A stretch of 42,417 bases of DNA. It comes from Psammoneis japonica. Lineage: Eukaryota. Numbering within the stretch: the first letter of the stretch is position 1; every line of letters begins with the position of its first letter. Positions 1 to 42,417 of the stretch are shown here, one piece after another. The stretch is taken from positions 70,206-112,622 of the forward strand of contig QPGO01000222.1 of NCBI GenBank assembly GCA_008632985.1. The letters run 5' to 3'. The position numbers were made by a program, and so were the translations under genes. The notes beneath the pieces were generated by a model, which saw only the letters and a program-made list of their open reading frames with translations, had not been told where the DNA came from and searched no databases.

Positions 1-722
1 AACAGCTTCTGCGCCATTAACGTCGTCCACAGGGTGCTCTTCACCTTTTCCTTTCTTCTCTTCCTCCTCCTCTGCAGGATGCATGAACATGAAAAGAATG
101 ACACCAAACTTAAGAGCCCCGTCCAGGCGCCCAGAAAGGGCGGCACACAAGCTGTCGTCCACAGCACTAACCCAAGACGCCAAATCGGCGTAACCGGCGA
201 GAGACATTTTTCATCGATTGCTCTTTGAATGCCACCGAGTGCGCCTTTCAACTTTCCTCCGACCAAGAAGGTTCAGCGCAATGTTCACAGGCTCGGAAGA
301 GCCATTCCACGAGATCCTCAAATTCAGCGATTCAGTCCATTCCGCAATGTCCTTGGCATCCCATCTCACACGGCGACTTTTGCTGAGGATTTTGAGCGAT
401 CGCACTGCAGATCTTCATGATGACATTTCCAGCCCGAGCATGATGTGCCGTAAAGCATTTCTTGCATTCATTGTAAGCAGTGCTCACCTGGCATGGCACG
501 GGCAATGGGGCCCCACTGATGTAACATGACGCATCTTGGAACTTTGCAGGTTGACCCCAGACGCATTTTTCACCTCATTGTGACTGTCGTTCTGTCATTT
601 GCATTGGTTCGCATGGTTCGGTGCGCAAGTGAATGTAAAGGCAAACAGCCAAGAGGCGCGCAGGGGTGGCTTGCGGCGTCATTGTTTTCCCATCCACACA
701 AGATGAGCTCCATTTGTCGTGT

Positions 723-1510
723 TTAGTCAGATCGCGACAAGTCGGAGAGTTCTCTCGACAAGAGACTTTGAACAGCCACAGATGCGGATTCACAAGCTAA
801 CGTCATGGCAAACCCAATTTGAAATGTGATGCTGTAGGCACTCGCAGCAACAGACCCCAACAGAGCCTCAAAAAGAGGAAAGGAGGTGAGGCGTTGCCGA
901 CAAACAAACTTGACGTCTTGCCCCTGTGTTGTGCACGACAAACATGCCAACTGCCTCGAACAATGCGTGAATGCAGCTGCTCGCGCAATGGTTCTTCCCA
1001 GCACAAAGCCAGCAGACTCGAGGCATTGTGCAGTTGAGGATTTGAGCTTTGGAAGTTGCTTGAAAAGATTGAGCTCGATGCGTCGATTCAGAATCATCAA
1101 AAGCGGCATCAACGCCACGCATTGTGACACAGCCGTCCCAATTGCCACGCCCGCAGCTCCCCAAAGAATCAAAATGGGGTTCAATGCCATGTTCACTGCG
1201 TTTCATAGTGTGCTGCAAAGCAGCGGTGTCTTTGCATCACCAAGTCCTCAAAGGTGACAGACAATTTCAGAAGTTAGCTGGTCGGGATAGCAGCGCATAA
1301 CAACATGATCTTTCGTCCTTGCTTAGATTGGGCCAGCTCTTTGGAGCACCTGCCACGAAATGCACTGTTGGAAACAAGCCACAAGGTTGATGCAGGTGCA
1401 TCAAGAGCCCGAGCTCTCATGTAGGATGTGGCAGTCGCTGCCATATCACTGTCTTTCGATGCGCCCATGGCGCTCAGGATTTGTCCGGCAAAAGCAGCGA
1501 ATGCAAACAA
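723..1510 (-). pseudogene. MATE (DinF/DTX-like) efflux transporter, partial and pseudogenised
   Basis: MATE-like segments RALDAPASTLWLVSNSAFRG/LGDAKTPL, NMALNPILI..GAAGVAIGTAVSQ and ASAYSITFQIG. Two inferred introns (1247-1353, 867-947) have GC donors. In-frame TGA at 1203-1205. The ends of the gene are not resolved. Confidence 0.75.
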
Positions 1511-2136
1511 CCGAGCAGTTTGGGTCCTTCTGAGCTGGCTCCAAGAAAGATATCAAAAGCTCCTGTGGTGTTTCTGGTGCAACTGAAACTTTCAGTAGAT
1601 TAGAGTGGGCTTTGGTTCGTTCTATGATCCCTTTTTGCTTCAGAACAAACACGGTTTTGTCGAAGTGAATGAGAAGTTTCGCAGGTTGCGACCCCTCGGT
1701 TTCTCGTGGGTTTCTGAGCCCTCTTCAGAATCATACGAACCCAAATCGATGACAGAACGTTTCGTACTTCGTTTAGATGCACGATCATTGTGTTTGGGTT
1801 GGTTAGTTGCGTGCCGCTTGGCGGTGTAGCGGCGGAGGTCCTCATGGTTGATATCGGTGTGTTTTGATGGTTGCATCAATTCTAGTAGTACTTATTTTGT
1901 GTACGATTCTACGTGGCTGTTGAGGGGAACCCGGAAAGGTGTTGTCGAAGGAAAAAAAAAAAAAAAAAAAGAGAAACATCTCTCTCTCTCGAACCCTGTG
2001 GCATTTTGCCTCAAACAGCAATACAGTATACCGTCGGAGCGAGTTTCATGCTACCGGTATCCAGTAGACTACGCTAGTAGCTAGCGGTTCAAAATAATGT
2101 GGCACGCTCGATTTGTTAGATTTCTCGTGTCAATCC

Positions 2137-3254
2137 GGGCGATCCAGGAAACTTCGAAGACTTCGAAAGATTCCATATTCCATGACATTTCTTTAAATTA
2201 TTCTACGTGCAGAGCTCGTAGGTTGTTGGTACTTTATAAACAAGGGGCAATAGATAAAAGTCGAACAAATAATATGTTGTGTGTTCGAAGCTTTCGAATA
2301 TTGTTCGAAGTGTTCGAAGTTTTGTCGCAAACATATTGCCCTCCAAAGATTTTGATTTGAGTCACTTATTCTTCGAACTTTTCATATTGCCCTTTTGGTC
2401 ACTTCGAACTTATTCGAACAAAGTTCGAACTTATTCGAACAAGTTCGAAGTGTTCGAACAAGTTGAATTTTAATTATTTATTTAGTCATTTATATATCAT
2501 TACGATTGACAACCACCGATTTTTGGCACGCGACACCACCAAGATGACACGTTCCGTCGAACGAGTTCGGGCCCACCCGGAATAGTTACCAAGCCATTTG
2601 GGTACAGCTATATCAATGAGGTACTTGCGGATCATATATGTCTCATTGGATTGGTAATTCTTCGTGGTTGACAAATGAACGACGGCAAAGGATTCACGTG
2701 TTGTTTTGTCGTGCTTTGGCGTAGAAAACCTACGTAGGCCTACTCTGAGCCACAAGCGCGCGTAACAAGCTTGTAGTACATCATCTCGTAGCTGCCTGTA
2801 CTTGTCGCTTCGATTGTACGTACCGTATCTCATCATCTCATTGATACCGGTAGATGCTCGAGACTCGAGTAGAAGAGAGCACAAAACAACAACGTGAGAT
2901 GTCATACCGGTACCGCATCGCGCGTGTTGTACTGTACTACCAGCAGCACGTACATCATTCAGCTACGGATGTCATCGTGACATCATCATTCGTCTCCCTG
3001 CCTTACTTTTATTTATGAATTATAAACTTCGAAAGTGTTCGAAGTACTTCGAAGTGTTCGAAGTATTCGAACACTTCGAACAACTTCGAACACTTCGAAC
3101 TTTCTTTGGGGCAGTATAAAGGGCAATAGAGAAAGAAATTTCACAATGTTCGAAGCTTTTGTCCATCCTACACGAGGTCCACGTAGAGATATATTGATAG
3201 GAATTAGGAATCTCTTAAATATTTTTCGAAACTTCGAAGTTTCCTGGATCGCCC
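2137..3254. mobile_element. Non-autonomous terminal-inverted-repeat DNA transposon (MITE/Pack-type)
   Basis: Perfect 23-bp TIR GGGCGATCCAGGAAACTTCGAAG (2137-2159, complement at 3232-3254). Dense subterminal TTCGAA arrays at about 2280-2460 and 3028-3100. No transposase and no clean TSD. Confidence 0.8.
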
Positions 3255-3435
3255 CGTCAAAATAGTCCTGTTTTCCTTTCTTTCCTTCCTTTTCGTTCCG
3301 TTTAATCTCTATCTTCGTCCGTTTTTTCCGACTTCTCTATCAAAATCGAAAATCTCCCGACAAAACAGAACACACAACATTTTGTAGGTAATAGGGCCCT
3401 ACCATATAGTACGTTTTTGCTGTCTCTGTTATACA

Positions 3436-5462
3436 ATGCCTCAATCAAGCGCTAACCCCGTTATTCGAAGAAGAAAAGTCCCCAGTCTTAGACGAAAGGA
3501 CGGATTGATTCAGTACGCTCGAAACGAGACCAGTCAAGGCGGAGAGGATGGCATTCTAGAAGCGCTGTTTTCTCGAATCCCGCAACCTGCTACCTCGAGA
3601 CGACGATTCTGTGTCGATGTCGGGGCATGGGATGGCGTTCACCTTTCGAACACATATTCTTTGTTGGTTGGTTCGGATCAGCAAGATTCAGAGGCGAAAT
3701 TATGGAAAGGTGTCTTGATTGAAGCTGATACAGAACGTTTCCAGGACTTGACCTCTCTTCACCAACCTCTCGACAACACTTGTTTATGCGTGGCGGTGTC
3801 AGGTGACAGCAATGACGAAAACAGTCTCGTCAGATTGCTGCACGATAAGACCGATGCTCCTTCTGATATCGATTTGCTATGTATTGATGTGGATAGATGG
3901 CTCTGATTATTGGCTCATGCATGATGTGCTGAACAGTGAACTCTACGAGCCAGTGGTGATTTGTGTTGAATTCAACCCTACAATGCCTCAGGATTTGATT
4001 TACATACCTCCACATTCAGATTCAATACGACATGGTGCTTCGCTTGCTGCACTCGTTGAATTGGCTGAGCAACATGATTACGTCTTGGTGGAGACTACCC
4101 CTGTACAATGCTTTTTTCGTTCTGAGAAATGTTCACCAAGAGCACCTCACAACCACAATACCCGAAACTACCATTGAGGCATTATCGGAAGTTACAATGG
4201 GAACTTCCCTTTATCAACTCTACGATGGTACAATTAAGCTCTCGGGATGTAAGAAACTTCTATGGCACCGAGTACCAATCAAGGAGGAAAATATACAGAT
4301 ACTTCCGTCCGTCGAACGAACCTTTCCATTCGCGCCATCACCAACCATACCGGTACCTTCAGTCCATGACAAGGACTCGTTCAACGATGCGATTGATATG
4401 ACGAGCTATTGTCGCTCATTGGACATTAGCAATGGACAACAAGATACTGCAGCCATGGCAGAATGCGCAACCCAGCTTTGGAAGCAGCTTTGCAAAAATG
4501 GATTTTGCTTGGTGCGAGGTACTGGTATCGACACACATTGTGGCAAGTTGGCTCTAGAAGCGACCAGATCTTTTCTGGAAGCCCCGGAAGCCGTACGACG
4601 ATCTTGCCTCGCAAAAGACCGCGCGCGAAGGGGTTACAGTCCAATGTGTACCGAGAACTTTGCATCTCTTATCGGTGACAAGGCGCCCAATGATCTTGTG
4701 CGCAAGTTTCGAATTGGGCCATCTCACGATAAATGCCATGTCCCGTCGTCCCCTCTACTTCGTCCCAATGTATGGCCTACTGGTGAGGTTTGGACGAACG
4801 ATGATGCAACCATGTTTCGCTCTGCAATCGAATCCTACTATGAAGCATCATGTCGTGCTTCGCATGCTGTTACTCGAGCAATTTGTGACGGTATCCTCCA
4901 GCAACACCCAAGCTTGAAAGAATCAATGGAATCGTTACTTGCCTCTCCAGAACGTAACGGTGACTCGACTCTAGAATCGCAACAATCGTCTATTATGACT
5001 CTCTTGGGATATTCACCAGGCTCACGACACAAGAAGAAGCCACCGAAACCTCTTGTTGCACCTCACACAGATGTGGGCATCATTACTTTCCTTCTTTTTG
5101 ATGCCGGTGACAGTGCCACTCTTCAGAGAAAGAAATCTGGGAATGACAGATCCGATAACTCAAGCTGGGTAGACGTGAGGCTCCCCCCACAGGTACCGGA
5201 GGATCCAATCTTTGTTGTAAACATTGGTGACTGTCTATCCGAGTTGTGTAACGGTTTATTGCCGTCGACGCTGCACCGTGTCATGGCGCAACCTCAGGGC
5301 TCTATTGCTCGTTGTTGCCTTGCTCTTTTTGTCGGATTGGAGCCGAATCAAAAACTCGTATTCCCACAAGGAAAAGGTAAAACAAATGGGGAACACGAGC
5401 TAACATTTGAAGAGTGGAGGCGTCATCGAATTGCTGCGGCCCAGAAAATGCTCAGTGCATAA
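3436..5462 (+). pseudogene. FkbM/Methyltransf_21-like SAM methyltransferase fused to a 2OG-Fe(II) dioxygenase; two frameshifts (pseudogene or assembly error)
   Basis: SQGGEDGILE, CVDVGAWDGVHLSNT, IEAD, LLCIDVD/GSDYW, ICVEFNP, GASLAALVELA, then RRGYSP, PHTD (HxD) and VNIGD..NG..STLHRV. The frame changes at about 3891-3897 (+4 nt) and 4098-4101 (extra C). Confidence 0.8.
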
Positions 5463-6740
5463 AGGGGTACAATCCAGAAACCTGGTGGTTAGTTGAAGAT
5501 TCTGTCCCCGCGTCCCAGATGAGCGCCACGGACAGTAGTACGAGCAAAACGCACCCACAGCTCCTCTTTGACTGACTCCGTGCAGCAGTGGAATTCTAGT
5601 CTCCCTTGTCTCTTTTCCTCGTCCTTTTCCGACTTCACCTTATAGCTCCCAGCAAAGGCAGTTCCAACAGCGAAAAGGAAGAGATGAAGCTCAACGCCTA
5701 CACGGAACGGAGAATCATTTCTATCTAGGTGGTTGGCACTTGTCGCCCTTTATGTTGTCTAACGCTTCAAACTCCGCATTGACAACGACGTGCACTCTAT
5801 TTCTGGAACAAGACTGTTAAGGGATTGGTTGATTGATCCCCGGAGCTAAGAGTGGCAACGTTTCCATGTCGTTGATAAGCGGTCAATGCCCATCAGCTGA
5901 AGCCCGGGCAGCTTAGGGCACGGCGGCTTTAAGTAGAAGCAGTGGCTTCCCACATGTACATTCGTTTCCATCTATGGTCGACCCAGGTGCGGTTTTACAA
6001 AAGGCACCATTAGACTTCGGCGTAGAGGCTTTAAGGACGAGGTGCCGTCGGTTGAGAAGGGGCATGACTCAGAATAATCACTCCATGTTCTCGCGTTCAC
6101 CAACGTGAGGGAGACAATTGATTCAACAATGTCATTCCCGATGTCTGAAACAGTGGGCGTGTGGTGTGAGCGTTGAATGAACGGCACAAAAACGAGAGCT
6201 CTACTAGCTATCGTATTTCCATATTTGGCTTGTCGTCGGATAAAGCGTGGCCCGGCATGTTTCGAACGAGAGTTTAGAAGGGACTGAAGCGGCATCGAAA
6301 AGAAAGATCCTGACGAGATGAGTGACTAGGTCTTAAACCGTGTTCTGTTATCAGAGTTGGCAGAAACCAACGGAAGATCTGAGGTTGGTAGTTCCATTGG
6401 AGCTGCTTCCGGGTAGTAGTAAGAAGAGCAAATTGAGTCGCGAAGGCTTTTCCTGTGCCATGAAAAGTGGGGCACAACACTACACACTACAGGGCTATTG
6501 GCTCTAGTTTAGTAGCCAGCAGCAGACAGCGTCGTTGCTTCTGCAAGTAGCTAACAGTGCCATCGGCGAGTTTAGTAGCTAGGGCCCTCTAGCTAGCTCT
6601 AGGCTAGAGTTTCAATGGGCATGGTTCGATTTTCGCCCAACAGGTTTCACGACCAAAACTGCGACCAACATAATGACTGATTCGTGACGGAATTTGACGA
6701 CGACAGACAGGCTCATTCCAAGCCACGTAATGTAAGCTAA

Positions 6741-9079
<2,339 letters not shown>

Positions 9080-9263
9080 GACGCTAATGTTGGAACAAAG
9101 TAGTGCCCTACAACAGCAAACAGGAGCACTGATAGCGATGATTCGCCCACTCTATGTAGAGTGGTGTAGAGTCGTGTACTTTTTCAATCCTACTTATGTA
9201 CCTTACTTTCTATGAAATTGAAGCCTCTCATCAAAACGTCGCCTTCGCATGGCTTATCTGCAA

Positions 9264-10577
9264 CTAATCCACCTCACCGACAAGAAGAGGCCGGTACCTT
9301 TCCACACTGAAGGCTTGATGGAAATCCGCTTGCTCAGAAAATATCTGCTGTTTCTTCAAATGCGGCGACTCGTCGTTCTTGTTCTTCTTCACACGATAAT
9401 CCGCAGCCTGAATCTCAACTCCCAAGTCAGTCAAGTCTCCGGCAAATCGCACAGCACGGAAATACCCCCACAGACAACCATGATACTGTGATTTTTCCTG
9501 TTCACCGACCAGTGCGGGCGAGACAAGGGTGTTGTACCCAGGATTGTAGAAGAATGGCGAAGAATATCTACGTTTGACAGGATCGGTCCTGACACGATGA
9601 AGTGGGGCACGATAGCGCCCATTAGACCAAATCATGGCCATGTCTCCTGTATTAATTGTCAGCGCTCCCTCGACGGGTCGCACCGTGACCCAGTCTAGCT
9701 TGTCAAAATCGAACATGCTGCTATCAGCAAGACAAGGCTCGTGACGCGCCACCTGCAGTGAATGACACCCGTCATCTTGTGCCAAGACTGTAAGAAATCC
9801 GGCATCCTTGTGAGGCGAAATCCCCAAAGGAGGCAGTGAAGGTGGGGATTCCGTCTGGGGACACGGCGGGTAATAATTGATTCTCAGATAAGAGGTGTGA
9901 TTTTTCCTCATTGCCTCCAAAAAATCGCTAGCAGTTGGCTCCAAGTCGACCGATGCGATGGATTTCTCAATGGCTAACTCTTCAGGTTGCTCAAGTATTT
10001 TGTCTAAAACAAAAAGCCCCTTGGCCATTAGAGACGCAATTCGATCCGATAAGTGTGCACACGCTTCAAAGTAGTCGACAGTAACAGGCCGAAAGTCTGC
10101 CAATTCCTTCTCACTAGGAAGTTGGTTCATTCCGTCCAAGCACTCGTTGCGCTTATCATCATCCAATAAGGACCAGTCACGAGAACCTGGCACGCCTACA
10201 TCGATACACTCTTTCCAATCCCGACGCTGCTTTGTCAATTCATCGTCAAAAAAGCCTCGTGCATTGCACTCGTTACGTTTCCATTTCTTCTTCGTTTCAT
10301 ATGGTAAATCGAAATACAGCTCAGATTGCTTCCTGAACTTTTGTAAGAGAGACGGAGGGATGCCGTGATTTGTTACTTGGAAGAACCCAAAAGTACTACA
10401 GGCCGTTGCCACTTCCTTGATCAATTCCGATTCGTTTTGATTCGATAAATCAATGACTGGTACACCGTGCTCATACATGACTTCTTGGTAGGAGGGTCTG
10501 CTTTTGTTCTCGCGTTTAGTGCTGTCGCCTCCTTGGGTCGAGTCGTCAACAGTTACGGCTGCTGGCTTTAGTGTCAT
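9264..10577 (-). CDS. 2-oxoglutarate/Fe(II)-dependent dioxygenase (DIOX_N + 2OG-FeII_Oxy), about 437 aa
   Basis: VPVIDLS, ACSTFGFFQVTNHGI, LRINYYPPCP, HKD, INTGD..WSNGRYRAPLHRV and RYS. Start placed at ATG 10577; the upstream extension of the ORF is treated as an artefact. Confidence 0.92.
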   Translation of the reverse strand: MTLKPAAVTVDDSTQGGDSTKRENKSRPSYQEVMYEHGVPVIDLSNQNESELIKEVATACSTFGFFQVTNHGIPPSLLQKFRKQSELYFDLPYETKKKWKRNECNARGFFDDELTKQRRDWKECIDVGVPGSRDWSLLDDDKRNECLDGMNQLPSEKELADFRPVTVDYFEACAHLSDRIASLMAKGLFVLDKILEQPEELAIEKSIASVDLEPTASDFLEAMRKNHTSYLRINYYPPCPQTESPPSLPPLGISPHKDAGFLTVLAQDDGCHSLQVARHEPCLADSSMFDFDKLDWVTVRPVEGALTINTGDMAMIWSNGRYRAPLHRVRTDPVKRRYSSPFFYNPGYNTLVSPALVGEQEKSQYHGCLWGYFRAVRFAGDLTDLGVEIQAADYRVKKNKNDESPHLKKQQIFSEQADFHQAFSVERYRPLLVGEVD

Positions 10578-12632
10578 GTTTGCTTTGCAGCTGTCAGCTT
10601 CCAACACGTTGAACGTTGTTGCAATTGCGAACCCAGATGCTGCCACAAATAAAACACCTTGCTCGCACTGAGCACTGTTTTGGCTCACCCAACCAACACC
10701 GAGACAAAACAAAAGACTGCGAACATGCCTCCTGTCCGCTTGTCTGTCCCCGCCCGAAACACACGGCATCCCAATCTCCATCCCATCCATGGCGAAGTGC
10801 AGCGCTGTGCAGGGCAGAAGACACCCTGCCTCTTGCCTTGTGCGCCCTCTGCAAAAAGCTCCAGTGTGCGTGAAAGCACCAAGTCTGGACTGACTTGTGC
10901 TGTGCAGCACGTGATCTCTGGAAAAGCGCGACGCCCCTCCCGCCATTTTTGCCCTTCCGCCATTTTTGCCCAAGCCAAAACCAAACAGCACAAAGAGGGT
11001 CCAGCAGCACACCTTTCTTTTGTTGCTTTGTGACCAGCTTGTGCTGGGGCAGCACGCAGTCTCTGGAAAAGCATGGTGCCCTTCTCGCCATTTTTGCCTG
11101 AGCCAAGAATGAGCACAAAGGATCCAGCACCTTTCTTTTCTTGCTTTGTCCCAGCTGTCCAGCTGCTCTCCTCCCCCTCCCCTCTGTTCTTCTGCCCAAA
11201 ACAATGGGCGCTGCCCCAGCCACCCTCTTCCCCTGGCCATGCTCCCACCCAAAACAATGGGCGCAGCAGCCAGCTGGTGTGTTGCTTGGCACTGGCAGTG
11301 CTGCCATGTCAGGCTGTGTTCTTGGTTGGATGCTCCTCCACAAAAATGGAGCCTCTCACTCAGCAAGTTGTCTGGCCACCCTCTTTTTTGAAGATGCTGG
11401 TGGAAATGCATGACACGCCAATCTCCCAGGGTGCAAACAATTCTTTGGGCTTGCCATTTTGGCACAAGCTTGCCCTCAAAATCCATCAACTTTGCATCTC
11501 TGTGTCAGTTTTTTGTCTTCCTTTGGCTGCACTGCTGCTCACATTGTTGCCAGCTGCTGGCAACCCCATCCATGGTTTTTGGAGAGTCGACTCTTGTTCT
11601 GAGTCTGGGATGAAGATGTGGCATTGAAAAAAGATCTGAAAGTCAAGGGCTCAAAGCTGTGTGTAGAGAGTTGTCTCATGTCCAGAAAATGTTGTTGCTC
11701 TGACTCAGAACTGATCCATGCTTGACAAGATTGATGTGTTCTCAACAAGTGCTCCTTTGGTGTCATGGTCCAAGTGTTTTTGACAAGTGAAAACTCAAAG
11801 TGGGGAACAATGTCCAAGGAAATTTGGTCTTGCACAGTGCATGTGATCTTGACAAGACCAGTTTTGCACATGTCAGAAAGAAAGTCATTGTGGGTGGTGT
11901 TTTGTGCAGATGACAAACTGACGCTCAACGTGGAGAACACCCATGAATGAAAGAACTTTTGACTTGTCAGTTTCAGTTCTTAGAAGCAACAACAATGCAC
12001 AGTGCATCTGCAACAAATTGCTGGCACACACTTCATTTCTGACAAGAACCACACAAATTAATCTCGTTGACTTCCTTTTGCATTGGCTGTGTGCTGCTGA
12101 CAATTTGATTTGTGCACACCAAAATTTGGGTTTCCAGCAATGTCAACTTTCTCTCTTGCATGTTCTCATTCTCTGTCACCCACTCTCTTCTCTTTGCTCC
12201 ATTGTTGTTTTGGTTTGTTCCCCCATGGTCTTTTGCTGTCTGCACAGCACCCTGTCTTTCTTTGTTGTTCTGGCATTGTGTCATGTGTTTGTGCTCCATT
12301 TGGTGTCATGCTCCCACAGTTTGTCATTGAACAAGAGCCAGATTCTCTGTGTGACATTTGTCGCTTGAGTGGCACCAGAGCTTTGCCTGCCAGAAGAGAA
12401 GAGTGCATTGGAGTCATGAGTTTTGTGCACAATTGGTTTGGAAACAGTTTGGTGGTGATGATGCTTCTGCCCACCTTTGTGCAACATTGCAGCACCACGG
12501 TGTTTGCTCCAGGTGAAAGTCAAGTTGCAACAATTTGTCTGTCAAGGATGGGCAAAAGCATCAGTTTTTTGCACTGTTCTGAAAGCTGCCTGCTTCCATG
12601 GCATGTTTCCAACCTTTTGCCTTTTCTCTCTG

Positions 12633-12810
12633 CTTTTCTTTGTTTGGTTGTGCACAGTCCTTTTTTTGCTCTGCTGCTGCCTTCCCACAATGCCATCATC
12701 AACAAGATGCCCCAGGCTCTGCTTTTCTTTGTTTGGTTGTGCACAGTCCTTTTTTGGCTCTGCTGTTGCCTTCCCACAATGCCGTCATTGACAAGATGCC
12801 CCAGGCATCC
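12633..12810 (+). repeat. Tandem duplication, about 89-bp unit x2
   Basis: CTTTTCTTTGTTTGGTTGTGCACAGTCC...ACAAGATGCCCCAGGC at about 12633 and 12722. Confidence 0.85.
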
Positions 12811-13599
12811 TGTGTTTTGCATTTGTTGTGTTGTGTGGTGGCAATGATGTGTTTTTTAGCATGATGCTGAGCCAGTCAGCCTGATGGTCATTTTTGGTTG
12901 TTTTTGCAATTGCAAATTGTTCAAACCAACTGGAACATGAATGATTTGTTTGGTCTCAACCTCCAGCTGTCAACTTCATTTGAGCGATGTCGCTTCTTTT
13001 TGAGCTGGATGTTGAAATTGTTTGGGTTAGATGCAGTGTGCATGATGTGTTTGCAGAAGATTGATGTTTGATTTTCTGCCAGTGTGATCTTTGTTGGCTC
13101 TTGTCAAGAACAAATTTTCACATTTGTGCTGGTCCGCAGAGAGCTTGTTTGTTTCTGTCTGTGAGAGTGCCTCTGCAGCTGGCTGATCTTTGCAACAACC
13201 AATCTACACCCACACAGCAACCTTTGTTTTGGCTGCATTTTCATCATGGTTCAAACTCACAGGCAGGAGGTCAGAAGAGGCCATGGAGCCAGTTTTGTGC
13301 AGGTGGCATCAGACCTTTGCAAACAAAGGGGATCATGGAGCTGCTCAATTGGTGCCTTGATTGCTCTGCTGTGGCACTCACAGCAGTGCTGCCTTCAAAG
13401 AGCCACTGCACCAGCCTCCAGAGACAGCATTTCCTGTGCCAATGTTCTTCCTCCTTGCTGACATGTGGTTCCCCATGCCAATGCTGCAGTGTGCTGTTGC
13501 TGCAGCTGCACATCATCTTGCAGCTGTCAGCAACAACAGACTTAAGAAAGCAACTCTCAACTTCATGATGACACTGCAAATGATGGCCACTGCCAGTGC

Positions 13600-14480
13600 C
13601 CAACAACAGCAAACTGAGGGCACTGTTGGTGTCTGGTGGTCCCCAGGAAACTCTTTGAGAGCTGTGGTTGAACATTGCAAGGTTGAATTTTGTGGCATTG
13701 TGGCCTCATGTCACCTTCTTTCCAACAGCAGTGAACTTGGATTTCCAAAGTCAAAATTGAAAAGACCCCATGATGGTGCCAGCCAACCCAGCAACAGCAA
13801 GCTGAGAGTGCCGGGAGTCTGTGGTGACCCCCACAGCTGACGCTGTAGAAGCAGCTGCTGAGTGTTGTGAGGTTGATGTTGTGGCTGAATGCAACCTTTT
13901 CCCCAACAGCAGTGGTGCACCATTCTTTGAATTTTCAAACTCTGAGTCCCAAGTGAAAGGACCCTGTGATGCCACCAACCAACCCAACAACAGCAAGCTG
14001 AGGGCACTGAGAGCCCTGGCAGCCCCCCCCAGCAATGCTTTGAGAACCACAGTTGAGAGTTCCAAGGTTGATCCAATGGTGTTGTTTCCCCATGACATGT
14101 TGTCCCCAACAGCAGCAGCTGACTTTTGAACCTCCAAAATCCAGAGTGAAAGGACACCATGGTGCTGCCAACCAACCCAACAACAGCAAGCTGAGGGCAT
14201 TGGTTGTCCTTTCACTGGCACCCTTGGCATTTGGAAAAGTTCCAGCAGTCAGGGCTGTCATTGCGAACAAGGTGCAAGACATGGAGCCACAACACCCCAT
14301 GAGATCAACTTTGCAGTGCCAAACCACAGCTCACAAAGTGTCACCTGGGCCCCACCAGAAACTGAAAATGCCCTTGGTTTTCTGTTGTTGGGTTGGTTGG
14401 CCACATTGTGGGGTCTTTTTATTTTGGAGTTTGGGGGCTCCTCAAGTCTGCTGCTGTTGGGGACAAGGTGACAGGGGGGC
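13600..14480. repeat. Degenerate ~190-bp repeat units, the last one inverted (about 14230-14480)
   Basis: Recurrent TTTGAGAG...TGCAAGGTTGA...GTCACCTTGTCCCCAACAGCAGCAGACTTGA. The reverse complement TCAAGTCTGCTGCTGTTGGGGACAAGGTGAC is at about 14442-14471. Confidence 0.75.
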
Positions 14481-14499
14481 ACAACAACATCATGTCTGC

Positions 14500-17400
14500 A
14501 CTGTCTCCCCCTCCAATGGGCTCTGTTCTGAGGGAACCCAAAACCTGGAGCTGCGCTGCCTCCCTTTGGTGGGTTCCAGCCAGAGGGAACCCAAAAGCTG
14601 GAGCTGTGCTGTCTCCCTTTGATGGGCTCCCATCTGAGGGAACCCAAAACCTGGAGCAGCACTGTCTCCCTTTGATGGGCTCCCTTCTGAGGGAACCCAA
14701 ACCCTGAAGCTGTGCTGTCTCTCATCAACAGGCTCCCATCTGAAGGAACCCAAAACCCGGGAGGGAGAACCCAAAACCTGAAGCTGGGCTGTCTCTTTTT
14801 AATGGGTCCCTGCCAGAGGGAACCCAAAACCTGCAGCTGCAATGTCTCCCTTTGATGGGCTCCCATCTGAAAAACCCAAAACCTGGCAGGGAACCCAAAA
14901 CCTGGAGCTGCGCTGTCTCTTTTTGATGGGTCCCCACCAGAGGAAACCCAAAAAACCTGCAGCTGCATGGTCTCCCTTTGACAGGTTCCCATCTGAGAGA
15001 GCCCAAATCCTGGAAGAGTGCTTTGTTTCCCTTTGATGGGCTCCCATCTCAGGGAACCCAAAACCTGGTGCTGTGCTGTCTCCCTTTGATGGGTTCCTGT
15101 CAGTGGGAGCCCAAAACATGGAGCTGCGCTGTCTCCCTTTCATGGGTTCCCACATGAGGGGAAACCAAAATCTGGGGCTGAGCTGCACAACTTTGATGGG
15201 TTCCCATCTGAGGGAACCCAAACCCTGGAGCTGCGCTGTCTCTTGTTGACAGGCTCCCATCTGAGGGAACCCAAAACCTGGAGGGAACCCAAAACCTGAA
15301 GCAGTGCTGTCTCTTTTTAATGGGTTCCCATCAGAGGGAACTCAAAACCTGGAGCTGTGCTGTCTCCCTTCAATGGGTTCCTCCTGTCTGAGGGAACAGG
15401 GGAAAGAGGGAGCTGTGCTGTCTCCCTTCAATGGGTTCTCCATTCTGAGGGAACCCAAAACCTGAAAGTGCTTTGTCTCCCTTCAATGGGTTTGGTTCTG
15501 AGGGAACCCGATGCCTGGAGATGTGCTGTCTCCCTTTGATGGGCTCCCACCATTTGAGGGAACCCAAAACCTGGTTGTGCCTTGTCTCCCTTCAATGGGT
15601 TCCCATCTCAGGGAACCCAATGCCTGGTGCCACACTGTCTCCCTTTGATGGGTTCCTGTCTGAGGGAGCCCAAAACATGGAGCTGAGCTGTCTCCCTTTC
15701 ATGGGTTTTCATCTGAAGGGAAACCAAAACCTGGGGCTGTGCTGTGCCACTTCAATGGGCTCCCGTCTGAGGGAACCCAAAACCTGGAGCTGTGCTGTCT
15801 CTCTGTTTGATGGGCTCCCATCTGAGGGAACCCAAAACCTGGAGGCAGGGAACCCAAAACCTGAAACTGCGCTGTCTCCTTTTGATGGGTTCCCATCTGA
15901 GGGAAGCCAAAATGTGGGGCTCTGATGATTTTTAACGGGCACCTGTCTGAGGGAATGTCAAGGTGTTCCTGTCTGAGGGAGTGTCAAACATGGAGCTGCA
16001 CTGTCTCCCTTTGCTTTGTTCTGCTCTGATGGAACCCAAAACCTGGAAGTGCTTTGCCTCCCTCGAGCGGGTTCTTTTCTGAAGGAACCTTGAACCTGGA
16101 GCTGCACTGTCTCCCTTTGACAGGTTCCCATCTGAGGGAACCCAAAACCTGGAAGTGCCTTGTCTGCCTTCAATGGGTTTCCATCTGAGGGAACCCAAAA
16201 CCTGCAGCTGTGCTGTCTCCCCACAATGGGCCCCATTCCAAGGGAACCCCAAACCTGGAGCTGTGCTGTCTCCCTTTGACAGGTGCCCACATGAGGGAAC
16301 CCAAAATCTGGAGCAGCACTGTCTCCTTTTGATGGGCTCCCTTCTGAGGGAATCCAAAACCTGGAGCTGTGCTGTCTCCCTTCAATGAGCTCCTGTCTGA
16401 GGGAACCCAAAACCCAGAGCAGTGCAGTCTCCCTTTGATGGGTTCCTGTCTGAGGGAACCCAAAACCTGGAGTGACACTGTCTCCCTTCAGTGGCTTCTG
16501 TTTTGAGGGAACCCAAAACCTGGAAGTGCCGTGTCTCCCTCCAGTGGGTTCTCATCTCAGGGAACCCAAAACCTGGAGCTGCACTGTCTCCCTTTGATGG
16601 GTTCCCATCTGAGGGAACCCAAAACACAGAGCAGTGCTGTCTCTCCTAAATGGGTTCATGTCTGAGGGAGCTGAAAACACAGAGCTGCACTGTCTCCCTT
16701 TGCTGGGCTTGGTTCTGCAGGAAATCAAAACCAGGAGCTGTGCTGCATCCCTTCAATGGGCGCCCTTCTGAGAGTCCAAAACCTGGAGCTGCACTCTCTG
16801 GAACAGCCTTGACTTCCTTTCATGACAGTGCCTGCCCACCTGACAAGAACAGCAAGCTGAGGCCACTGGCAGACTCTGTCAAGTCCCAAGCAACACTTTG
16901 AGAGCACAGCTGGGTGTTGCAATGTTGATCTCACAGTGTTGTGGCACCATGTCACCTTGTCCCCAACAGCAGCAGACTTGAGCTTCCAAACTCTAGAGTG
17001 CAGAGATCCCATGGCAGTGTTGCCTGGACCAAGAACATCTGCCAGCACCAAAGGGCACTGGCGGTGTTTGGTTCACCCAGAGGAGTGAGACTTCAAGAGC
17101 TTTTGTGGGTCATTGCAAGGTTGATCTTGTGGCACTGTGCCCCAGGGCACCCTGTCCCCAACAGCAAAAGACTTGACTTTTCCAAATCCAAAGTGCAACA
17201 AATCCACTGGCGCTGTCTCCCTTCAATGGGTTGTGTCGTGAGGGAACCCCCAAAACCCAGAGCTGTGCTGTCTCACTTTGATGGGTGCCCATCTGATGGA
17301 ACCCAAAACCTGGAGCTGTGCTGTCTCCCTTCAATGGGTTCCCATCTGAGAAAAAAAACCTGGTGCTGTGCTGTCTCCCTTTGACAATGCACATTGTCCC

Positions 17401-18280
17401 CAACAGCAGCAGACTTGACTTTTCCAAATCAAAAGTGCAACGAATCTGTTGGCACTGTCTCCCTTCCATGGGTTCTGTTTTGAGGGAACCCAAAACCTGG
17501 TGGTGCACTGTCTCCTTTGATGGGTTCCCATCTGAGGGAACCCAAAACCTGGAAGTGCCTTGTCTCCCTTCAATGGGTTCCCATCTCAAGGAACCCAAAA
17601 CCTGGAGCTGCACTGTCTCCCCATCACAATGGGCTCCATTCTAAGGGAGCCCAAAACCTGGAGCTGTGCTGTCTCACTTTGATGGGTGCCCATCTGAGAG
17701 AACCCAAAATCTGGAGCAGCACTCTCTCCCTTTGATGGGCTCCCTTCTGAGGGAACCCAAAACCTGGAGAAAACCCAAAACCTGAAGCTGTGCTGTCTCC
17801 TTTTGATGGGTTCCCATCTGAGAAAATCCAAAATCTGGAGCTGTCCTGTCTCCCTTTAATGCTGGGTTCCTGTCTGAGGGAACCCAAAACCTGAAGCTGT
17901 GCTGTCTCCTTTTGATGGGTTCCCATCTGAGAGAATCCAAAACCTGGAGCTGTCCTGTCTCCCTTTTGTGGGTTCTGTTTTGAGGGAACCCAAAACCTGG
18001 AAGTGTCATGTCTCTCCCCAATGGGTTCTTGTCTCAGAGAACCCAAAATCTGGAGCTGTGCTGTCTTCTTTTGATGGGTTCCCAACTGAGAGCACCCAAA
18101 ACATGGAGCGATGCTGTCTCTCCTAAATGGGCTCACATCCAAGGGAGCTGAAAATGTTGAGCTAAACTGCCTCTCTTCAATGGGTCTTGTTCTGTGGGAA
18201 CTCAAAACCAGGAGCTGCATTGCATCCCTTCAATGGGCTCCCTTCTGAGATGGCCCAAAACCTGAAGCTGCGCTGTCTGG
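14500..18280 (+). repeat. 53-bp minisatellite, roughly 60 degenerate units, interrupted by 190-bp units at about 16800-17200
   Basis: Consensus CTGTCTCCCTTTGATGGGTTCCCATCTGAGGGAACCCAAAACCTGGAGCTGTG. GAGGGAACCC recurs at 14530, 14583 and 14636 (period 53). Confidence 0.95.
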
Positions 18281-18289
18281 GGAACAGTC

Positions 18290-19190
18290 TTGACTCCCTT
18301 TCATGACAATGCCAACCCGCCAGACAAGAACAGCAAGCTGAGGCCACTGGCAGACTTTGGCAAGTCCCAAGCAACACTTTGAGAGCATGGCTGGGTGTTG
18401 CAACATTGATCTCATGGTGTTGTGGCCCCATGTCACCTTGGCCCCAACAGCAGCAGACTTGAGCTTCCAAACTCTAGAGTGCAGAGATCCCATGGCAGTG
18501 CCAACTGGCCCAACATCTGCCAGCAATGGGCACTGGTGGTGTGTGGTGCAACCAGAGTGAGACTTTTCAAGAGCTTTTTTGGGGCACTGCAAAGTTGATC
18601 TTGTGGCACTGTGCCCCAGGGCACATTGTCCCTGACAGCAGCAGACTGGACTTTTTCAAATCCAAAGTGCAGTGAATCCACTGTGGTGCCAACCAGTTTG
18701 ACAACTGCCAGCAAAAAACATTGGTGGTGTCTTTGTTGAACCCCAGGTGAGACTTTGAGAGTGGTTGTTGGGCATTGCAAGGTTGACCTTGGTTTGCTGT
18801 GACAGTGTGTCACCTTGGGCCCAACAGGAGCAGACTTGAACTTCCAAGCTCCAAAGTGAAAGGATCCCCCTTGGTGGTGACAACCAACATTGCAGCTGCA
18901 AGTGGAGAACATTGGCGGTCTTTGATGGACCCCAGGTGACAGTTTGAGAACTGTGGCTGAGCATTGTGAGGTTTGTCTTTTGACATTGTGGCCCCATGTG
19001 TCACCCTGTTCCCAACAGCAGCAGACTTGAGTTGGGCTGAGCTTCCAAACTTCAGAGCACATGGATCCCATGGTGGTGCCAACCAACACAACAACTGCCG
19101 CCAGAGGGTGCTGGTGGTGCTTGGTGGACCCAGGGCAAAACTTCAAGAACTTCTGTTGGTCATTGCAAGGTTGATGTCATGGCAAGAATT
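18290..19190 (+). repeat. Degenerate ~190-bp tandem repeat, about 5 units (same family as 13600-14480 and 16800-17200)
   Basis: Anchor motif recurs at about 18378, 18566, 18753, 18943 and 19141. Confidence 0.8.
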
Positions 19191-20287
19191 GAAATGATCC
19201 TGTCTTTCAATCCAGCGGGGCTGGACAAAACCAAGACCACATGAGCCATGTCTGTGCCACAGCTCCTTGACTTTTTGCATCCATTCTCAAGCAGAGTCAG
19301 AGCTGGCATGTTTTGCTGTGGCTGCTGACCAAATCTTGGGTGGAGAACAGGGCATGATGCATTGCTCCTGGTCCTTTTGATGATGACAGCAGAGATCTGG
19401 CTGAGTTGAAAGCAGACTCAGATTCAGACATGGAAGCCAAGCATCAGATTTTTTGCAATCAAGAGACTCTGCTGCATTGGGAGGTGAAAGAGGTGACATG
19501 GAAAGCTGAGGAAGTTCCAGGCAACAAAGCTGATGACTCAACCAAATGAAACAATGTGATGCACATCAAACACCATGTTGGAGTTGAAAGCTGGAAAGCA
19601 CAAGGATCTGTTGAGTGCATTGGTCAAACAAATGGGGTGAAGGCTTTGCAAGACATGGGCGCAAGGCAAACCTAAAAAATGTGGTTGCATGGCTTGAGGA
19701 GTCTGCCCCACACCTCTGGACCACACCTTGCACCAAACAAGGAACAACAACTGAAGGTTTGTGTTCACCAGTGCTGCTTTTCACATTGTCACACTGCACA
19801 GACCTTGCGCCCAGCTGGTTGCACCACACCCTGATTCTGCAAATGTGGATTTTTCACTTGGACTTGCTGTTGGAACATTTGGCACCAATGCTGCCACAGG
19901 GATTGCCAGAAGGTTAAAAACCTTGGCCATGTCACCAGTGTGTGCCCACTGGGAAGGTGCTTTTGTGAGTGGTGGGGAAATCCAAGGCTTGCACTGCTGT
20001 GCTGGATCTGATGTGGGCCTCCCACAACACACCAGCCAGATTGTGTCACAAAATCCTGGGCGGCAAAGCAAGGCTTCTTTCAGACAATGAGTTCAACAAA
20101 AGCGGAGCAAACTTGGAGGATTGCCAGGCAAACTGATTTGTGCAGTGCAGCTGAGAACAGTTCAATCAGCATTGGTGCCCAATTTGAGCAAGAGAGTCAG
20201 CAAGCACACAACAATGTCAAGTCAAAGTTGTTCTTGTTGGCAGGAGGGCGGCATGCTGAGGGGCACAACTGCCACAGATGCACAAGC

Positions 20288-20563
20288 TGACAGAAAATGA
20301 AGGCAAATGGCAAGAATTCAAACAACAACTCCTTGCTGCTGTCTAAATGGCAGATGAGTCTCCGCTCAGAGACCGTTGCAGGAGCCGAAAGACGTGTGGG
20401 TCGGCACAATCGGGCTACTGTTGTCATTCTTGTGAGCCTTGTGGCTCGAAAGCAAACTACATCGCGCGCGAACGCGCGGAACTAAAGCACACAAAACTGT
20501 GCGCGGTAAACTAAACAGCGCGCGATGCTTTGCGCGCATCCAAATCCTGTTCAAATCCTGTCA
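20288..20563 (-). repeat. 3' LTR (276 bp), hypermutated copy
   Basis: Aligns with 27120-27403 with 9 substitutions and one 8-bp indel. Confidence 0.96.
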
Positions 20564-23500
20564 CTCCCCAGTTTGCTTGAGGAGCCACAGAAACAGATTC
20601 GACTTCGGATGGAATGAAGTTCCAGAACATGAGGGGGCGGAGAAGGTCCCAGATTTGGGAGTGACCCCAATGCTTGCTGAGAATGTCAGCAGGGTTGCGG
20701 GAGCCTTCGATGAAGTGGAACTCAAGGCAACCAGAGGCAATTGCCTCACGCACACGGTGGAACGACAGTGCGGTGTGTCGCTTGTGTAACTTGGAGTGCG
20801 GGATGGTGGCACTGTCTACAACCGACTTGTTGTCACCGAACATGTAACTGACATTACGGATCGGGACGCCAAGGTGGCGCAGGGTGATGCGCAGGTCGAC
20901 AATCTGCTCAACACAATTCCTTGCGGCAACAAATTCAGACCCGCAGGTTGCAGTCTCCACGGTGGCTTGTTTCTTGGAGAACCAATCAGCCGGGAATTTG
21001 TTGAGGAAGTGGAGCATTCCCATGACAGAGCGTCCGGTGAGCATGCAATGGTGCAAGTTTGCATCGACGCAGTGGGTGGCAGTGACGAACTTGCCAAGGG
21101 GCGGTGGAGCGTCCTTCGGGATCATCTCTTCTGCTTCACCACACACGGAATGCATCCATTCACAGGCCGGAGCAGGGAGATCCGAATGGTCGGGCTCTTC
21201 CGTGCGAACGCGGAGAGCACCGTGTCGCATCTTGGAGAGGTGCCCACAGACGCGTTTGGCACGATCCAAGTGGCCTTGACGGGGCGCAGCTCGGAAGCTA
21301 GAGAGTGACATGACGGCCGTGGTAATGTCAATTCGACCAAGGGACACTGCCCATTGGAGTGAACCAACAAGAGACTGGAACTTGTGAATGCCATCGGGTC
21401 CCAGCAGTTCGGAAGTGTCCAGTTCGGGGTGGTCACCCTTCTCTAGAGGTGACAGGGCGTTGGTGGCAGGTTTCTCCCCAAACAGTCGGGCGCAGCTGTC
21501 GACCATGCGCTCGATGTACTTGCGCGGAGACAGGCACAAGGTTCCGTCGGGGTCCCGGGAAAAGTCGCAACCCAGATGGAACTCAATGGGTCCCGTGCCC
21601 TTGAGCTTGAACTTGTGCTTTTCCGTGAGAGTGTCGACGAAAGGTTGAGGGTCCTTCATGGCAATGGCGAGGTCATCCACATAAACGGCAATGTATTCAC
21701 AGTGGTCGCCGTTCCTGCGCATCCAAATGTCGGGTTCGGCGCGGCAGGGGAAGAAGCCTTCAGCTCGCAGGCAGTCGGCGAAGCGTTCGTGCCAGCGGAG
21801 ACCGGAGCTGCGCAGTCCATACAGTGCCTTGTGGATGACAAGGATGTGTCCTTCGAGTTTGCCAAATTCGGGTCCAGCTACAATGTAAAGCTTCTCCTTG
21901 GTGGTGGCCTCAAGGTGGGCATTGCCAATGTCGGTGGCCCATGTCTCCAGCTCGTTGAGTTCGGCCAGGAAAATCATCAGCCGAAGGCCACGAAGGGAGA
22001 CCACTCCGGAGCAGACACTGTCGACAGGTACGTCCGTGAGGTGCCCGTCGGCTACGAGTCGTGCCTTGTGGCGACCGTCGTGTTTCACGTGGTACACCAG
22101 GTGCACTCGGATCTTCTTGTGTCCCGCAGGAGGAGTGGAAGACTTGAAGGGCCCGCAGTCATGGAAGACTTCGTATTCGTCGAGTTGGTCCATCTCGAGA
22201 TTAGTTGCGTCTCCCCACTTGCGGTTGCCGTTGCGTTCGTCTAGTGACATGGCGTGTTTGTAGTTCCGGGGAACTTCGTATCCGCACTTGCAGCGAGGTG
22301 CAGTGCGGAAGGAACGAAGCTTGGCTTGGTTGGCCATGCGAAATAGTTTCTTTTGGCGCCTCGCGACAGTGCGGAACCGCTTCCAGCCATCCGTGTCGAG
22401 GAGTCCGTTCTCTCGTGCATAGATGGCACAGGTGACGGGGTCGTCCTTGGCGATGATGGCAAGAGGCTCGGACGTGATCTCCCCACTTTCCCATTCAAGC
22501 ATGATGTTGTAGCTTGAGCCTTTCCAGGTTGGGTCGTGAGGCTTCAGAGGTCCTTCGTGTGACACGATGCGTCGAAATTTCCAAACAGTGGTGTCTTCGT
22601 CTTCTTGCTCAATGTGATTCATGATGTCATTGTAGGCAAGGACTTCCTCGCATTCGTCATTGTTGACAGAGCAGACGAACTTAGTGAGCTCGGGATTGCC
22701 GTTCACTTTCCATTCGTGGTCTTCGACGGCCTTGACGATGCGAGCTCTGTGGCGTTGACCGTCCTCTTGTGGCTGCATGAGGAAGGTACGTCCAATGATG
22801 TCTTGCGGATCGAAAACTGGCATCTTGGGTGTCCTGATCTCCCCATCAGGAGAATCGACGGGGTTGTCGTCATGGCGAGATTTGATGATGGGTTCAGGTG
22901 GCTCCCCATCAGGAGGATCAAGACGCAGGTTTCGAACAGCAGGATCGGGGGCAGCGGAGCGAACGTTGGACCGGCAGAGGATCTTTTGAGTCTCGTCAGA
23001 TAGGATCTTGAAGGTCATCTGGTGGCCGACGTGCTCAGCAATGCCAACGAAGCGTCCGCGCAACTCACGGGATTCGGACGGCCAATCGGAGTCATCGAGG
23101 TGGAAGTACACTGGTTCCCACCAGTGAAAGCGAAGCAATGGGCTGATGTCCGGGGTGGATCCAGTGAGAGTCTCGAGGGGCGTGCGCCAGTGGAGACGTG
23201 GGGACGCTGTGTGGTTGAGTGTGAAGCACACGCACATGAGCGCCAGCAGCCATGTGTGGGCGGGCGAACCAAAACGGTCCATGACAGTGTTCGCCATGCG
23301 CTTCACGGTCTGGCAGCGACGCTCGGCAAAGTTTTGGTGTTGCTGGTGAGGCTCACTTTGCCAGCTGGAGATGAAGAGGGCGCGCAGGATCCCGAGCACT
23401 TTGTTGCTGATCTCAACTTGAGCACGGTCGCTAATGAGTTTGGATGGGGCACCACGTTCACGGATCTGATCCTCGAGTGTGTTGACAAACTCTTTGTCCG

Positions 23501-26180
23501 TCTCAGTGCCGTAGATGTCAGTGACGGTAGACTCGGTGCCAACAAACAGTTGGGCGCTGGTGCAACCAGAGTCGACGGCCGGGGTGTCGGCACGAACGGT
23601 GTCAGTGGCGACAGGCTCGTTGCGGCGGTGCACATTAAGGGCGGGGTTGGGTGATTTGCAGGCCTTGCGAAGGTGTGCACCGGCGGGCATGCGGGCGCAC
23701 TGCGTGGTGCAGTCAAAAGTACGACGGACCGTATCGGCAGGTGGGAAGCCAAAGCAAGGCCGAAGAGACTCGAAGGGGGGGTCCTTGGGCTGTACAGTGC
23801 GCTCCGGAGGTGGAACGTCATCGCCCTTGGGGTCAATCGCATGCATGTGACACTCGTAGAACACGTCGTCGTTCGGAATGAGGTGATCATCGAGGGCGGA
23901 CGCGTGATCGGCAGACAAGGAAGCGGACAAGATGGTCTCGTTGACAACGACACGGTGGCGGCAGTTGCCGCATTTGTCAAACAGGTTGGCAGTGGGATCG
24001 TCCTGTCGGTCAGAGATCGCGTCGCACCACTGGTCGTCGTCAGTGACAGAGTGATCGAGGACGGAAGGGTCCCATGTGTCATCACCGGTGAGGATGACAT
24101 GGGGCAGGGTGTCCCATTCGGCGTCAGTGTAAGGTCGCATGGCAACATGAGGCAGGCCAGCCTTGATGTCAATGGGGATGACACAGCCATCAGGAGTGGC
24201 AACACGTTGCAAGCCGTTGGGCACCTTGACAGAGCGATCGTTGACATCCTGTTTGCACCATTCGAGCTGGCCGCAGGAATGGATGGTCTTGCCCTTTCCC
24301 GTGCAAGCGCACTGATGGAGGATGGCGATGACGGGACCACGCTGGGTCTCAATGACGGCACCAGCGGTGACAATGGGGATGTCCACCAATTGATGATCGT
24401 CAATGCCCTGAACGTCGACTTGGCGAGAGGTGCGTGCGATGACGCGGACGTCGTCGCCAGCAATGCCGCCGTTGGCCCCACGATCGACTAGAGCGCCAGT
24501 GCGTGTGGAGCGATGAGCAGAGGCAGAGTAAATGACATTGTGGTTGTCAACGCGGCGGCAAGTGCGGCCGTTAAGTTCGATGTCATCTGCAGAAGCTGGC
24601 GGGGTAGAGGAAGCGGCGGATGGCCCCGGTCGACTGGCATTGGGGGCTTGGTTAGGAGACAACAGACGTTGCAGATCACCGGGTGGCAGTGGCTTGCGCT
24701 TGGTGAGGTGCGCCAGGACAGGATTGTCCGAAATGGCATCCACATGTGCAGCGGAGTCACCACAGTCAGCAGGAGTCGTGTTGGACAAGTTGACATCACC
24801 GTCACTCCCAAGGTGTTGGTCGTGAAGGTTGGCCGTAACAGACTCATGGCAGTCACTGGCTCGCGGAGTGCGGGGAGGCGGACGAGAGTGCTCAAGGATG
24901 ATCGCCTTGGAGGAATCGGGCAACGAATCCCAGAGCCGTTGGTGGTCGGGAGGGAGACATCTCCATTGGACACCGGCGAGGCTGGGACCACGGGTGTCGG
25001 CAGCATTGGCTTGAAGGACGTCAACGTCACTGTCAATGTCGTAGAACACATCGTCGGACGGTTCCTCGGAGCAGACGTCGTGTGCGCATGTGGCGCGTCG
25101 GGGAGCTCGAGGTGTCGTCTTGGGTTGAAACGTGCTGTCGCACTGAGCTGCCGCGGAGAGGAGCAAGCCACAGCATTGATCATGTGTGAGGCTCTTGCCA
25201 CTCTGCGTGCGATGCTGATCAGCTTGGTTCTTGACAGCACGGAGTTCCTCGACAGGGTGCACGGCATTCTCGAGCATGACGCGCTTCTGTCCTTCAGAGA
25301 AGTGGTCGCTGGCGGGGATGAGTGCCTCGCACTTGCGCAACTGATCTTGCCAATGAAGGATGAACCCGTGGGTCGGACCTTTCCAAGTGCCATCACCAAG
25401 ATGTGCGGTGGTGAGGCACGTGAGCAGGGTGGAGGACTCGACAGATGCACGGGTGGAGGCAAGCGCGCATTCAGACAAGGAGCGGCAGACGGTCTGTGCG
25501 TCAGAGGACCCCACATTTTCGCGAATGAGAGCCTTGCCCTTGTCGGTGAGAAGGATGCGTTCGAAGACGGCGAACATGTGCTTTTGCTGTTCAGCAAAGA
25601 GCAGTTTGTCTTCGGGGCTGGTCGGTTTGTACGACGAGTCTAGAATGCACTCGACGTCTTGGGCACGGGCTTGTGCCACAAGTGAGGTGTGCCAAGTGTG
25701 CCACTGCTTGTCGGATTTGAGAGCCGTGAAAGCGGTGGGATCACGCTTGATGCCTCGCTTGAAGTCTCGCACCGGGTCGCGTGCCTTGGTCGGGTTGGTG
25801 ACATGTGGAGGTGCAAGGGGTGAGCTGCCGATGGACAGAGAGGACATGTGGTCCGGGCTGAGGCGGCAGGCAAGGAACTCGTCATGCGTGAACAAAGAGG
25901 AGTCGTTGGCAACGTCAAGACCTTTGTGTGCTTTGACAATGTACAGGCTGGCCAGTGCTGCTAACATGTTCTTATAACCACGGGGCAAAGGGATTGCATT
26001 GGTGCCGTTGTCGCACTCAAGCGAGTCGATTTGGGACGGTGTGAACGTGAACAGTTCCTGATGCGAGTCCGTGCCGTCTTGGGCCAAAGCCAAACGAAGA
26101 GGACTCCCAGCACCTTGGGCAAGCACGGTTCCAACAACGTGCTCGAAACCATCGGTTTGTTGCTGACGAGTGAGAACCAT
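20511..26180 (-). CDS. Copia gag-pol polyprotein; open frame but probably inactivated by Tyr>Cys/His changes
   Basis: Protease LVDRGAN; integrase VATD..ISD..AER; RT HKARLVA, KALYGL and YVDD; RNase H VDAN, SEFVAA, GDN and ADILSK. Integrase precedes RT, the Copia order. Confidence 0.95.
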   Translation of the reverse strand: MVLTRQQQTDGFEHVVGTVLAQGAGSPLRLALAQDGTDSHQELFTFTPSQIDSLECDNGTNAIPLPRGYKNMLAALASLYIVKAHKGLDVANDSSLFTHDEFLACRLSPDHMSSLSIGSSPLAPPHVTNPTKARDPVRDFKRGIKRDPTAFTALKSDKQWHTWHTSLVAQARAQDVECILDSSYKPTSPEDKLLFAEQQKHMFAVFERILLTDKGKALIRENVGSSDAQTVCRSLSECALASTRASVESSTLLTCLTTAHLGDGTWKGPTHGFILHWQDQLRKCEALIPASDHFSEGQKRVMLENAVHPVEELRAVKNQADQHRTQSGKSLTHDQCCGLLLSAAAQCDSTFQPKTTPRAPRRATCAHDVCSEEPSDDVFYDIDSDVDVLQANAADTRGPSLAGVQWRCLPPDHQRLWDSLPDSSKAIILEHSRPPPRTPRASDCHESVTANLHDQHLGSDGDVNLSNTTPADCGDSAAHVDAISDNPVLAHLTKRKPLPPGDLQRLLSPNQAPNASRPGPSAASSTPPASADDIELNGRTCRRVDNHNVIYSASAHRSTRTGALVDRGANGGIAGDDVRVIARTSRQVDVQGIDDHQLVDIPIVTAGAVIETQRGPVIAILHQCACTGKGKTIHSCGQLEWCKQDVNDRSVKVPNGLQRVATPDGCVIPIDIKAGLPHVAMRPYTDAEWDTLPHVILTGDDTWDPSVLDHSVTDDDQWCDAISDRQDDPTANLFDKCGNCRHRVVVNETILSASLSADHASALDDHLIPNDDVFYECHMHAIDPKGDDVPPPERTVQPKDPPFESLRPCFGFPPADTVRRTFDCTTQCARMPAGAHLRKACKSPNPALNVHRRNEPVATDTVRADTPAVDSGCTSAQLFVGTESTVTDIYGTETDKEFVNTLEDQIRERGAPSKLISDRAQVEISNKVLGILRALFISSWQSEPHQQHQNFAERRCQTVKRMANTVMDRFGSPAHTWLLALMCVCFTLNHTASPRLHWRTPLETLTGSTPDISPLLRFHWWEPVYFHLDDSDWPSESRELRGRFVGIAEHVGHQMTFKILSDETQKILCRSNVRSAAPDPAVRNLRLDPPDGEPPEPIIKSRHDDNPVDSPDGEIRTPKMPVFDPQDIIGRTFLMQPQEDGQRHRARIVKAVEDHEWKVNGNPELTKFVCSVNNDECEEVLAYNDIMNHIEQEDEDTTVWKFRRIVSHEGPLKPHDPTWKGSSYNIMLEWESGEITSEPLAIIAKDDPVTCAIYARENGLLDTDGWKRFRTVARRQKKLFRMANQAKLRSFRTAPRCKCGYEVPRNYKHAMSLDERNGNRKWGDATNLEMDQLDEYEVFHDCGPFKSSTPPAGHKKIRVHLVYHVKHDGRHKARLVADGHLTDVPVDSVCSGVVSLRGLRLMIFLAELNELETWATDIGNAHLEATTKEKLYIVAGPEFGKLEGHILVIHKALYGLRSSGLRWHERFADCLRAEGFFPCRAEPDIWMRRNGDHCEYIAVYVDDLAIAMKDPQPFVDTLTEKHKFKLKGTGPIEFHLGCDFSRDPDGTLCLSPRKYIERMVDSCARLFGEKPATNALSPLEKGDHPELDTSELLGPDGIHKFQSLVGSLQWAVSLGRIDITTAVMSLSSFRAAPRQGHLDRAKRVCGHLSKMRHGALRVRTEEPDHSDLPAPACEWMHSVCGEAEEMIPKDAPPPLGKFVTATHCVDANLHHCMLTGRSVMGMLHFLNKFPADWFSKKQATVETATCGSEFVAARNCVEQIVDLRITLRHLGVPIRNVSYMFGDNKSVVDSATIPHSKLHKRHTALSFHRVREAIASGCLEFHFIEGSRNPADILSKHWGHSQIWDLLRPLMFWNFIPSEVESVSVAPQANWGVTGFEQDLDARKASRAV

Positions 26181-27104
26181 GGCAGACAAAAGTGGTGTCA
26201 GGACAATCAATTCTGGTCGGGAAGCGAAGGCAGACTCGAAACTTGGGTGAGAATGGACTTGACTTGAAACAGACTTGACTTGAAATCTTGAACCATCTTA
26301 AAATCAGAAGTCGCCGGGCTTTGTCATCCCGTTCGTTGTCAAGTGCTAAACTTCCCATCCGGGCCGTAGAGTTGTGCCGGCACGTCCGAACCCGCAGCCA
26401 GCGGCGCTTTGGGTTGCTTGCGAGCGGAGCAGCGGGTTGTAAACCCCTGCAGGCAAGCTGACTGGAGGTGGACAAGACCCCCGAACCGTTCTTATTTTAT
26501 GTCGGTTGGATTTCCCGATCAGGCTGGCCAGTTGACGCAGGCGTCAGGCGCTGTGGACGAACGAACAAACGCGGGAAAGCACCCTCGCCCCAACGCAGGC
26601 TGTAATCACGGCTGCTTGCTCTCACAGTCGTCCTCGTGGACCTAGTGGAACTGTAGAGCACCAGTAGTCCGGGGTAGATCAGGTACAATGGACTCGGTGT
26701 GCTTGTAGAGTGGCAGCAAAACCGCAGTCCGAAGAGTGGGTACAGGTTCTTGGCCGTGAAGATATGTATATATATATATGTCTTCAGCGACGAAGATCCT
26801 TGAATATGTAGGGTTCTTGACCGTTAACCGATGAATAGGTATATCAAGGGATGAGGATCAAGGATAGACTTGGATATGACCGTTGAATGTATGTCTTCAG
26901 CGATCAAAGGTAGTATAATCAATCCAGATATCCAGCGGTAAGGAGACTTGACGGTGACGTTAACTTCCTGCCGATGCCCTGGTATTGAATGCGCGTAGAC
27001 TTGCCGATGTATGTAGAATATATACGGAGGTCCACGTAGAATTGAAATAGCGTCGTTGGTAAATCAACGACGACGATGGCGGTTGCTCAATGGGTTGACA
27101 ATGA

Positions 27105-27119
27105 GCAAGACTGTTAATC
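27105..27119 (-). promoter_or_regulatory. Putative primer-binding site complementary to the anticodon arm of tRNA-Asn(GUU)
   Basis: Immediately inside the 5' LTR the sense strand reads GATTAACAGTCTTGC. Its complement GCAAGACTGTTAATC contains the tRNA-Asn anticodon loop CTGTTAA. Confidence 0.6.
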
Positions 27120-27403
27120 TGACAGAAAATGAAGGCAAATGGCAAGAATTCAAACAATAACTCCTTACTGCTGTCTAAATAGCAGATGAGTCTCCGCTCA
27201 GAGACCGTTACAGGAGCCGAAAGACGTGTGGGTCGGTATAATCGGGCTAGGGCCCTACTGTTATTATTCTTGTGAGCCTTGTGGCTCGAAAGCAAACTAC
27301 ATCGCGCGCGAACGCGCGGAACTAAAGCACACAAAACTGTGCGCGGTAAACTAAACAGCGCGCGATACTTTGCGCGCATCCAAATCCTGTTCAAATCCTG
27401 TCA
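27120..27403 (-). repeat. 5' LTR (284 bp), TpA-retaining copy
   Basis: Direct repeat of 20288-20563; carries an extra 8 bp forming TAGGGCCCTA at 27248-27257. Confidence 0.96.
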
Positions 27404-28273
27404 CAAGCAATGAGCCCTTCTTGCATTGTCACTCTGGGCACTTGCGCTGCCCCAAGATTGATGGCATCTTGCTCACCCCAAATGTGCAGCAGCCACCAGA
27501 GCAGAGGAGCCAAGAAAAGGTGTGATGATGCCAAGCATCACATGAACCAATTTCAGAAAAAGAACTTGTGATTGCTCTGGGTGGCCATCAGCTGGAAACC
27601 TCAACTCAGATGGCACTGAAAACAATTGCAAAGAAGTGGCAGTGGTGTTTCTGACAACACAGCATGTCTGCAAAGTGGTGGATTTGCTCGCCAACATGAA
27701 CAGAGCACAAGTTGTTGCAAACATGATGCTTGAGTGCAGTTGTTTTGTTGTGTGCTCTTTTCCACATCCCCAGCTTGATGGCTCACCTTGATGACTTCTC
27801 ATGTCCACACCAGCACTTTGCCATCTTCCTTCTTTTGACATCATGGCATCTCATCTTTGGTTTGTGCCACACTGATCAGCTTTTCATCATCATCCAGAGC
27901 TGCTTCATGTGAGGTTGTCATTGCTGTCAAAGTTTTCTGACAAGTTTGCCTTGGTCCAGCTGCATTTCCAGGCTCTGGCACAATGCACTCTCCAAGAATT
28001 GCACAGGTTGGAAAGCTGCCAGGTTTGCGCACTCGCTGTTTCAATGATTTCTGCATCAAAAATGTGCAATCAACAGGTCACTGAGTGTCGCATGTGGCCA
28101 ACAGCTTCCCCAACAATGCCAAGCACACAATGTTGTTAGAGACACAAAAAAGGCAGTTGTGTTGGACAGCAGGTGACATTGGTGCAAAAAGACATTTGGT
28201 GCAAACAAGCAAGCAACTCTCATGGACTTCAGGAAGAACAACAACCAATTTGCAAGTCAATGTTTGCCATTTC

Positions 28274-28308
<35 letters not shown>

Positions 28309-29300
28309 GACATGTGGCCAGGGTGCTGGTGCCTTTTTGCACAGTGGATTGACAGAACATGCAGCTGAGATTGCAAAATTCCCCTGCATGTCTCTGGGCA
28401 TGGCTTGGTCAATGAGAAACAATGCCAAAAGGTGGCAGGAGTGGTGCCATGGAAGGTGTTGCAAACAGAAAATGCTTTTTTGCACTTGTCTTCACATGCG
28501 CATGTTTTCTCTTTTTCTGGAACTCCAGCACCGGGCAGACAAATTCTCACCAAGATGAAAACTCACAAGATGAGGTGTTGCACATTTGAAGCCATTGCAA
28601 CACCATCATCCAAGATGTGCATTTTCATCCCAGGTGAGAAACTTTTGGACAAATCACGAGGTTTTTTGCGCGCTTCTGTGCAGCACACACACATGCCCAG
28701 AGAACAAAATGCCAGCTGCGCAGGTGGCCAGCACAGTTGAGTTGTCCATGAATCAATGAAAGAAGAACAAGCACAGCCAACATTTGCAAAAATTGTGAAT
28801 CAGCAGAAACTGCCTTCACAAATGTGAAAATTGCAGCCATTGTTCATTGTTCTTCTTGCCAAGTGCAGAAACATGTTGCAGACACAGCCAACACCATGCT
28901 GTCAACAAGGCTCGCAAAGTTGCAGAGTGTGCATTTGCACTGCACCTCTCCAGCTTTTGCCAAATGAGCCCAGAGGCAGGCCAGTGCACCTTTGCCACTT
29001 TGGCCAAGAAATCTCGCTCACGTGCTCGCCCTCTTGCAAAAACCTCTGGCAGCAGGCAGTGTCTTTTGATGTGCGGCGCTGAGGCAAACATTTGTCAATG
29101 CAGGTGCAGGGGTGCTGGGTGGCACCCAGAGAGATGTTTTTGGTCTGGACCCATGCTGGCCAGTCGAAGAACCAAACAGAGAACACAACGGCTCCAAATG
29201 ATGCACACCCACAACTTCTTCTGTGACTCTCCAACAATTCTTTCCTCCCTTGCCTTCCATCTCTTCTCTGGCTTTTGTGACCTTTCGCCACTGATGGATC
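27404..29300. other. TpA-depleted, CpG-poor hypermutated domain (right arm); unidentifiable relic
   Basis: Only one TpA seen (TTAG, about 28137) in about 1.9 kb. Confidence 0.9.
28274..28309 (+). repeat. (TTG)12 microsatellite
   Basis: Read directly from the sequence. Confidence 0.97.
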
Positions 29301-29413
29301 AAGTTACCTCGACATGCACCACCGCGTAACAAACAAAAGAAAAGAACCCACAAAAAATGCCTCTGTCTCTCAAACAAAGCATGGCAAAAGAAAATAGAAC
29401 GTCCAAGCGTGTG

Positions 29414-29487
29414 CACCCGATGTGGGGATCGAACCCACGACCACACGGTTAAAAGCCGGGCGCTCTACCAAGCTGAGCTAATCGGGT
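29414..29487 (-). tRNA. trnK: tRNA-Lys(UUU)
   Basis: ACCCGAT/ATCGGGT acceptor stem, D-arm TAGCTCAGCTTGGTAGAGC, anticodon loop CTTTTAA and T-arm GTGGGTTCGATCCCCAC. One mismatch in the anticodon stem. Confidence 0.93.
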
Positions 29488-29495
29488 GAACATTT

Positions 29496-29573
29496 CCCGG
29501 CTATGGGTTGGACATTCGCCAGGTTAATCTTTGAGCATTTAATCGCTGCAATGCAGTGCGCGCCGAGGAGCTC
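29496..29573 (+). repeat. ~80-bp direct repeat, copy 1 (candidate element terminus)
   Basis: CCCGGCTATGGGTTGGACATTCG...AATCTTTGAG..ATTT...GCTGCAAT...GAGGAGCTC; recurs at 35376. Confidence 0.8.
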
Positions 29574-30099
29574 CTGTCGACATTATTAGCAGAAATGGCA
29601 TGTGCATTCCTGCTTAACATGTTTTTAGTGTGTATCTGCATGAAACAGAGAATATTTTTGTCTGTGTATCATTATTGTCCCTGCGTTAGGTGTGTATCAG
29701 TGACGGCTCTCGCTGCCCAATCGATAGCTATCGTCTGTCTTTGTACGTCATAACGTCTGTTCGTCGTTCTCTGTTCTGTCTCGCGCGAAAACCTGCGCAG
29801 GCAATCAGCGCAGCACCGTGCACCGGCGCTCATCATTCCTTCATTGAACGATCACACGATGAGCAACCCGTTTGACGTGTGCGGCCTGTGGAATAATCAC
29901 CGCCCTTCTACAGTTTGAATCATCCCAAGAGATGTCTGGTGTCAATTTCAAGAAGGGACAACCCGAGTCTTGCGTCAATAAGAATCGTGGAGTGGGAGTG
30001 GTCGTCTGATCCCGTGCTGAAGAACACCTGCAGCGCCAACCTCACACCTCCGCGACCCGTTGTAGGACTTGTAAGTTTTGTTTGTTCATTCGATAAGAC

Positions 30100-30760
30100 T
30101 TGTTGATTGTCGTGTGTTTTTGTATTTCACCTCATTTCATCGGCAACCCATGACTTCTCTCGCTTCATTCTTTTGTTCTTGGGAAGAGCATGTGACACGT
30201 GATATCGTACGAGAAAGAAGAGTGCTGTATCGTTTGCTGTTGTGTGGGTGAAAAGTGCCTTGTATTTTCTGTTTGTTTTGGTCGATTGGTACTGTTGATT
30301 GTCATGCATTTTGTTTCGCCTTTTTCCATTGGCAACTGATGATTTTTTTGGCTTCATGCTGTTGTTTTTAGGGAGCATTTACACTGTTTTGCTGTTGCAG
30401 GTACTCATAATACCTATTGATAGTTGTGTATTTTGTTTCGTCTTATTCCGTTGGTAACTGATGAATTCTTTTGCTTCATTCTTTTGAATTAGAGAGCACC
30501 TGCACGCACTGTCTTGCTGCTACCGGTGCTATACTAATTAGAGCGTGGTATCGTTTGTTGTTGTTTGGGTGAAAGTGCCTTTTACAGTTTGTTTGTTGAT
30601 GGTATTCGACCTATTGATTGTTGTGTATTTTGTTTTGTGTTTTTCCATCGGTTAACTTGTGACTTTCGCTTCATTCTTTGAATTAGAGAGCACCTGCACG
30701 CACTGTGTTGCTGCTACAGTAACAATAAGAACGCCGTATCGTTTGCTGATGCGGGTAATA
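30100..30760 (+). repeat. Degenerate T-rich tandem repeats (about 120-200 bp units)
   Basis: Recurring TTGAT.GT..TG.ATTTTGTTT, GCTTCATTCTTT, GAATTAGAGAGCACCTGCACGCACTGT and GGGTGAAA.GTGCCTT. Confidence 0.7.
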
Positions 30761-31167
30761 ATCACGATCAACCACTCTGTGAGATCATCTCAAGGTAGCA
30801 TGGGAGGTAAGGTGTGATACAAAAATGTATGTTCTGTATGTTTTTTCCTTTTTGATCATGTCTCTTTCTCTCGTTCTGCCTGCCTACAGCACATAGGTAC
30901 TGCATGGTTTCTACCAGGTAAATCATTAGTTTACACAACTACAGTAAACCATGGTGTGCCCGGTCGATTGCACACGCTACTATATTCTTGGTATCTCATA
31001 CATCGGTATACAAAACAGCAAATGTGAAAGTGTCCGCCGAACACTACACAATTGCCATACCAATCCGTTTCTCTCTTGCTCATCTTTGCGAGAAGCTGTA
31101 CTCCTTATATACTCACAGTCGTGAAGCCTACCCAAAGGCCTCGTCCGGTCGACGTCATCATCTACCT

Positions 31168-34100
31168 CTACCAGGCAAAGTCTTCAAAGTCAGAGTCTTC
31201 ATCATCCGAGTCTGCTTCGAGGTCATGGTCGTCTTTGTCTGAGTCTGCTTCCAGGTCGTGGTCATCTGAATGCACGGTGTGCAACGAAGCGTCATCCGAA
31301 GCGTCGTCCGAGTATGTGTCTGCTAACTCATTGGAGTCAGCAGCTACCTCATCATCAATCCACTGACCATAAAATGTTGGTTTCCCACGACTTCGAGGAC
31401 CCAATGCATTGTTATCACTCGTAGGGGGCATGACCAACGCCACGGCCTCTTCCTCGGCGTCGCTCTCTGCAGGTTCGACAGAAGTTGCACCGGTAAGATT
31501 CGTCAAGCGTGATGCATTACTCTCACTCGCATCCAACTCAACGGCCTCTTCCTCGGCGTCGCTCTTTGTACGTTCGACGGTATCGACTGAAACAGCACCC
31601 GTAGGATTCGTCAAGCCTGATTCTGGCGGATCCTTCCTATTTGCACCGGCAGCCTTCGTCGCGTTGGATTTCGGGTATTCCTTCCTAGACGTGTCGGTAA
31701 CCTTCTTTTTCTTGGGTTTGGGAGGATCCTTCCTACAGGCAGATGCTACCGATACCGCAGCCTTCCTCTTGGTTGATTTCCCACCGGCAGACGCCACTAA
31801 TACTGCAGCCTTCCTCTTGGTTGATGATTCGGGAGGATCCTTCCTAGTAGAAACGGGAGGAGTGTCGTAATTGGCAACAAGGCCGTGAGTAATGGAGAGT
31901 GCAAGTGCCATTTTCTTTTGAGTGTTCGCTTCCAATTCAGCTCGGGCTTTTGCGGCTGCTACACGCTCCTTGTCAGAGACCTGGTACTTTTCACGAATAG
32001 TCCACATGGACTGACTTTTTTCAACCTTGATCAAGTACTTTTCTGCCGTTGCAATGTACTGATACTTCAAATACTTGATTTTCTTGTCAACCTTGGTGAA
32101 CGTCACTTCCACCGTGGTGATGTTTTCCTTTTCCCGAAGAAGCAGAATATCGAACAAGGCAACAACGTCGTTCCAGTAGATGTGCGTTTTGCCGCACTGA
32201 CGAATGTAGCAAAGAAGAGCCCGTCCACACAACTCGTTGAACCAACCGTCGTATTTATCATTTTTTCTTCGGATTTCTCGATTTTCTTTGGTTGACTTTT
32301 TGAAAACTCCGCGGCTCTGCCGGTCCTGCTCTTCAGCGGCCCTTTTCTTCTTCATTGCCGATCGAAGATCATCGTCAGCGGTAAGTCTTTCTTGTTGAAG
32401 ATCCTCGTGACGCCTTCGCTTGACGCGATCCTGTTTCCGAACGAAATCGCGACCGTGTATCGCCAAGTCTCTCTCACGCGCTTCCTTCACGTATCCACGA
32501 TGATATTCGGCCCGCTTTTTTAGGATATCGAGGCGTTCCTGCTGCTCATCGGAAAGGCTACTCAGACTGCCAAGGTAAGCCACCTCGCGTCGCTCCATTT
32601 TGCGATGGCATCGCTGGCAAACGAAATAGCCAGCACAACCGTGGCCGCCGCCTATCCTTGACCCTACACAAACCATGGTCCGAGAATCACTGTCCGCTTC
32701 ATTTTCGTCGTCAGCCGTCAAAGAGCAGTCTTGCGCGGGAATGTCAGCAATGGCGGGGGGACCGGGGCAGCTCCACCGAAGACTCCAAGGTGAGATTGGA
32801 TCAGAGTTGCTATCCGTCGTTAGCTTGAGGTCATGAGCTTCCAATAGTTTGCAAAAGTTCCCTTCGGATAGGGACATGCCAAACCACAAGGCATCGTAGC
32901 AATTGAGGTTCAATTGTTTCGATACCGCCATGACGCCGTTGTCATTGCTGGTTTGAGCAATGAAGTATCCTTTGGGCAGGGCAAGGCGGCGACCCTTGTT
33001 GAAGGACTCCTCTTTGTACTTGTCAGAGTCTTGCTTACTACAACTCATCAGGAATGACTGGAGTATCTTGTGTTGATTCTGTACGTTTTCCGCCGAGACG
33101 ATTCCTGACGCCAACAATAATTCCAAAAACGTTCGATACGCCTTGATGGAACTAAAACGATGTTGTTGCGACTTCTCTTCGGCAAAAGCGACAAAGAACG
33201 ATGACGTGATGATGATGCGATGTTTAGTCGATCGAGAACGGACAAGACTCAGTGCACGGTCGGGCAAGATGTCAATACTCCCGTCCATGTCGACTGTCTC
33301 TTGGAACCAGTTACCATGCTCTTTCTCCAAAGCGTCAACAGTATTCCGCTCAATAACAATGACATTGTTGGTCGGCATTGACTTCAGAAGCCGTTGCAGG
33401 ACGTCACGTGCACCTTTTGCAAGTGATTCCGTAGTGGGAGGCACGTAATGACTCTTGTTTGCCCCCTGTAACTTCATCATGACGTTTCTAATGACCTGTT
33501 TGTTTTCATTTGTCATGGGCTTGGCCAAAGACTTTTCTAACTCGACAATTACTTCTTGCAATTGGAGCTCGCGCGGACTCGTCTTGATGGAGTCTTCGAA
33601 ACCGCCGTAGTAATGTTCCCCAACAGACTCCATGGCTCGATTGTTCTTTACGAAGCCCCCCTTGGGTGGTACTGGCGAGAGCATGCGCTGAAGGAACTCG
33701 TTGGTCACGGCCATTTCTTGTAATCGGTACGGAAGTGTTGGCCAAGAAAACTGAAAGAATATCCCATTTGGTGGAACGAGCGTATCAATCATGAATGCCT
33801 TGGCATCGTCGTCGATAGGAGTCGGTGCGAGGGTATCCAGGACTTTTGACGATGGCAAAGCGACAAGCCTCTCTCCGACGGGGCCCCATTCGCATTCGAA
33901 TAGTGATGACGCTACTGCTTCCGCCACCTGCATCATGATGAGGTCGTCAATCTCCTGTTGATGATCTGGATGCACGGCAAGGCATCCAGTTCCAGAGCTT
34001 TTGATATCGGTAAGAAGTTGCTTGGGAAGGAGCTCGTAAATCCGTTCTTGATCTAAAAGGCGTGCGGCGAATTGAATGTTTGTTTGTTGTTCGATGCGCG

Positions 34101-34258
34101 TGCGGCAATGGAATGACATTCCAATCTTGATTTCTCCCATCGGCTCGGACAATTATGTAGATGCCCATCTCATCATCTGACAAGGTTACTGGCTGCCACC
34201 ATTTCTCATGAAGCTTTCCCTTGTTGTTCTCGTATTCTTGTAGGATGTGTTGTGTCAA
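31168..34258 (-). pseudogene. Large (>1000 aa) hypothetical protein with a frameshifted N-terminal GIY-YIG/T5orf172-like motif, a Cys cluster, basic repeats and an acidic tail
   Basis: 994-aa ORF at 31168-34152. Removing 1 nt at about 34153 joins the upstream frame to give MGIYILSEPMGEIKIGMSFHCRTRIEQQ. Also C-x10-C-x5-CxxC, RKDPP repeats and a D/E-rich C-terminus. Confidence 0.6.
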
Positions 34259-35375
34259 GAGTTGCTTGAGTCGCTCGATTTGTCAGTCGTGACAAGTGTC
34301 GATCCATCGCTACCTACGGCAACACGGGCCGCAAGTTGAAGTCGCTTTGACAGATTTTCAATGGCATCGTTCGGCTCCTCAACGGCCTTGGGAGTCTTGA
34401 GAGAGCATGGATTGCTTCCCATTCGATCACTGGTTTCTTCTTTACCATCTTGAAGTTGGCAACAGCGGCGAGAGTGCACGGCGCAATGAAGGTACGGTGC
34501 AGAGCGTACGGTACGGAGCGTGCAGTATTGTCAATCTGCATCGATGCGAAGAACTCGACAAAAGCAGTTAGACGAAATATGACAACAATGATCGGTACAT
34601 GTAGCGTCATGGTGCTTTGCTTACCTTTTTATGATTGTGGTGATGGCCGCGGCAAACAAAAAGTTACGAGCCAAAAGTAAAGGAGCAACAGCCGTCTGAA
34701 ACTTGGTGTACGGAGTCGTAACGGCTCTCCACAAAAGAGAGTAACGAGTCGATTCAACCTGCGGAAAGCAGATAGAAGCACGGCATGGTTGTTAGTGATG
34801 TTCCACGAGAAGTCACGGTACGACGATTACGGCATGGTCGGCTTTCCTGTCAATGTGGTTTGCTGTGGCGGACGCCAATGTGCACGGGCAAATGGCGACA
34901 GCGATAATAGGAATGGAGACAAGAGAAAGAAGCATGATGATATTGATTTTGTACGGCAGCAAGCACGTGATGGAAGTACGCATCAATCAAGATCGAACTG
35001 TGCAACGAACCAAAAACGCAACAAGAACGGTAAGCGACGACGCTACAACATACGATGTGTGTTGCGATACACGTCAACAGCATGTCTCTTGAGTGGCGAA
35101 CGGACGAGCGTCATCGTTGATGCGTCATGGTGCTTTGCATTGCTTACTTCGTACCTCGTTGATTGATTGTGGCGAGTGTGCGAAAAAAATGCCAGAACGG
35201 TGACCGCGCTGAGGTGCGCCAGCCGTAGATTTCTACACAACCGTACTAAAAAAATTTTCCCGCCAAAGGAGGGATGCTGGGATGAGGCCCAACGGTCAAA
35301 ACCCCCATTTTTTACCAAAATGAGTTTCTACTAGCTAGCCGACTACTCTAACATCATACTATGTAATACTGGAAT

Positions 35376-35454
35376 CCCGGCTATGGGTTGGACATTCGAC
35401 GAGTGAATCTTTGAGTATTTATAGGCTGCAATTTTCCGAGCCAGTGAGGAGCTC
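35376..35454 (+). repeat. ~80-bp direct repeat, copy 2
   Basis: Homologous to 29496-29573. Confidence 0.8.
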
Positions 35455-36562
35455 TTGACTAAGGAACGGCACTGTTGAAACGATTGGTAGAAAATCTAAC
35501 TATATTTCACCGTGCGCGTTGTTGTGTATAGTTGTGTGCTGGAATTGCAGTTTGGACTCGCCATTGCACACCTGCTGCCAGAGCACTCAACTTCTATCTC
35601 GGTACCTCATCCGGTTGACGGACTGACGCTCGCCCGGTGCGAACTCCGCCGTTAAAGTATATAAATTTATTCATTTTGAATATGTATTTCTAAAGCAAGA
35701 GACCGGACACGAGACTTCCAGTCTCCTCATTTTTTCAAGGGTTCGCGCATCATTCATAAAGGCACCACACACCATGATAATCGGAGCGGCTTATTAGACT
35801 ATTGACGATCCTTTCAACAATACCAACGCTATCTACTAGTCTTTACCTTCATCTATAAACAGCTTATGTTGCTTTTTCGAAGGTAAGCAGCCAATAGTAA
35901 GGTGAAAAAAGGATTTTGTATTGACACCACGTTTAGACTCATTATCGCTTTCTGTCGCAATCGAATTATATTGCGGTTTTTGTTTCGGCATCTCACTCTT
36001 TTCTTTGACATGTTCGTCTTTATAACTCATATAGAGAAGATCTTGAGCAATGTATCACCCCTACGGACGAACAATGGCTCATAGTTTCTTGTCGGTGTCG
36101 ACACCATTTTTTCTTTTCAACTCATGTTCTTCCTTATATCGGAATGGGACTGTGGTGTGTCCTACGCTCTCTTTTGGCCTGAGCCAAGAAAGATACAGTT
36201 GATACTATCACGAATAATGACAATTATAATGTGCAATGGGTTGGATATTGACGTCCATGACCTTGCCGAGTGCCGGTTAGTAGTACTCCCTCGTTCAGGG
36301 ACCGAAAACTGGGGTAAATCTTGGTGGCGTGGAGACTCTGCTATTGGAATGCGAGCGAGCGGGCTGGAATCTCGTGCAGTTTACTTCTGAAGGATGTGTA
36401 CAATAAGGTATGTTTACATTTAAAGCAGTATTGATGCATCATGCATACAGTACTGGTATAAGGATTTACAAACTGACAATTTCATTCTCCGTCTCCATTT
36501 TTCCCATGTAGGCGGTGTCTTAATTTTGTTTCTTGCGGCCTTTCGGATCTACAAAGGAGGAC

Positions 36563-36865
36563 GGGAACGACTTGTACCTTATCAATCTAGGGTTGTCGTC
36601 ATTAGGTCCATAATTTGTGGTGACGAGGTGTCTGTTAGTTGCAGGAACTAAGACGCACCTCACGGAGTGCCGGTACCCCAAGACGCACCTCAAGACGACG
36701 CACCACCATGTGTGCATTATTTTATGTTTCTTGTTGCCTTTCAATCTGCAAAGGAGGTCTGAGACACGACCTGAATAATTTTGGATCGTTGTTGGGAACG
36801 ACTTGTACCTTACCAATCTAGGGTTGTCGTCAGAAGACCGTATACTTTGTGGTGACGAGGTGTCA
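36563..36865 (+). repeat. ~70-bp segment duplicated at 231-bp spacing
   Basis: GGGAACGACTTGTACCTTA.CAATCTAGGGTTGTCGTCA...TTTGTGGTGACGAGGTGTC at 36563 and 36794. Confidence 0.85.
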
Positions 36866-36894
36866 ACGAGTTTTGCAAACTTAAGACATACAGT

Positions 36895-37242
36895 ACAGTG
36901 CCTCAAGAAATACAGTACCTCAAGACACCATCACGGAACACGGTACATTATACCTCAAGTTCGTCTCATTTCTTGTCAAGTGGTGCATGACTGTCCTCTC
37001 TGTACTGCAGTAAGGTTGCGGTGTGCGCTGGATGAGTTGAGACAGTGCCTCAAGAAATACAGTACCTCAAGACACCATCACGGAACACAGTACATTATAC
37101 CTCAAGTTCGTCTCATTTCTTGTCAAGTGGTGCATGACTGTCCTCTCTGTACTGCAGTAAGGTTGCGGTGTGCGCTGGATGAGTTGAGACAGTGCCTCAA
37201 GAAATACAGTACCTCAAGACACCAGCACGGAACACGGTACAT
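36895..37242 (+). repeat. Near-perfect 147-bp tandem repeat, about 2.4 copies
   Basis: ACAGTGCCTCAAGAAATACAGTACC starts at 36895, 37042 and 37189. Confidence 0.95.
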
Positions 37243-37410
37243 CATGTACGGTATCCATGCACATGATCGGCATACTTTCTTATAGGCTTGAGTGCCTTTT
37301 CAAGTGGAAGTCTTTACTGTAAGTAACCCAAACCCCATCAAATGGATAGGGCAATCTGGAGCAGAGAGCGCTTTAGAGAAACCAACTGAGAGTGATCAAA
37401 CAGAACGTGT

Positions 37411-38138
37411 TTATAAGTTACTTGTGACCTCGACGCTTGACTTTTTGACTTGAGCTCTGAGATTCTGTCGGAATGCAACGTCTGACGAGCCTTTTGCATA
37501 ATGCCCTGTGTTGTCCTCTTTGTACTTGTCTGTAACAGCCCCGAATCTTGCGTGAGCTGTCTTCGAAATAAGCTGCTTGTATACTTTGAGCTTGTCGTCC
37601 GTCGTAATTGAGTTGTCACTCTCGAAGCACTTGAGAAAAGCTTTCTCCAAATCCTTGTTCCCCATTATACTCTCATATGCTTCCTTGACACATTCTTTTC
37701 CCTTGCTTCTCATAGTTCCTCCGTTGCACCCCAATCGGATACAACCCAACAACCTCTTCCCGAAGTGGAATACTATCGGTGCCACCAAGGTAAGTCCGCC
37801 TCTGTTTCGAATCTTGTCAGAAGTAGCGTAGCAGTTAGCCATGTAGTCTCATCTTTGAGTGCCTCGTGGTGCAAAATTCTCATCCGTTTCAGGAAATCGA
37901 TTTTGGCTTGGGTCTTGTCGCTAACTTCCTCCGAGAGTTCGTCATTGTTCAGATGAATCGTCTTTTGCAGTACGTCTTTAATTGCCCAGCCAAAGATTCG
38001 ATTGACTTCGGAATTCGCATCATCTACCGACACATCAATGCCAGTAGACTTCCTCTTGCGTGTTGATGCACCCCCCGCCTTCTTGACAAGCTCATGATGA
38101 ACTTTGTCCATAGCCGAAAGGACCCAACCAACAAACAT
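37411..38138 (-). pseudogene. Frameshifted hypothetical protein with an RGGL motif, possibly transposon-derived
   Basis: Two overlapping protein-like ORFs join at about 37845: RIFGWAIK ... NRGGLTLV ... KTAHARF. Confidence 0.45.
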
Positions 38139-38249
38139 CTCACCTATCGTCGATTCGAGCGTGAATGGTCTTGGTAACCAACTCCTTCAGTATTGAGGCA
38201 GTCTTCTTCTCATTTACTTCTCCGGTGAGTCTATGAAACATCTCAGTCC

Positions 38250-39216
38250 ATGAGATCATCTCAAAGTACCTACTGTATATTCAGCATATATTGTATCAAT
38301 TATTCCTCGTCTCTTTTCTCTCGTTCTGCCTGCAGCACGACGTACTGCACTGTTCCTAAATCATGAGTTTACACAACCTACAGTAAACTTATTCTTGGTA
38401 TCTCGTACATCGGTACAAACAACAGCGAAAGCAAAAGTCCACCGTACGCCAAGTACTTGCCGCACCACTCTGTTTCTCCCGGTCGACATCATCATCTACC
38501 TCTACCAGGCAAAGTCTTCAAATTCAGAGTCTTCATCATCTGAGTCTGCTTCCAGGTCATGGTCGTCTGAGTCTGAGTCTGCTTCCAGGTCGTGGTCATC
38601 TGAATGCACGGTGTGCAACGAAGCGTCATCCGAAGCGTCGTCCGAGTATGTGTCTGCCAACTCATTGGAGTCAGCGGCTGCCTCCTCATCAATCCACTGA
38701 CCGTAAAATATTGGTTTCCCACGACTTCGAGGACCTAATGCATTGTTATCAGTCGTAGGAGGGCTTGCCATTTCAACGGCCTCTTCCTCGGCGTCGCTCT
38801 CTGCAGGTTCGACGGTATCAACTGAAGCAGTACTGGTACCGGTAGGATTCGCCAAGCGTGATGCTTTGCTCTCACTGGGAGCCCATGTAATAACCTCTTC
38901 CTCGGGTTTTCTCGCTCTTTGTAGGTTTGACAGTATCAACGGAAGATGCACCGGTAGGCTTCGTCAAGACTGATTCTGGCGGATCCTTCCTACTAGTAGG
39001 AACAGTAACCATCGTCGCGATCGATTTTGGGTACCGGTATTCCTTTCTAGACGTATCGGCCACCTTCTTTTTCTTTGGAGGATCCTTCCTACCGGCAGAT
39101 GCTACCGATACCGCAGCCTTCCTCTTGGTTGATTTCCCACCGGCAGGCGCCACCAATACTGCAGCCTTCCTCTTGGTTGATTATTCGGGAGGATCCTTCC
39201 TAGTAGAAACGGGAGG
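38250..39216 (-). pseudogene. Truncated, diverged duplicate of the 3' end and downstream flank of the 31168-34152 gene
   Basis: Homologous to about 30780-31860 (GQWIDEEAAADSNELADTYSDDASDD...FEDFAW). Frameshift near 38940. Homology stops at 39216. Confidence 0.9.
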
Positions 39217-39502
39217 CCGCGAACGCACTGTTACGTTTGACACAGAAGTGAACGATGATGATGCGCAATTAGAGGAGTCAACCACTCACCCCATGGAGCG
39301 AAAACGTAGTGGACGAAAAAAGCGACTGACGAGCCTGACATGGTGGAGCCATAAGCTTCTTCCTCAGGGACTTGATGAGGCTGATTCGAAGAAGAAAAGA
39401 AAGCTGAAAAAGTTGAGGACAGTGGACTACGCAGCCGCCATCATTTTCTTTGTCACTTATTCCATATTCCTCGTTGTCATGTTTATACTGGCCCATACAT
39501 AA
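39217..39502 (+). pseudogene. Orphan 3' gene fragment resembling the intracellular loop end and M4 helix of a pentameric ligand-gated ion channel
   Basis: Basic stretch followed by TVDYAAAIIFFVTYSIFLVVMFILAHT-stop; no 5' part of the gene in the window. Confidence 0.45.
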
Positions 39503-39621
39503 ACAATAACACGCCTCGCGATCTACCATACTAATCGTTAAAACATACTTTGTAAGATGGCCGCATAGTCACCGGGCAACTGAATTATAGTAATGCGTTT
39601 GTTCCGCTCTCTCGGTGGCAT

Positions 39622-40230
39622 CTAGAGTTCCCCACATTGCACAATCCGAATAGGTATTCGTGGCCTATTGTTTTGCCCCGATACAGGAACTGCTTCACAT
39701 TTGCGTACGGTCAACATGCTCGGTCCGTCTAACACCCTTCCAAACACAACATGCTTGCCATCAAGCCAACTGGTTTTAGCTGTTGTGATAAAAAATTGGC
39801 AGCCATTTGTATTTGGCCCGCTGTTCGCCATGGAAAGGGTACCGGGTTGATCATGATGGTGAATGAAATTCTCGTCTTCAAACGATGATCCACCATTGTA
39901 TATGCTTGTCTTTCCTGTGCCGTCGTGGTTGATAAAGTCGCCGCCTTGTAACATGAAGTCTTTGATTACACGGTGAAAGGTTGAATTCAAATAACCGGTA
40001 GGCTGAGAGTTCTGTAGGTATTCGCCGGTGCAGAATTGTCGGAAATTTTCGCAAGTCTTGGGGCACTCTTTGACAAAGAGCTCTAGTTTGATGCGACCCA
40101 ACTCCGCTGTAGAATCTTTCCCCTCCCCAAGAACCACATCGAGAAATACAACGGCATTACCGCGCTCAATCGCTTCCATCACGGCGGGATCCGGTCCGTG
40201 AGTTGTGGTGGTTGTCGTCTCCGTTGCCAT
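39622..40230 (-). CDS. PPIH: Cyclophilin-type peptidyl-prolyl isomerase, cyclophilin H-like
   Basis: [55 protein letters not shown] and [10 protein letters not shown]. Confidence 0.9.
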
Positions 40231-41220
40231 GGTGGACGGACGGTGCATTTTGCGTCGTTCGTCGTTCGCGATGACATGAAAGATTCGATTCGCGCAACCG
40301 CGCAGATACGTCCGTCCATGGCACGATTTTTAATTTTTCGTTTTTGGGTTGATTTTTTGCGATTTCGACTTCCGACCATCGACCTCTCCAAGACCTCTCT
40401 CACACTCCAACTCCTCTCGCCCATCGACCATATAGGCACATCTTTCAATATTTGGATGCAACCACAGCTTACCTGATGCGAATAAGTCCCTAACAATGAG
40501 TTTGTTGAAGCTGACTCAGTCATCTCGTTTCGTCGTTTTGTTCTTTGCGGGCTGCTTCTGTGCAAACAAAAATGAGGCGGTAACAGGTTGTCAAACTAAT
40601 GAGAAAAGCAGCTTTGTTCATCCATTTTATCAACCAAGAGTTCAATGTCTCAATGCTATCGGTGTAAGACTGCAATCCTGGGCCGTCTAGAGCAATTGTG
40701 GTCACTACCTGTCATGGCTGTGCATTCGAAATGTGTCCGTCACTGTCGCCGACCTTTTATTGCCCGAAATGAGTTGGATCCTGCCGACTTAGCTGTGGAC
40801 AAGAATATCTACCATAAGCTTTTGCGGGGGTCGATACGCAAACGCATTAGATGCGAATCACTCCTTGCCGTGAATGTCTTCTGTTATTGCCTTCGATGGC
40901 AACCACTGCTCGAGATTACTCAACAGTACTATTCAAGAAGAGGACGTGTTGCATTGTCGCTGACTGGTCCGTCGTTGGAACGTGCTTCCGATACTTGGCT
41001 GCGATGACATCCCTGATTTGTGAGCTTGGCAATTTCACCACTTTCCTCGTCAAGCAATGGCCATGTCATTTCATTCTGGAAAAGGATCCTATCGTAGAAG
41101 GCCGCGGTGCCCGGTTGCGATCTAACTGCTGATGCTGTGATACTATGCGAGATTGCCGTACACTAGTTTTCGAAGGAACACAGACTTTTCTCGCTACCAC
41201 AGAGTCACCATGACGATTGT

Positions 41221-41978
41221 TTGGAAGAATTCGAGGGACTGGTCAAGGTCTATGAACCTCTCCTGGTGGATTGCCCGCCCTTGAACCAGCGAGTTGTTGT
41301 CGAATTTGCCTTTCGAACGCCCAATCGAGGTGCTGAAGGTCGGACTCGAGTTGCCTTTTCCGAGCGGTATCTTCTACAAACGGTAGCGCCACGCGGTCTT
41401 GCCATGAAACGTCATGGCATCTTTTGGGAAGGCGACTGCGGCGTGGAATGGTTCTGGTCCGACTCGCCTGACGATATTCTGAATCCTGCGATTGTCAACA
41501 ATTCAGGATGTGCCCCCTTGTACGAATCTCCTGATAAGCTATGCATCGGTCAAACGCACAACAACAACATTGGAACAATCTATAGGGATGTCTTGGGTGT
41601 TTGGAATACCGGCGTTGCCAAGGCCAGCTTCTTGTTTGAAGCATCGCTGCGTAATTCACCTTTTGGAAATTATGGACTGGTGACTGCGTACAGCCATTGA
41701 AGCAAGTGTGTGCGGGGACTGCAATTAGCAATGTGACATAACATCACCGCCTCGTCCAGTGCCCCGACTATTCTTTGCCAACGGCGAGTCCAACACCAAA
41801 CGTGTCTCTTTCGGCAGCGCGGTCTGTTGCGCTTCGTCCAAGTGATGCACCATCTACCCCCACCTTTCCCTCGACTTTTCCGGTCATACCAAGTGCTGCA
41901 TCTAGATGGGATGGCGTACGGTACCCCGCATTTTTATGGCTCGTTTATGCTCTTGGATTTCGTTTTGGTAGCCGCTAA
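41221..41978 (+). other. Possible disrupted gene for a surface/secreted protein with a Pro/Ser/Thr stalk and hydrophobic C-terminus
   Basis: 159-aa protein-like ORF followed, in another frame, by PTASPT...PSDAPSTPT...FLWLVYALG. No recognisable domain. Confidence 0.3.
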
Positions 41979-42417
41979 CAGATGTTTTGTGGGCGTGAAG
42001 CACGCATAGTAGCGGTAGCCAAAGAGCACTGTTCTCTTGAAGCACCATTTCGGACTAGAGGGTAAAACAAGTGGAAACAAGATCAAAAGAAAGCTACTTT
42101 CACCGTCCGCGTTTGACCTCGTCTGGCTGGTCCAATCGTTTCCATCAAGACGAATGAAAACGAGAATTCTCCTATCGCCGCTCTAGACTCGCCAACCTCG
42201 ACACCGGTCAGAAACCGTGACTTGACTGCTTGAAGCCTGGTGCTATTCGACCGAGACACCTGTGGTTCAATTTCATTTCATAGTCAAAAGCTTTCTCGCA
42301 TTGGTGCACTTGGACTTTCGATCTACATACAATTATTTTCTGTCTTAGTTGACGTGATTCTCCTTTGATTCTTGACTTTTAAAATATAATATGTTGGTGT
42401 TCCTCCGACGCTAGTGT

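Follow-up and report, generated by a model that had tools for sequence, protein, structure and literature searches.

A partial MATE gene duplicate in a TpA-depleted block of Psammoneis japonica DNA: probable TpA-specific A:T>G:C hypermutation of a host-derived sequence

The left end of the window, the 42,417-nucleotide stretch of Psammoneis japonica contig QPGO01000222.1 that was analysed here, raises the question of how part of a cellular transporter gene came to lie in DNA that has lost most of its TA dinucleotides. A sequence-only reading had described this part as a host-type MATE gene carrying the signature of a mutator. The answer that we consider very probable is that it represents an incomplete and defunct copy of a host MATE gene within a block hit by DNA-level, TpA-specific A:T>G:C hypermutation, as in the transposon blocks of the window. 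All positions given below are those of the window, and the block itself can be described as follows:

Positions 1..~1600, no strand: TpA-depleted block with near-normal CpG (dinucleotide observed/expected ratios, o/e), extending past the left end of the window.

Positions 1-1600 contain 20 TA dinucleotides, corresponding to a TA o/e of 0.21, with values of 1.53 for CA, 1.38 for TG and 0.76 for CG. In contrast, the right neighbours (1601-9600, analysed in 1600-base bins) are of normal composition, with TA o/e of 0.57-0.75, and the normal parts of the window as a whole range from 0.57 to 0.85. Analysis in 400-base bins demonstrated that the depletion declines between about 1550 and about 1850 and that the DNA is normal from about 1850 onwards. 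Introns and non-coding flanks within the block share in the loss of TA.

The transporter sequence in this block corresponds to approximately 196 of the approximately 550 codons of a MATE protein (1509..710), and both of its ends are broken inside coding exons. Its parts are arranged as follows:

Positions 710..1509, minus strand: internal fragment of a MATE transporter gene, 800 bp (phmmer, tblastn and homolog alignment).
Positions 1354..1509, minus strand: exon piece 1, transmembrane helices of the first MatE domain (36-homolog alignment; Pfam MatE profile positions 89-136).
Positions 1247..1353, minus strand: intron 1, 107 nt, donor GCAGGT at 1353..1348, acceptor TTTGAG at 1252..1247 (letters; X2 contig joint).
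Positions 948..1246, minus strand: exon 2 (codon table with homolog counts; sibling contigs).
Positions 867..947, minus strand: intron 2, 81 nt, donor GCATGT at 947..942, acceptor TTTGAG at 872..867 (letters; X2 contig joint).
Positions 710..866, minus strand: exon piece 3, MATE homology to about 710 (alignment; codon table).
Positions 710..713, no strand: left chimera breakpoint, 4 bases common to both sources (X2 contigs with loose ends of 255 letters each, before 710 and behind 713).
Positions 1509..1518, no strand: right chimera breakpoint (loose ends of contigs: X2 behind 1509, X1 before 1518).

The 159-codon open reading frame at 1202..726 (minus strand) matches protein P0001 with a phmmer E-value of 1e-28 and has 90 homologous proteins at E <= 1e-3, 29 of them at E <= 1e-10, whilst the tblastn match of P0001 spans 1247..729. 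The named relatives of 1509..710 are algal MATE proteins, from Cylindrotheca closterium, Nannochloropsis gaditana and a cryptophyte, the nearest being a diatom protein with approximately 47% identity; a search for longer homologous proteins returned P0001 alone (50% identity). No homologs of similar length to the fragment were found in the protein collections, from which the sibling copies described below are absent. The full-length homologs P0005, P0007 and P0017 exceed the gathering score of Pfam MatE (PF01554), exon piece 1 remains below that cutoff (17.8 bits versus 24.9), and the sole Pfam match of exon 2 is to the related MurJ model (28.0 bits, cutoff 27.4). Where a complete MATE protein would have 12 helices and a frame open throughout, 1509..710 holds a partial sequence with in-frame stops: it is a MATE-derived fragment and no functional transporter gene. 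The description as a host-type MATE gene is therefore upheld for its first half, since the relatives are algal MATE proteins, but not for its second, since the sequence is an 800-bp chimeric fragment.

To place the fragment among related copies, contigs of three public runs, all from one sample, were compared with positions 1-2400 of the window. Run X1 may be the sample behind the window assembly and is thus not fully independent, and run X2, which is recorded only as 'DNA?', has spliced joints and is possibly RNA. Among the X2 contigs, those running along the MATE sequence depart from the window at 1509 and at 710, whereas two others span the junctions, record 11 (684-861) on the left and record 14 (1367-1704) on the right; further contigs match the window along the left flank as far as 713, or along the right flank starting at 1518, and diverge from it beyond these points. 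Because contigs diverge at 710-713 and 1509-1518 while others run across, the MATE codons in the window lie between unrelated sequences. By hand translation of the printed contig ends, the loose ends beyond 1509 and 710 appear to continue the MATE frame, in agreement with the next residues of P0001 on the 710 side. X1 contig depths over 1-1440 range from 37 to 135 with several versions represented, and depth is greater further right; the fragment and its flanks are multi-copy, with several versions of the chimera. Within the window, self-BLAST detected no second MATE copy.

The flanks of the fragment have features of their own. Open reading frames in the left flank (1-710) gave no Pfam match. 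One of them, on the minus strand of 1-210 inside the depleted block, has its ATG near 207 and continues beyond the window's left end; a more divergent version of this region, differing at 21 positions and by 5 gaps over 192 bases, is present in X2 contigs, and the frame possibly represents the beginning of a further gene duplicate. In the right flank (1640-1850), the window has CG at sites 1747, 1763 and 1764 where more abundant copies have TG or CA, which is CpG decay in the other copies and none in the window copy. Further right, the plus strand carries a run of 21 A at 1957-1977 followed by a CT-rich stretch, and a retroposed sequence forming the right flank of the chimera may have this run as its tail.

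Of 216 sites at which the contigs differ from the window, 40 were listed, and the spectrum counts rest on the 31 of these, the best supported, that fall in 1-1600. At 24 of the 31, siblings have TA where the window has TG (15 sites) or CA (9 sites), a ratio between outcomes that is not significant (p = 0.31). The remaining seven comprise one G/A difference that is not at TpA and six changes of various kinds in a copy differing by 7-10%. When differences of the G>A or C>T type to siblings are considered, 24 of 25 lie in TG/CA context, against an expected 36% (p = 4e-10). By comparison, a pair of repeats in DNA of normal TA content (31.1 kb versus 38.5 kb), used as a control, has 10 TA-type mismatches out of 64. 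Classification by context and strand, the check proposed in the sequence-only reading, thus reveals the TpA bias that it had anticipated.

Ordinary divergence between paralogs, combined with codon or compositional bias and requiring no special mutator, might be thought sufficient, given that coding strands are somewhat TA-poor and that the most divergent copy differs from the window by ordinary changes at roughly half of its differing sites. We assign this next to no probability: TA-type changes make up 77% of the listed differences compared with 16% in the control pair, the TA o/e of the block (0.21) lies far below the approximately 0.6-0.8 of intact genes in the window, and depletion affects introns and non-coding flanks as well as codons.

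The splice signals and conserved residues of the fragment provide a record of its ancestry. Removal of both introns gives a translation that is colinear with the 36 homologs (proteins of at least 300 amino acids, taken from the 90 phmmer hits, the 54 shorter ones being excluded), and X2 contigs contain a joint 1245>1353 that omits exactly 107 bases (shiftable by up to 2) and a joint 864>946 that omits exactly 81 (shiftable by up to 3); together these support the intron borders. Read directly from the minus strand, both introns begin with GC (GCAGGT at 1353, GCATGT at 947) and both acceptors are TTTGAG (1252..1247 and 872..867), as had been noted from the letters. At site 946 the window has G, whereas other copies have A, which makes up 168.9 of a total depth of 206.4 in X1 and 33.9 of 33.9 in X2, such that the donor of intron 2 is GTATGT in siblings and GCATGT in the window. 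The suggestion that this donor lies one TA>CA step from GTATGT is accordingly borne out, siblings carrying the canonical GT at 947. In P0001, the position aligned with the donor at 947 is a Val codon (GTN).

Two tyrosine codons tell the same story of loss. The codon at 1025..1023 (minus strand) is TGC in the window and TAC in siblings, with Tyr in 35 of 36 homologs (Tyr>Cys), and that at 965..963 (minus strand) is CAT in the window and TAT in siblings, with Tyr in all five of the closest homologs (Tyr>His). Sibling and homolog codons identify AFTHCS, proposed earlier as a Tyr loss, as a true one, and QCLES as another that had gone unmentioned. A similar proposal for TPLLCS fails, since four of the five closest homologs also have its Cys (1217..1215), which is ancestral; in the case of TLACES, 29 of 34 homologs conserve the Cys. 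Among the positions that the listed sites omit are 1352 (donor 1), 869 and 1249 (acceptors) and 1120 (Cys109), and for these the assignment is graded: the donor of intron 1 probably underwent the GT to GC change as well, Cys109 (codon 1121..1119, minus strand) is a possible Tyr>Cys, and derivation of the TTTGAG acceptors from TTTAAG seems unlikely, because this would be a YTAR site, a class in which none of seven was mutated (see below).

The in-frame TGA reported previously does exist, at 1205..1203 in exon 2. It does not belong to the TA>TG/CA class: it arose from TTA (Leu) by a T>G transversion, is also present in a near-identical sibling copy and, judged by this comparison, is ordinary decay. 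A second premature stop, TAA at 725..723 (minus strand), precedes the end of homology. Since neither the TGA nor the TAA is a TA>TG/CA change, the copy is also decaying by ordinary mutation.

Pairwise differences by themselves give no direction, and repeat-induced point mutation (RIP) makes exactly TA from CA or TG. The siblings might accordingly have been hit by RIP-like C>T changes at CpA/TpG that created TA, leaving the window copy as the unmutated one. The outgroups speak against this, with Tyr in 35/36 homologs at one codon and 5/5 of the closest at the other where siblings have TAC/TAT and the window TGC/CAT, and the canonical GT donor belongs to the siblings. Moreover, a spliced X2 contig across intron 1, in which 20 of 270 letters differ from the window, has TA at all six TA-type sites listed within it, and the abnormal composition (TA o/e 0.21) is that of the window block. 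We therefore hold the reverse direction to be a very remote prospect. As the outgroup residues and the sibling donor fix the polarity, sequence comparison proves the direction to be TA to TG/CA in the window copy. By the same comparison, the GC donor of intron 2 is pseudogene damage and not a conserved GC-AG intron.

A separate concern is whether the TG/CA letters are genuine or are systematic miscalls, for example of modified bases in long reads. X1 contigs contain only the TA version at 16 of the 31 listed sites, and the window letter occurs in X2 contigs at one site and is missing at 30. As the contigs by design drop rare, minority variants, the missing letters may reflect bubble-popping of a minority variant, and a strain difference or a fault in the assembly could also account for them. 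At the other 15 sites X1 contigs do contain the letter of the window, and X1 record 3 (depth 37.5) represents the version found in the window over 866-1060, with 0 differences across seven variant sites. The contigs also contain an intermediate version, which shares the G of the window at 926 and 965 and lacks it at 896, 920 and 946 (two of the five changes in 896-965). Finally, the flank rule described below and the borders of the block resemble those of the transposon blocks, and only a slight chance is left for miscalling. The graded versions fit stepwise mutation in place, which is suggestive of changes accumulating in the chromosomal copy. Taken with its multi-copy state, the TA-type differences and the outgroup direction, the host-type MATE piece supports the earlier proposal that the mutator reaches duplicated cellular sequence.

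To determine the sequence requirements of the process, TA sites were grouped by their flanking bases on the plus strand and the number mutated was compared with the sum of mutated and surviving TA, mutated sites being taken from the listed sibling differences:

YTAY (plus-strand class): 9/9 mutated.
RTAY (plus-strand class): 12/14 mutated.
RTAR (plus-strand class): 3/14 mutated.
YTAR (plus-strand class): 0/7 mutated.

YTAY and RTAR differ significantly (Fisher p = 3e-4). As these two classes are reverse complements of each other, the contrast is an effect of orientation and not of context. The hint of strand coordination in the sequence-only reading thus gains support in the form of an orientation asymmetry, and its observation that the plus strand of 1-1600 is almost without TAC/TAT while GTA survives is reproduced by the counts (2 TAC/TAT versus 13 GTA/ATA), a pattern that this asymmetry explains. 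The same asymmetry accounts for which Tyr codons remain, the two retained being the two preceded by C:

Positions 834..836, minus strand: retained Tyr codon TAC, with C before it on the coding strand (plus-strand RTAR class).
Positions 1421..1423, minus strand: retained Tyr codon TAC, with C before it on the coding strand (plus-strand RTAR class).

Plus-strand TAY sites were changed at either base (13 to TG, 8 to CA). The asymmetry therefore resides in the orientation of the motif and not in the strand of the changed adenine, which is not what would be predicted for a simple single-strand deaminase with a preference for TAY. In normal genes the ratio of YTAY to RTAR on the coding strand is approximately 1.6:1, and this bias could contribute to the survivor counts but cannot be the source of the contrast between mutated and surviving sites.

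Elsewhere in the window, TA loss can be followed in DNA of different ages. The transposon blocks at 10801-20400 and 27601-29200 have TA o/e of 0-0.08 together with CpG o/e of 0-0.3, whereas the copia element at 20.5-26.3 kb is depleted of TA and normal in CpG, so TA loss is separable from CpG decay. By its composition the MATE block resembles the younger, TA-only class. Surviving TA dinucleotides are YTAR in 18 of 22 cases in the first exhausted block (10801-20400), as is the single survivor of 27601-29200, a result to be expected if the sites of both orientations are exhausted in these blocks.

The copia-type element contains an uninterrupted 1928-codon open reading frame on the minus strand (20511-26297; RVT_2, E = 4.8e-28), and over the element region (20284-27404) TA o/e is 0-0.5 with normal CpG. 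Its LTR-like pair (20284-20564 and 27116-27404) shows 10 differences, at 9 of which the right copy has TA and the left copy TG or CA, and the TA that survive in the element (YTAY 7, RTAR 22) have the same orientation skew as those in the MATE block. Block 10801-20400 also contains, at about 14.5-18.3 kb, a diverged tandem array. A 746-codon 2OG-Fe(II) oxygenase open reading frame (9264-11504, minus strand) has its Pfam domains at 9540-10463 in near-normal DNA and a 347-codon N-terminal extension that enters this TA-free block; the extension is probably a spurious frame opened by the loss of TAA and TAG. A weaker paralog of this oxygenase lies at 3999-5462 on the plus strand. Directly next to the mutated MATE block is a TA-rich, unmutated inverted-repeat element (2137-3254; arms 2137-2171/3221-3254 and 2283-2318/3066-3100) with GTTCGAAC-like subrepeats. 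Contig depth in X1 is 740-1560 over this element, indicating a high-copy family that has escaped the mutator.

In the mechanism that we favour, a partial MATE duplicate consisting of three exon pieces and two introns is joined at both ends to unrelated sequence, and chromosomal TA in the block from 1 to about 1600 has been converted to TG or CA with CpG untouched. Such changes have turned one splice donor, and probably both, from GT into GC and conserved Tyr into Cys or His. The motif would so far have been read in one orientation, with plus-strand TA-pyrimidine nearly exhausted, its reverse complement surviving and YTAR spared. By analogy with Bigelowiella natans, the chemistry may be enzymatic deamination of adenine on DNA (A>I, read as G). 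Targeting could depend on chromatin or silencing state or on repeat status, and the orientation effect suggests directional tracking.

The same base change could in principle have been made in RNA, by A-to-I hyperediting of the ADAR-like or fungal type followed by reverse transcription and insertion. A preference for U on the 5' side is typical of A-to-I editing (10.64898/2026.01.13.699255 and PMC11156358), and the A21 run at 1957-1977 is on the plus strand. This route is nonetheless very unlikely in our estimation, for the changes affect both strands (15 TG, 9 CA), the introns have been kept and are likewise mutated, and the depletion extends across both junctions of the chimera and declines short of the A run; stepwise change in place also fits the graded versions of the same chimera.

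If hypermutation acts on DNA, it may proceed in orientation-specific sweeps, each taking TA-pyrimidine of one strand over at least 1.5 kb with either base pair of TA changed. This proposal is tentative and, in our judgement, somewhat doubtful. Were it true, the activity would belong to a machine that tracks DNA in one direction, coupled for example to transcription or replication, and not to a freely diffusing deaminase; the MATE block would then be a half-finished intermediate and the TA-free transposon blocks the sum of both orientations.

The duplicated host-gene fragment serves as a witness to this process, because conserved residues and splice signals reveal its ancestry, which makes the direction proven and not assumed, and its sibling copies supply a spectrum site by site. 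Since the block is only half mutated, it displays a flank rule and an asymmetry of orientation that are no longer visible in exhausted transposon blocks, and these are fingerprints for finding the enzyme and its targeting. What is new here is the site-level evidence from sibling contigs, the half-finished block with one orientation, and the chimeric nature of the supposed gene. There are also implications for annotation, as long spurious open reading frames and seeming GC-AG introns arise in TA-erased DNA, and a TA-erasing process can rapidly inactivate gene duplicates in genomes of this kind. Both introns of the fragment now start with GC and end with AG, as do introns of the minor GC-AG class, but the GC of intron 2 is recent, derived from the GTATGT that siblings carry.

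RIP, as known from Neurospora and other ascomycetes, changes C to T at CpA in repeats and thereby creates TpA. The process considered here is likewise a hypermutation by transitions at a specific dinucleotide; it destroys repeats and duplicated genes, can leak into flanks and leaves a strong dinucleotide skew. It also resembles RIP in acting on duplicated sequence, the fragment and its flanks being multi-copy (X1 depths 37-135). The chemistry and direction are opposite, however, since TpA is destroyed here, and the loss of CpG in this window is a separate, later layer. RIP is treated in PMC7296669.

Metazoan ADAR hyperediting and fungal sexual-stage A-to-I RNA editing share with the present case the A>G change and the U/T immediately 5' of the affected A. 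They differ in that the changes described here are in chromosomal DNA, on both strands, and include introns and intergenic flanks. On the 3' side, RNA editing prefers G or a purine, whereas a pyrimidine is preferred here.

A full-text literature search found a single account of TpA-specific A:T>G:C hypermutation, a 2026 preprint on an unrelated alga (10.64898/2026.01.13.699255), and none in diatoms or other stramenopiles. Mutation-accumulation lines of Bigelowiella natans have, according to this preprint, a TpA-only A:T>G:C spectrum (Mettrop et al., bioRxiv 10.64898/2026.01.13.699255), for which the preprint proposes adenine deamination by an ADAT2-like enzyme. In both cases A>G and T>C changes occur nearly exclusively, all on TpA, giving TpG and CpA; they are confined to blocks and in the long term leave reduced TpA and elevated CpA+TpG, and the depleted coding sequences of B. 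natans, as reported there, include some host-type domains. The lineage differs, being probably stramenopile or diatom here, and the targets reported for B. natans are giant-virus and virophage inserts, whereas those in the window are retrotransposons and a duplicated host-gene fragment. Depletion reaches a TA o/e of 0.45 there, compared with 0-0.08 in the old blocks here, and the abstract, Results and Discussion of the preprint mention neither a flank rule (TAY hit, YTAR spared) nor an asymmetry of orientation. Ongoing activity was measured there in the mutation-accumulation lines, whilst the present case is one of sequence comparison. Positions 1-1600 nonetheless display the hallmarks of the Bigelowiella type, with A>G/T>C changes on TpA, TA lost and not gained, and a block set against normal neighbours, and in this instance the target is host-derived, duplicated and chimeric DNA.

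Follow-up and report, generated by a model that had tools for sequence, protein, structure and literature searches.

A TpA-free block of repeat DNA in a diatom genome points to local hypermutation of TpA to TpG and CpA

Results

What lies at this locus? The stretch analysed here, henceforth the window, comprises 42,417 nucleotides of Psammoneis japonica and is diatom nuclear DNA; the best named matches of its PRP43 helicase (7640-9079) are from diatoms, at 83-88% identity. An intact 2OG-Fe(II) oxygenase gene on the reverse strand (9264-10577), normal in both TA and CG content, marks the sharp left border of a TA-free domain, D1 (10570-20287; observed/expected ratio, O/E, of TA 0.04), which is CpG-poor from about 11000 on. 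D1 ends at a copia retrotransposon, likewise on the reverse strand (20288-27403), whose LTRs have the ends TGACAG...CTGTCA and which is bracketed by a CAAGC target-site duplication (left copy 20283-20287, right copy 27404-27408). Its polyprotein frame (RVT_2; 20511-26180, reverse strand) is open from an ATG at 26180 and runs uninterrupted through 1889 codons. Past the element, DNA free of TA and CG resumes as D2 (27404 to approximately 29300). With the duplication on both sides of the element and TA/CG-free DNA on both flanks, D1 and D2 are a single block that was split by the copia insertion. The window edge (1-1500) is a further TA-poor block, with a TA O/E of about 0.2 and normal CpG. The 42 frames of D1 and D2 gave no convincing Pfam match; the window's two 2OG-Fe(II) oxygenase genes match DIOX_N / 2OG-FeII_Oxy.

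Between 10580 and 20287 there are 22 TA dinucleotides where 588.3 are expected (O/E 0.04) and 66 CG where 622.9 are expected (0.11), while TG (1137; O/E 1.82) and CA (887; 1.51) are in excess. The preliminary description of this DNA had put the count at about 20 TpA in 9.7 kb against several hundred expected, which is borne out. Shuffling the mononucleotides 1000 times gave a mean TA count of 588 (sd 18) and never fewer than 531, and a mean CG count of 624 with a minimum of 571. The depletion is regional: TA O/E is 0.01-0.22 inside the affected DNA, with borders at about 1500, 10570, 26500 and 29300, against 0.63-0.66 outside, in flanking genic DNA whose CG O/E is 1.0; across D1 and D2, CG O/E is 0.07-0.18.

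The two depletions do not begin together. The last ordinary TA, at 10569, lies 8 nt within the adjoining gene. In the shoulder that follows the gene start (10580-11000) a single TA is left, at 10650, where 21.7 are expected, but CpG is retained (20 against 29.7), so that the left border of CpG loss lies about 400 nt inside that of TA. The domain had been described as lacking both dinucleotides from 10580 to 20287; its TA-free start at about 10570-10580 stands, whereas CpG loss begins only at about 10960-11050, and the right end has to be revised, as the domain continues beyond copia from 27404 to about 29300. There, between 27405 and 29150, 1 TA is found against 121.7 expected and 17 CG against 97.2; the next TA is at 29305, and on this side both depletions share one border at about 29290-29305.

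Much of D1 is repetitive. Arrays of a 53-bp satellite, about 60 units in all, occupy 14400-18330 and are broken at 16844-17210 by a repeat of about 195 bp, which also recurs at 18325-19180; the first array of this second repeat, with units of about 190-200 bp and 67-75% identity between copies, lies at 13600-14400. The section from 11000 to 13600, non-satellite and without TA and CG, contains an 89-bp unit repeated twice (12628-12806), is otherwise without a match in the window, and harbours no recognisable coding remnant. As had been predicted, the depletion persists in non-satellite DNA, with 5 TA against 136.5 expected and 11 CG against 95.2 at 11300-13200, and with 2 TA against 69.1 and 6 CG against 65.0 in the unique right end of D1 (19200-20287, or 19200-20280). 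Thus, satellite composition is not the cause.

In which direction did the sequence change? The copia polyprotein, matched to metagenome relatives at 696 of 778 conserved columns, carries 12 Tyr, 14 Cys and 7 His at the 37 columns in which these relatives conserve tyrosine; judged against 120 protein homologues, the figures at 46 such columns are 15, 17 and 9. Cys and His together thus fill 21 of the 37 columns (26 of the 46 under the second reference), against 0-2 in 45 of 47 comparison loci. Among the metagenome copia loci, TA O/E is 0.5-1.0 in 48 of 51, and three share the signature: L014 (TA O/E 0.31; 11 Tyr, 9 Cys, 5 His), L032 (0.27; 1, 8 and 10) and L035 (0.13; 2, 9 and 6). Neither the remaining loci nor any of the 120 best protein homologues show it, so that it is not a general trait of the relatives. 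In the satellite, the ancestral TA site reads TA in 5 units, TG in 29 and CA in 19, and the ancestral CG site reads CG in 6, TG in 24-26 and CA in 15-16, each site being resolved unit by unit and independently; the proposal that TA and CG converge on the same two products is thereby upheld. The Tyr-to-Cys/His changes at conserved columns, the split of satellite sites into TG and CA, and an LTR pair that differs only at TA (see below) confirm that TA is the ancestral state and was lost by transition to TG or CA.

This polarity bears on the notion that no mutation process acted at all, the DNA being TA-poor by origin or selection, or that a process of reverse polarity resembling fungal RIP turned CA/TG into TA in the spared parts. 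TA is indeed under-represented in most genomes, including the host genes here (O/E 0.63-0.66). However, an O/E of 0.04 is far beyond the shuffle range, the element's relatives largely have ordinary TA contents, the residues that took the place of conserved tyrosines belong to precisely the two codon families that TA loss yields, and a process running from CA to TA cannot make TG and CA alternate at one site, as they do among satellite units and family copies. We regard this explanation as scarcely credible. RIP itself, which makes TpA by C-to-T change at CpA, was rejected as a candidate, the polarity in Tyr columns and satellite sites being reversed.

The copia element dates the process. It has a TA O/E of 0.22 and a CG O/E of 0.94; as about 70% of its TA is gone while its CpGs are untouched, the process was still active after the insertion. 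The 3' LTR (20288-20563, reverse strand) differs from the 5' LTR (27120-27403) by nine substitutions, every one of them at a TA of the right-hand, 5' copy that has become TG or CA (chance 2e-9), and retains six TA. Changed alignable sites thus number 9 of 15 for TA, 0 of 21 for CpG and 0 of about 246 for other positions, from which the site counts of this one pair give an indirect bound of more than 75-fold over background on the TA rate. The changes, five to TG and four to CA, hit both strands and are scattered over the whole LTR length. The mutator therefore acted on the integrated copia, after its insertion into the block. One feature is not predicted by a simple domain model: a stretch at 26501-27403 (reverse strand), comprising the first 600 nt or so of the leader and the 5' LTR, is spared (57 TA against 58.6 expected, 61 CG against 53.3), with mutated DNA on both sides.

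The same comparison weighs on RNA editing, in which ADAR- or ADAT-like A-to-I changes in retrotransposon transcripts would have been fixed through reverse transcription. ADAR and ADAT enzymes typically edit an A that follows a U (Mettrop et al., 2026, bioRxiv 10.64898/2026.01.13.699255), and the young target is a retrotransposon. However, changes made before integration predict LTRs that agree, whereas those of this single insertion differ at nine TA sites along their whole length. Both strands were struck, in the LTR as in the reading frame (14 Cys and 7 His), tandem satellite units that do not retrotranspose were altered unit by unit, and unique non-coding DNA is affected up to the gene start. 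RNA editing is thus very improbable.

The few TA dinucleotides that survive in D1 are not a random sample. The preliminary description had reported that most are YTAR and had named seven examples (11981, 13543, 16646, 16994, 18124, 19673 and 19915), all of which we verified; the class accounts for 17 of 22 survivors (TTAA 7, CTAA/TTAG 8, CTAG 2) against 3.3 expected from the NTAN background of the window (binomial p 4e-10). The excess persists when survivors in a common satellite column or duplicated segment are merged (p at most 1e-6) and when the null model lets survivors arise anew from TG/CA (p 9e-6). With increasing depletion, the YTAR share of surviving TA climbs from 16% in the relatives over 24-27% and 39-50% to 77%, while the RTAY share drops from 36% to 0%; in the block at 1-1500 it is YTAR in 7 of 18. 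In the LTR pair, seven of nine changes lie at TAY on the mutated strand, as had been stated, corresponding to 7 of 14 TAY strands against 2 of 16 TAR strands (p = 0.046). The survivors and, separately, the LTR pair both put the preference for TAY over TAR at about 5-fold. Of the earlier proposal that 5'-TAY is the preferred substrate, the preference thus holds, but YTAR sites are slowed only, not exempt; of the 53 satellite units with TA, TG or CA at the TTTAAT site, 48 are mutated there.

Product asymmetry in end-state DNA (243:115 and 149:84, against a background of 893:763) agrees with a preference for a 3' pyrimidine; it is at background level in the copia body (275:265) and does not reach significance in 1-1500 or in the satellite. 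Nor is the flank rule visible on the antisense strand of Tyr codons, where 3 of 15 TAY and 4 of 18 TAR opportunities were changed. Within TAY, the LTR pair reveals no preference for C over T at +1, with 4 of 7 TAC and 3 of 7 TAT strands changed.

CpG decay had been described as superimposed on the older DNA, and the LTR pair (CpG 0 of 21, TA 9 of 15) and the copia O/E values (CG 0.94, TA 0.22) agree: the evidence supports a separate, slower and older layer than the loss of TA. As diatoms methylate transposons (PMC9998398), this layer is most likely due to deamination of 5-methylcytosine, a process which likewise turns CG into TG/CA, as inside the old block, but which accounts only for the CG half and here runs at a far lower rate than the loss of TA. 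The alternative is one dual-specificity enzyme that removes TA and CG alike, such as a deaminase of ADAT2 type that attacks both A and C in DNA. It is suggested by the common products and the common right-hand border at about 29290-29305, and ADAT2 enzymes have been reported to act on A and C in DNA, according to work cited in a preprint (Mettrop et al., 2026). Against it stand the uncoupled kinetics just given, the 420-nt shoulder without TA that retains its CpG, and the metagenome relatives, in which TA-only loss occurs at three loci and CG-only loss (O/E at most 0.3) at eight, with both together at none. We consider a single enzyme improbable and retain two layers.

Could the depletion reside in the assembly only? 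Long-read assemblies are subject to methylation-linked A-to-G and C-to-T consensus errors, so that modified bases of heterochromatin might have been read wrongly, G for A and T for C, in DNA that truly keeps its TA and CG; strand-specific miscalls at palindromic TA and CG would also give TG or CA. In a sequencing run (X1) whose 31-mer contigs reach 315 kb and whose unique DNA has a depth of about 67-107, we found 88% of the sampled 31-mers from 9300-13400 and a 1720-nt contig of depth 67 that matches 19150-20313 with 0 substitutions, although this run, of unrecorded platform, may be the window's own assembly source. Summed depth is 50,000-360,000 for the copia family, compared with about 70-107 for unique DNA, and by the run's tally its read variants comprise 127 transitions and 19 transversions; among the 40 of 147 variants listed, nearly all fall on TA, TG, CA or CG dinucleotides, including TG/CA alternates at one site. 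The Tyr-to-Cys/His signature appears in three contigs of other metagenome projects as well, and comparable mutations in Bigelowiella natans arose in Illumina-sequenced lines (Mettrop et al., 2026). We therefore give an artefact very little credence.

Discussion

What process can account for this DNA? With a probability of roughly 85%, we favour in-situ, domain-restricted, DNA-level hypermutation of TpA to TpG/CpA in repeat DNA under silencing, overlaid by a slower decay of CpG. In such a scenario, an old repeat block (10570-20287 and 27404 to about 29300) would have reached the end point of a local process by which TpA on either strand undergoes A:T-to-G:C change. The mutator would work on integrated DNA, halt sharply at neighbouring genes and proceed about five times faster at 5'-TAY, such that YTAR sites would vanish last, while a much slower second process would have stripped CpGs from older DNA, likewise giving TG and CA. 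The data above show the polarity, the specificity for TA, action in situ on both strands, sharp borders, the influence of the flanking base and the distinctness from CpG decay. We infer that this is an enzyme-driven defence against silenced or selfish DNA; the copia element qualifies as a selfish target (RVT_2), and D1 and D2 are composed of satellites and unique DNA.

As to the chemistry, we put first, at about even odds, an adenine deamination that leaves hypoxanthine in DNA. A T 5' to the target A is required and a 3' pyrimidine is favoured, both features of TadA/ADAT2-type deaminases. Bacterial TadA reads UAC(G), and early DNA adenine base editors preferred YAC. TadA, ADAT2-3 and the TadA-derived base editors thus resemble the present process in A-to-I conversion next to a 5' U or T and in a context akin to 5'-TAY, but the lack of a preference for C over T at +1 (TAC 4/7, TAT 3/7) sets them apart, and we know of no natural TadA/ADAT member established as a mutator of chromatin domains. 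The likeness to the TA(C) preference of TadA-type deaminases, drawn in the preliminary description, is not supported in that form. Since TAY on the A strand is RTA on the T strand, thymine-directed chemistry fits the sequence equally well: every TAY event would be an RTA event on the opposite strand, and JBP/TET-like oxidation of T in 5'-RTA to a base such as 5-formyluracil, which mispairs with G, would yield T-to-C changes. Base J and 5-hydroxymethyluracil are placed preferentially at T before A in kinetoplastids and dinoflagellates. However, no thymine hydroxylase is, to our knowledge, responsible for heritable transitions on such a scale, and the window's two 2OG-Fe(II) oxygenases belong to DIOX_N / 2OG-FeII_Oxy families, which we take to be distinct from JBP/TET. 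Thymine oxidation is thus unlikely, if the most serious rival to adenine deamination.

The closest known parallel is found in mutation-accumulation lines of Bigelowiella natans, where A-to-G and T-to-C changes confined to TpA, at about 1000-fold background, strike integrated viral DNA, and whose genome holds TpA-depleted, CpA- and TpG-enriched clusters rich in reverse transcriptase and DDE domains (Mettrop et al., 2026). Both cases share the confinement to TpA, products on either strand and locality; a rate far above background and an aim at non-host DNA would be common to both as well, the copia element being such a target here. The host there is a chlorarachniophyte, a rhizarian, and here a diatom, a stramenopile; the targets here comprise satellites, old DNA of no recognisable origin and an LTR retrotransposon family present in very many copies. 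Here we also see an end state (TA O/E 0.01-0.04), a flank rule (TAY about 5-fold over TAR) and a separate CpG-decay layer; the preprint reports a de novo rate from cell lines, against the LTR-pair bound of more than 75-fold. Its main text does not contain the words 'context', 'flanking', 'trinucleotide', 'CpG' or 'diatom', and our literature search retrieved no report of TpA hypermutation in diatoms. The comparison points to a local DNA-editing defence of a kind so far reported in just one other alga.

The RIP of ascomycetes is likewise a defence that places dinucleotide-context transitions in repeated or selfish DNA, with sharp borders and skewed dinucleotide ratios. However, RIP makes TpA from CpA/TpG by C-to-T change, lowers GC and creates stop codons, whereas here TpA is destroyed by A:T-to-G:C change, GC rises and stop codons cannot be created, so that the copia frame of 1889 codons stays open; besides repeats, DNA that is unique (11000-13600 and D2) has been affected. 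In animals, APOBEC and ADAR hypermutate retroelements by deamination as a form of immunity, acting on reverse-transcription intermediates or RNA and leaving G-to-A changes (APOBEC) or strand-biased A-to-G clusters. The present process differs in that it affects integrated DNA on both strands, satellites included, and we are not aware of APOBEC or ADAR retroelement editing in diatoms.

What would such a process mean for diatoms? We tentatively propose, as a possibility that is somewhat less likely than its converse, that diatoms possess a natural DNA editor for A:T-to-G:C change that is active, is guided by chromatin and prefers 5'-TAY. It would mirror fungal RIP, silencing retrotransposons without introducing stop codons, and, as a trait shared with chlorarachniophytes, would date far back in the SAR supergroup. 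The effector might be an uncharacterised stramenopile deaminase, for example a deaminase-SAM-Tudor protein; such proteins were reportedly noted among the uncharacterised stramenopile deaminases by Iyer and co-workers in 2011. To the main text of the preprint, the window adds the end state, a dated before-and-after comparison in the LTR pair and the separation from CpG decay, and the flanking-base rule is a constraint that any candidate enzyme must reproduce. A natural enzyme for A:T-to-G:C conversion in double-stranded chromosomal DNA would also be of interest to base-editing research. As TA-free DNA lacks TAA and TAG stops, long false reading frames arise and crippled transposon copies appear intact, misleading gene callers and estimates of transposon age in such genomes. 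If true, the editor proposal would provide the first natural DNA adenine deaminase serving genome defence. If the hypermutation reading as such holds, TpA-directed hypermutation would extend beyond one chlorarachniophyte to the genome defence of ecologically dominant algae.

Results

The block between 10580 and 20287 holds 22 TpA and 66 CpG, against 588 and 623 predicted from its composition, with TG and CA raised to 1.82 and 1.51 times expectation, and the lowest counts among 1000 shuffles of the same DNA were 531 TA and 571 CG. The preliminary description, which had put TpA at about 20 where several hundred are expected, was thus accurate in this respect. In 500-nt steps the depleted state is uniform throughout and its edges are sharp. 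It also persists outside the satellite, as that description had asked to see: 11300-13200 has 5 TA (136.5 expected) and 11 CG (95.2 expected), and 19200-20280 has 2 TA (69.1 expected) and 6 CG (65.0 expected). Unique DNA makes up 10580-13600, apart from an 89-bp unit repeated twice at 12628-12806, and 19200-20287; between these stretches lie 53-bp satellite arrays (14400-18330, interrupted at 16844-17210) and arrays of a ~195-bp repeat (13600-14400, 16844-17210 and 18325-19180). A second block, from 27404 to ~29300, is in the same state, with 1 TA (121.7 expected) and 17 CG (97.2 expected) in 27405-29150. It contains a perfect (TTG)12 microsatellite at 28274-28309; one might speculate that this derives from a (TTA)n ancestor, whose T-TA-T sites would yield TG under the flanking-base rule described below.

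At the left edge of the larger block, TA loss comes as close as ~10 nt to the start codon (ATG at 10577) of an oxygenase gene, the last ordinary TA being at 10569, and CpG loss starts only at ~10960-11050. Upstream of this gene, the 420-nt TA-free shoulder has a single remaining TA, at 10650. It sits in AATAAA (TTTATT on the gene strand), 73 nt upstream of the ATG, and does not belong to the Y-TA-R type (YTAR); selection may have preserved it as a TATA-like element. A further block at the window edge, 1-1500, has a TA observed-to-expected ratio (O/E) of ~0.2 with normal CG; Pfam returned no hit for it, and it resembles neither the copia element nor the remaining window. Coding remnants were sought in 42 of the 53 stop-to-stop frames that reach 90 aa or more in 10580-14450, 18300-20287, 27405-29300 and 1-1600, none of which had a Pfam hit above the curated cut-off, and tblastx of the same four regions against 51 metagenome loci related to the copia element returned nothing.

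The two blocks are separated by a Ty1/copia retrotransposon (RVT_2) on the minus strand, with LTRs at 20288-20563 and 27120-27403 (ends TGACAG...CTGTCA) and the pentamer CAAGC duplicated on both sides. This arrangement implies that the blocks were once one, and that the element inserted into DNA already devoid of TA and CG. From 20288 to ~26500 the element itself has a TA O/E of 0.22 and a CG O/E of 0.94; damaged as it is, it retains an open frame of 1889 codons. The two LTRs of one element are identical at integration. Here they differ by one 8-bp indel and nine substitutions, all nine of which oppose TA in the right (5') LTR to TG (5) or CA (4) in the left (3') LTR; the probability of all nine falling on TA nucleotides by chance is 2e-9. 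Changes thus affect 9 of 15 alignable TA sites, none of 21 CpG and none of ~246 other positions, so that TA sites mutate more than 75 times as fast as all others. One part of the element, 26501-27403, is spared: its 5' LTR and, next to it, the leader's first ~600 nt keep 57 TA (58.6 expected) and normal CpG, even though mutated DNA lies on both sides, in the element's remainder and in the second block, and the step at ~26500 is sharp. This would fit an active promoter under protection, or subsequent gene conversion by an unmutated copy.

A RIP-like change of CA and TG to TA in the spared parts would give an identical LTR alignment, and polarity was therefore established from relatives. The copy in the window agrees with the metagenome loci at 696 of the 778 columns conserved among them. 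Their 37 conserved Tyr columns are occupied in this copy by Tyr in 12 cases, Cys (TGY) in 14, His (CAY) in 7, Phe in 3 and Arg in 1; of 46 Tyr columns defined by 120 protein homologues, 15 retain Tyr, 17 have Cys and 9 have His. The sum of Cys and His at such columns is 0-2 in 45 of 47 comparison loci and 4-5 in two divergent ones. The satellite provides a second line of evidence, with one TA site now read as TA in 5 units, TG in 29, CA in 19 and CG in none, and one CG site as CG in 6, TG in 24-26, CA in 15-16 and TA in none, a pattern showing that each site was resolved independently, unit by unit, once the array existed. Together, the Tyr columns and the satellite sites rule out the reversed polarity and bear out the direction originally proposed, TA to TG or CA: TA was lost, not gained. 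The loss took place in integrated DNA, on both strands.

The sequence state is most unlikely to be an artefact. In a public read run (X1), whose longest contig of 315 kb attests to the accuracy of the reads, the 31-mer contigs contain 88% of sampled words of 9300-13400, and a 1720-nt contig of depth 67 equals 19150-20313 without substitution and with one extra A. These data exclude an assembly slip; they are not fully independent, X1 possibly being the source of the assembly, and its platform is not on record. Among the runs listed as containing these words, none was of RNA. Independent support comes from three metagenome contigs with the same Tyr signature, L014 (11 Tyr, 9 Cys, 5 His), L032 (1, 8, 10) and L035 (2, 9, 6), whose TA O/E values are 0.31, 0.27 and 0.13, and from bioRxiv 10.64898/2026.01.13.699255, where mutations of this type were seen to appear in lines sequenced by Illumina. 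Among the best 120 protein hits, none has five or more Cys and His at the Tyr columns and none bears a diatom species name. Within X1 the copia family reaches a summed depth of 50,000-360,000, against ~70-107 for unique DNA, and its variants were tallied as 127 transitions and 19 transversions. Nearly all of the 40 variants listed, out of 147 rows, lie on TA, TG, CA or CG dinucleotides, and at several of these sites the window copy has TG where other copies have CA, some sites showing TA, TG and CA; most copies of the family are thus affected, each differently.

Which TA sites survive depends on the flanking bases. As the preliminary description had noticed, most survivors in the larger block are YTAR (17 of 22, against 3.3 expected; p = 4e-10), an excess that holds when shared satellite or duplicated sites are collapsed (p <=1e-6) and if the survivors are taken as new TAs arisen from TG or CA (p = 9e-6). 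The YTAR share climbs with depletion, from 16% in unmutated relatives through 24-27% in L014 and the window copia and 39-50% in 1-1500 (7 of 18 survivors), L035 and L032 to 77% in the larger block, and the RTAY share drops from 36% to 0%. In the LTR pair, 7 of 14 strands reading TAY were changed, against 2 of 16 reading TAR (p = 0.046). Under a TAY rule, the expected product is R-CA-R for R-TA-R and Y-TG-Y for Y-TA-Y. Against a background of 893:763, predicted exceed opposite products by 243:115 in the end-state DNA of 10580-13600 (p = 1e-6) and by 149:84 in the second block (p = 0.004); the asymmetry is not significant in 1-1500 (86:64) or the satellite (195:133) and absent from the copia body (275:265, not significant). 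In reads of the copia family, a C-TA-C site shows ~66% TG and 19% CA and a G-TA-G site ~80% CA with no more than 7% TG, percentages that assume co-occurrence of the two listed changes; both of the asymmetric sites with both changes among those listed obey the rule. First-order TAY/TAR ratios are ~5 from survivors and 5.2 from the LTRs. The proposed 5'-TAY substrate therefore stands as a roughly fivefold preference, but not as an exclusion: the satellite's TTTAAT site is of the YTAR type, and yet it has mutated in 48 units out of the 53 with TA, TG or CA at that position. The signal of the preference is missing in the copia body. Within TAY, C is not favoured over T (4/7 and 3/7 strands in the LTR pair), and antisense changes in Tyr codons (TAY 3/15, TAR 4/18) are uninformative for the +1 position. 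A rule requiring W at -1, obeyed by 9 of 9 changes in the LTR pair, was dropped, C or G preceding the site in 13 of 14 Tyr-to-Cys events.

CpG decay and TA loss arise separately in nature. Among the 51 metagenome copia loci, three have lost TA only, eight CG only (O/E <=0.3) and none both: seven of the CG-only loci (L007, L025, L034 and L046-L049) have CG O/E of 0.13-0.30 with normal TA (0.52-0.85), and the TA-poor L014, L032 and L035 retain CG at 0.74-0.80. These loci, the contrast of CG and TA within the window copia, the LTR counts and the offset of the left borders (~11000 versus ~10570) make CpG decay a separate, slower layer, which marks older DNA, in agreement with the superposition first suggested.

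The genes beside the depleted DNA are ordinary and compact, with TA O/E of 0.63-0.66 and CG O/E of 1.0. The closest named relatives of a PRP43/DHX15 helicase (7640-9079) are diatom proteins (Fragilaria, Ditylum, Pseudo-nitzschia, Nitzschia; 83-88% identity), and nearby are two 2OG-Fe(II) oxygenase genes and one cyclophilin gene. Intergenic, upstream of the first oxygenase gene, are short tandem arrays rich in TTCGAA palindromes (2403-2464 and 3026-3100, units of 9-21 bp), whose alternating GAA/TTC pattern resembles heat-shock elements. A segment is duplicated ~7.3 kb apart (31145-31860 and 38479-39216, 86-94% identity), each copy holding a 48-bp unit repeated twice and one lying inside a 994-aa minus-strand frame (31168-34152) that matches no Pfam family. 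A 147-bp tandem repeat at 36895-37242 (2.4 copies, 98% identity) lies in ordinary DNA without TA depletion.

Discussion

What can be said about the process behind these blocks? The sequence evidence shows a TpA-specific A:T-to-G:C transition process that works in situ, on both strands and within restricted domains, at least ~75-fold above background, and that continued to act once the copia had inserted; in older DNA it overlaps with a slower decay of CG to TG or CA. We infer an enzyme-driven defence against silenced or selfish DNA. Our first choice for the chemistry would be adenine deamination in 5'-TAY, giving hypoxanthine, with replication fixing G; modification of thymine in 5'-RTA on the opposite strand would lead to the same sequence outcome. 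The likeness to TadA-type deaminases drawn in the preliminary description would be a tentative analogy. Candidate effectors may include ADAT2/3 and the uncharacterized stramenopile deaminases listed by Iyer et al. 2011 (PMC3239186), namely deaminase-SAM-Tudor and Rossmann-fused CDA-like proteins.

Full-text literature searches yielded no diatom case of TpA hypermutation. Work on diatom DNA-methyltransferases (PMC9998398) describes transposon control that depends on 5mC, and DNMT4 genes related to RID, and hypermutation is not reported in the sections consulted. Fungal RIP is a functional analogue, although of opposite polarity. One close precedent exists in the main text of bioRxiv 10.64898/2026.01.13.699255, which followed mutation-accumulation lines of a chlorarachniophyte, Bigelowiella natans. 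Two viral regions integrated in its genome acquire mutations at ~1000 times the rate of the remaining genome, and almost all of these are A-to-G or T-to-C changes on TpA. Across the genome, clusters poor in TpA show an enrichment of reverse-transcriptase and DDE domains, and an ADAT2 homologue is put forward as effector. The words 'context', 'flanking', 'trinucleotide', 'CpG' and 'diatom' are absent from that main text.

The polarity of the change has a consequence for annotation. As TpA turns into TpG or CpA, no stop codon can arise and TAA and TAG are destroyed, so that TA-free DNA carries long spurious reading frames on both strands, a hazard for gene callers; at 9264-11489, a 741-aa frame joins the real oxygenase gene to upstream non-coding DNA. 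The window is classed here as a diatom case, in retrotransposon and satellite DNA, of a kind of system so far described in this one 2026 preprint alone, to which it adds the end state and the flanking rule.

Follow-up and report, generated by a model that had tools for sequence, protein, structure and literature searches.

A TpA-specific T:A to C:G mutation signature in a copia-type retrotransposon and its satellite-bearing host island in a diatom

Hypermutation restricted to TpA dinucleotides has been described in one 2026 preprint, from one alga and with no known enzyme; its occurrence in diatoms, in LTR pairs and in satellites is new. In mutation-accumulation lines of Bigelowiella natans, integrated viral DNA underwent T/A>C/G hypermutation at TpA only (Mettrop et al., bioRxiv 10.64898/2026.01.13.699255). 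According to the main text of that preprint, two regions of integrated viral DNA changed at ~6e-7 per site per generation, ~1000-fold above background, and the genome contains 124 TpA-poor, CpA- and TpG-rich clusters. An ADAT2-like adenine deaminase is named there as a proposal only, and the Discussion notes that ADAR prefers U 5' of the edited A. The terms CpG, LTR, retrotransposon and tyrosine have 0 occurrences each in the main text, and we found no report in the literature of TpA hypermutation or a RIP-like process in diatoms. The first-pass annotation of the DNA studied here knew of no described mechanism of this kind, a gap that the B. natans preprint fills.

We analysed a 42,417-nt stretch of DNA, referred to below as the window. 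As in B. natans, to the extent that the preprint's main text describes it, the changes are T/A>C/G transitions only, at TpA only, yielding TpG or CpA according to the strand. The changes are confined to local patches of foreign or TE-like sequence in an otherwise normal genome, and they leave TpA-poor, CpA- and TpG-rich clusters behind. The rate is far over background in both cases (here, as a lower bound from the LTR pair, >0.9 events per TpA site vs <0.012 per other LTR site; ~1000-fold there). However, the host here is a diatom, a stramenopile, whereas B. natans is a chlorarachniophyte, a rhizarian, and the DNA struck here comprises a high-copy LTR retrotransposon together with a 53-bp satellite, in place of the single-copy giant-virus and virophage inserts reported there. 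The diatom evidence is comparative, not drawn from mutation-accumulation lines, and the old diatom island is also CpG-depleted. A matching signature in a diatom indicates that the process is no curiosity of a single lineage. It extends the targets of the TpA mutator to retrotransposons and satellites, and narrows the enzyme search to genes common to two distant algae.

Fungal RIP likewise inactivates repeated or mobile DNA after integration, by dense transitions on both strands in a fixed CpA/TpG-TpA context. RIP, however, converts CpA to TpA, lowers the GC content and makes stop codons, whereas here TpA is destroyed, GC goes up and no stops are made, in a non-fungal host. Dependence on duplication is also without support: a 0.7-kb control duplicate within the window (31145‒31860 and 38479‒39216) is untouched, its two copies differing by 39 transversions and 31 transitions, an ordinary spectrum, and the main text of the preprint describes single-copy DNA as affected in B. 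natans. APOBEC3 (C>U, cDNA) and ADAR (A>I, RNA) in animals provide a further likeness, namely deaminase-type hypermutation of retroelements with a neighbour-base preference. These enzymes act before integration and on one strand, whereas the diatom element has changes on both strands and a mismatched LTR pair, and a non-retroelement satellite is affected too.

The minus-strand element at 20288‒27403 carries the 5-bp target duplication CAAGC immediately outside both LTRs (Table 1), and direct repeats were found at 20284‒20564 and 27116‒27404. LTRs of the TG...CA form, the 5-bp duplication and an RVT_2-type reverse transcriptase place it in the Ty1/copia type, as in the CoDi-like elements of diatoms. 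Its polyprotein has 1,244 homologs at E <= 0.001, the best 120 of which show 46‒72% identity, most of them 60‒72%. Even at E <= 5, RVT_2 (residues 1360‒1572) was the sole Pfam family recognized in this copy as well as in its closest homolog, and the integrase that the copia type places ahead of the reverse transcriptase gave no match. Upstream of RVT_2 lie 1,350 residues that are conserved across homologs but carry no Pfam name. The C-termini of the homologs are too variable for the original stop codon of the polyprotein to be located. All organism names among the best 120 matches of a nearby DHX15 helicase ORF were diatoms, at 81‒84% identity.

The island holding the element covers 11.5 kb and is nearly devoid of both TpA and CpG, while the observed/expected ratio in the remainder of the window is ~0.6 for TA and ~1 for CG. 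Targeting is therefore local, with TpA ratios of 0.01‒0.04 in the island and 0.21 in the polyprotein frame vs 0.60‒0.63 in the flanking gene regions. The CpG ratio in the frame is 0.94. The TpA density shifts abruptly near 26250, and the ratio for 26251‒27403 (5' LTR and leader) is 0.87.

Table 1. Features of the element and its host island (window coordinates)
Feature	Position	Strand	Basis or value
Host island, left part	10651-20287	.	TpA obs/exp 0.04, CpG 0.08, CpA 1.53, TpG 1.81
Diverged 53-bp satellite array in island	14500-18280	.	
Target-site duplication CAAGC, left	20283-20287	.	identical 5 bases beside both LTRs
3' LTR, 276 nt, TG...CA, lacking an 8-bp stretch	20288-20563	-	alignment
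Copia-type polyprotein frame (RVT_2), 1899 codons, first ATG at 26180	20511-26210	-	
Leader, ~940 nt, 5' LTR to ATG	26181-27119	-	TpA undepleted
5' LTR, 284 nt, TG...CA; TA at 15/15 aligned TpA sites	27120-27403	-	alignment
Target-site duplication CAAGC, right	27404-27408	.	identical 5 bases beside both LTRs
Host island, right part	27409-29304	.	TpA obs/exp 0.01, CpG 0.14, CpA 2.02, TpG 1.91

Alignment of the two LTRs matched exactly the nine substitutions listed in the first-pass annotation, at 20326, 20335, 20349, 20378, 20405, 20407, 20423, 20425 and 20527 of the 3' LTR. All nine sites read TA in the 5' LTR, at the high coordinates, and TG (five sites) or CA (four sites) in the 3' LTR. The earlier estimate of changes at 9 of about 15 TpA and 0 of about 21 CpG sites was borne out by a recount, with 9/15 aligned TpA sites of the 5' LTR changed in the 3' LTR and 21/21 CpG sites identical. 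Within-TpA positions differed at 9/30 vs 0/246 elsewhere in the LTR pair (Fisher p = 6.4e-10). The claim that nothing else had changed holds for these 246 other positions as regards substitutions, but it overlooked an 8-bp indel, 27247‒27254 being absent from the 3' LTR. On the sense strand of the element, 4/9 of the LTR-specific changes are A>G and 5/9 are T>C.

Two processes dismissed earlier as ill-fitting do not account for the LTR differences. Methylation-driven (5mC) decay leaves TpA alone and strikes CpG, whereas the young element has lost TpA with 0/21 CpG sites changed; CpG decay and TpA loss can thus be told apart, and the latter runs much faster. Editing of the ADAR type, and likewise of the APOBEC type, would mark one strand and be common to both LTRs, whereas the changes observed are specific to one LTR and, with five TG and four CA, lie on both strands. 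The LTR pair shows TpA loss outpacing CpG decay and all other substitutions, and so provides a natural clock. As outgroups for the nine sites, a 22-nt LTR word searched in metagenome contigs matched one unrelated sequence by chance (L001), and a protein-guided scan of viral contigs yielded none. Since the nine sites have no direct outgroup, the polarity of the LTR changes was extended from the adjoining frame.

In that frame, the polyprotein contains 1.16% Tyr vs 3.82 +/- 0.31% in 82 full-length homologs (minimum 3.03), 2.90% Cys vs 0.93 +/- 0.17% (maximum 1.41) and 4.63% His vs 3.51% in the same set. Conserved Tyr columns were taken to be those in which 80% or more of 40 homologous polyproteins have Tyr. 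Among the 38 such columns, 12 retain Tyr, 17 have become Cys (TGY), 6 His (CAY), 1 Arg (CGT) and 2 Phe, while other conserved residues are kept in 662/716 columns (vs Tyr, p = 8e-19). TpA>TpG/CpA steps alone explain 30 of the 80 changed conserved columns. UpA selection or codon bias was rejected as the cause of the TpA poverty, the changes at conserved Tyr being non-synonymous. None of the 120 other homologs listed is Tyr-poor, indicating that the process is not general among the relatives of the element.

These conserved-codon Tyr>Cys and Tyr>His changes, together with a satellite site carrying TA, TG and CA and an alternation of TG, CA and TA among family copies, support the earlier proposal that TA is ancestral and that A>G and T>C arose on both strands. 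The opposite polarity, in which the 3' LTR is ancestral and ordinary RIP-like C>T changes at CpA made the TpA sites of the 5' LTR, would have the same CA/TG vs TA pairing as fungal RIP; it is permitted by the nine sites, which without an outgroup would be 9/45 CA/TG sites, and the TpA ratio of the 5' part does exceed the 0.60‒0.63 of the window. We nevertheless regard it as most improbable, since the adjoining frame is polarised TA>TG/CA at an equal rate (23/38 Tyr codons vs 9/15 LTR sites), the satellite site split between TG and CA retains residual TA and never CG, and the host belongs to the diatoms and not to the fungi. RIP also creates stop codons, and its earlier rejection stands on both its opposite direction and the lack of any stop in 1899 codons. 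Changes from TA to TG or CA cannot make a stop codon, so the frame has stayed open despite many Tyr>Cys and Tyr>His changes, and the encoded polyprotein is probably dead. As the process makes no stops, a long frame that looks 'intact' in a genome of this kind can be dead, and annotation calls for caution in that TA-free DNA yields spurious long ORFs.

The same signature was observed in the satellite array of the island. Across 65 units, columns 38‒39 read TG in 29, CA in 19, TA in 5 and CG in 0, and columns 25‒26 read TG in 25, CA in 17, CG in 7 and TA in 0. For both dinucleotides, the states are intermixed from unit to unit (runs test p = 0.67 and 0.77). The loss of CpG to TpG and CpA in the island (observed/expected 0.08‒0.14, and the TG, CA and CG states of columns 25‒26) resembles methylation-driven decay. 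The island has 99 open frames of 70 codons or more; a Pfam scan of 48 of them gave none at the curated cut-off, and tblastn of the island with 4 copia homologs found matches at E > 0.4 only. An origin of the changes in chromosomal DNA, as claimed in the first-pass annotation, gains support from this non-retroelement satellite; the part of the claim by which the 3' LTR mutated in situ once this copy had integrated has rivals in gene conversion and in assembly mixing, considered below.

Reverse transcription copies RNA-level changes in U3, R and U5 into both LTRs, and APOBEC3G editing shows a 5'-to-3' gradient. Both facts bear on editing before integration, in which an adenine deaminase would act in the manner of APOBEC3G on the genomic RNA (giving sense A>G) and on single-stranded minus-strand cDNA (giving sense T>C). 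The excess of sense A>G over sense T>C at Tyr codons (17 vs 6, p = 0.035), the confinement of T>C at these codons to the 3' part (0/10 upstream vs 6/13 downstream, p = 0.019) and the sparing of the 5' LTR and leader, reminiscent of that gradient, all agree with such a course. It would further suppose that the 3' LTR was exposed after strand displacement and that the 5' LTR and leader were copied at once, and we judge it very unlikely. RNA changes should reach both LTRs, yet the LTR-specific changes comprise four A>G and five T>C; the satellite island, which was never reverse-transcribed, bears the same signature; and in B. natans, as the main text of the preprint describes, the changes occur in place in chromosomal single-copy DNA.

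Over 20000‒20313 of the TA-free island, a 1,720-nt contig at single-copy depth matches the window at every letter. This contig bears on a sequencing artefact, in which a modified base at TpA would be misread as G or C by the platform. Platform and library are unrecorded and the reads come from one sample, which would suit such misreading; strand-dependent misreading, however, would be expected to produce a TG/CA split, which this contig lacks, and the CpG loss of the island and the amino-acid changes would require misreading to be near-total. The B. natans signature was, moreover, seen with Illumina reads according to the preprint's main text, and we consider an artefact hardly credible.

We then compared the window with contigs of run X1, a single sample that is possibly that of the window's assembly. 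A total of 14,450 contigs fall on the element, where the summed contig depth is 57,000‒285,000 vs 67 and 148 in the flanks. Relative to the window, these contigs show 95 A>G, 92 T>C, 60 C>T, 63 G>A and 42 transversion changes. Of 360 variant places, 40 were listed; 14 of these form 7 adjacent pairs, with TG in the window and CA in other copies or the converse, 5 have TA in the window against TG or CA elsewhere, and 4 show the opposite. Family members vary in the 8-bp LTR indel (5,355/25,627 of summed depth), a hint that the two LTRs may lack an undisturbed common history. Independent contigs agree with both flank‒LTR junctions, with 0 other letters, over the 26 nt that they extend into each LTR; the nine LTR letters are those of the window assembly alone and fall among the 320 variant places outside the 40 listed.

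These family data are central to the possibility that the TpA>TpG/CpA process is real, but that the 5' 1.15 kb (5' LTR and leader) was acquired from an unmutated member by ectopic gene conversion or through a mix-up in assembly or polishing, in which case the LTR difference would be no timer. The great excess of depth on the element, the abrupt change in TpA density near 26250, the indel polymorphism among copies and the fact that unique contigs do not confirm the nine sites are all consistent with it. In opposition, the target duplication is intact, and the LTRs carry no substitutions outside TpA, whereas in the frame 187/7,998 letters of the listed family contigs are at variance with the window. 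The listed leader contigs, from three small runs, differ at just 12/1,438 letters (p = 9e-5), a weak hint, both sets being the selected longest pieces, that leaders are spared throughout the family and that this one was not exchanged. On balance, we consider conversion or mix-up unlikely.

We consider it probable that a copia-type element entered an island of the diatom nuclear genome and that chromosomal DNA there then underwent local, TpA-specific T:A>C:G mutation. An LTR retrotransposon from a very-high-copy copia-type family would have inserted into the satellite-bearing island, and a locally targeted mutator with chromosomal DNA as its substrate would change T:A to C:G at TpA, leaving TpG or CpA according to the strand struck. 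In the old island, ~96‒99% of the expected TpA is gone, and CpG too; the young element is short of ~60‒68% of its TpA in the frame and 3' LTR and of no CpG, with the 5' LTR and leader untouched. The underlying chemistry is most likely adenine deamination in 5'-TA-3' by an ADAT2/TadA-like enzyme acting on DNA, with a mutagenic thymine modification at TpA as the alternative. The segment 26251‒27403 is spared between purged sides of the island, which a purely regional process would not predict.

More tentatively, diatoms and chlorarachniophytes may share a programmed DNA-level defence running in the anti-RIP direction, in which adenine deamination erases TpA from mobile, viral and satellite DNA in strand-biased tracts and spares the promoter-proximal 5' LTR and leader. 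Under such a shared defence, the sparing of these parts would point to element structure (transcription, small RNA or chromatin), and not to location alone, as the guide. Were this so, the defence would be widespread in the SAR supergroup and would shape the repeat landscape of major marine phytoplankton.

The sequence context of the changes was also considered. An extended motif limited to WTA is ruled out, since 5/6 of the Tyr>His events are CAC codons, in which the struck strand reads GTA. The trend that remains, and that the shared defence would incorporate, is a preference for A at position ‒2 and a sparing of CTA.

Direct repeats were detected in the window at 20284-20564 and 27116-27404, and the features of the copia-type LTR retrotransposon and of the surrounding DNA are listed in the table. 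Since the frame bearing the RVT_2 domain lies on the minus strand, the low-coordinate LTR is the 3' LTR, as the first-pass annotation had assigned it.

Features of the retrotransposon and its flanking DNA (window positions)
Feature	Position	Strand	Description	Basis
LTR retrotransposon	20288-27403	minus		LTR alignment and flanks
LTRs			276 and 284 nt; both begin TG and finish CA	alignment
Target duplication			CAAGC, 5-bp, perfect, on both sides of the element	flanks
Open frame	20511-26210	minus	1899 codons; first ATG 26180; RVT_2 reverse transcriptase domain	
Island around element	10651-20287 and 27409-29304		nearly devoid of TpA and CpG	
Satellite	14500-18280		diverged, 53-bp, within island	

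The nine substitutions reported between the LTRs were all present, precisely where the first-pass annotation had placed them. The 5' LTR carries TA at 9/9 differing sites, and the 3' LTR carries TG at five and CA at four. Nine of the 15 TpA sites in the alignment had changed, as against none of 21 CpG sites and none of 246 non-TpA positions (Fisher p = 6.4e-10), corresponding to approximately 0.9 events per TpA site vs at most 0.012 (upper bound) per other site. The loss of TpA sites was one-sided, at 9/15 in the 3' LTR vs 0/15 in the 5' LTR (p = 0.0007). The claim that the LTRs differ only at TpA held for substitutions, but overlooked an 8-bp stretch (27247-27254) present in the 5' LTR and absent from the 3' LTR. 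Part of the family lacks it too (5,355 of a summed depth of 25,627 in sequencing run X1), which makes the indel a polymorphism that is either recurrent or inherited.

Polarity is the crux, because the nine LTR differences alone would also fit ordinary repeat-induced point mutation (RIP), that is, CpA>TpA in the 5' LTR. Homologs of the polyprotein numbered 1,244 at E <= 0.001; the best 120 listed showed 46-72% identity (most 60-72%), and the 82 of these with 1800-2000 residues formed the composition reference set. Compared with this set, the element is a gross outlier, with 1.16% Tyr (3.82 +/- 0.31% in the homologs), 2.90% Cys (0.93 +/- 0.17%) and 4.63% His (3.51%). When the first 40 of the 82 were aligned, 38 columns had Tyr in 80% or more of them; the element retained Tyr at 12 of the 38, the others being 17 Cys (TGY), six His (CAY), two Phe and one Arg, a CGT codon representing a double hit. 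Other conserved residues were retained at 662 of 716 columns (p = 8e-19 vs Tyr). A single TpA>TpG or TpA>CpA step turns TAY into TGY or CAY, respectively, so that TA is ancestral in the frame, and the loss of Tyr codons (23-26/38) agrees with that of TpA in the 3' LTR (9/15).

Contigs from four runs of one public sample (X1-X4) were compared with 20000-27700. The family is clearly very abundant: 14,450 X1 contigs matched, and summed word depth, which is not copy number, was 57,000-285,000 within the element vs 67 and 148 in the flanks. Differences from the element comprised 95 A>G, 92 T>C, 60 C>T, 63 G>A and 42 transversions. Among the 40 variant places listed of 360, 14 formed seven adjacent pairs with TG in the window and CA in the copies or the reverse, five had TA in the window and TG/CA in other copies, and four showed the converse. 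Two conserved Tyr codons (20876 and 21188) read His in the window, but Cys in roughly half of the family depth or more. A dinucleotide that alternates between TG and CA is to be expected only where ancestral TA was hit independently, copy by copy.

The observed/expected ratios in the two parts of the island were 0.04 and 0.01 for TA, 0.08 and 0.14 for CG, and 1.5-2.0 for CA and TG, vs approximately 0.6 (TA) and 1 (CG) in the remaining window. Its open frames are long only because TA sits in two of the three stop codons, and no protein family was found in the 48 of 99 frames scanned. Across 65 satellite units, one dinucleotide reads TG in 29, CA in 19, TA in five and CG in none, and a second reads TG in 25, CA in 17, CG in seven and TA in none, while positions with stable TG or CA remain uniform. 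In runs tests (p = 0.67 and 0.77), the TG and CA states were intermixed over the array. Thus TA was ancestral at one position and CG at the other, and both have repeatedly given way to TG/CA in DNA that does not undergo reverse transcription. The element retains full CpG (0.94-1.10) despite its TpA loss, from which it follows that TpA is lost much faster than CpG; the contrast with the island suggests two separable decay processes of very different speeds. Taken with the Tyr>Cys/His changes and the other copies, the satellite supports the TA-ancestral direction proposed in the first-pass annotation, and a reversed, RIP-like polarity is highly improbable. An artefact of base calling at a modified base has a negligible chance of accounting for the pattern, given a clean single-copy contig across the TA-free flank.

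The tract of TpA loss spans the 3' LTR and the frame to ~26250, whereas TpA is kept in the leader and 5' LTR (26251-27403; observed/expected 0.87). Among listed contigs of three small runs, a selected set of pieces, 12 of 1,438 leader letters and 187 of 7,998 frame letters differed from the window (p = 9e-5), a weak hint that the leader is spared across the whole family. The retention of TpA in the leader and 5' LTR may reflect a process guided by the structure of the element, through transcription, small RNA or chromatin, or else gene conversion or assembly mixing at this copy; derivation of the 5' end from such conversion or a chimeric assembly is considered unlikely. Tyr codons showed 17 sense A>G vs six sense T>C changes (p = 0.035), the latter only downstream (6/13 vs 0/10 upstream; p = 0.019). 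This strand gradient is compatible with editing of RNA and cDNA before integration, but the LTR-specific changes lie on two strands and the satellite carries the TpA mark too, making such editing quite improbable. Surviving TpA sites in 20288-26250 and the island were rich in CTA/TTAG-type contexts, and A was scarce at position -2 relative to the target A (11/114 strands in the tract and 1/42 in the island; 26-35% elsewhere), which hints at an extended target preference. LTR sites containing CTA/TAG changed in one of six cases and the remaining LTR sites in eight of nine.

Altogether, both strands of chromosomal DNA carry T:A>C:G transitions at TpA, which are locally targeted and occurred at a rate far above background. 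The first-pass interpretation is upheld in direction and kind. The underlying chemistry may be deamination of adenine to inosine in a 5'-TA context; the natural target of TadA is A34, following U33. Because TpA is its own complement, a mutagenic modification of its thymine would leave an identical pattern. Adenine deamination would account for the symmetry between strands, and it would agree with the preference of ADAT/ADAR-type enzymes for U before A, which is described in the main text of the bioRxiv preprint 10.64898/2026.01.13.699255. A precedent for such a process, of which the first-pass annotation knew none, is given in the same text: two viral regions integrated in the genome of Bigelowiella natans mutate ~1000-fold faster than its remaining genome in mutation-accumulation lines. 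Nearly all of these changes are A>G or T>C, and all lie at TpA, giving TpG/CpA. The text further describes 124 TpA-poor, CpA+TpG-rich clusters, finds TpA-poor genes to be enriched in reverse-transcriptase and DDE domains, and proposes an ADAT2-like adenine deaminase; a term search of this main text gave no occurrence of CpG, LTR, retrotransposon or tyrosine. Here, in contrast to the viral targets of B. natans, the targets are a retrotransposon and a satellite, and the host is a diatom: among the best 120 matches of the adjacent DHX15 helicase frame, all organism names given were diatoms (81-84% identity), including Fragilaria, Ditylum, Pseudo-nitzschia and Nitzschia. Full-text literature searches found no report of such hypermutation in diatoms. 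With its diatom host and with a retrotransposon and a satellite as targets, the present case adds to a kind of hypermutation described once, in 2026.

Elsewhere in the window, a dispersed 0.7-kb duplicate pair (31145-31860 and 38479-39216; 86% identity) had diverged by 39 transversions and 31 transitions, which is an ordinary spectrum. It overlaps a 994-codon minus-strand frame (31168-34152) without a Pfam family, and a near-perfect tandem duplication (98%, 147-bp offset) lies at 36895-37245. A 741-codon DIOX_N/2OG-Fe(II) oxygenase frame (9264-11489, minus strand) reaches the island with ~260 codons upstream of its domains, an extension that is probably spurious because TAA and TAG cannot occur in TA-free DNA; a second oxygenase of this type lies at 4032-5462. 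A MatE-like transporter gene fragment (1-1900, minus strand; weak Pfam match, below cut-off) resembles the element in composition (observed/expected TpA 0.19-0.34, CpG 0.83). It carries Cys (TGC) at a column with Tyr in 59/65 homologs and two more Cys/His where Tyr occurs in 30/59 and 20/66, with one conserved Tyr retained, and could be either a pseudogene or another target of the TpA process, in this case of cellular type.

What the first reader, a model, noticed from the sequence alone, without database searches (positions are those of the whole stretch)
20511..26180. Gag-pol damaged without stop codons: systematic Tyr>Cys and Tyr>His
Seen: the 1.9-kaa frame is open, but positions I recall as Tyr in Copia/CoDi proteins read Cys or His: HQCACTGKG, DGCVIP, TTQCAR, RCKCGYEVP, GHKKIRVH, DSVCSGVV, DIGNAHLEA, THCVDANLHH, ETATCGSE, LRHLGVP, WGHSQ. 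TAY>TGY and TAY>CAY are the two strand outcomes of A>G at TpA, which polarises the change as loss of TA. CpG stays abundant in the element, so TpA loss is faster than CpG decay and separate from it. Inference: this process almost never creates stops, so inactivated elements would be misannotated as intact.
Basis: partly seen in the sequence, partly recalled or inferred. Interest (0 to 1): 0.88.

Follow-up and report, generated by a model that had tools for sequence, protein, structure and literature searches.

The report
TpA-hypermutated Copia retrotransposon in a diatom
A complete jumping gene in a diatom genome has had most of its TA steps rewritten to TG or CA, turning tyrosines into cysteines and histidines without ever creating a stop codon, the footprint of a TA-specific mutation process so far reported in print only for an unrelated alga.

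Summary
Observation confirmed. The frame belongs to a complete Ty1/Copia-type LTR retrotransposon (window 20288-27403, minus strand; 284/276-bp LTRs, 5-bp target duplication GCTTG). At 40 columns where 85 relatives keep Tyr (>=80%), it keeps 13; 16 are Cys and 6 His (other residues: 53 of 703 changed). All 11 motifs quoted have Tyr in the relatives. TpA o/e is 0.20 in the CDS and CpG 0.94.

The two LTRs differ by 9 substitutions, all at TA (9 of 15 TA steps, 0 of 246 other positions), so the process also acted on the integrated DNA. TA>TG/CA cannot create an in-frame stop.

The same signature was measured directly in Bigelowiella natans (bioRxiv 10.64898/2026.01.13.699255). This window is from a diatom, and I found no diatom report.

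Caveats: repeat-only contigs of the same sample are about 98% identical to this copy, so most of the Tyr loss is probably family-wide and inherited. "Inactivated" is therefore not shown. The 5' LTR and leader are untouched, unexplained. The element sits in an 11.5-kb block lacking both TA and CG. The enzyme is unknown.

The parts
20288..27403 (-). Complete Ty1/Copia-type LTR retrotransposon (7116 bp)
   Evidence: LTR pair with TGACAG...CTGTCA ends and identical 5-bp flanks. RVT_2 domain at E = 4.8e-28. Weak integrase-core match N-terminal to the RT.
27120..27403 (-). 5' LTR (284 bp), TA intact (16 TA, o/e 0.87); carries a private 8-bp insertion
   Evidence: The repeat-consensus contigs of X2 and X4 lack the 8 bp at 27247 (table 4).
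20288..20563 (-). 3' LTR (276 bp), 6 TA left (o/e 0.37); 9 TA steps of the 5' LTR read TG (4) or CA (5) here
   Evidence: 9 substitutions, all at positions inside TA. That is 9 of 30 TA positions and 0 of 246 other positions (Fisher p = 6e-10).
27404..27408 (-). Target-site duplication GCTTG (upstream copy, element sense)
20283..20287 (-). Target-site duplication GCTTG (downstream copy)
20564..20571 (-). Polypurine tract (CTGGGGAG) directly before the 3' LTR
   Evidence: Flank printed. The function is inferred from the general anatomy of LTR elements.
20511..26180 (-). Gag-pol CDS, 1889 codons from the ATG; TpA o/e 0.20, CpG o/e 0.94; 34 of 60 Tyr-consensus columns read Cys or His
26181..27119 (-). 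Leader between the 5' LTR and the ATG. TA is not depleted, and a (TA)n run at 26764-26778 is intact. TA density falls from about 26600 and is low from about 26300.
   Evidence: the 500-nt bins have TA o/e 0.96 and 0.94, then 0.25 and 0.04-0.42..
10651..20287 (.). Left part of the host block into which the element inserted: 21 TA (o/e 0.04), 63 CG (o/e 0.10), TG o/e 1.82, CA o/e 1.51. It contains a diverged tandem array (about 53-bp unit) at about 14.5-18.3 kb.
   Evidence: None of the 22 ORFs of this part that were scanned (2, 20) matched a Pfam family at E <= 0.01.
27404..29304 (.). Right part of the same TA- and CG-poor block: 1 TA (o/e 0.01), 20 CG (o/e 0.19)
   Evidence: An X1 contig matches 27377-28000 with 0 differences.

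Best explanation
The frame is the gag-pol gene of a complete Copia-type LTR retrotransposon in a diatom genome. A transition process that acts only at the dinucleotide TpA has rewritten it, turning TA into TG or CA on either strand.

Tyr codons (TAY) are the only sense codons that start with TA. They therefore become Cys (TGY) or His (CAY). TAA/TAG-type stops are never made, so the frame stays open.

The process works on chromosomal DNA. After this copy integrated, it changed 9 of 15 TA steps in one LTR and nothing else. It also shapes the whole family in this genome: copies differ from each other mainly at TA steps, sometimes with TG in one copy and CA in another at the same site. Most of the TA loss in this copy's coding part was probably inherited from an already mutated progenitor that was still mobile.

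This is the same mutational signature that was measured directly in mutation-accumulation lines of the chlorarachniophyte Bigelowiella natans, where it hits integrated viral DNA at about 1000 times the background rate.

The likely mechanism is inferred, not shown. An enzyme or base modification is targeted to silenced repeat or foreign DNA and converts A (or T) within duplex TpA. Adenine deamination by an ADAT/TadA-like deaminase is the hypothesis proposed for B. natans. CpG decays later and more slowly, so DNA exposed for a long time ends up almost free of both TA and CG, like the 11.5-kb block around the element.
For: Shown:
- Tyr loss is specific. 27 of 40 conserved Tyr columns changed, 22 of them to Cys or His, against 53 of 703 other conserved columns.
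- Of 90 single-nucleotide-explainable differences at conserved columns (128 columns differ in all), 35 are TA>TG/CA. 5 are CG>TG/CA and only 6 are A>G or T>C outside TA.
- The LTR pair differs at 9 of 15 TA steps and 0 of 246 other positions, giving 4 TG and 5 CA outcomes interleaved within a few bases. The identical 5-bp target duplication argues against inter-element recombination.
- Of the 32 best-supported variable sites between this copy and other copies in reads-derived contigs, 15 lie on the TA axis. In 6 the window has TA and others TG/CA, in 3 the reverse, and in 6 the contrast is TG versus CA. Another 6 lie on the CG axis.
- Negative control: an 86%-identical duplicate elsewhere in the window (31.1 kb against 38.4 kb) has an ordinary spectrum, with 10 of 73 differences TA-type.
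- 79 of 80 environmental relatives lack the signature. One (L074) has it independently: 7 Cys + 4 His at 23 Tyr columns, TpA o/e 0.31.
- Host genes in the window have TpA o/e of about 0.57-0.85.
- No sense-codon pair gains a stop through TA>TG/CA.

Precedent: bioRxiv 10.64898/2026.01.13.699255. I read the abstract, Results and Discussion. It reports 231 of 302 new mutations in two viral inserts, all but one of them A>G or T>C and all of those at TpA. TpA-poor CDS were enriched in reverse-transcriptase and DDE domains.
Against: - No mutation was observed happening; everything here is a footprint.
- In-situ action at this locus rests on the 3' LTR alone, and its polarity (TA ancestral) is inferred from the coding part and from the B. 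natans data. No outgroup LTR was available.
- Contigs of three small runs of the same sample, which cover only the element and so probably represent the repeat consensus, are about 98% identical to this CDS (57/2686, 57/2984 and 85/3766 differences, table 8). Most Tyr>Cys/His changes are therefore probably not private to this copy and cannot be dated to after its insertion.
- The runs come from one sample, which may be the assembly's own source. They are not independent support for the base calls.
- The 5' LTR and the 940-nt leader are untouched although both flanks of the element are TA-free. A simple model of spreading from the flank does not explain this.
- The expected TA count (285, from 51 relatives; 52 observed) uses relatives with lower G+C (48.9% against 57.5%), so the roughly 80% loss is approximate. 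The protein-level estimate is 73% (44 of 60 Tyr columns).
- The enzyme, its targeting and the base attacked are unknown.
Confidence: 0.8

Rival explanations
1. Passive decay of a symmetric base modification. Silent chromatin in this diatom carries a modified A or T at TpA (for example 6mA or 5-hydroxymethyluracil) that miscodes at a raised rate, in the way 5-methylcytosine decays at CpG. The TA loss would then be a by-product of silencing rather than a dedicated editing defence.
For: TA and CG are both self-complementary steps that can be maintained symmetrically. In the old block both are almost gone, and the two depleted domains nearly coincide: TA-free from 10651 and CG-poor from about 10960; on the right, TA returns at 29305 and CG at about 28900-29286.
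Against: The element has lost about three quarters of its TA with CpG unchanged (o/e 0.94). The rates therefore differ greatly, and the LTR ratio (9 of 15 against 0 of 246) points to a very fast process. In B. natans the process was on in only 11 of 15 lines, which its authors read as regulated. My one library search for 6mA or 5-hydroxymethyluracil in diatoms listed no paper on either modification in diatom DNA among the 12 of 79 papers shown.
Confidence: 0.15
2. RNA-level A-to-I hyper-editing of the retrotransposon transcript at UA sites (ADAR- or ADAT-like), fixed by reverse transcription and inherited by daughter copies.
For: UA is the preferred context of known A-to-I editors; this is general knowledge and is also cited in the B. 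natans Discussion. The Tyr-poor state looks family-wide and inherited. At Tyr codons the sense-strand A>G outcome (Cys, 24) outnumbers T>C (His, 10); binomial p = 0.024.
Against: Editing of the genomic RNA gives only sense-strand A>G, yet 10 of 34 Tyr changes and 5 of 9 LTR changes are sense-strand T>C. Both LTRs of a new copy are made from the same template, so an LTR pair that differs at 9 TA steps needs a change after integration. The non-coding tandem-repeat block around the element is also TA-free.
Confidence: 0.07
3. Selection rather than mutation bias. The family has purged TA because TA is disfavoured, for instance by codon usage, by TA/UA-cleaving nucleases, or to escape the TA-directed process itself.
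For: TA survives better in Tyr codons (phase 1: 23 observed against 70 expected) than in phase 2 (13 against 78) or phase 3 (16 against 137). This is the pattern expected if protein function was partly defended. The mutated lineage was still mobile.
Against: Five Tyr columns that are invariant in all 85 relatives (375, 1429, 1461, 1719, 1785) are Cys or His. The 9 LTR differences arose within one insertion. Non-coding flanks are depleted as well. At most this is an overlay on a mutational process.
Confidence: 0.05
4. Sequencing or assembly artefact, that is, systematic miscalls at modified bases.
For: Transitions at short palindromic motifs are a known error type of some long-read base-callers at methylated sites (general knowledge). 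The library type of the runs is not on record.
Against: Reads-derived contigs reproduce the TA/CG-free flanks: 0 substituted letters and 1 gap over 19000-20313, and 0 differences over 27377-28000, at depth 67-139. Different copies show TG against CA at the same site, which a systematic miscall would not produce. An unrelated metagenome contig (L074) shows the same signature. The B. natans mutations were called from Illumina data.
Confidence: 0.02

Closest known systems
TpA-specific hypermutation of integrated viral DNA in Bigelowiella natans (Mettrop et al., bioRxiv 10.64898/2026.01.13.699255; abstract, Results and Discussion read)
   Same: Only TpA>TpG/CpA transitions, with both outcomes. It is local, with sharp limits, and far above background. 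The targets are foreign or repeat DNA, and reverse-transcriptase domains are enriched among TpA-poor CDS.
   Different: - The host is a diatom (Stramenopila), not a chlorarachniophyte (Rhizaria).
- The target is a high-copy LTR retrotransposon with an LTR-pair clock, not a single-copy giant-virus or virophage insert.
- Here it is only a footprint, not a measured rate.
- The old block here has also lost CpG; the preprint does not mention CpG, LTR, copia or tyrosine (0 occurrences each).
- The mutated lineage here seems to have kept transposing.
Repeat-induced point mutation (RIP) of fungi
   Same: A DNA-level, context-specific transition process that degrades repeats after integration and leaves a dinucleotide footprint.
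   Different: RIP is C>T, mainly at CpA. It creates TpA and many stop codons and lowers G+C. Here TpA is destroyed, G+C rises, and no stop can arise. Dependence on homology was not tested here.
APOBEC3 editing of LTR retrotransposons and ERVs in vertebrates (PMC4866542; search listing only)
   Same: A deaminase footprint fossilised in LTR elements.
   Different: APOBEC editing is C>U on minus-strand cDNA. It gives strand-coordinated G>A changes, makes stops (TGG>TAG/TGA), and acts before integration. None of these fits here.
CpG decay through 5-methylcytosine deamination
   Same: Loss of a self-complementary dinucleotide to TG/CA in silenced DNA. It is seen here in the 11.5-kb block (CpG o/e 0.10-0.19).
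   Different: It is a different dinucleotide and much slower here. The element keeps CpG at o/e 0.94 while TpA is at 0.20.
CoDi (Copia-like elements of diatoms; Maumus et al. 2009, PMC2806351; passages found by term search only)
   Same: A Copia-type LTR element in a diatom, with TG/CA LTR ends and a 5-bp target duplication.
   Different: Placement in a CoDi group was not tested. That paper has 0 occurrences of 'hypermut', 'dinucleotide', 'RIP' or 'tyrosine'.

Membership tests
TpA>TpG/CpA hypermutation (as defined in B. natans, bioRxiv 10.64898/2026.01.13.699255) | Changes are A/T>G/C transitions confined to TpA | tested here: met
   LTR pair: 9 of 9 substitutions lie at TA and 0 of 246 other positions changed. 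At conserved codons there are 35 TA-type changes against 6 A>G/T>C changes outside TA.
TpA>TpG/CpA hypermutation (as defined in B. natans, bioRxiv 10.64898/2026.01.13.699255) | Both outcomes occur (TpG and CpA, i.e. both strands) | tested here: met
   24 Cys (TG) and 10 His (CA) at Tyr columns. 4 TG and 5 CA in the LTR, interleaved. TG in one copy against CA in others at 6 of the 32 listed sites.
TpA>TpG/CpA hypermutation (as defined in B. natans, bioRxiv 10.64898/2026.01.13.699255) | Local, sharply bounded, sparing ordinary host genes | tested here: met
   Borders lie at 10651, about 26300-26600 and 29305. Host genes have TpA o/e of about 0.57-0.85. The duplicate pair used as a control has an ordinary spectrum.
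TpA>TpG/CpA hypermutation (as defined in B. natans, bioRxiv 10.64898/2026.01.13.699255) | De novo rate about 1000 times background, measured in mutation-accumulation lines | not testable with these tools
   Only a ratio from one LTR pair is available: 9 of 15 TA steps against 0 of 246 other positions.
TpA>TpG/CpA hypermutation (as defined in B. natans, bioRxiv 10.64898/2026.01.13.699255) | Target is DNA of foreign or mobile origin | tested here: met
   The target is a Copia-type retrotransposon. The origin of the surrounding TA/CG-free block is unknown.
Ty1/Copia LTR retrotransposon | Two LTRs with TG...CA ends, a 5-bp target-site duplication, and a polypurine tract before the 3' LTR | tested here: met
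Ty1/Copia LTR retrotransposon | RVT_2-type reverse transcriptase with the integrase N-terminal to it | tested here: met
   RVT_2 at residues 1389-1601, E = 4.8e-28. The integrase core gives only a weak profile match at profile positions 921-1019, E = 0.004.
CoDi clades of diatom Copia elements | Placement of the RT domain within CoDi1-7 on a tree | not tested
   No CoDi reference sequences were at hand. The host is a diatom by its Prp43 homologues, 82-88% identical.
Fungal RIP | C>T at CpA, creating TpA and stop codons | tested here: not met
   The direction is opposite: TpA is destroyed (o/e 0.20), Tyr is ancestral, and no in-frame stop is present.
APOBEC-type cDNA editing | Strand-coordinated C>T/G>A acquired before integration, with identical LTRs | tested here: not met
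   The changes are A/T>G/C, fall on both strands, and the LTRs differ.
ADAR-type RNA hyper-editing fixed by reverse transcription | Only sense-strand A>G, with the LTR pair identical at insertion | tested here: not met
   10 of 34 Tyr changes and 5 of 9 LTR changes are sense-strand T>C, and the LTR pair differs at 9 TA steps.

The most novel reading that the evidence does not exclude
TpA-directed DNA hypermutation is not a peculiarity of one chlorarachniophyte. It is a genome-defence or silencing chemistry shared by distant SAR lineages, diatoms included, and in diatoms it acts on LTR retrotransposons. Because it can never make a stop codon, it produces recoded (Tyr>Cys/His) but open polyproteins. 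Such lineages can go on transposing, either with their own proteins or in trans, while purging their TA steps, which amounts to an arms race. Long exposure, together with CpG decay, yields kilobase blocks of DNA with almost no TA or CG. 'Intact ORF' counts of transposons in such genomes would then overestimate the number of functional copies.
Probability: 0.4. Interest if true: 0.85.

Novelty: new member of a known kind. Interest (0 to 1): 0.74.

Why it matters
- It would be the second eukaryotic lineage, in a different supergroup branch, with a TpA-specific hypermutation footprint. It would also be the first case on an LTR retrotransposon, where the LTR pair provides an internal clock. The process would then be widespread enough to search for its enzyme by comparative genomics.
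- Diatoms are transformable, so a knock-out test becomes practical.
- There is a direct lesson for annotation. Where this process acts, an open 1.9-kaa gag-pol frame is no evidence of an intact protein, because the mutation class cannot create stops. Tyr/Cys/His composition or TpA o/e is the better test.
- It also suggests an origin for DNA tracts that lack both TA and CG.

Tried and rejected
- Whole-genome search: no genome is held for this window. Copies could therefore not be fetched, and a family tree and other LTR pairs could not be made.
- RNA evidence: no RNA holder was listed.
- Pfam on ORFs of the TA/CG-free blocks and the first 4 kb: of 33 ORFs, 32 gave nothing and one gave a chance-level hit, E = 0.0095, below the cut-off. 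Two further block ORFs gave nothing. PHROGs on the 994-aa ORF gave nothing.
- Earlier findings of this scan: nothing for this genome, for the sequence or for the word sets. The partial word matches are phage cases that do not bear on this.
- First Prp43 search: I used the 'longer' length class, which missed the right size range and gave no taxon. It was repeated with 'near'.
- Strand bias: Tyr codons give 24 TG against 10 CA, the LTR gives 4 against 5, and whole-CDS TG/CA counts depend on the baseline. Left unresolved.
- Flank context: survival of TA is lower with A/T neighbours (3' T 0.07 and 3' A 0.13, against 3' C 0.27 and 3' G 0.26). The baseline comes from relatives of different G+C, so this is only a hint. 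The idea from the LTR that TAG is protected did not hold in the CDS.
- Run order of Cys/His outcomes along the protein: about 16 runs against about 15 expected, counted by hand. There is no strand-coordinated clustering.
- cDNA-stage editing gradient of the APOBEC type: rejected, because the leader is untouched, the drop is abrupt, the 3' LTR is hit and both strands are affected.
- Literature: I found no diatom report of TA-specific hypermutation in searches, nor in the term search of PMC2806351. Supplementary tables of the bioRxiv preprint are closed and were not seen; they may list extended sequence context.

Full report
WHAT IS THERE

The minus strand of window 20511..26297 is open for 1928 codons stop to stop.

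The frame lies inside a complete LTR retrotransposon, window 20288..27403:
- The LTRs are 284 bp (27403..27120) and 276 bp (20563..20288).
- The LTR ends are TGACAG...CTGTCA.
- The 5-bp flank GCTTG is the same on both sides.
- A purine run, CTGGGGAG, sits directly before the 3' LTR.

Pfam finds RVT_2 at residues 1389-1601 (E = 4.8e-28). A profile of the family weakly matches retroviral integrase cores at profile positions 921-1019 (E = 0.004). The integrase is thus N-terminal to the RT, which is the Copia order.

The host is a diatom. The Prp43/DHX15 gene at 6741..9079 has its best named homologues in Fragilaria, Ditylum, Attheya, Nitzschia, Pseudo-nitzschia and other diatoms at 82-85% identity. 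The best unnamed hits reach 88%, and there is no 100% hit.

Composition. The frame has Tyr 1.14%, Cys 2.85% and His 4.67%. The 120 best relatives have Tyr 3.13-4.95%, Cys 0.47-1.54% and His 2.71-4.49%.

Conserved Tyr columns. I aligned the query with the 85 of those 120 relatives that are 1800-2000 aa long.
- Of 40 columns with Tyr in >=80% of relatives, the query keeps 13. Sixteen are Cys, 6 His and 5 other.
- No relative has Cys at any of the 16 Cys sites.
- Other conserved residues changed at 53 of 703 columns (Fisher p = 4e-19).
- At the >=50% threshold there are 60 Tyr columns: 16 Tyr, 24 Cys, 10 His, 10 other.

All 11 quoted motifs have Tyr in the relatives at the flagged residue.

An independent control used 80 metagenome loci that encode relatives.
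- 79 have 0-2 Cys and 0-2 His at 37 conserved Tyr columns.
- The window element has 15 Cys + 6 His of 36.
- One locus, L074, has 7 Cys + 4 His of 23 and TpA o/e 0.31. It is not among the 12 best blastn matches of the element printed, so I take it as a separate case.

IT IS A TA-SPECIFIC NUCLEOTIDE PROCESS

- The CDS has 52 TA (o/e 0.20) and CpG o/e 0.94.
- The relatives' loci have a median TpA o/e of 0.72 (range 0.31-1.02).
- Scaling from 51 relatives with long ORFs gives about 285 expected TA. That baseline has lower G+C (48.9% against 57.5%), so the figure is approximate. The protein-level loss is 44 of 60 Tyr columns.
- At conserved columns where the query differs (128 columns, of which 90 can be explained by one nucleotide), 35 changes are TA>TG/CA. 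Nine of these are non-Tyr changes of the expected kinds: Ile>Val or Met, Asn>Asp, Thr>Ala and Lys>Glu after a T. Five changes are CG>TG/CA, and only 6 are A>G or T>C outside TA.
- An enumeration of all pairs of sense codons shows that TA>TG or TA>CA never creates an in-frame stop. This explains the open frame, and also why other frames of the region are open for up to 394 codons.

DNA-LEVEL ACTION AFTER INTEGRATION

The two LTRs differ by 9 substitutions and one 8-bp indel. All 9 substitutions are at TA steps of the 5' LTR, which read TG (4) or CA (5) in the 3' LTR. That is 9 of 15 TA steps and 0 of 246 other positions (Fisher p = 6e-10). Neighbouring TA steps two bases apart took opposite outcomes.

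The matching target duplication argues against a recombinant between two elements.

A duplicate pair elsewhere in the window (31.1 against 38.4 kb, 86% identity) has an ordinary spectrum, with 10 of 73 differences TA-type. The LTR pattern is therefore not the genome's background. Its polarity (TA ancestral) is inferred from the coding part and from the published case.

FAMILY-WIDE PICTURE

Four runs of one sample hold the stretch. Laid on 19000-28000, contigs of X1 match the flanks: 0 substituted letters and 1 gap over 19000-20313, and 0 differences over 27377-28000. The depth of these contigs is 67-139. The summed depth over the element is 50,000-236,000, with 14,030 pieces laid, so this is a very abundant family.

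Differences to other copies are mostly transitions. In X1 the counts of places are A>G 73, T>C 79, C>T 53 and G>A 57, against 36 transversions. Only the 40 best-supported rows were printed, and 266 were not shown. The 40 rows form 32 sites:
- 15 lie on the TA axis. In 6 the window has TA and others TG/CA, in 3 the reverse, and 6 contrast TG with CA.
- 6 lie on the CG axis.
- 11 are other.

TG in one copy against CA in another at one site means independent hits on an ancestral TA.

The three tiny runs X2-X4 have no depth on the flanks, so they probably assemble only repeats. Their listed contigs are about 98% identical to this CDS (57/2686, 57/2984 and 85/3766 differences). An unmutated consensus would differ by about 4% at TA sites alone. 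Most of this copy's TA loss, including most Tyr>Cys/His changes, is therefore probably shared by the bulk of the family and predates this insertion.

The insertion itself is young: no non-TA LTR difference and an intact target duplication. It follows that the mutated lineage was still mobile, by its own proteins or in trans. Five Tyr columns that are invariant in 85 relatives are lost (375, 1429, 1461, 1719, 1785), while six are kept, including one in the YVDD stretch. TA survives better in Tyr codons (0.33) than in the other codon phases (0.17 and 0.12). This is a hint of past selection, with the baseline caveat above. Whether the protein works is open.

SURROUNDINGS

The element sits in an 11.5-kb block (10651-20287 and 27404-29304) that has 22 TA in all (o/e 0.04 and 0.01) and CpG o/e of 0.10 and 0.19, with TG/CA at 1.5-1.9.
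- Part of the block is a diverged tandem array with a unit of about 53 bp.
- It has no recognisable domains.
- The TA-free domain starts about 300 bp before the CpG-poor domain on the left. On the right, TA returns at 29305 and CpG at about 28900-29286.

Inside the element the 5' LTR and leader (26181-27403) keep 63 TA (o/e 0.83), including an intact (TA)n run. TA density drops between about 26600 and 26300. This spared kilobase between TA-free DNA is unexplained. The options are tract-wise targeting, selection on cis-acting sequences in a lineage mobilised in trans, or template switching between co-packaged RNAs.

Host genes in the window have TpA o/e of about 0.57-0.85.

COMPARISON WITH WHAT IS KNOWN

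A 2026 preprint (bioRxiv 10.64898/2026.01.13.699255) describes mutation-accumulation lines of Bigelowiella natans. I read the abstract, Results and Discussion and did not see the supplements.
- 231 of 302 new nuclear mutations fell in two integrated viral regions.
- All but one of these were A>G or T>C, and all of those were at TpA.
- The rate was about 1000 times background, and the process was active in only some lines.
- TpA-poor CDS were enriched in reverse-transcriptase and DDE domains.
- The authors propose an ADAT2-like DNA adenine deaminase.

The preprint does not mention CpG, LTR, copia, retrotransposon or tyrosine.

The signature here is the same. The host lineage, the target class, the LTR-based evidence, the co-depleted old block and the apparent continued mobility are new. 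I found no diatom report in the library. The CoDi paper PMC2806351 has no occurrence of 'hypermut', 'dinucleotide', 'RIP' or 'tyrosine'.

RIP, APOBEC editing and ADAR-type RNA editing each fail a defining feature; see the membership table.

MECHANISM

Shown:
- The changes are TA-specific transitions on both strands.
- They act on integrated DNA.
- They are fast relative to other changes.
- They are regional.
- They cannot make stops.

Inferred:
- An enzyme or a modification is aimed at silenced repeat DNA.
- The base attacked (A or T) cannot be told, because TA is self-complementary.
- CpG loss is probably the slower, ordinary decay of methylated CpG. A common chemistry is not excluded.

VERDICT

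'Inactivated' is unproven. The phenomenon is a new member, in a diatom and on a retrotransposon, of a kind described only very recently.

Noticed in passing
window 10651-20287 and 27404-29304: An 11.5-kb block almost free of both TA (22 in all) and CG (83 in all), rich in TG/CA, with no recognisable coding domains. The Copia element inserted into it. The TA-free border (10651) lies about 300 bp outside the CG-poor border (about 10960) and abuts the 5' end of a 2OG-oxygenase gene.
   Followed up: partly
window about 14500-18300 (also 13600-19200): A diverged tandem array with a unit of about 53 bp, and longer repeats of about 190-240 bp, 68-78% identical to each other, inside the TA/CG-free block.
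   Followed up: partly
window 1-1200: A second tract with low TA (11 TA, o/e 0.15) but normal CpG (o/e 0.83), the same state as the Copia CDS. None of the four ORFs there matched Pfam. Its origin is unknown and it runs off the window.
   Followed up: partly
L074 (metagenome contig, 2759 bases): A partial relative of the element from an environmental assembly with the same signature: TpA o/e 0.31, and 7 Cys + 4 His at 23 conserved Tyr columns. It is not among the 12 best DNA matches of the window copy, so it is probably an independent case in another diatom population.
   Followed up: partly
window 31145-31860 and 38479-39216: A dispersed duplicate, 86% identical, with an ordinary substitution spectrum (10 of 73 differences TA-type). 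I used it as a negative control. One copy overlaps the 3' end of a 994-codon ORF (31168-34152, minus strand) that has no Pfam or PHROGs match.
   Followed up: partly
window 3999-5462 (+) and 9264-about 10600 (-): Two 2OG-Fe(II) oxygenase genes of the DIOX_N type flank the Prp43 helicase gene (6741-9079). By Pfam they are of the plant-type oxygenase family, not TET/JBP. I see no link to the TA process.
   Followed up: no
window 27240-27250 (5' LTR): An 8-bp insertion private to the 5' LTR. The 3' LTR lacks it, and so do the X2 and X4 contigs over that place (table 4).
   Followed up: partly
window 36895-37245: A 98%-identical tandem duplication offset by 147 bp.
   Followed up: no
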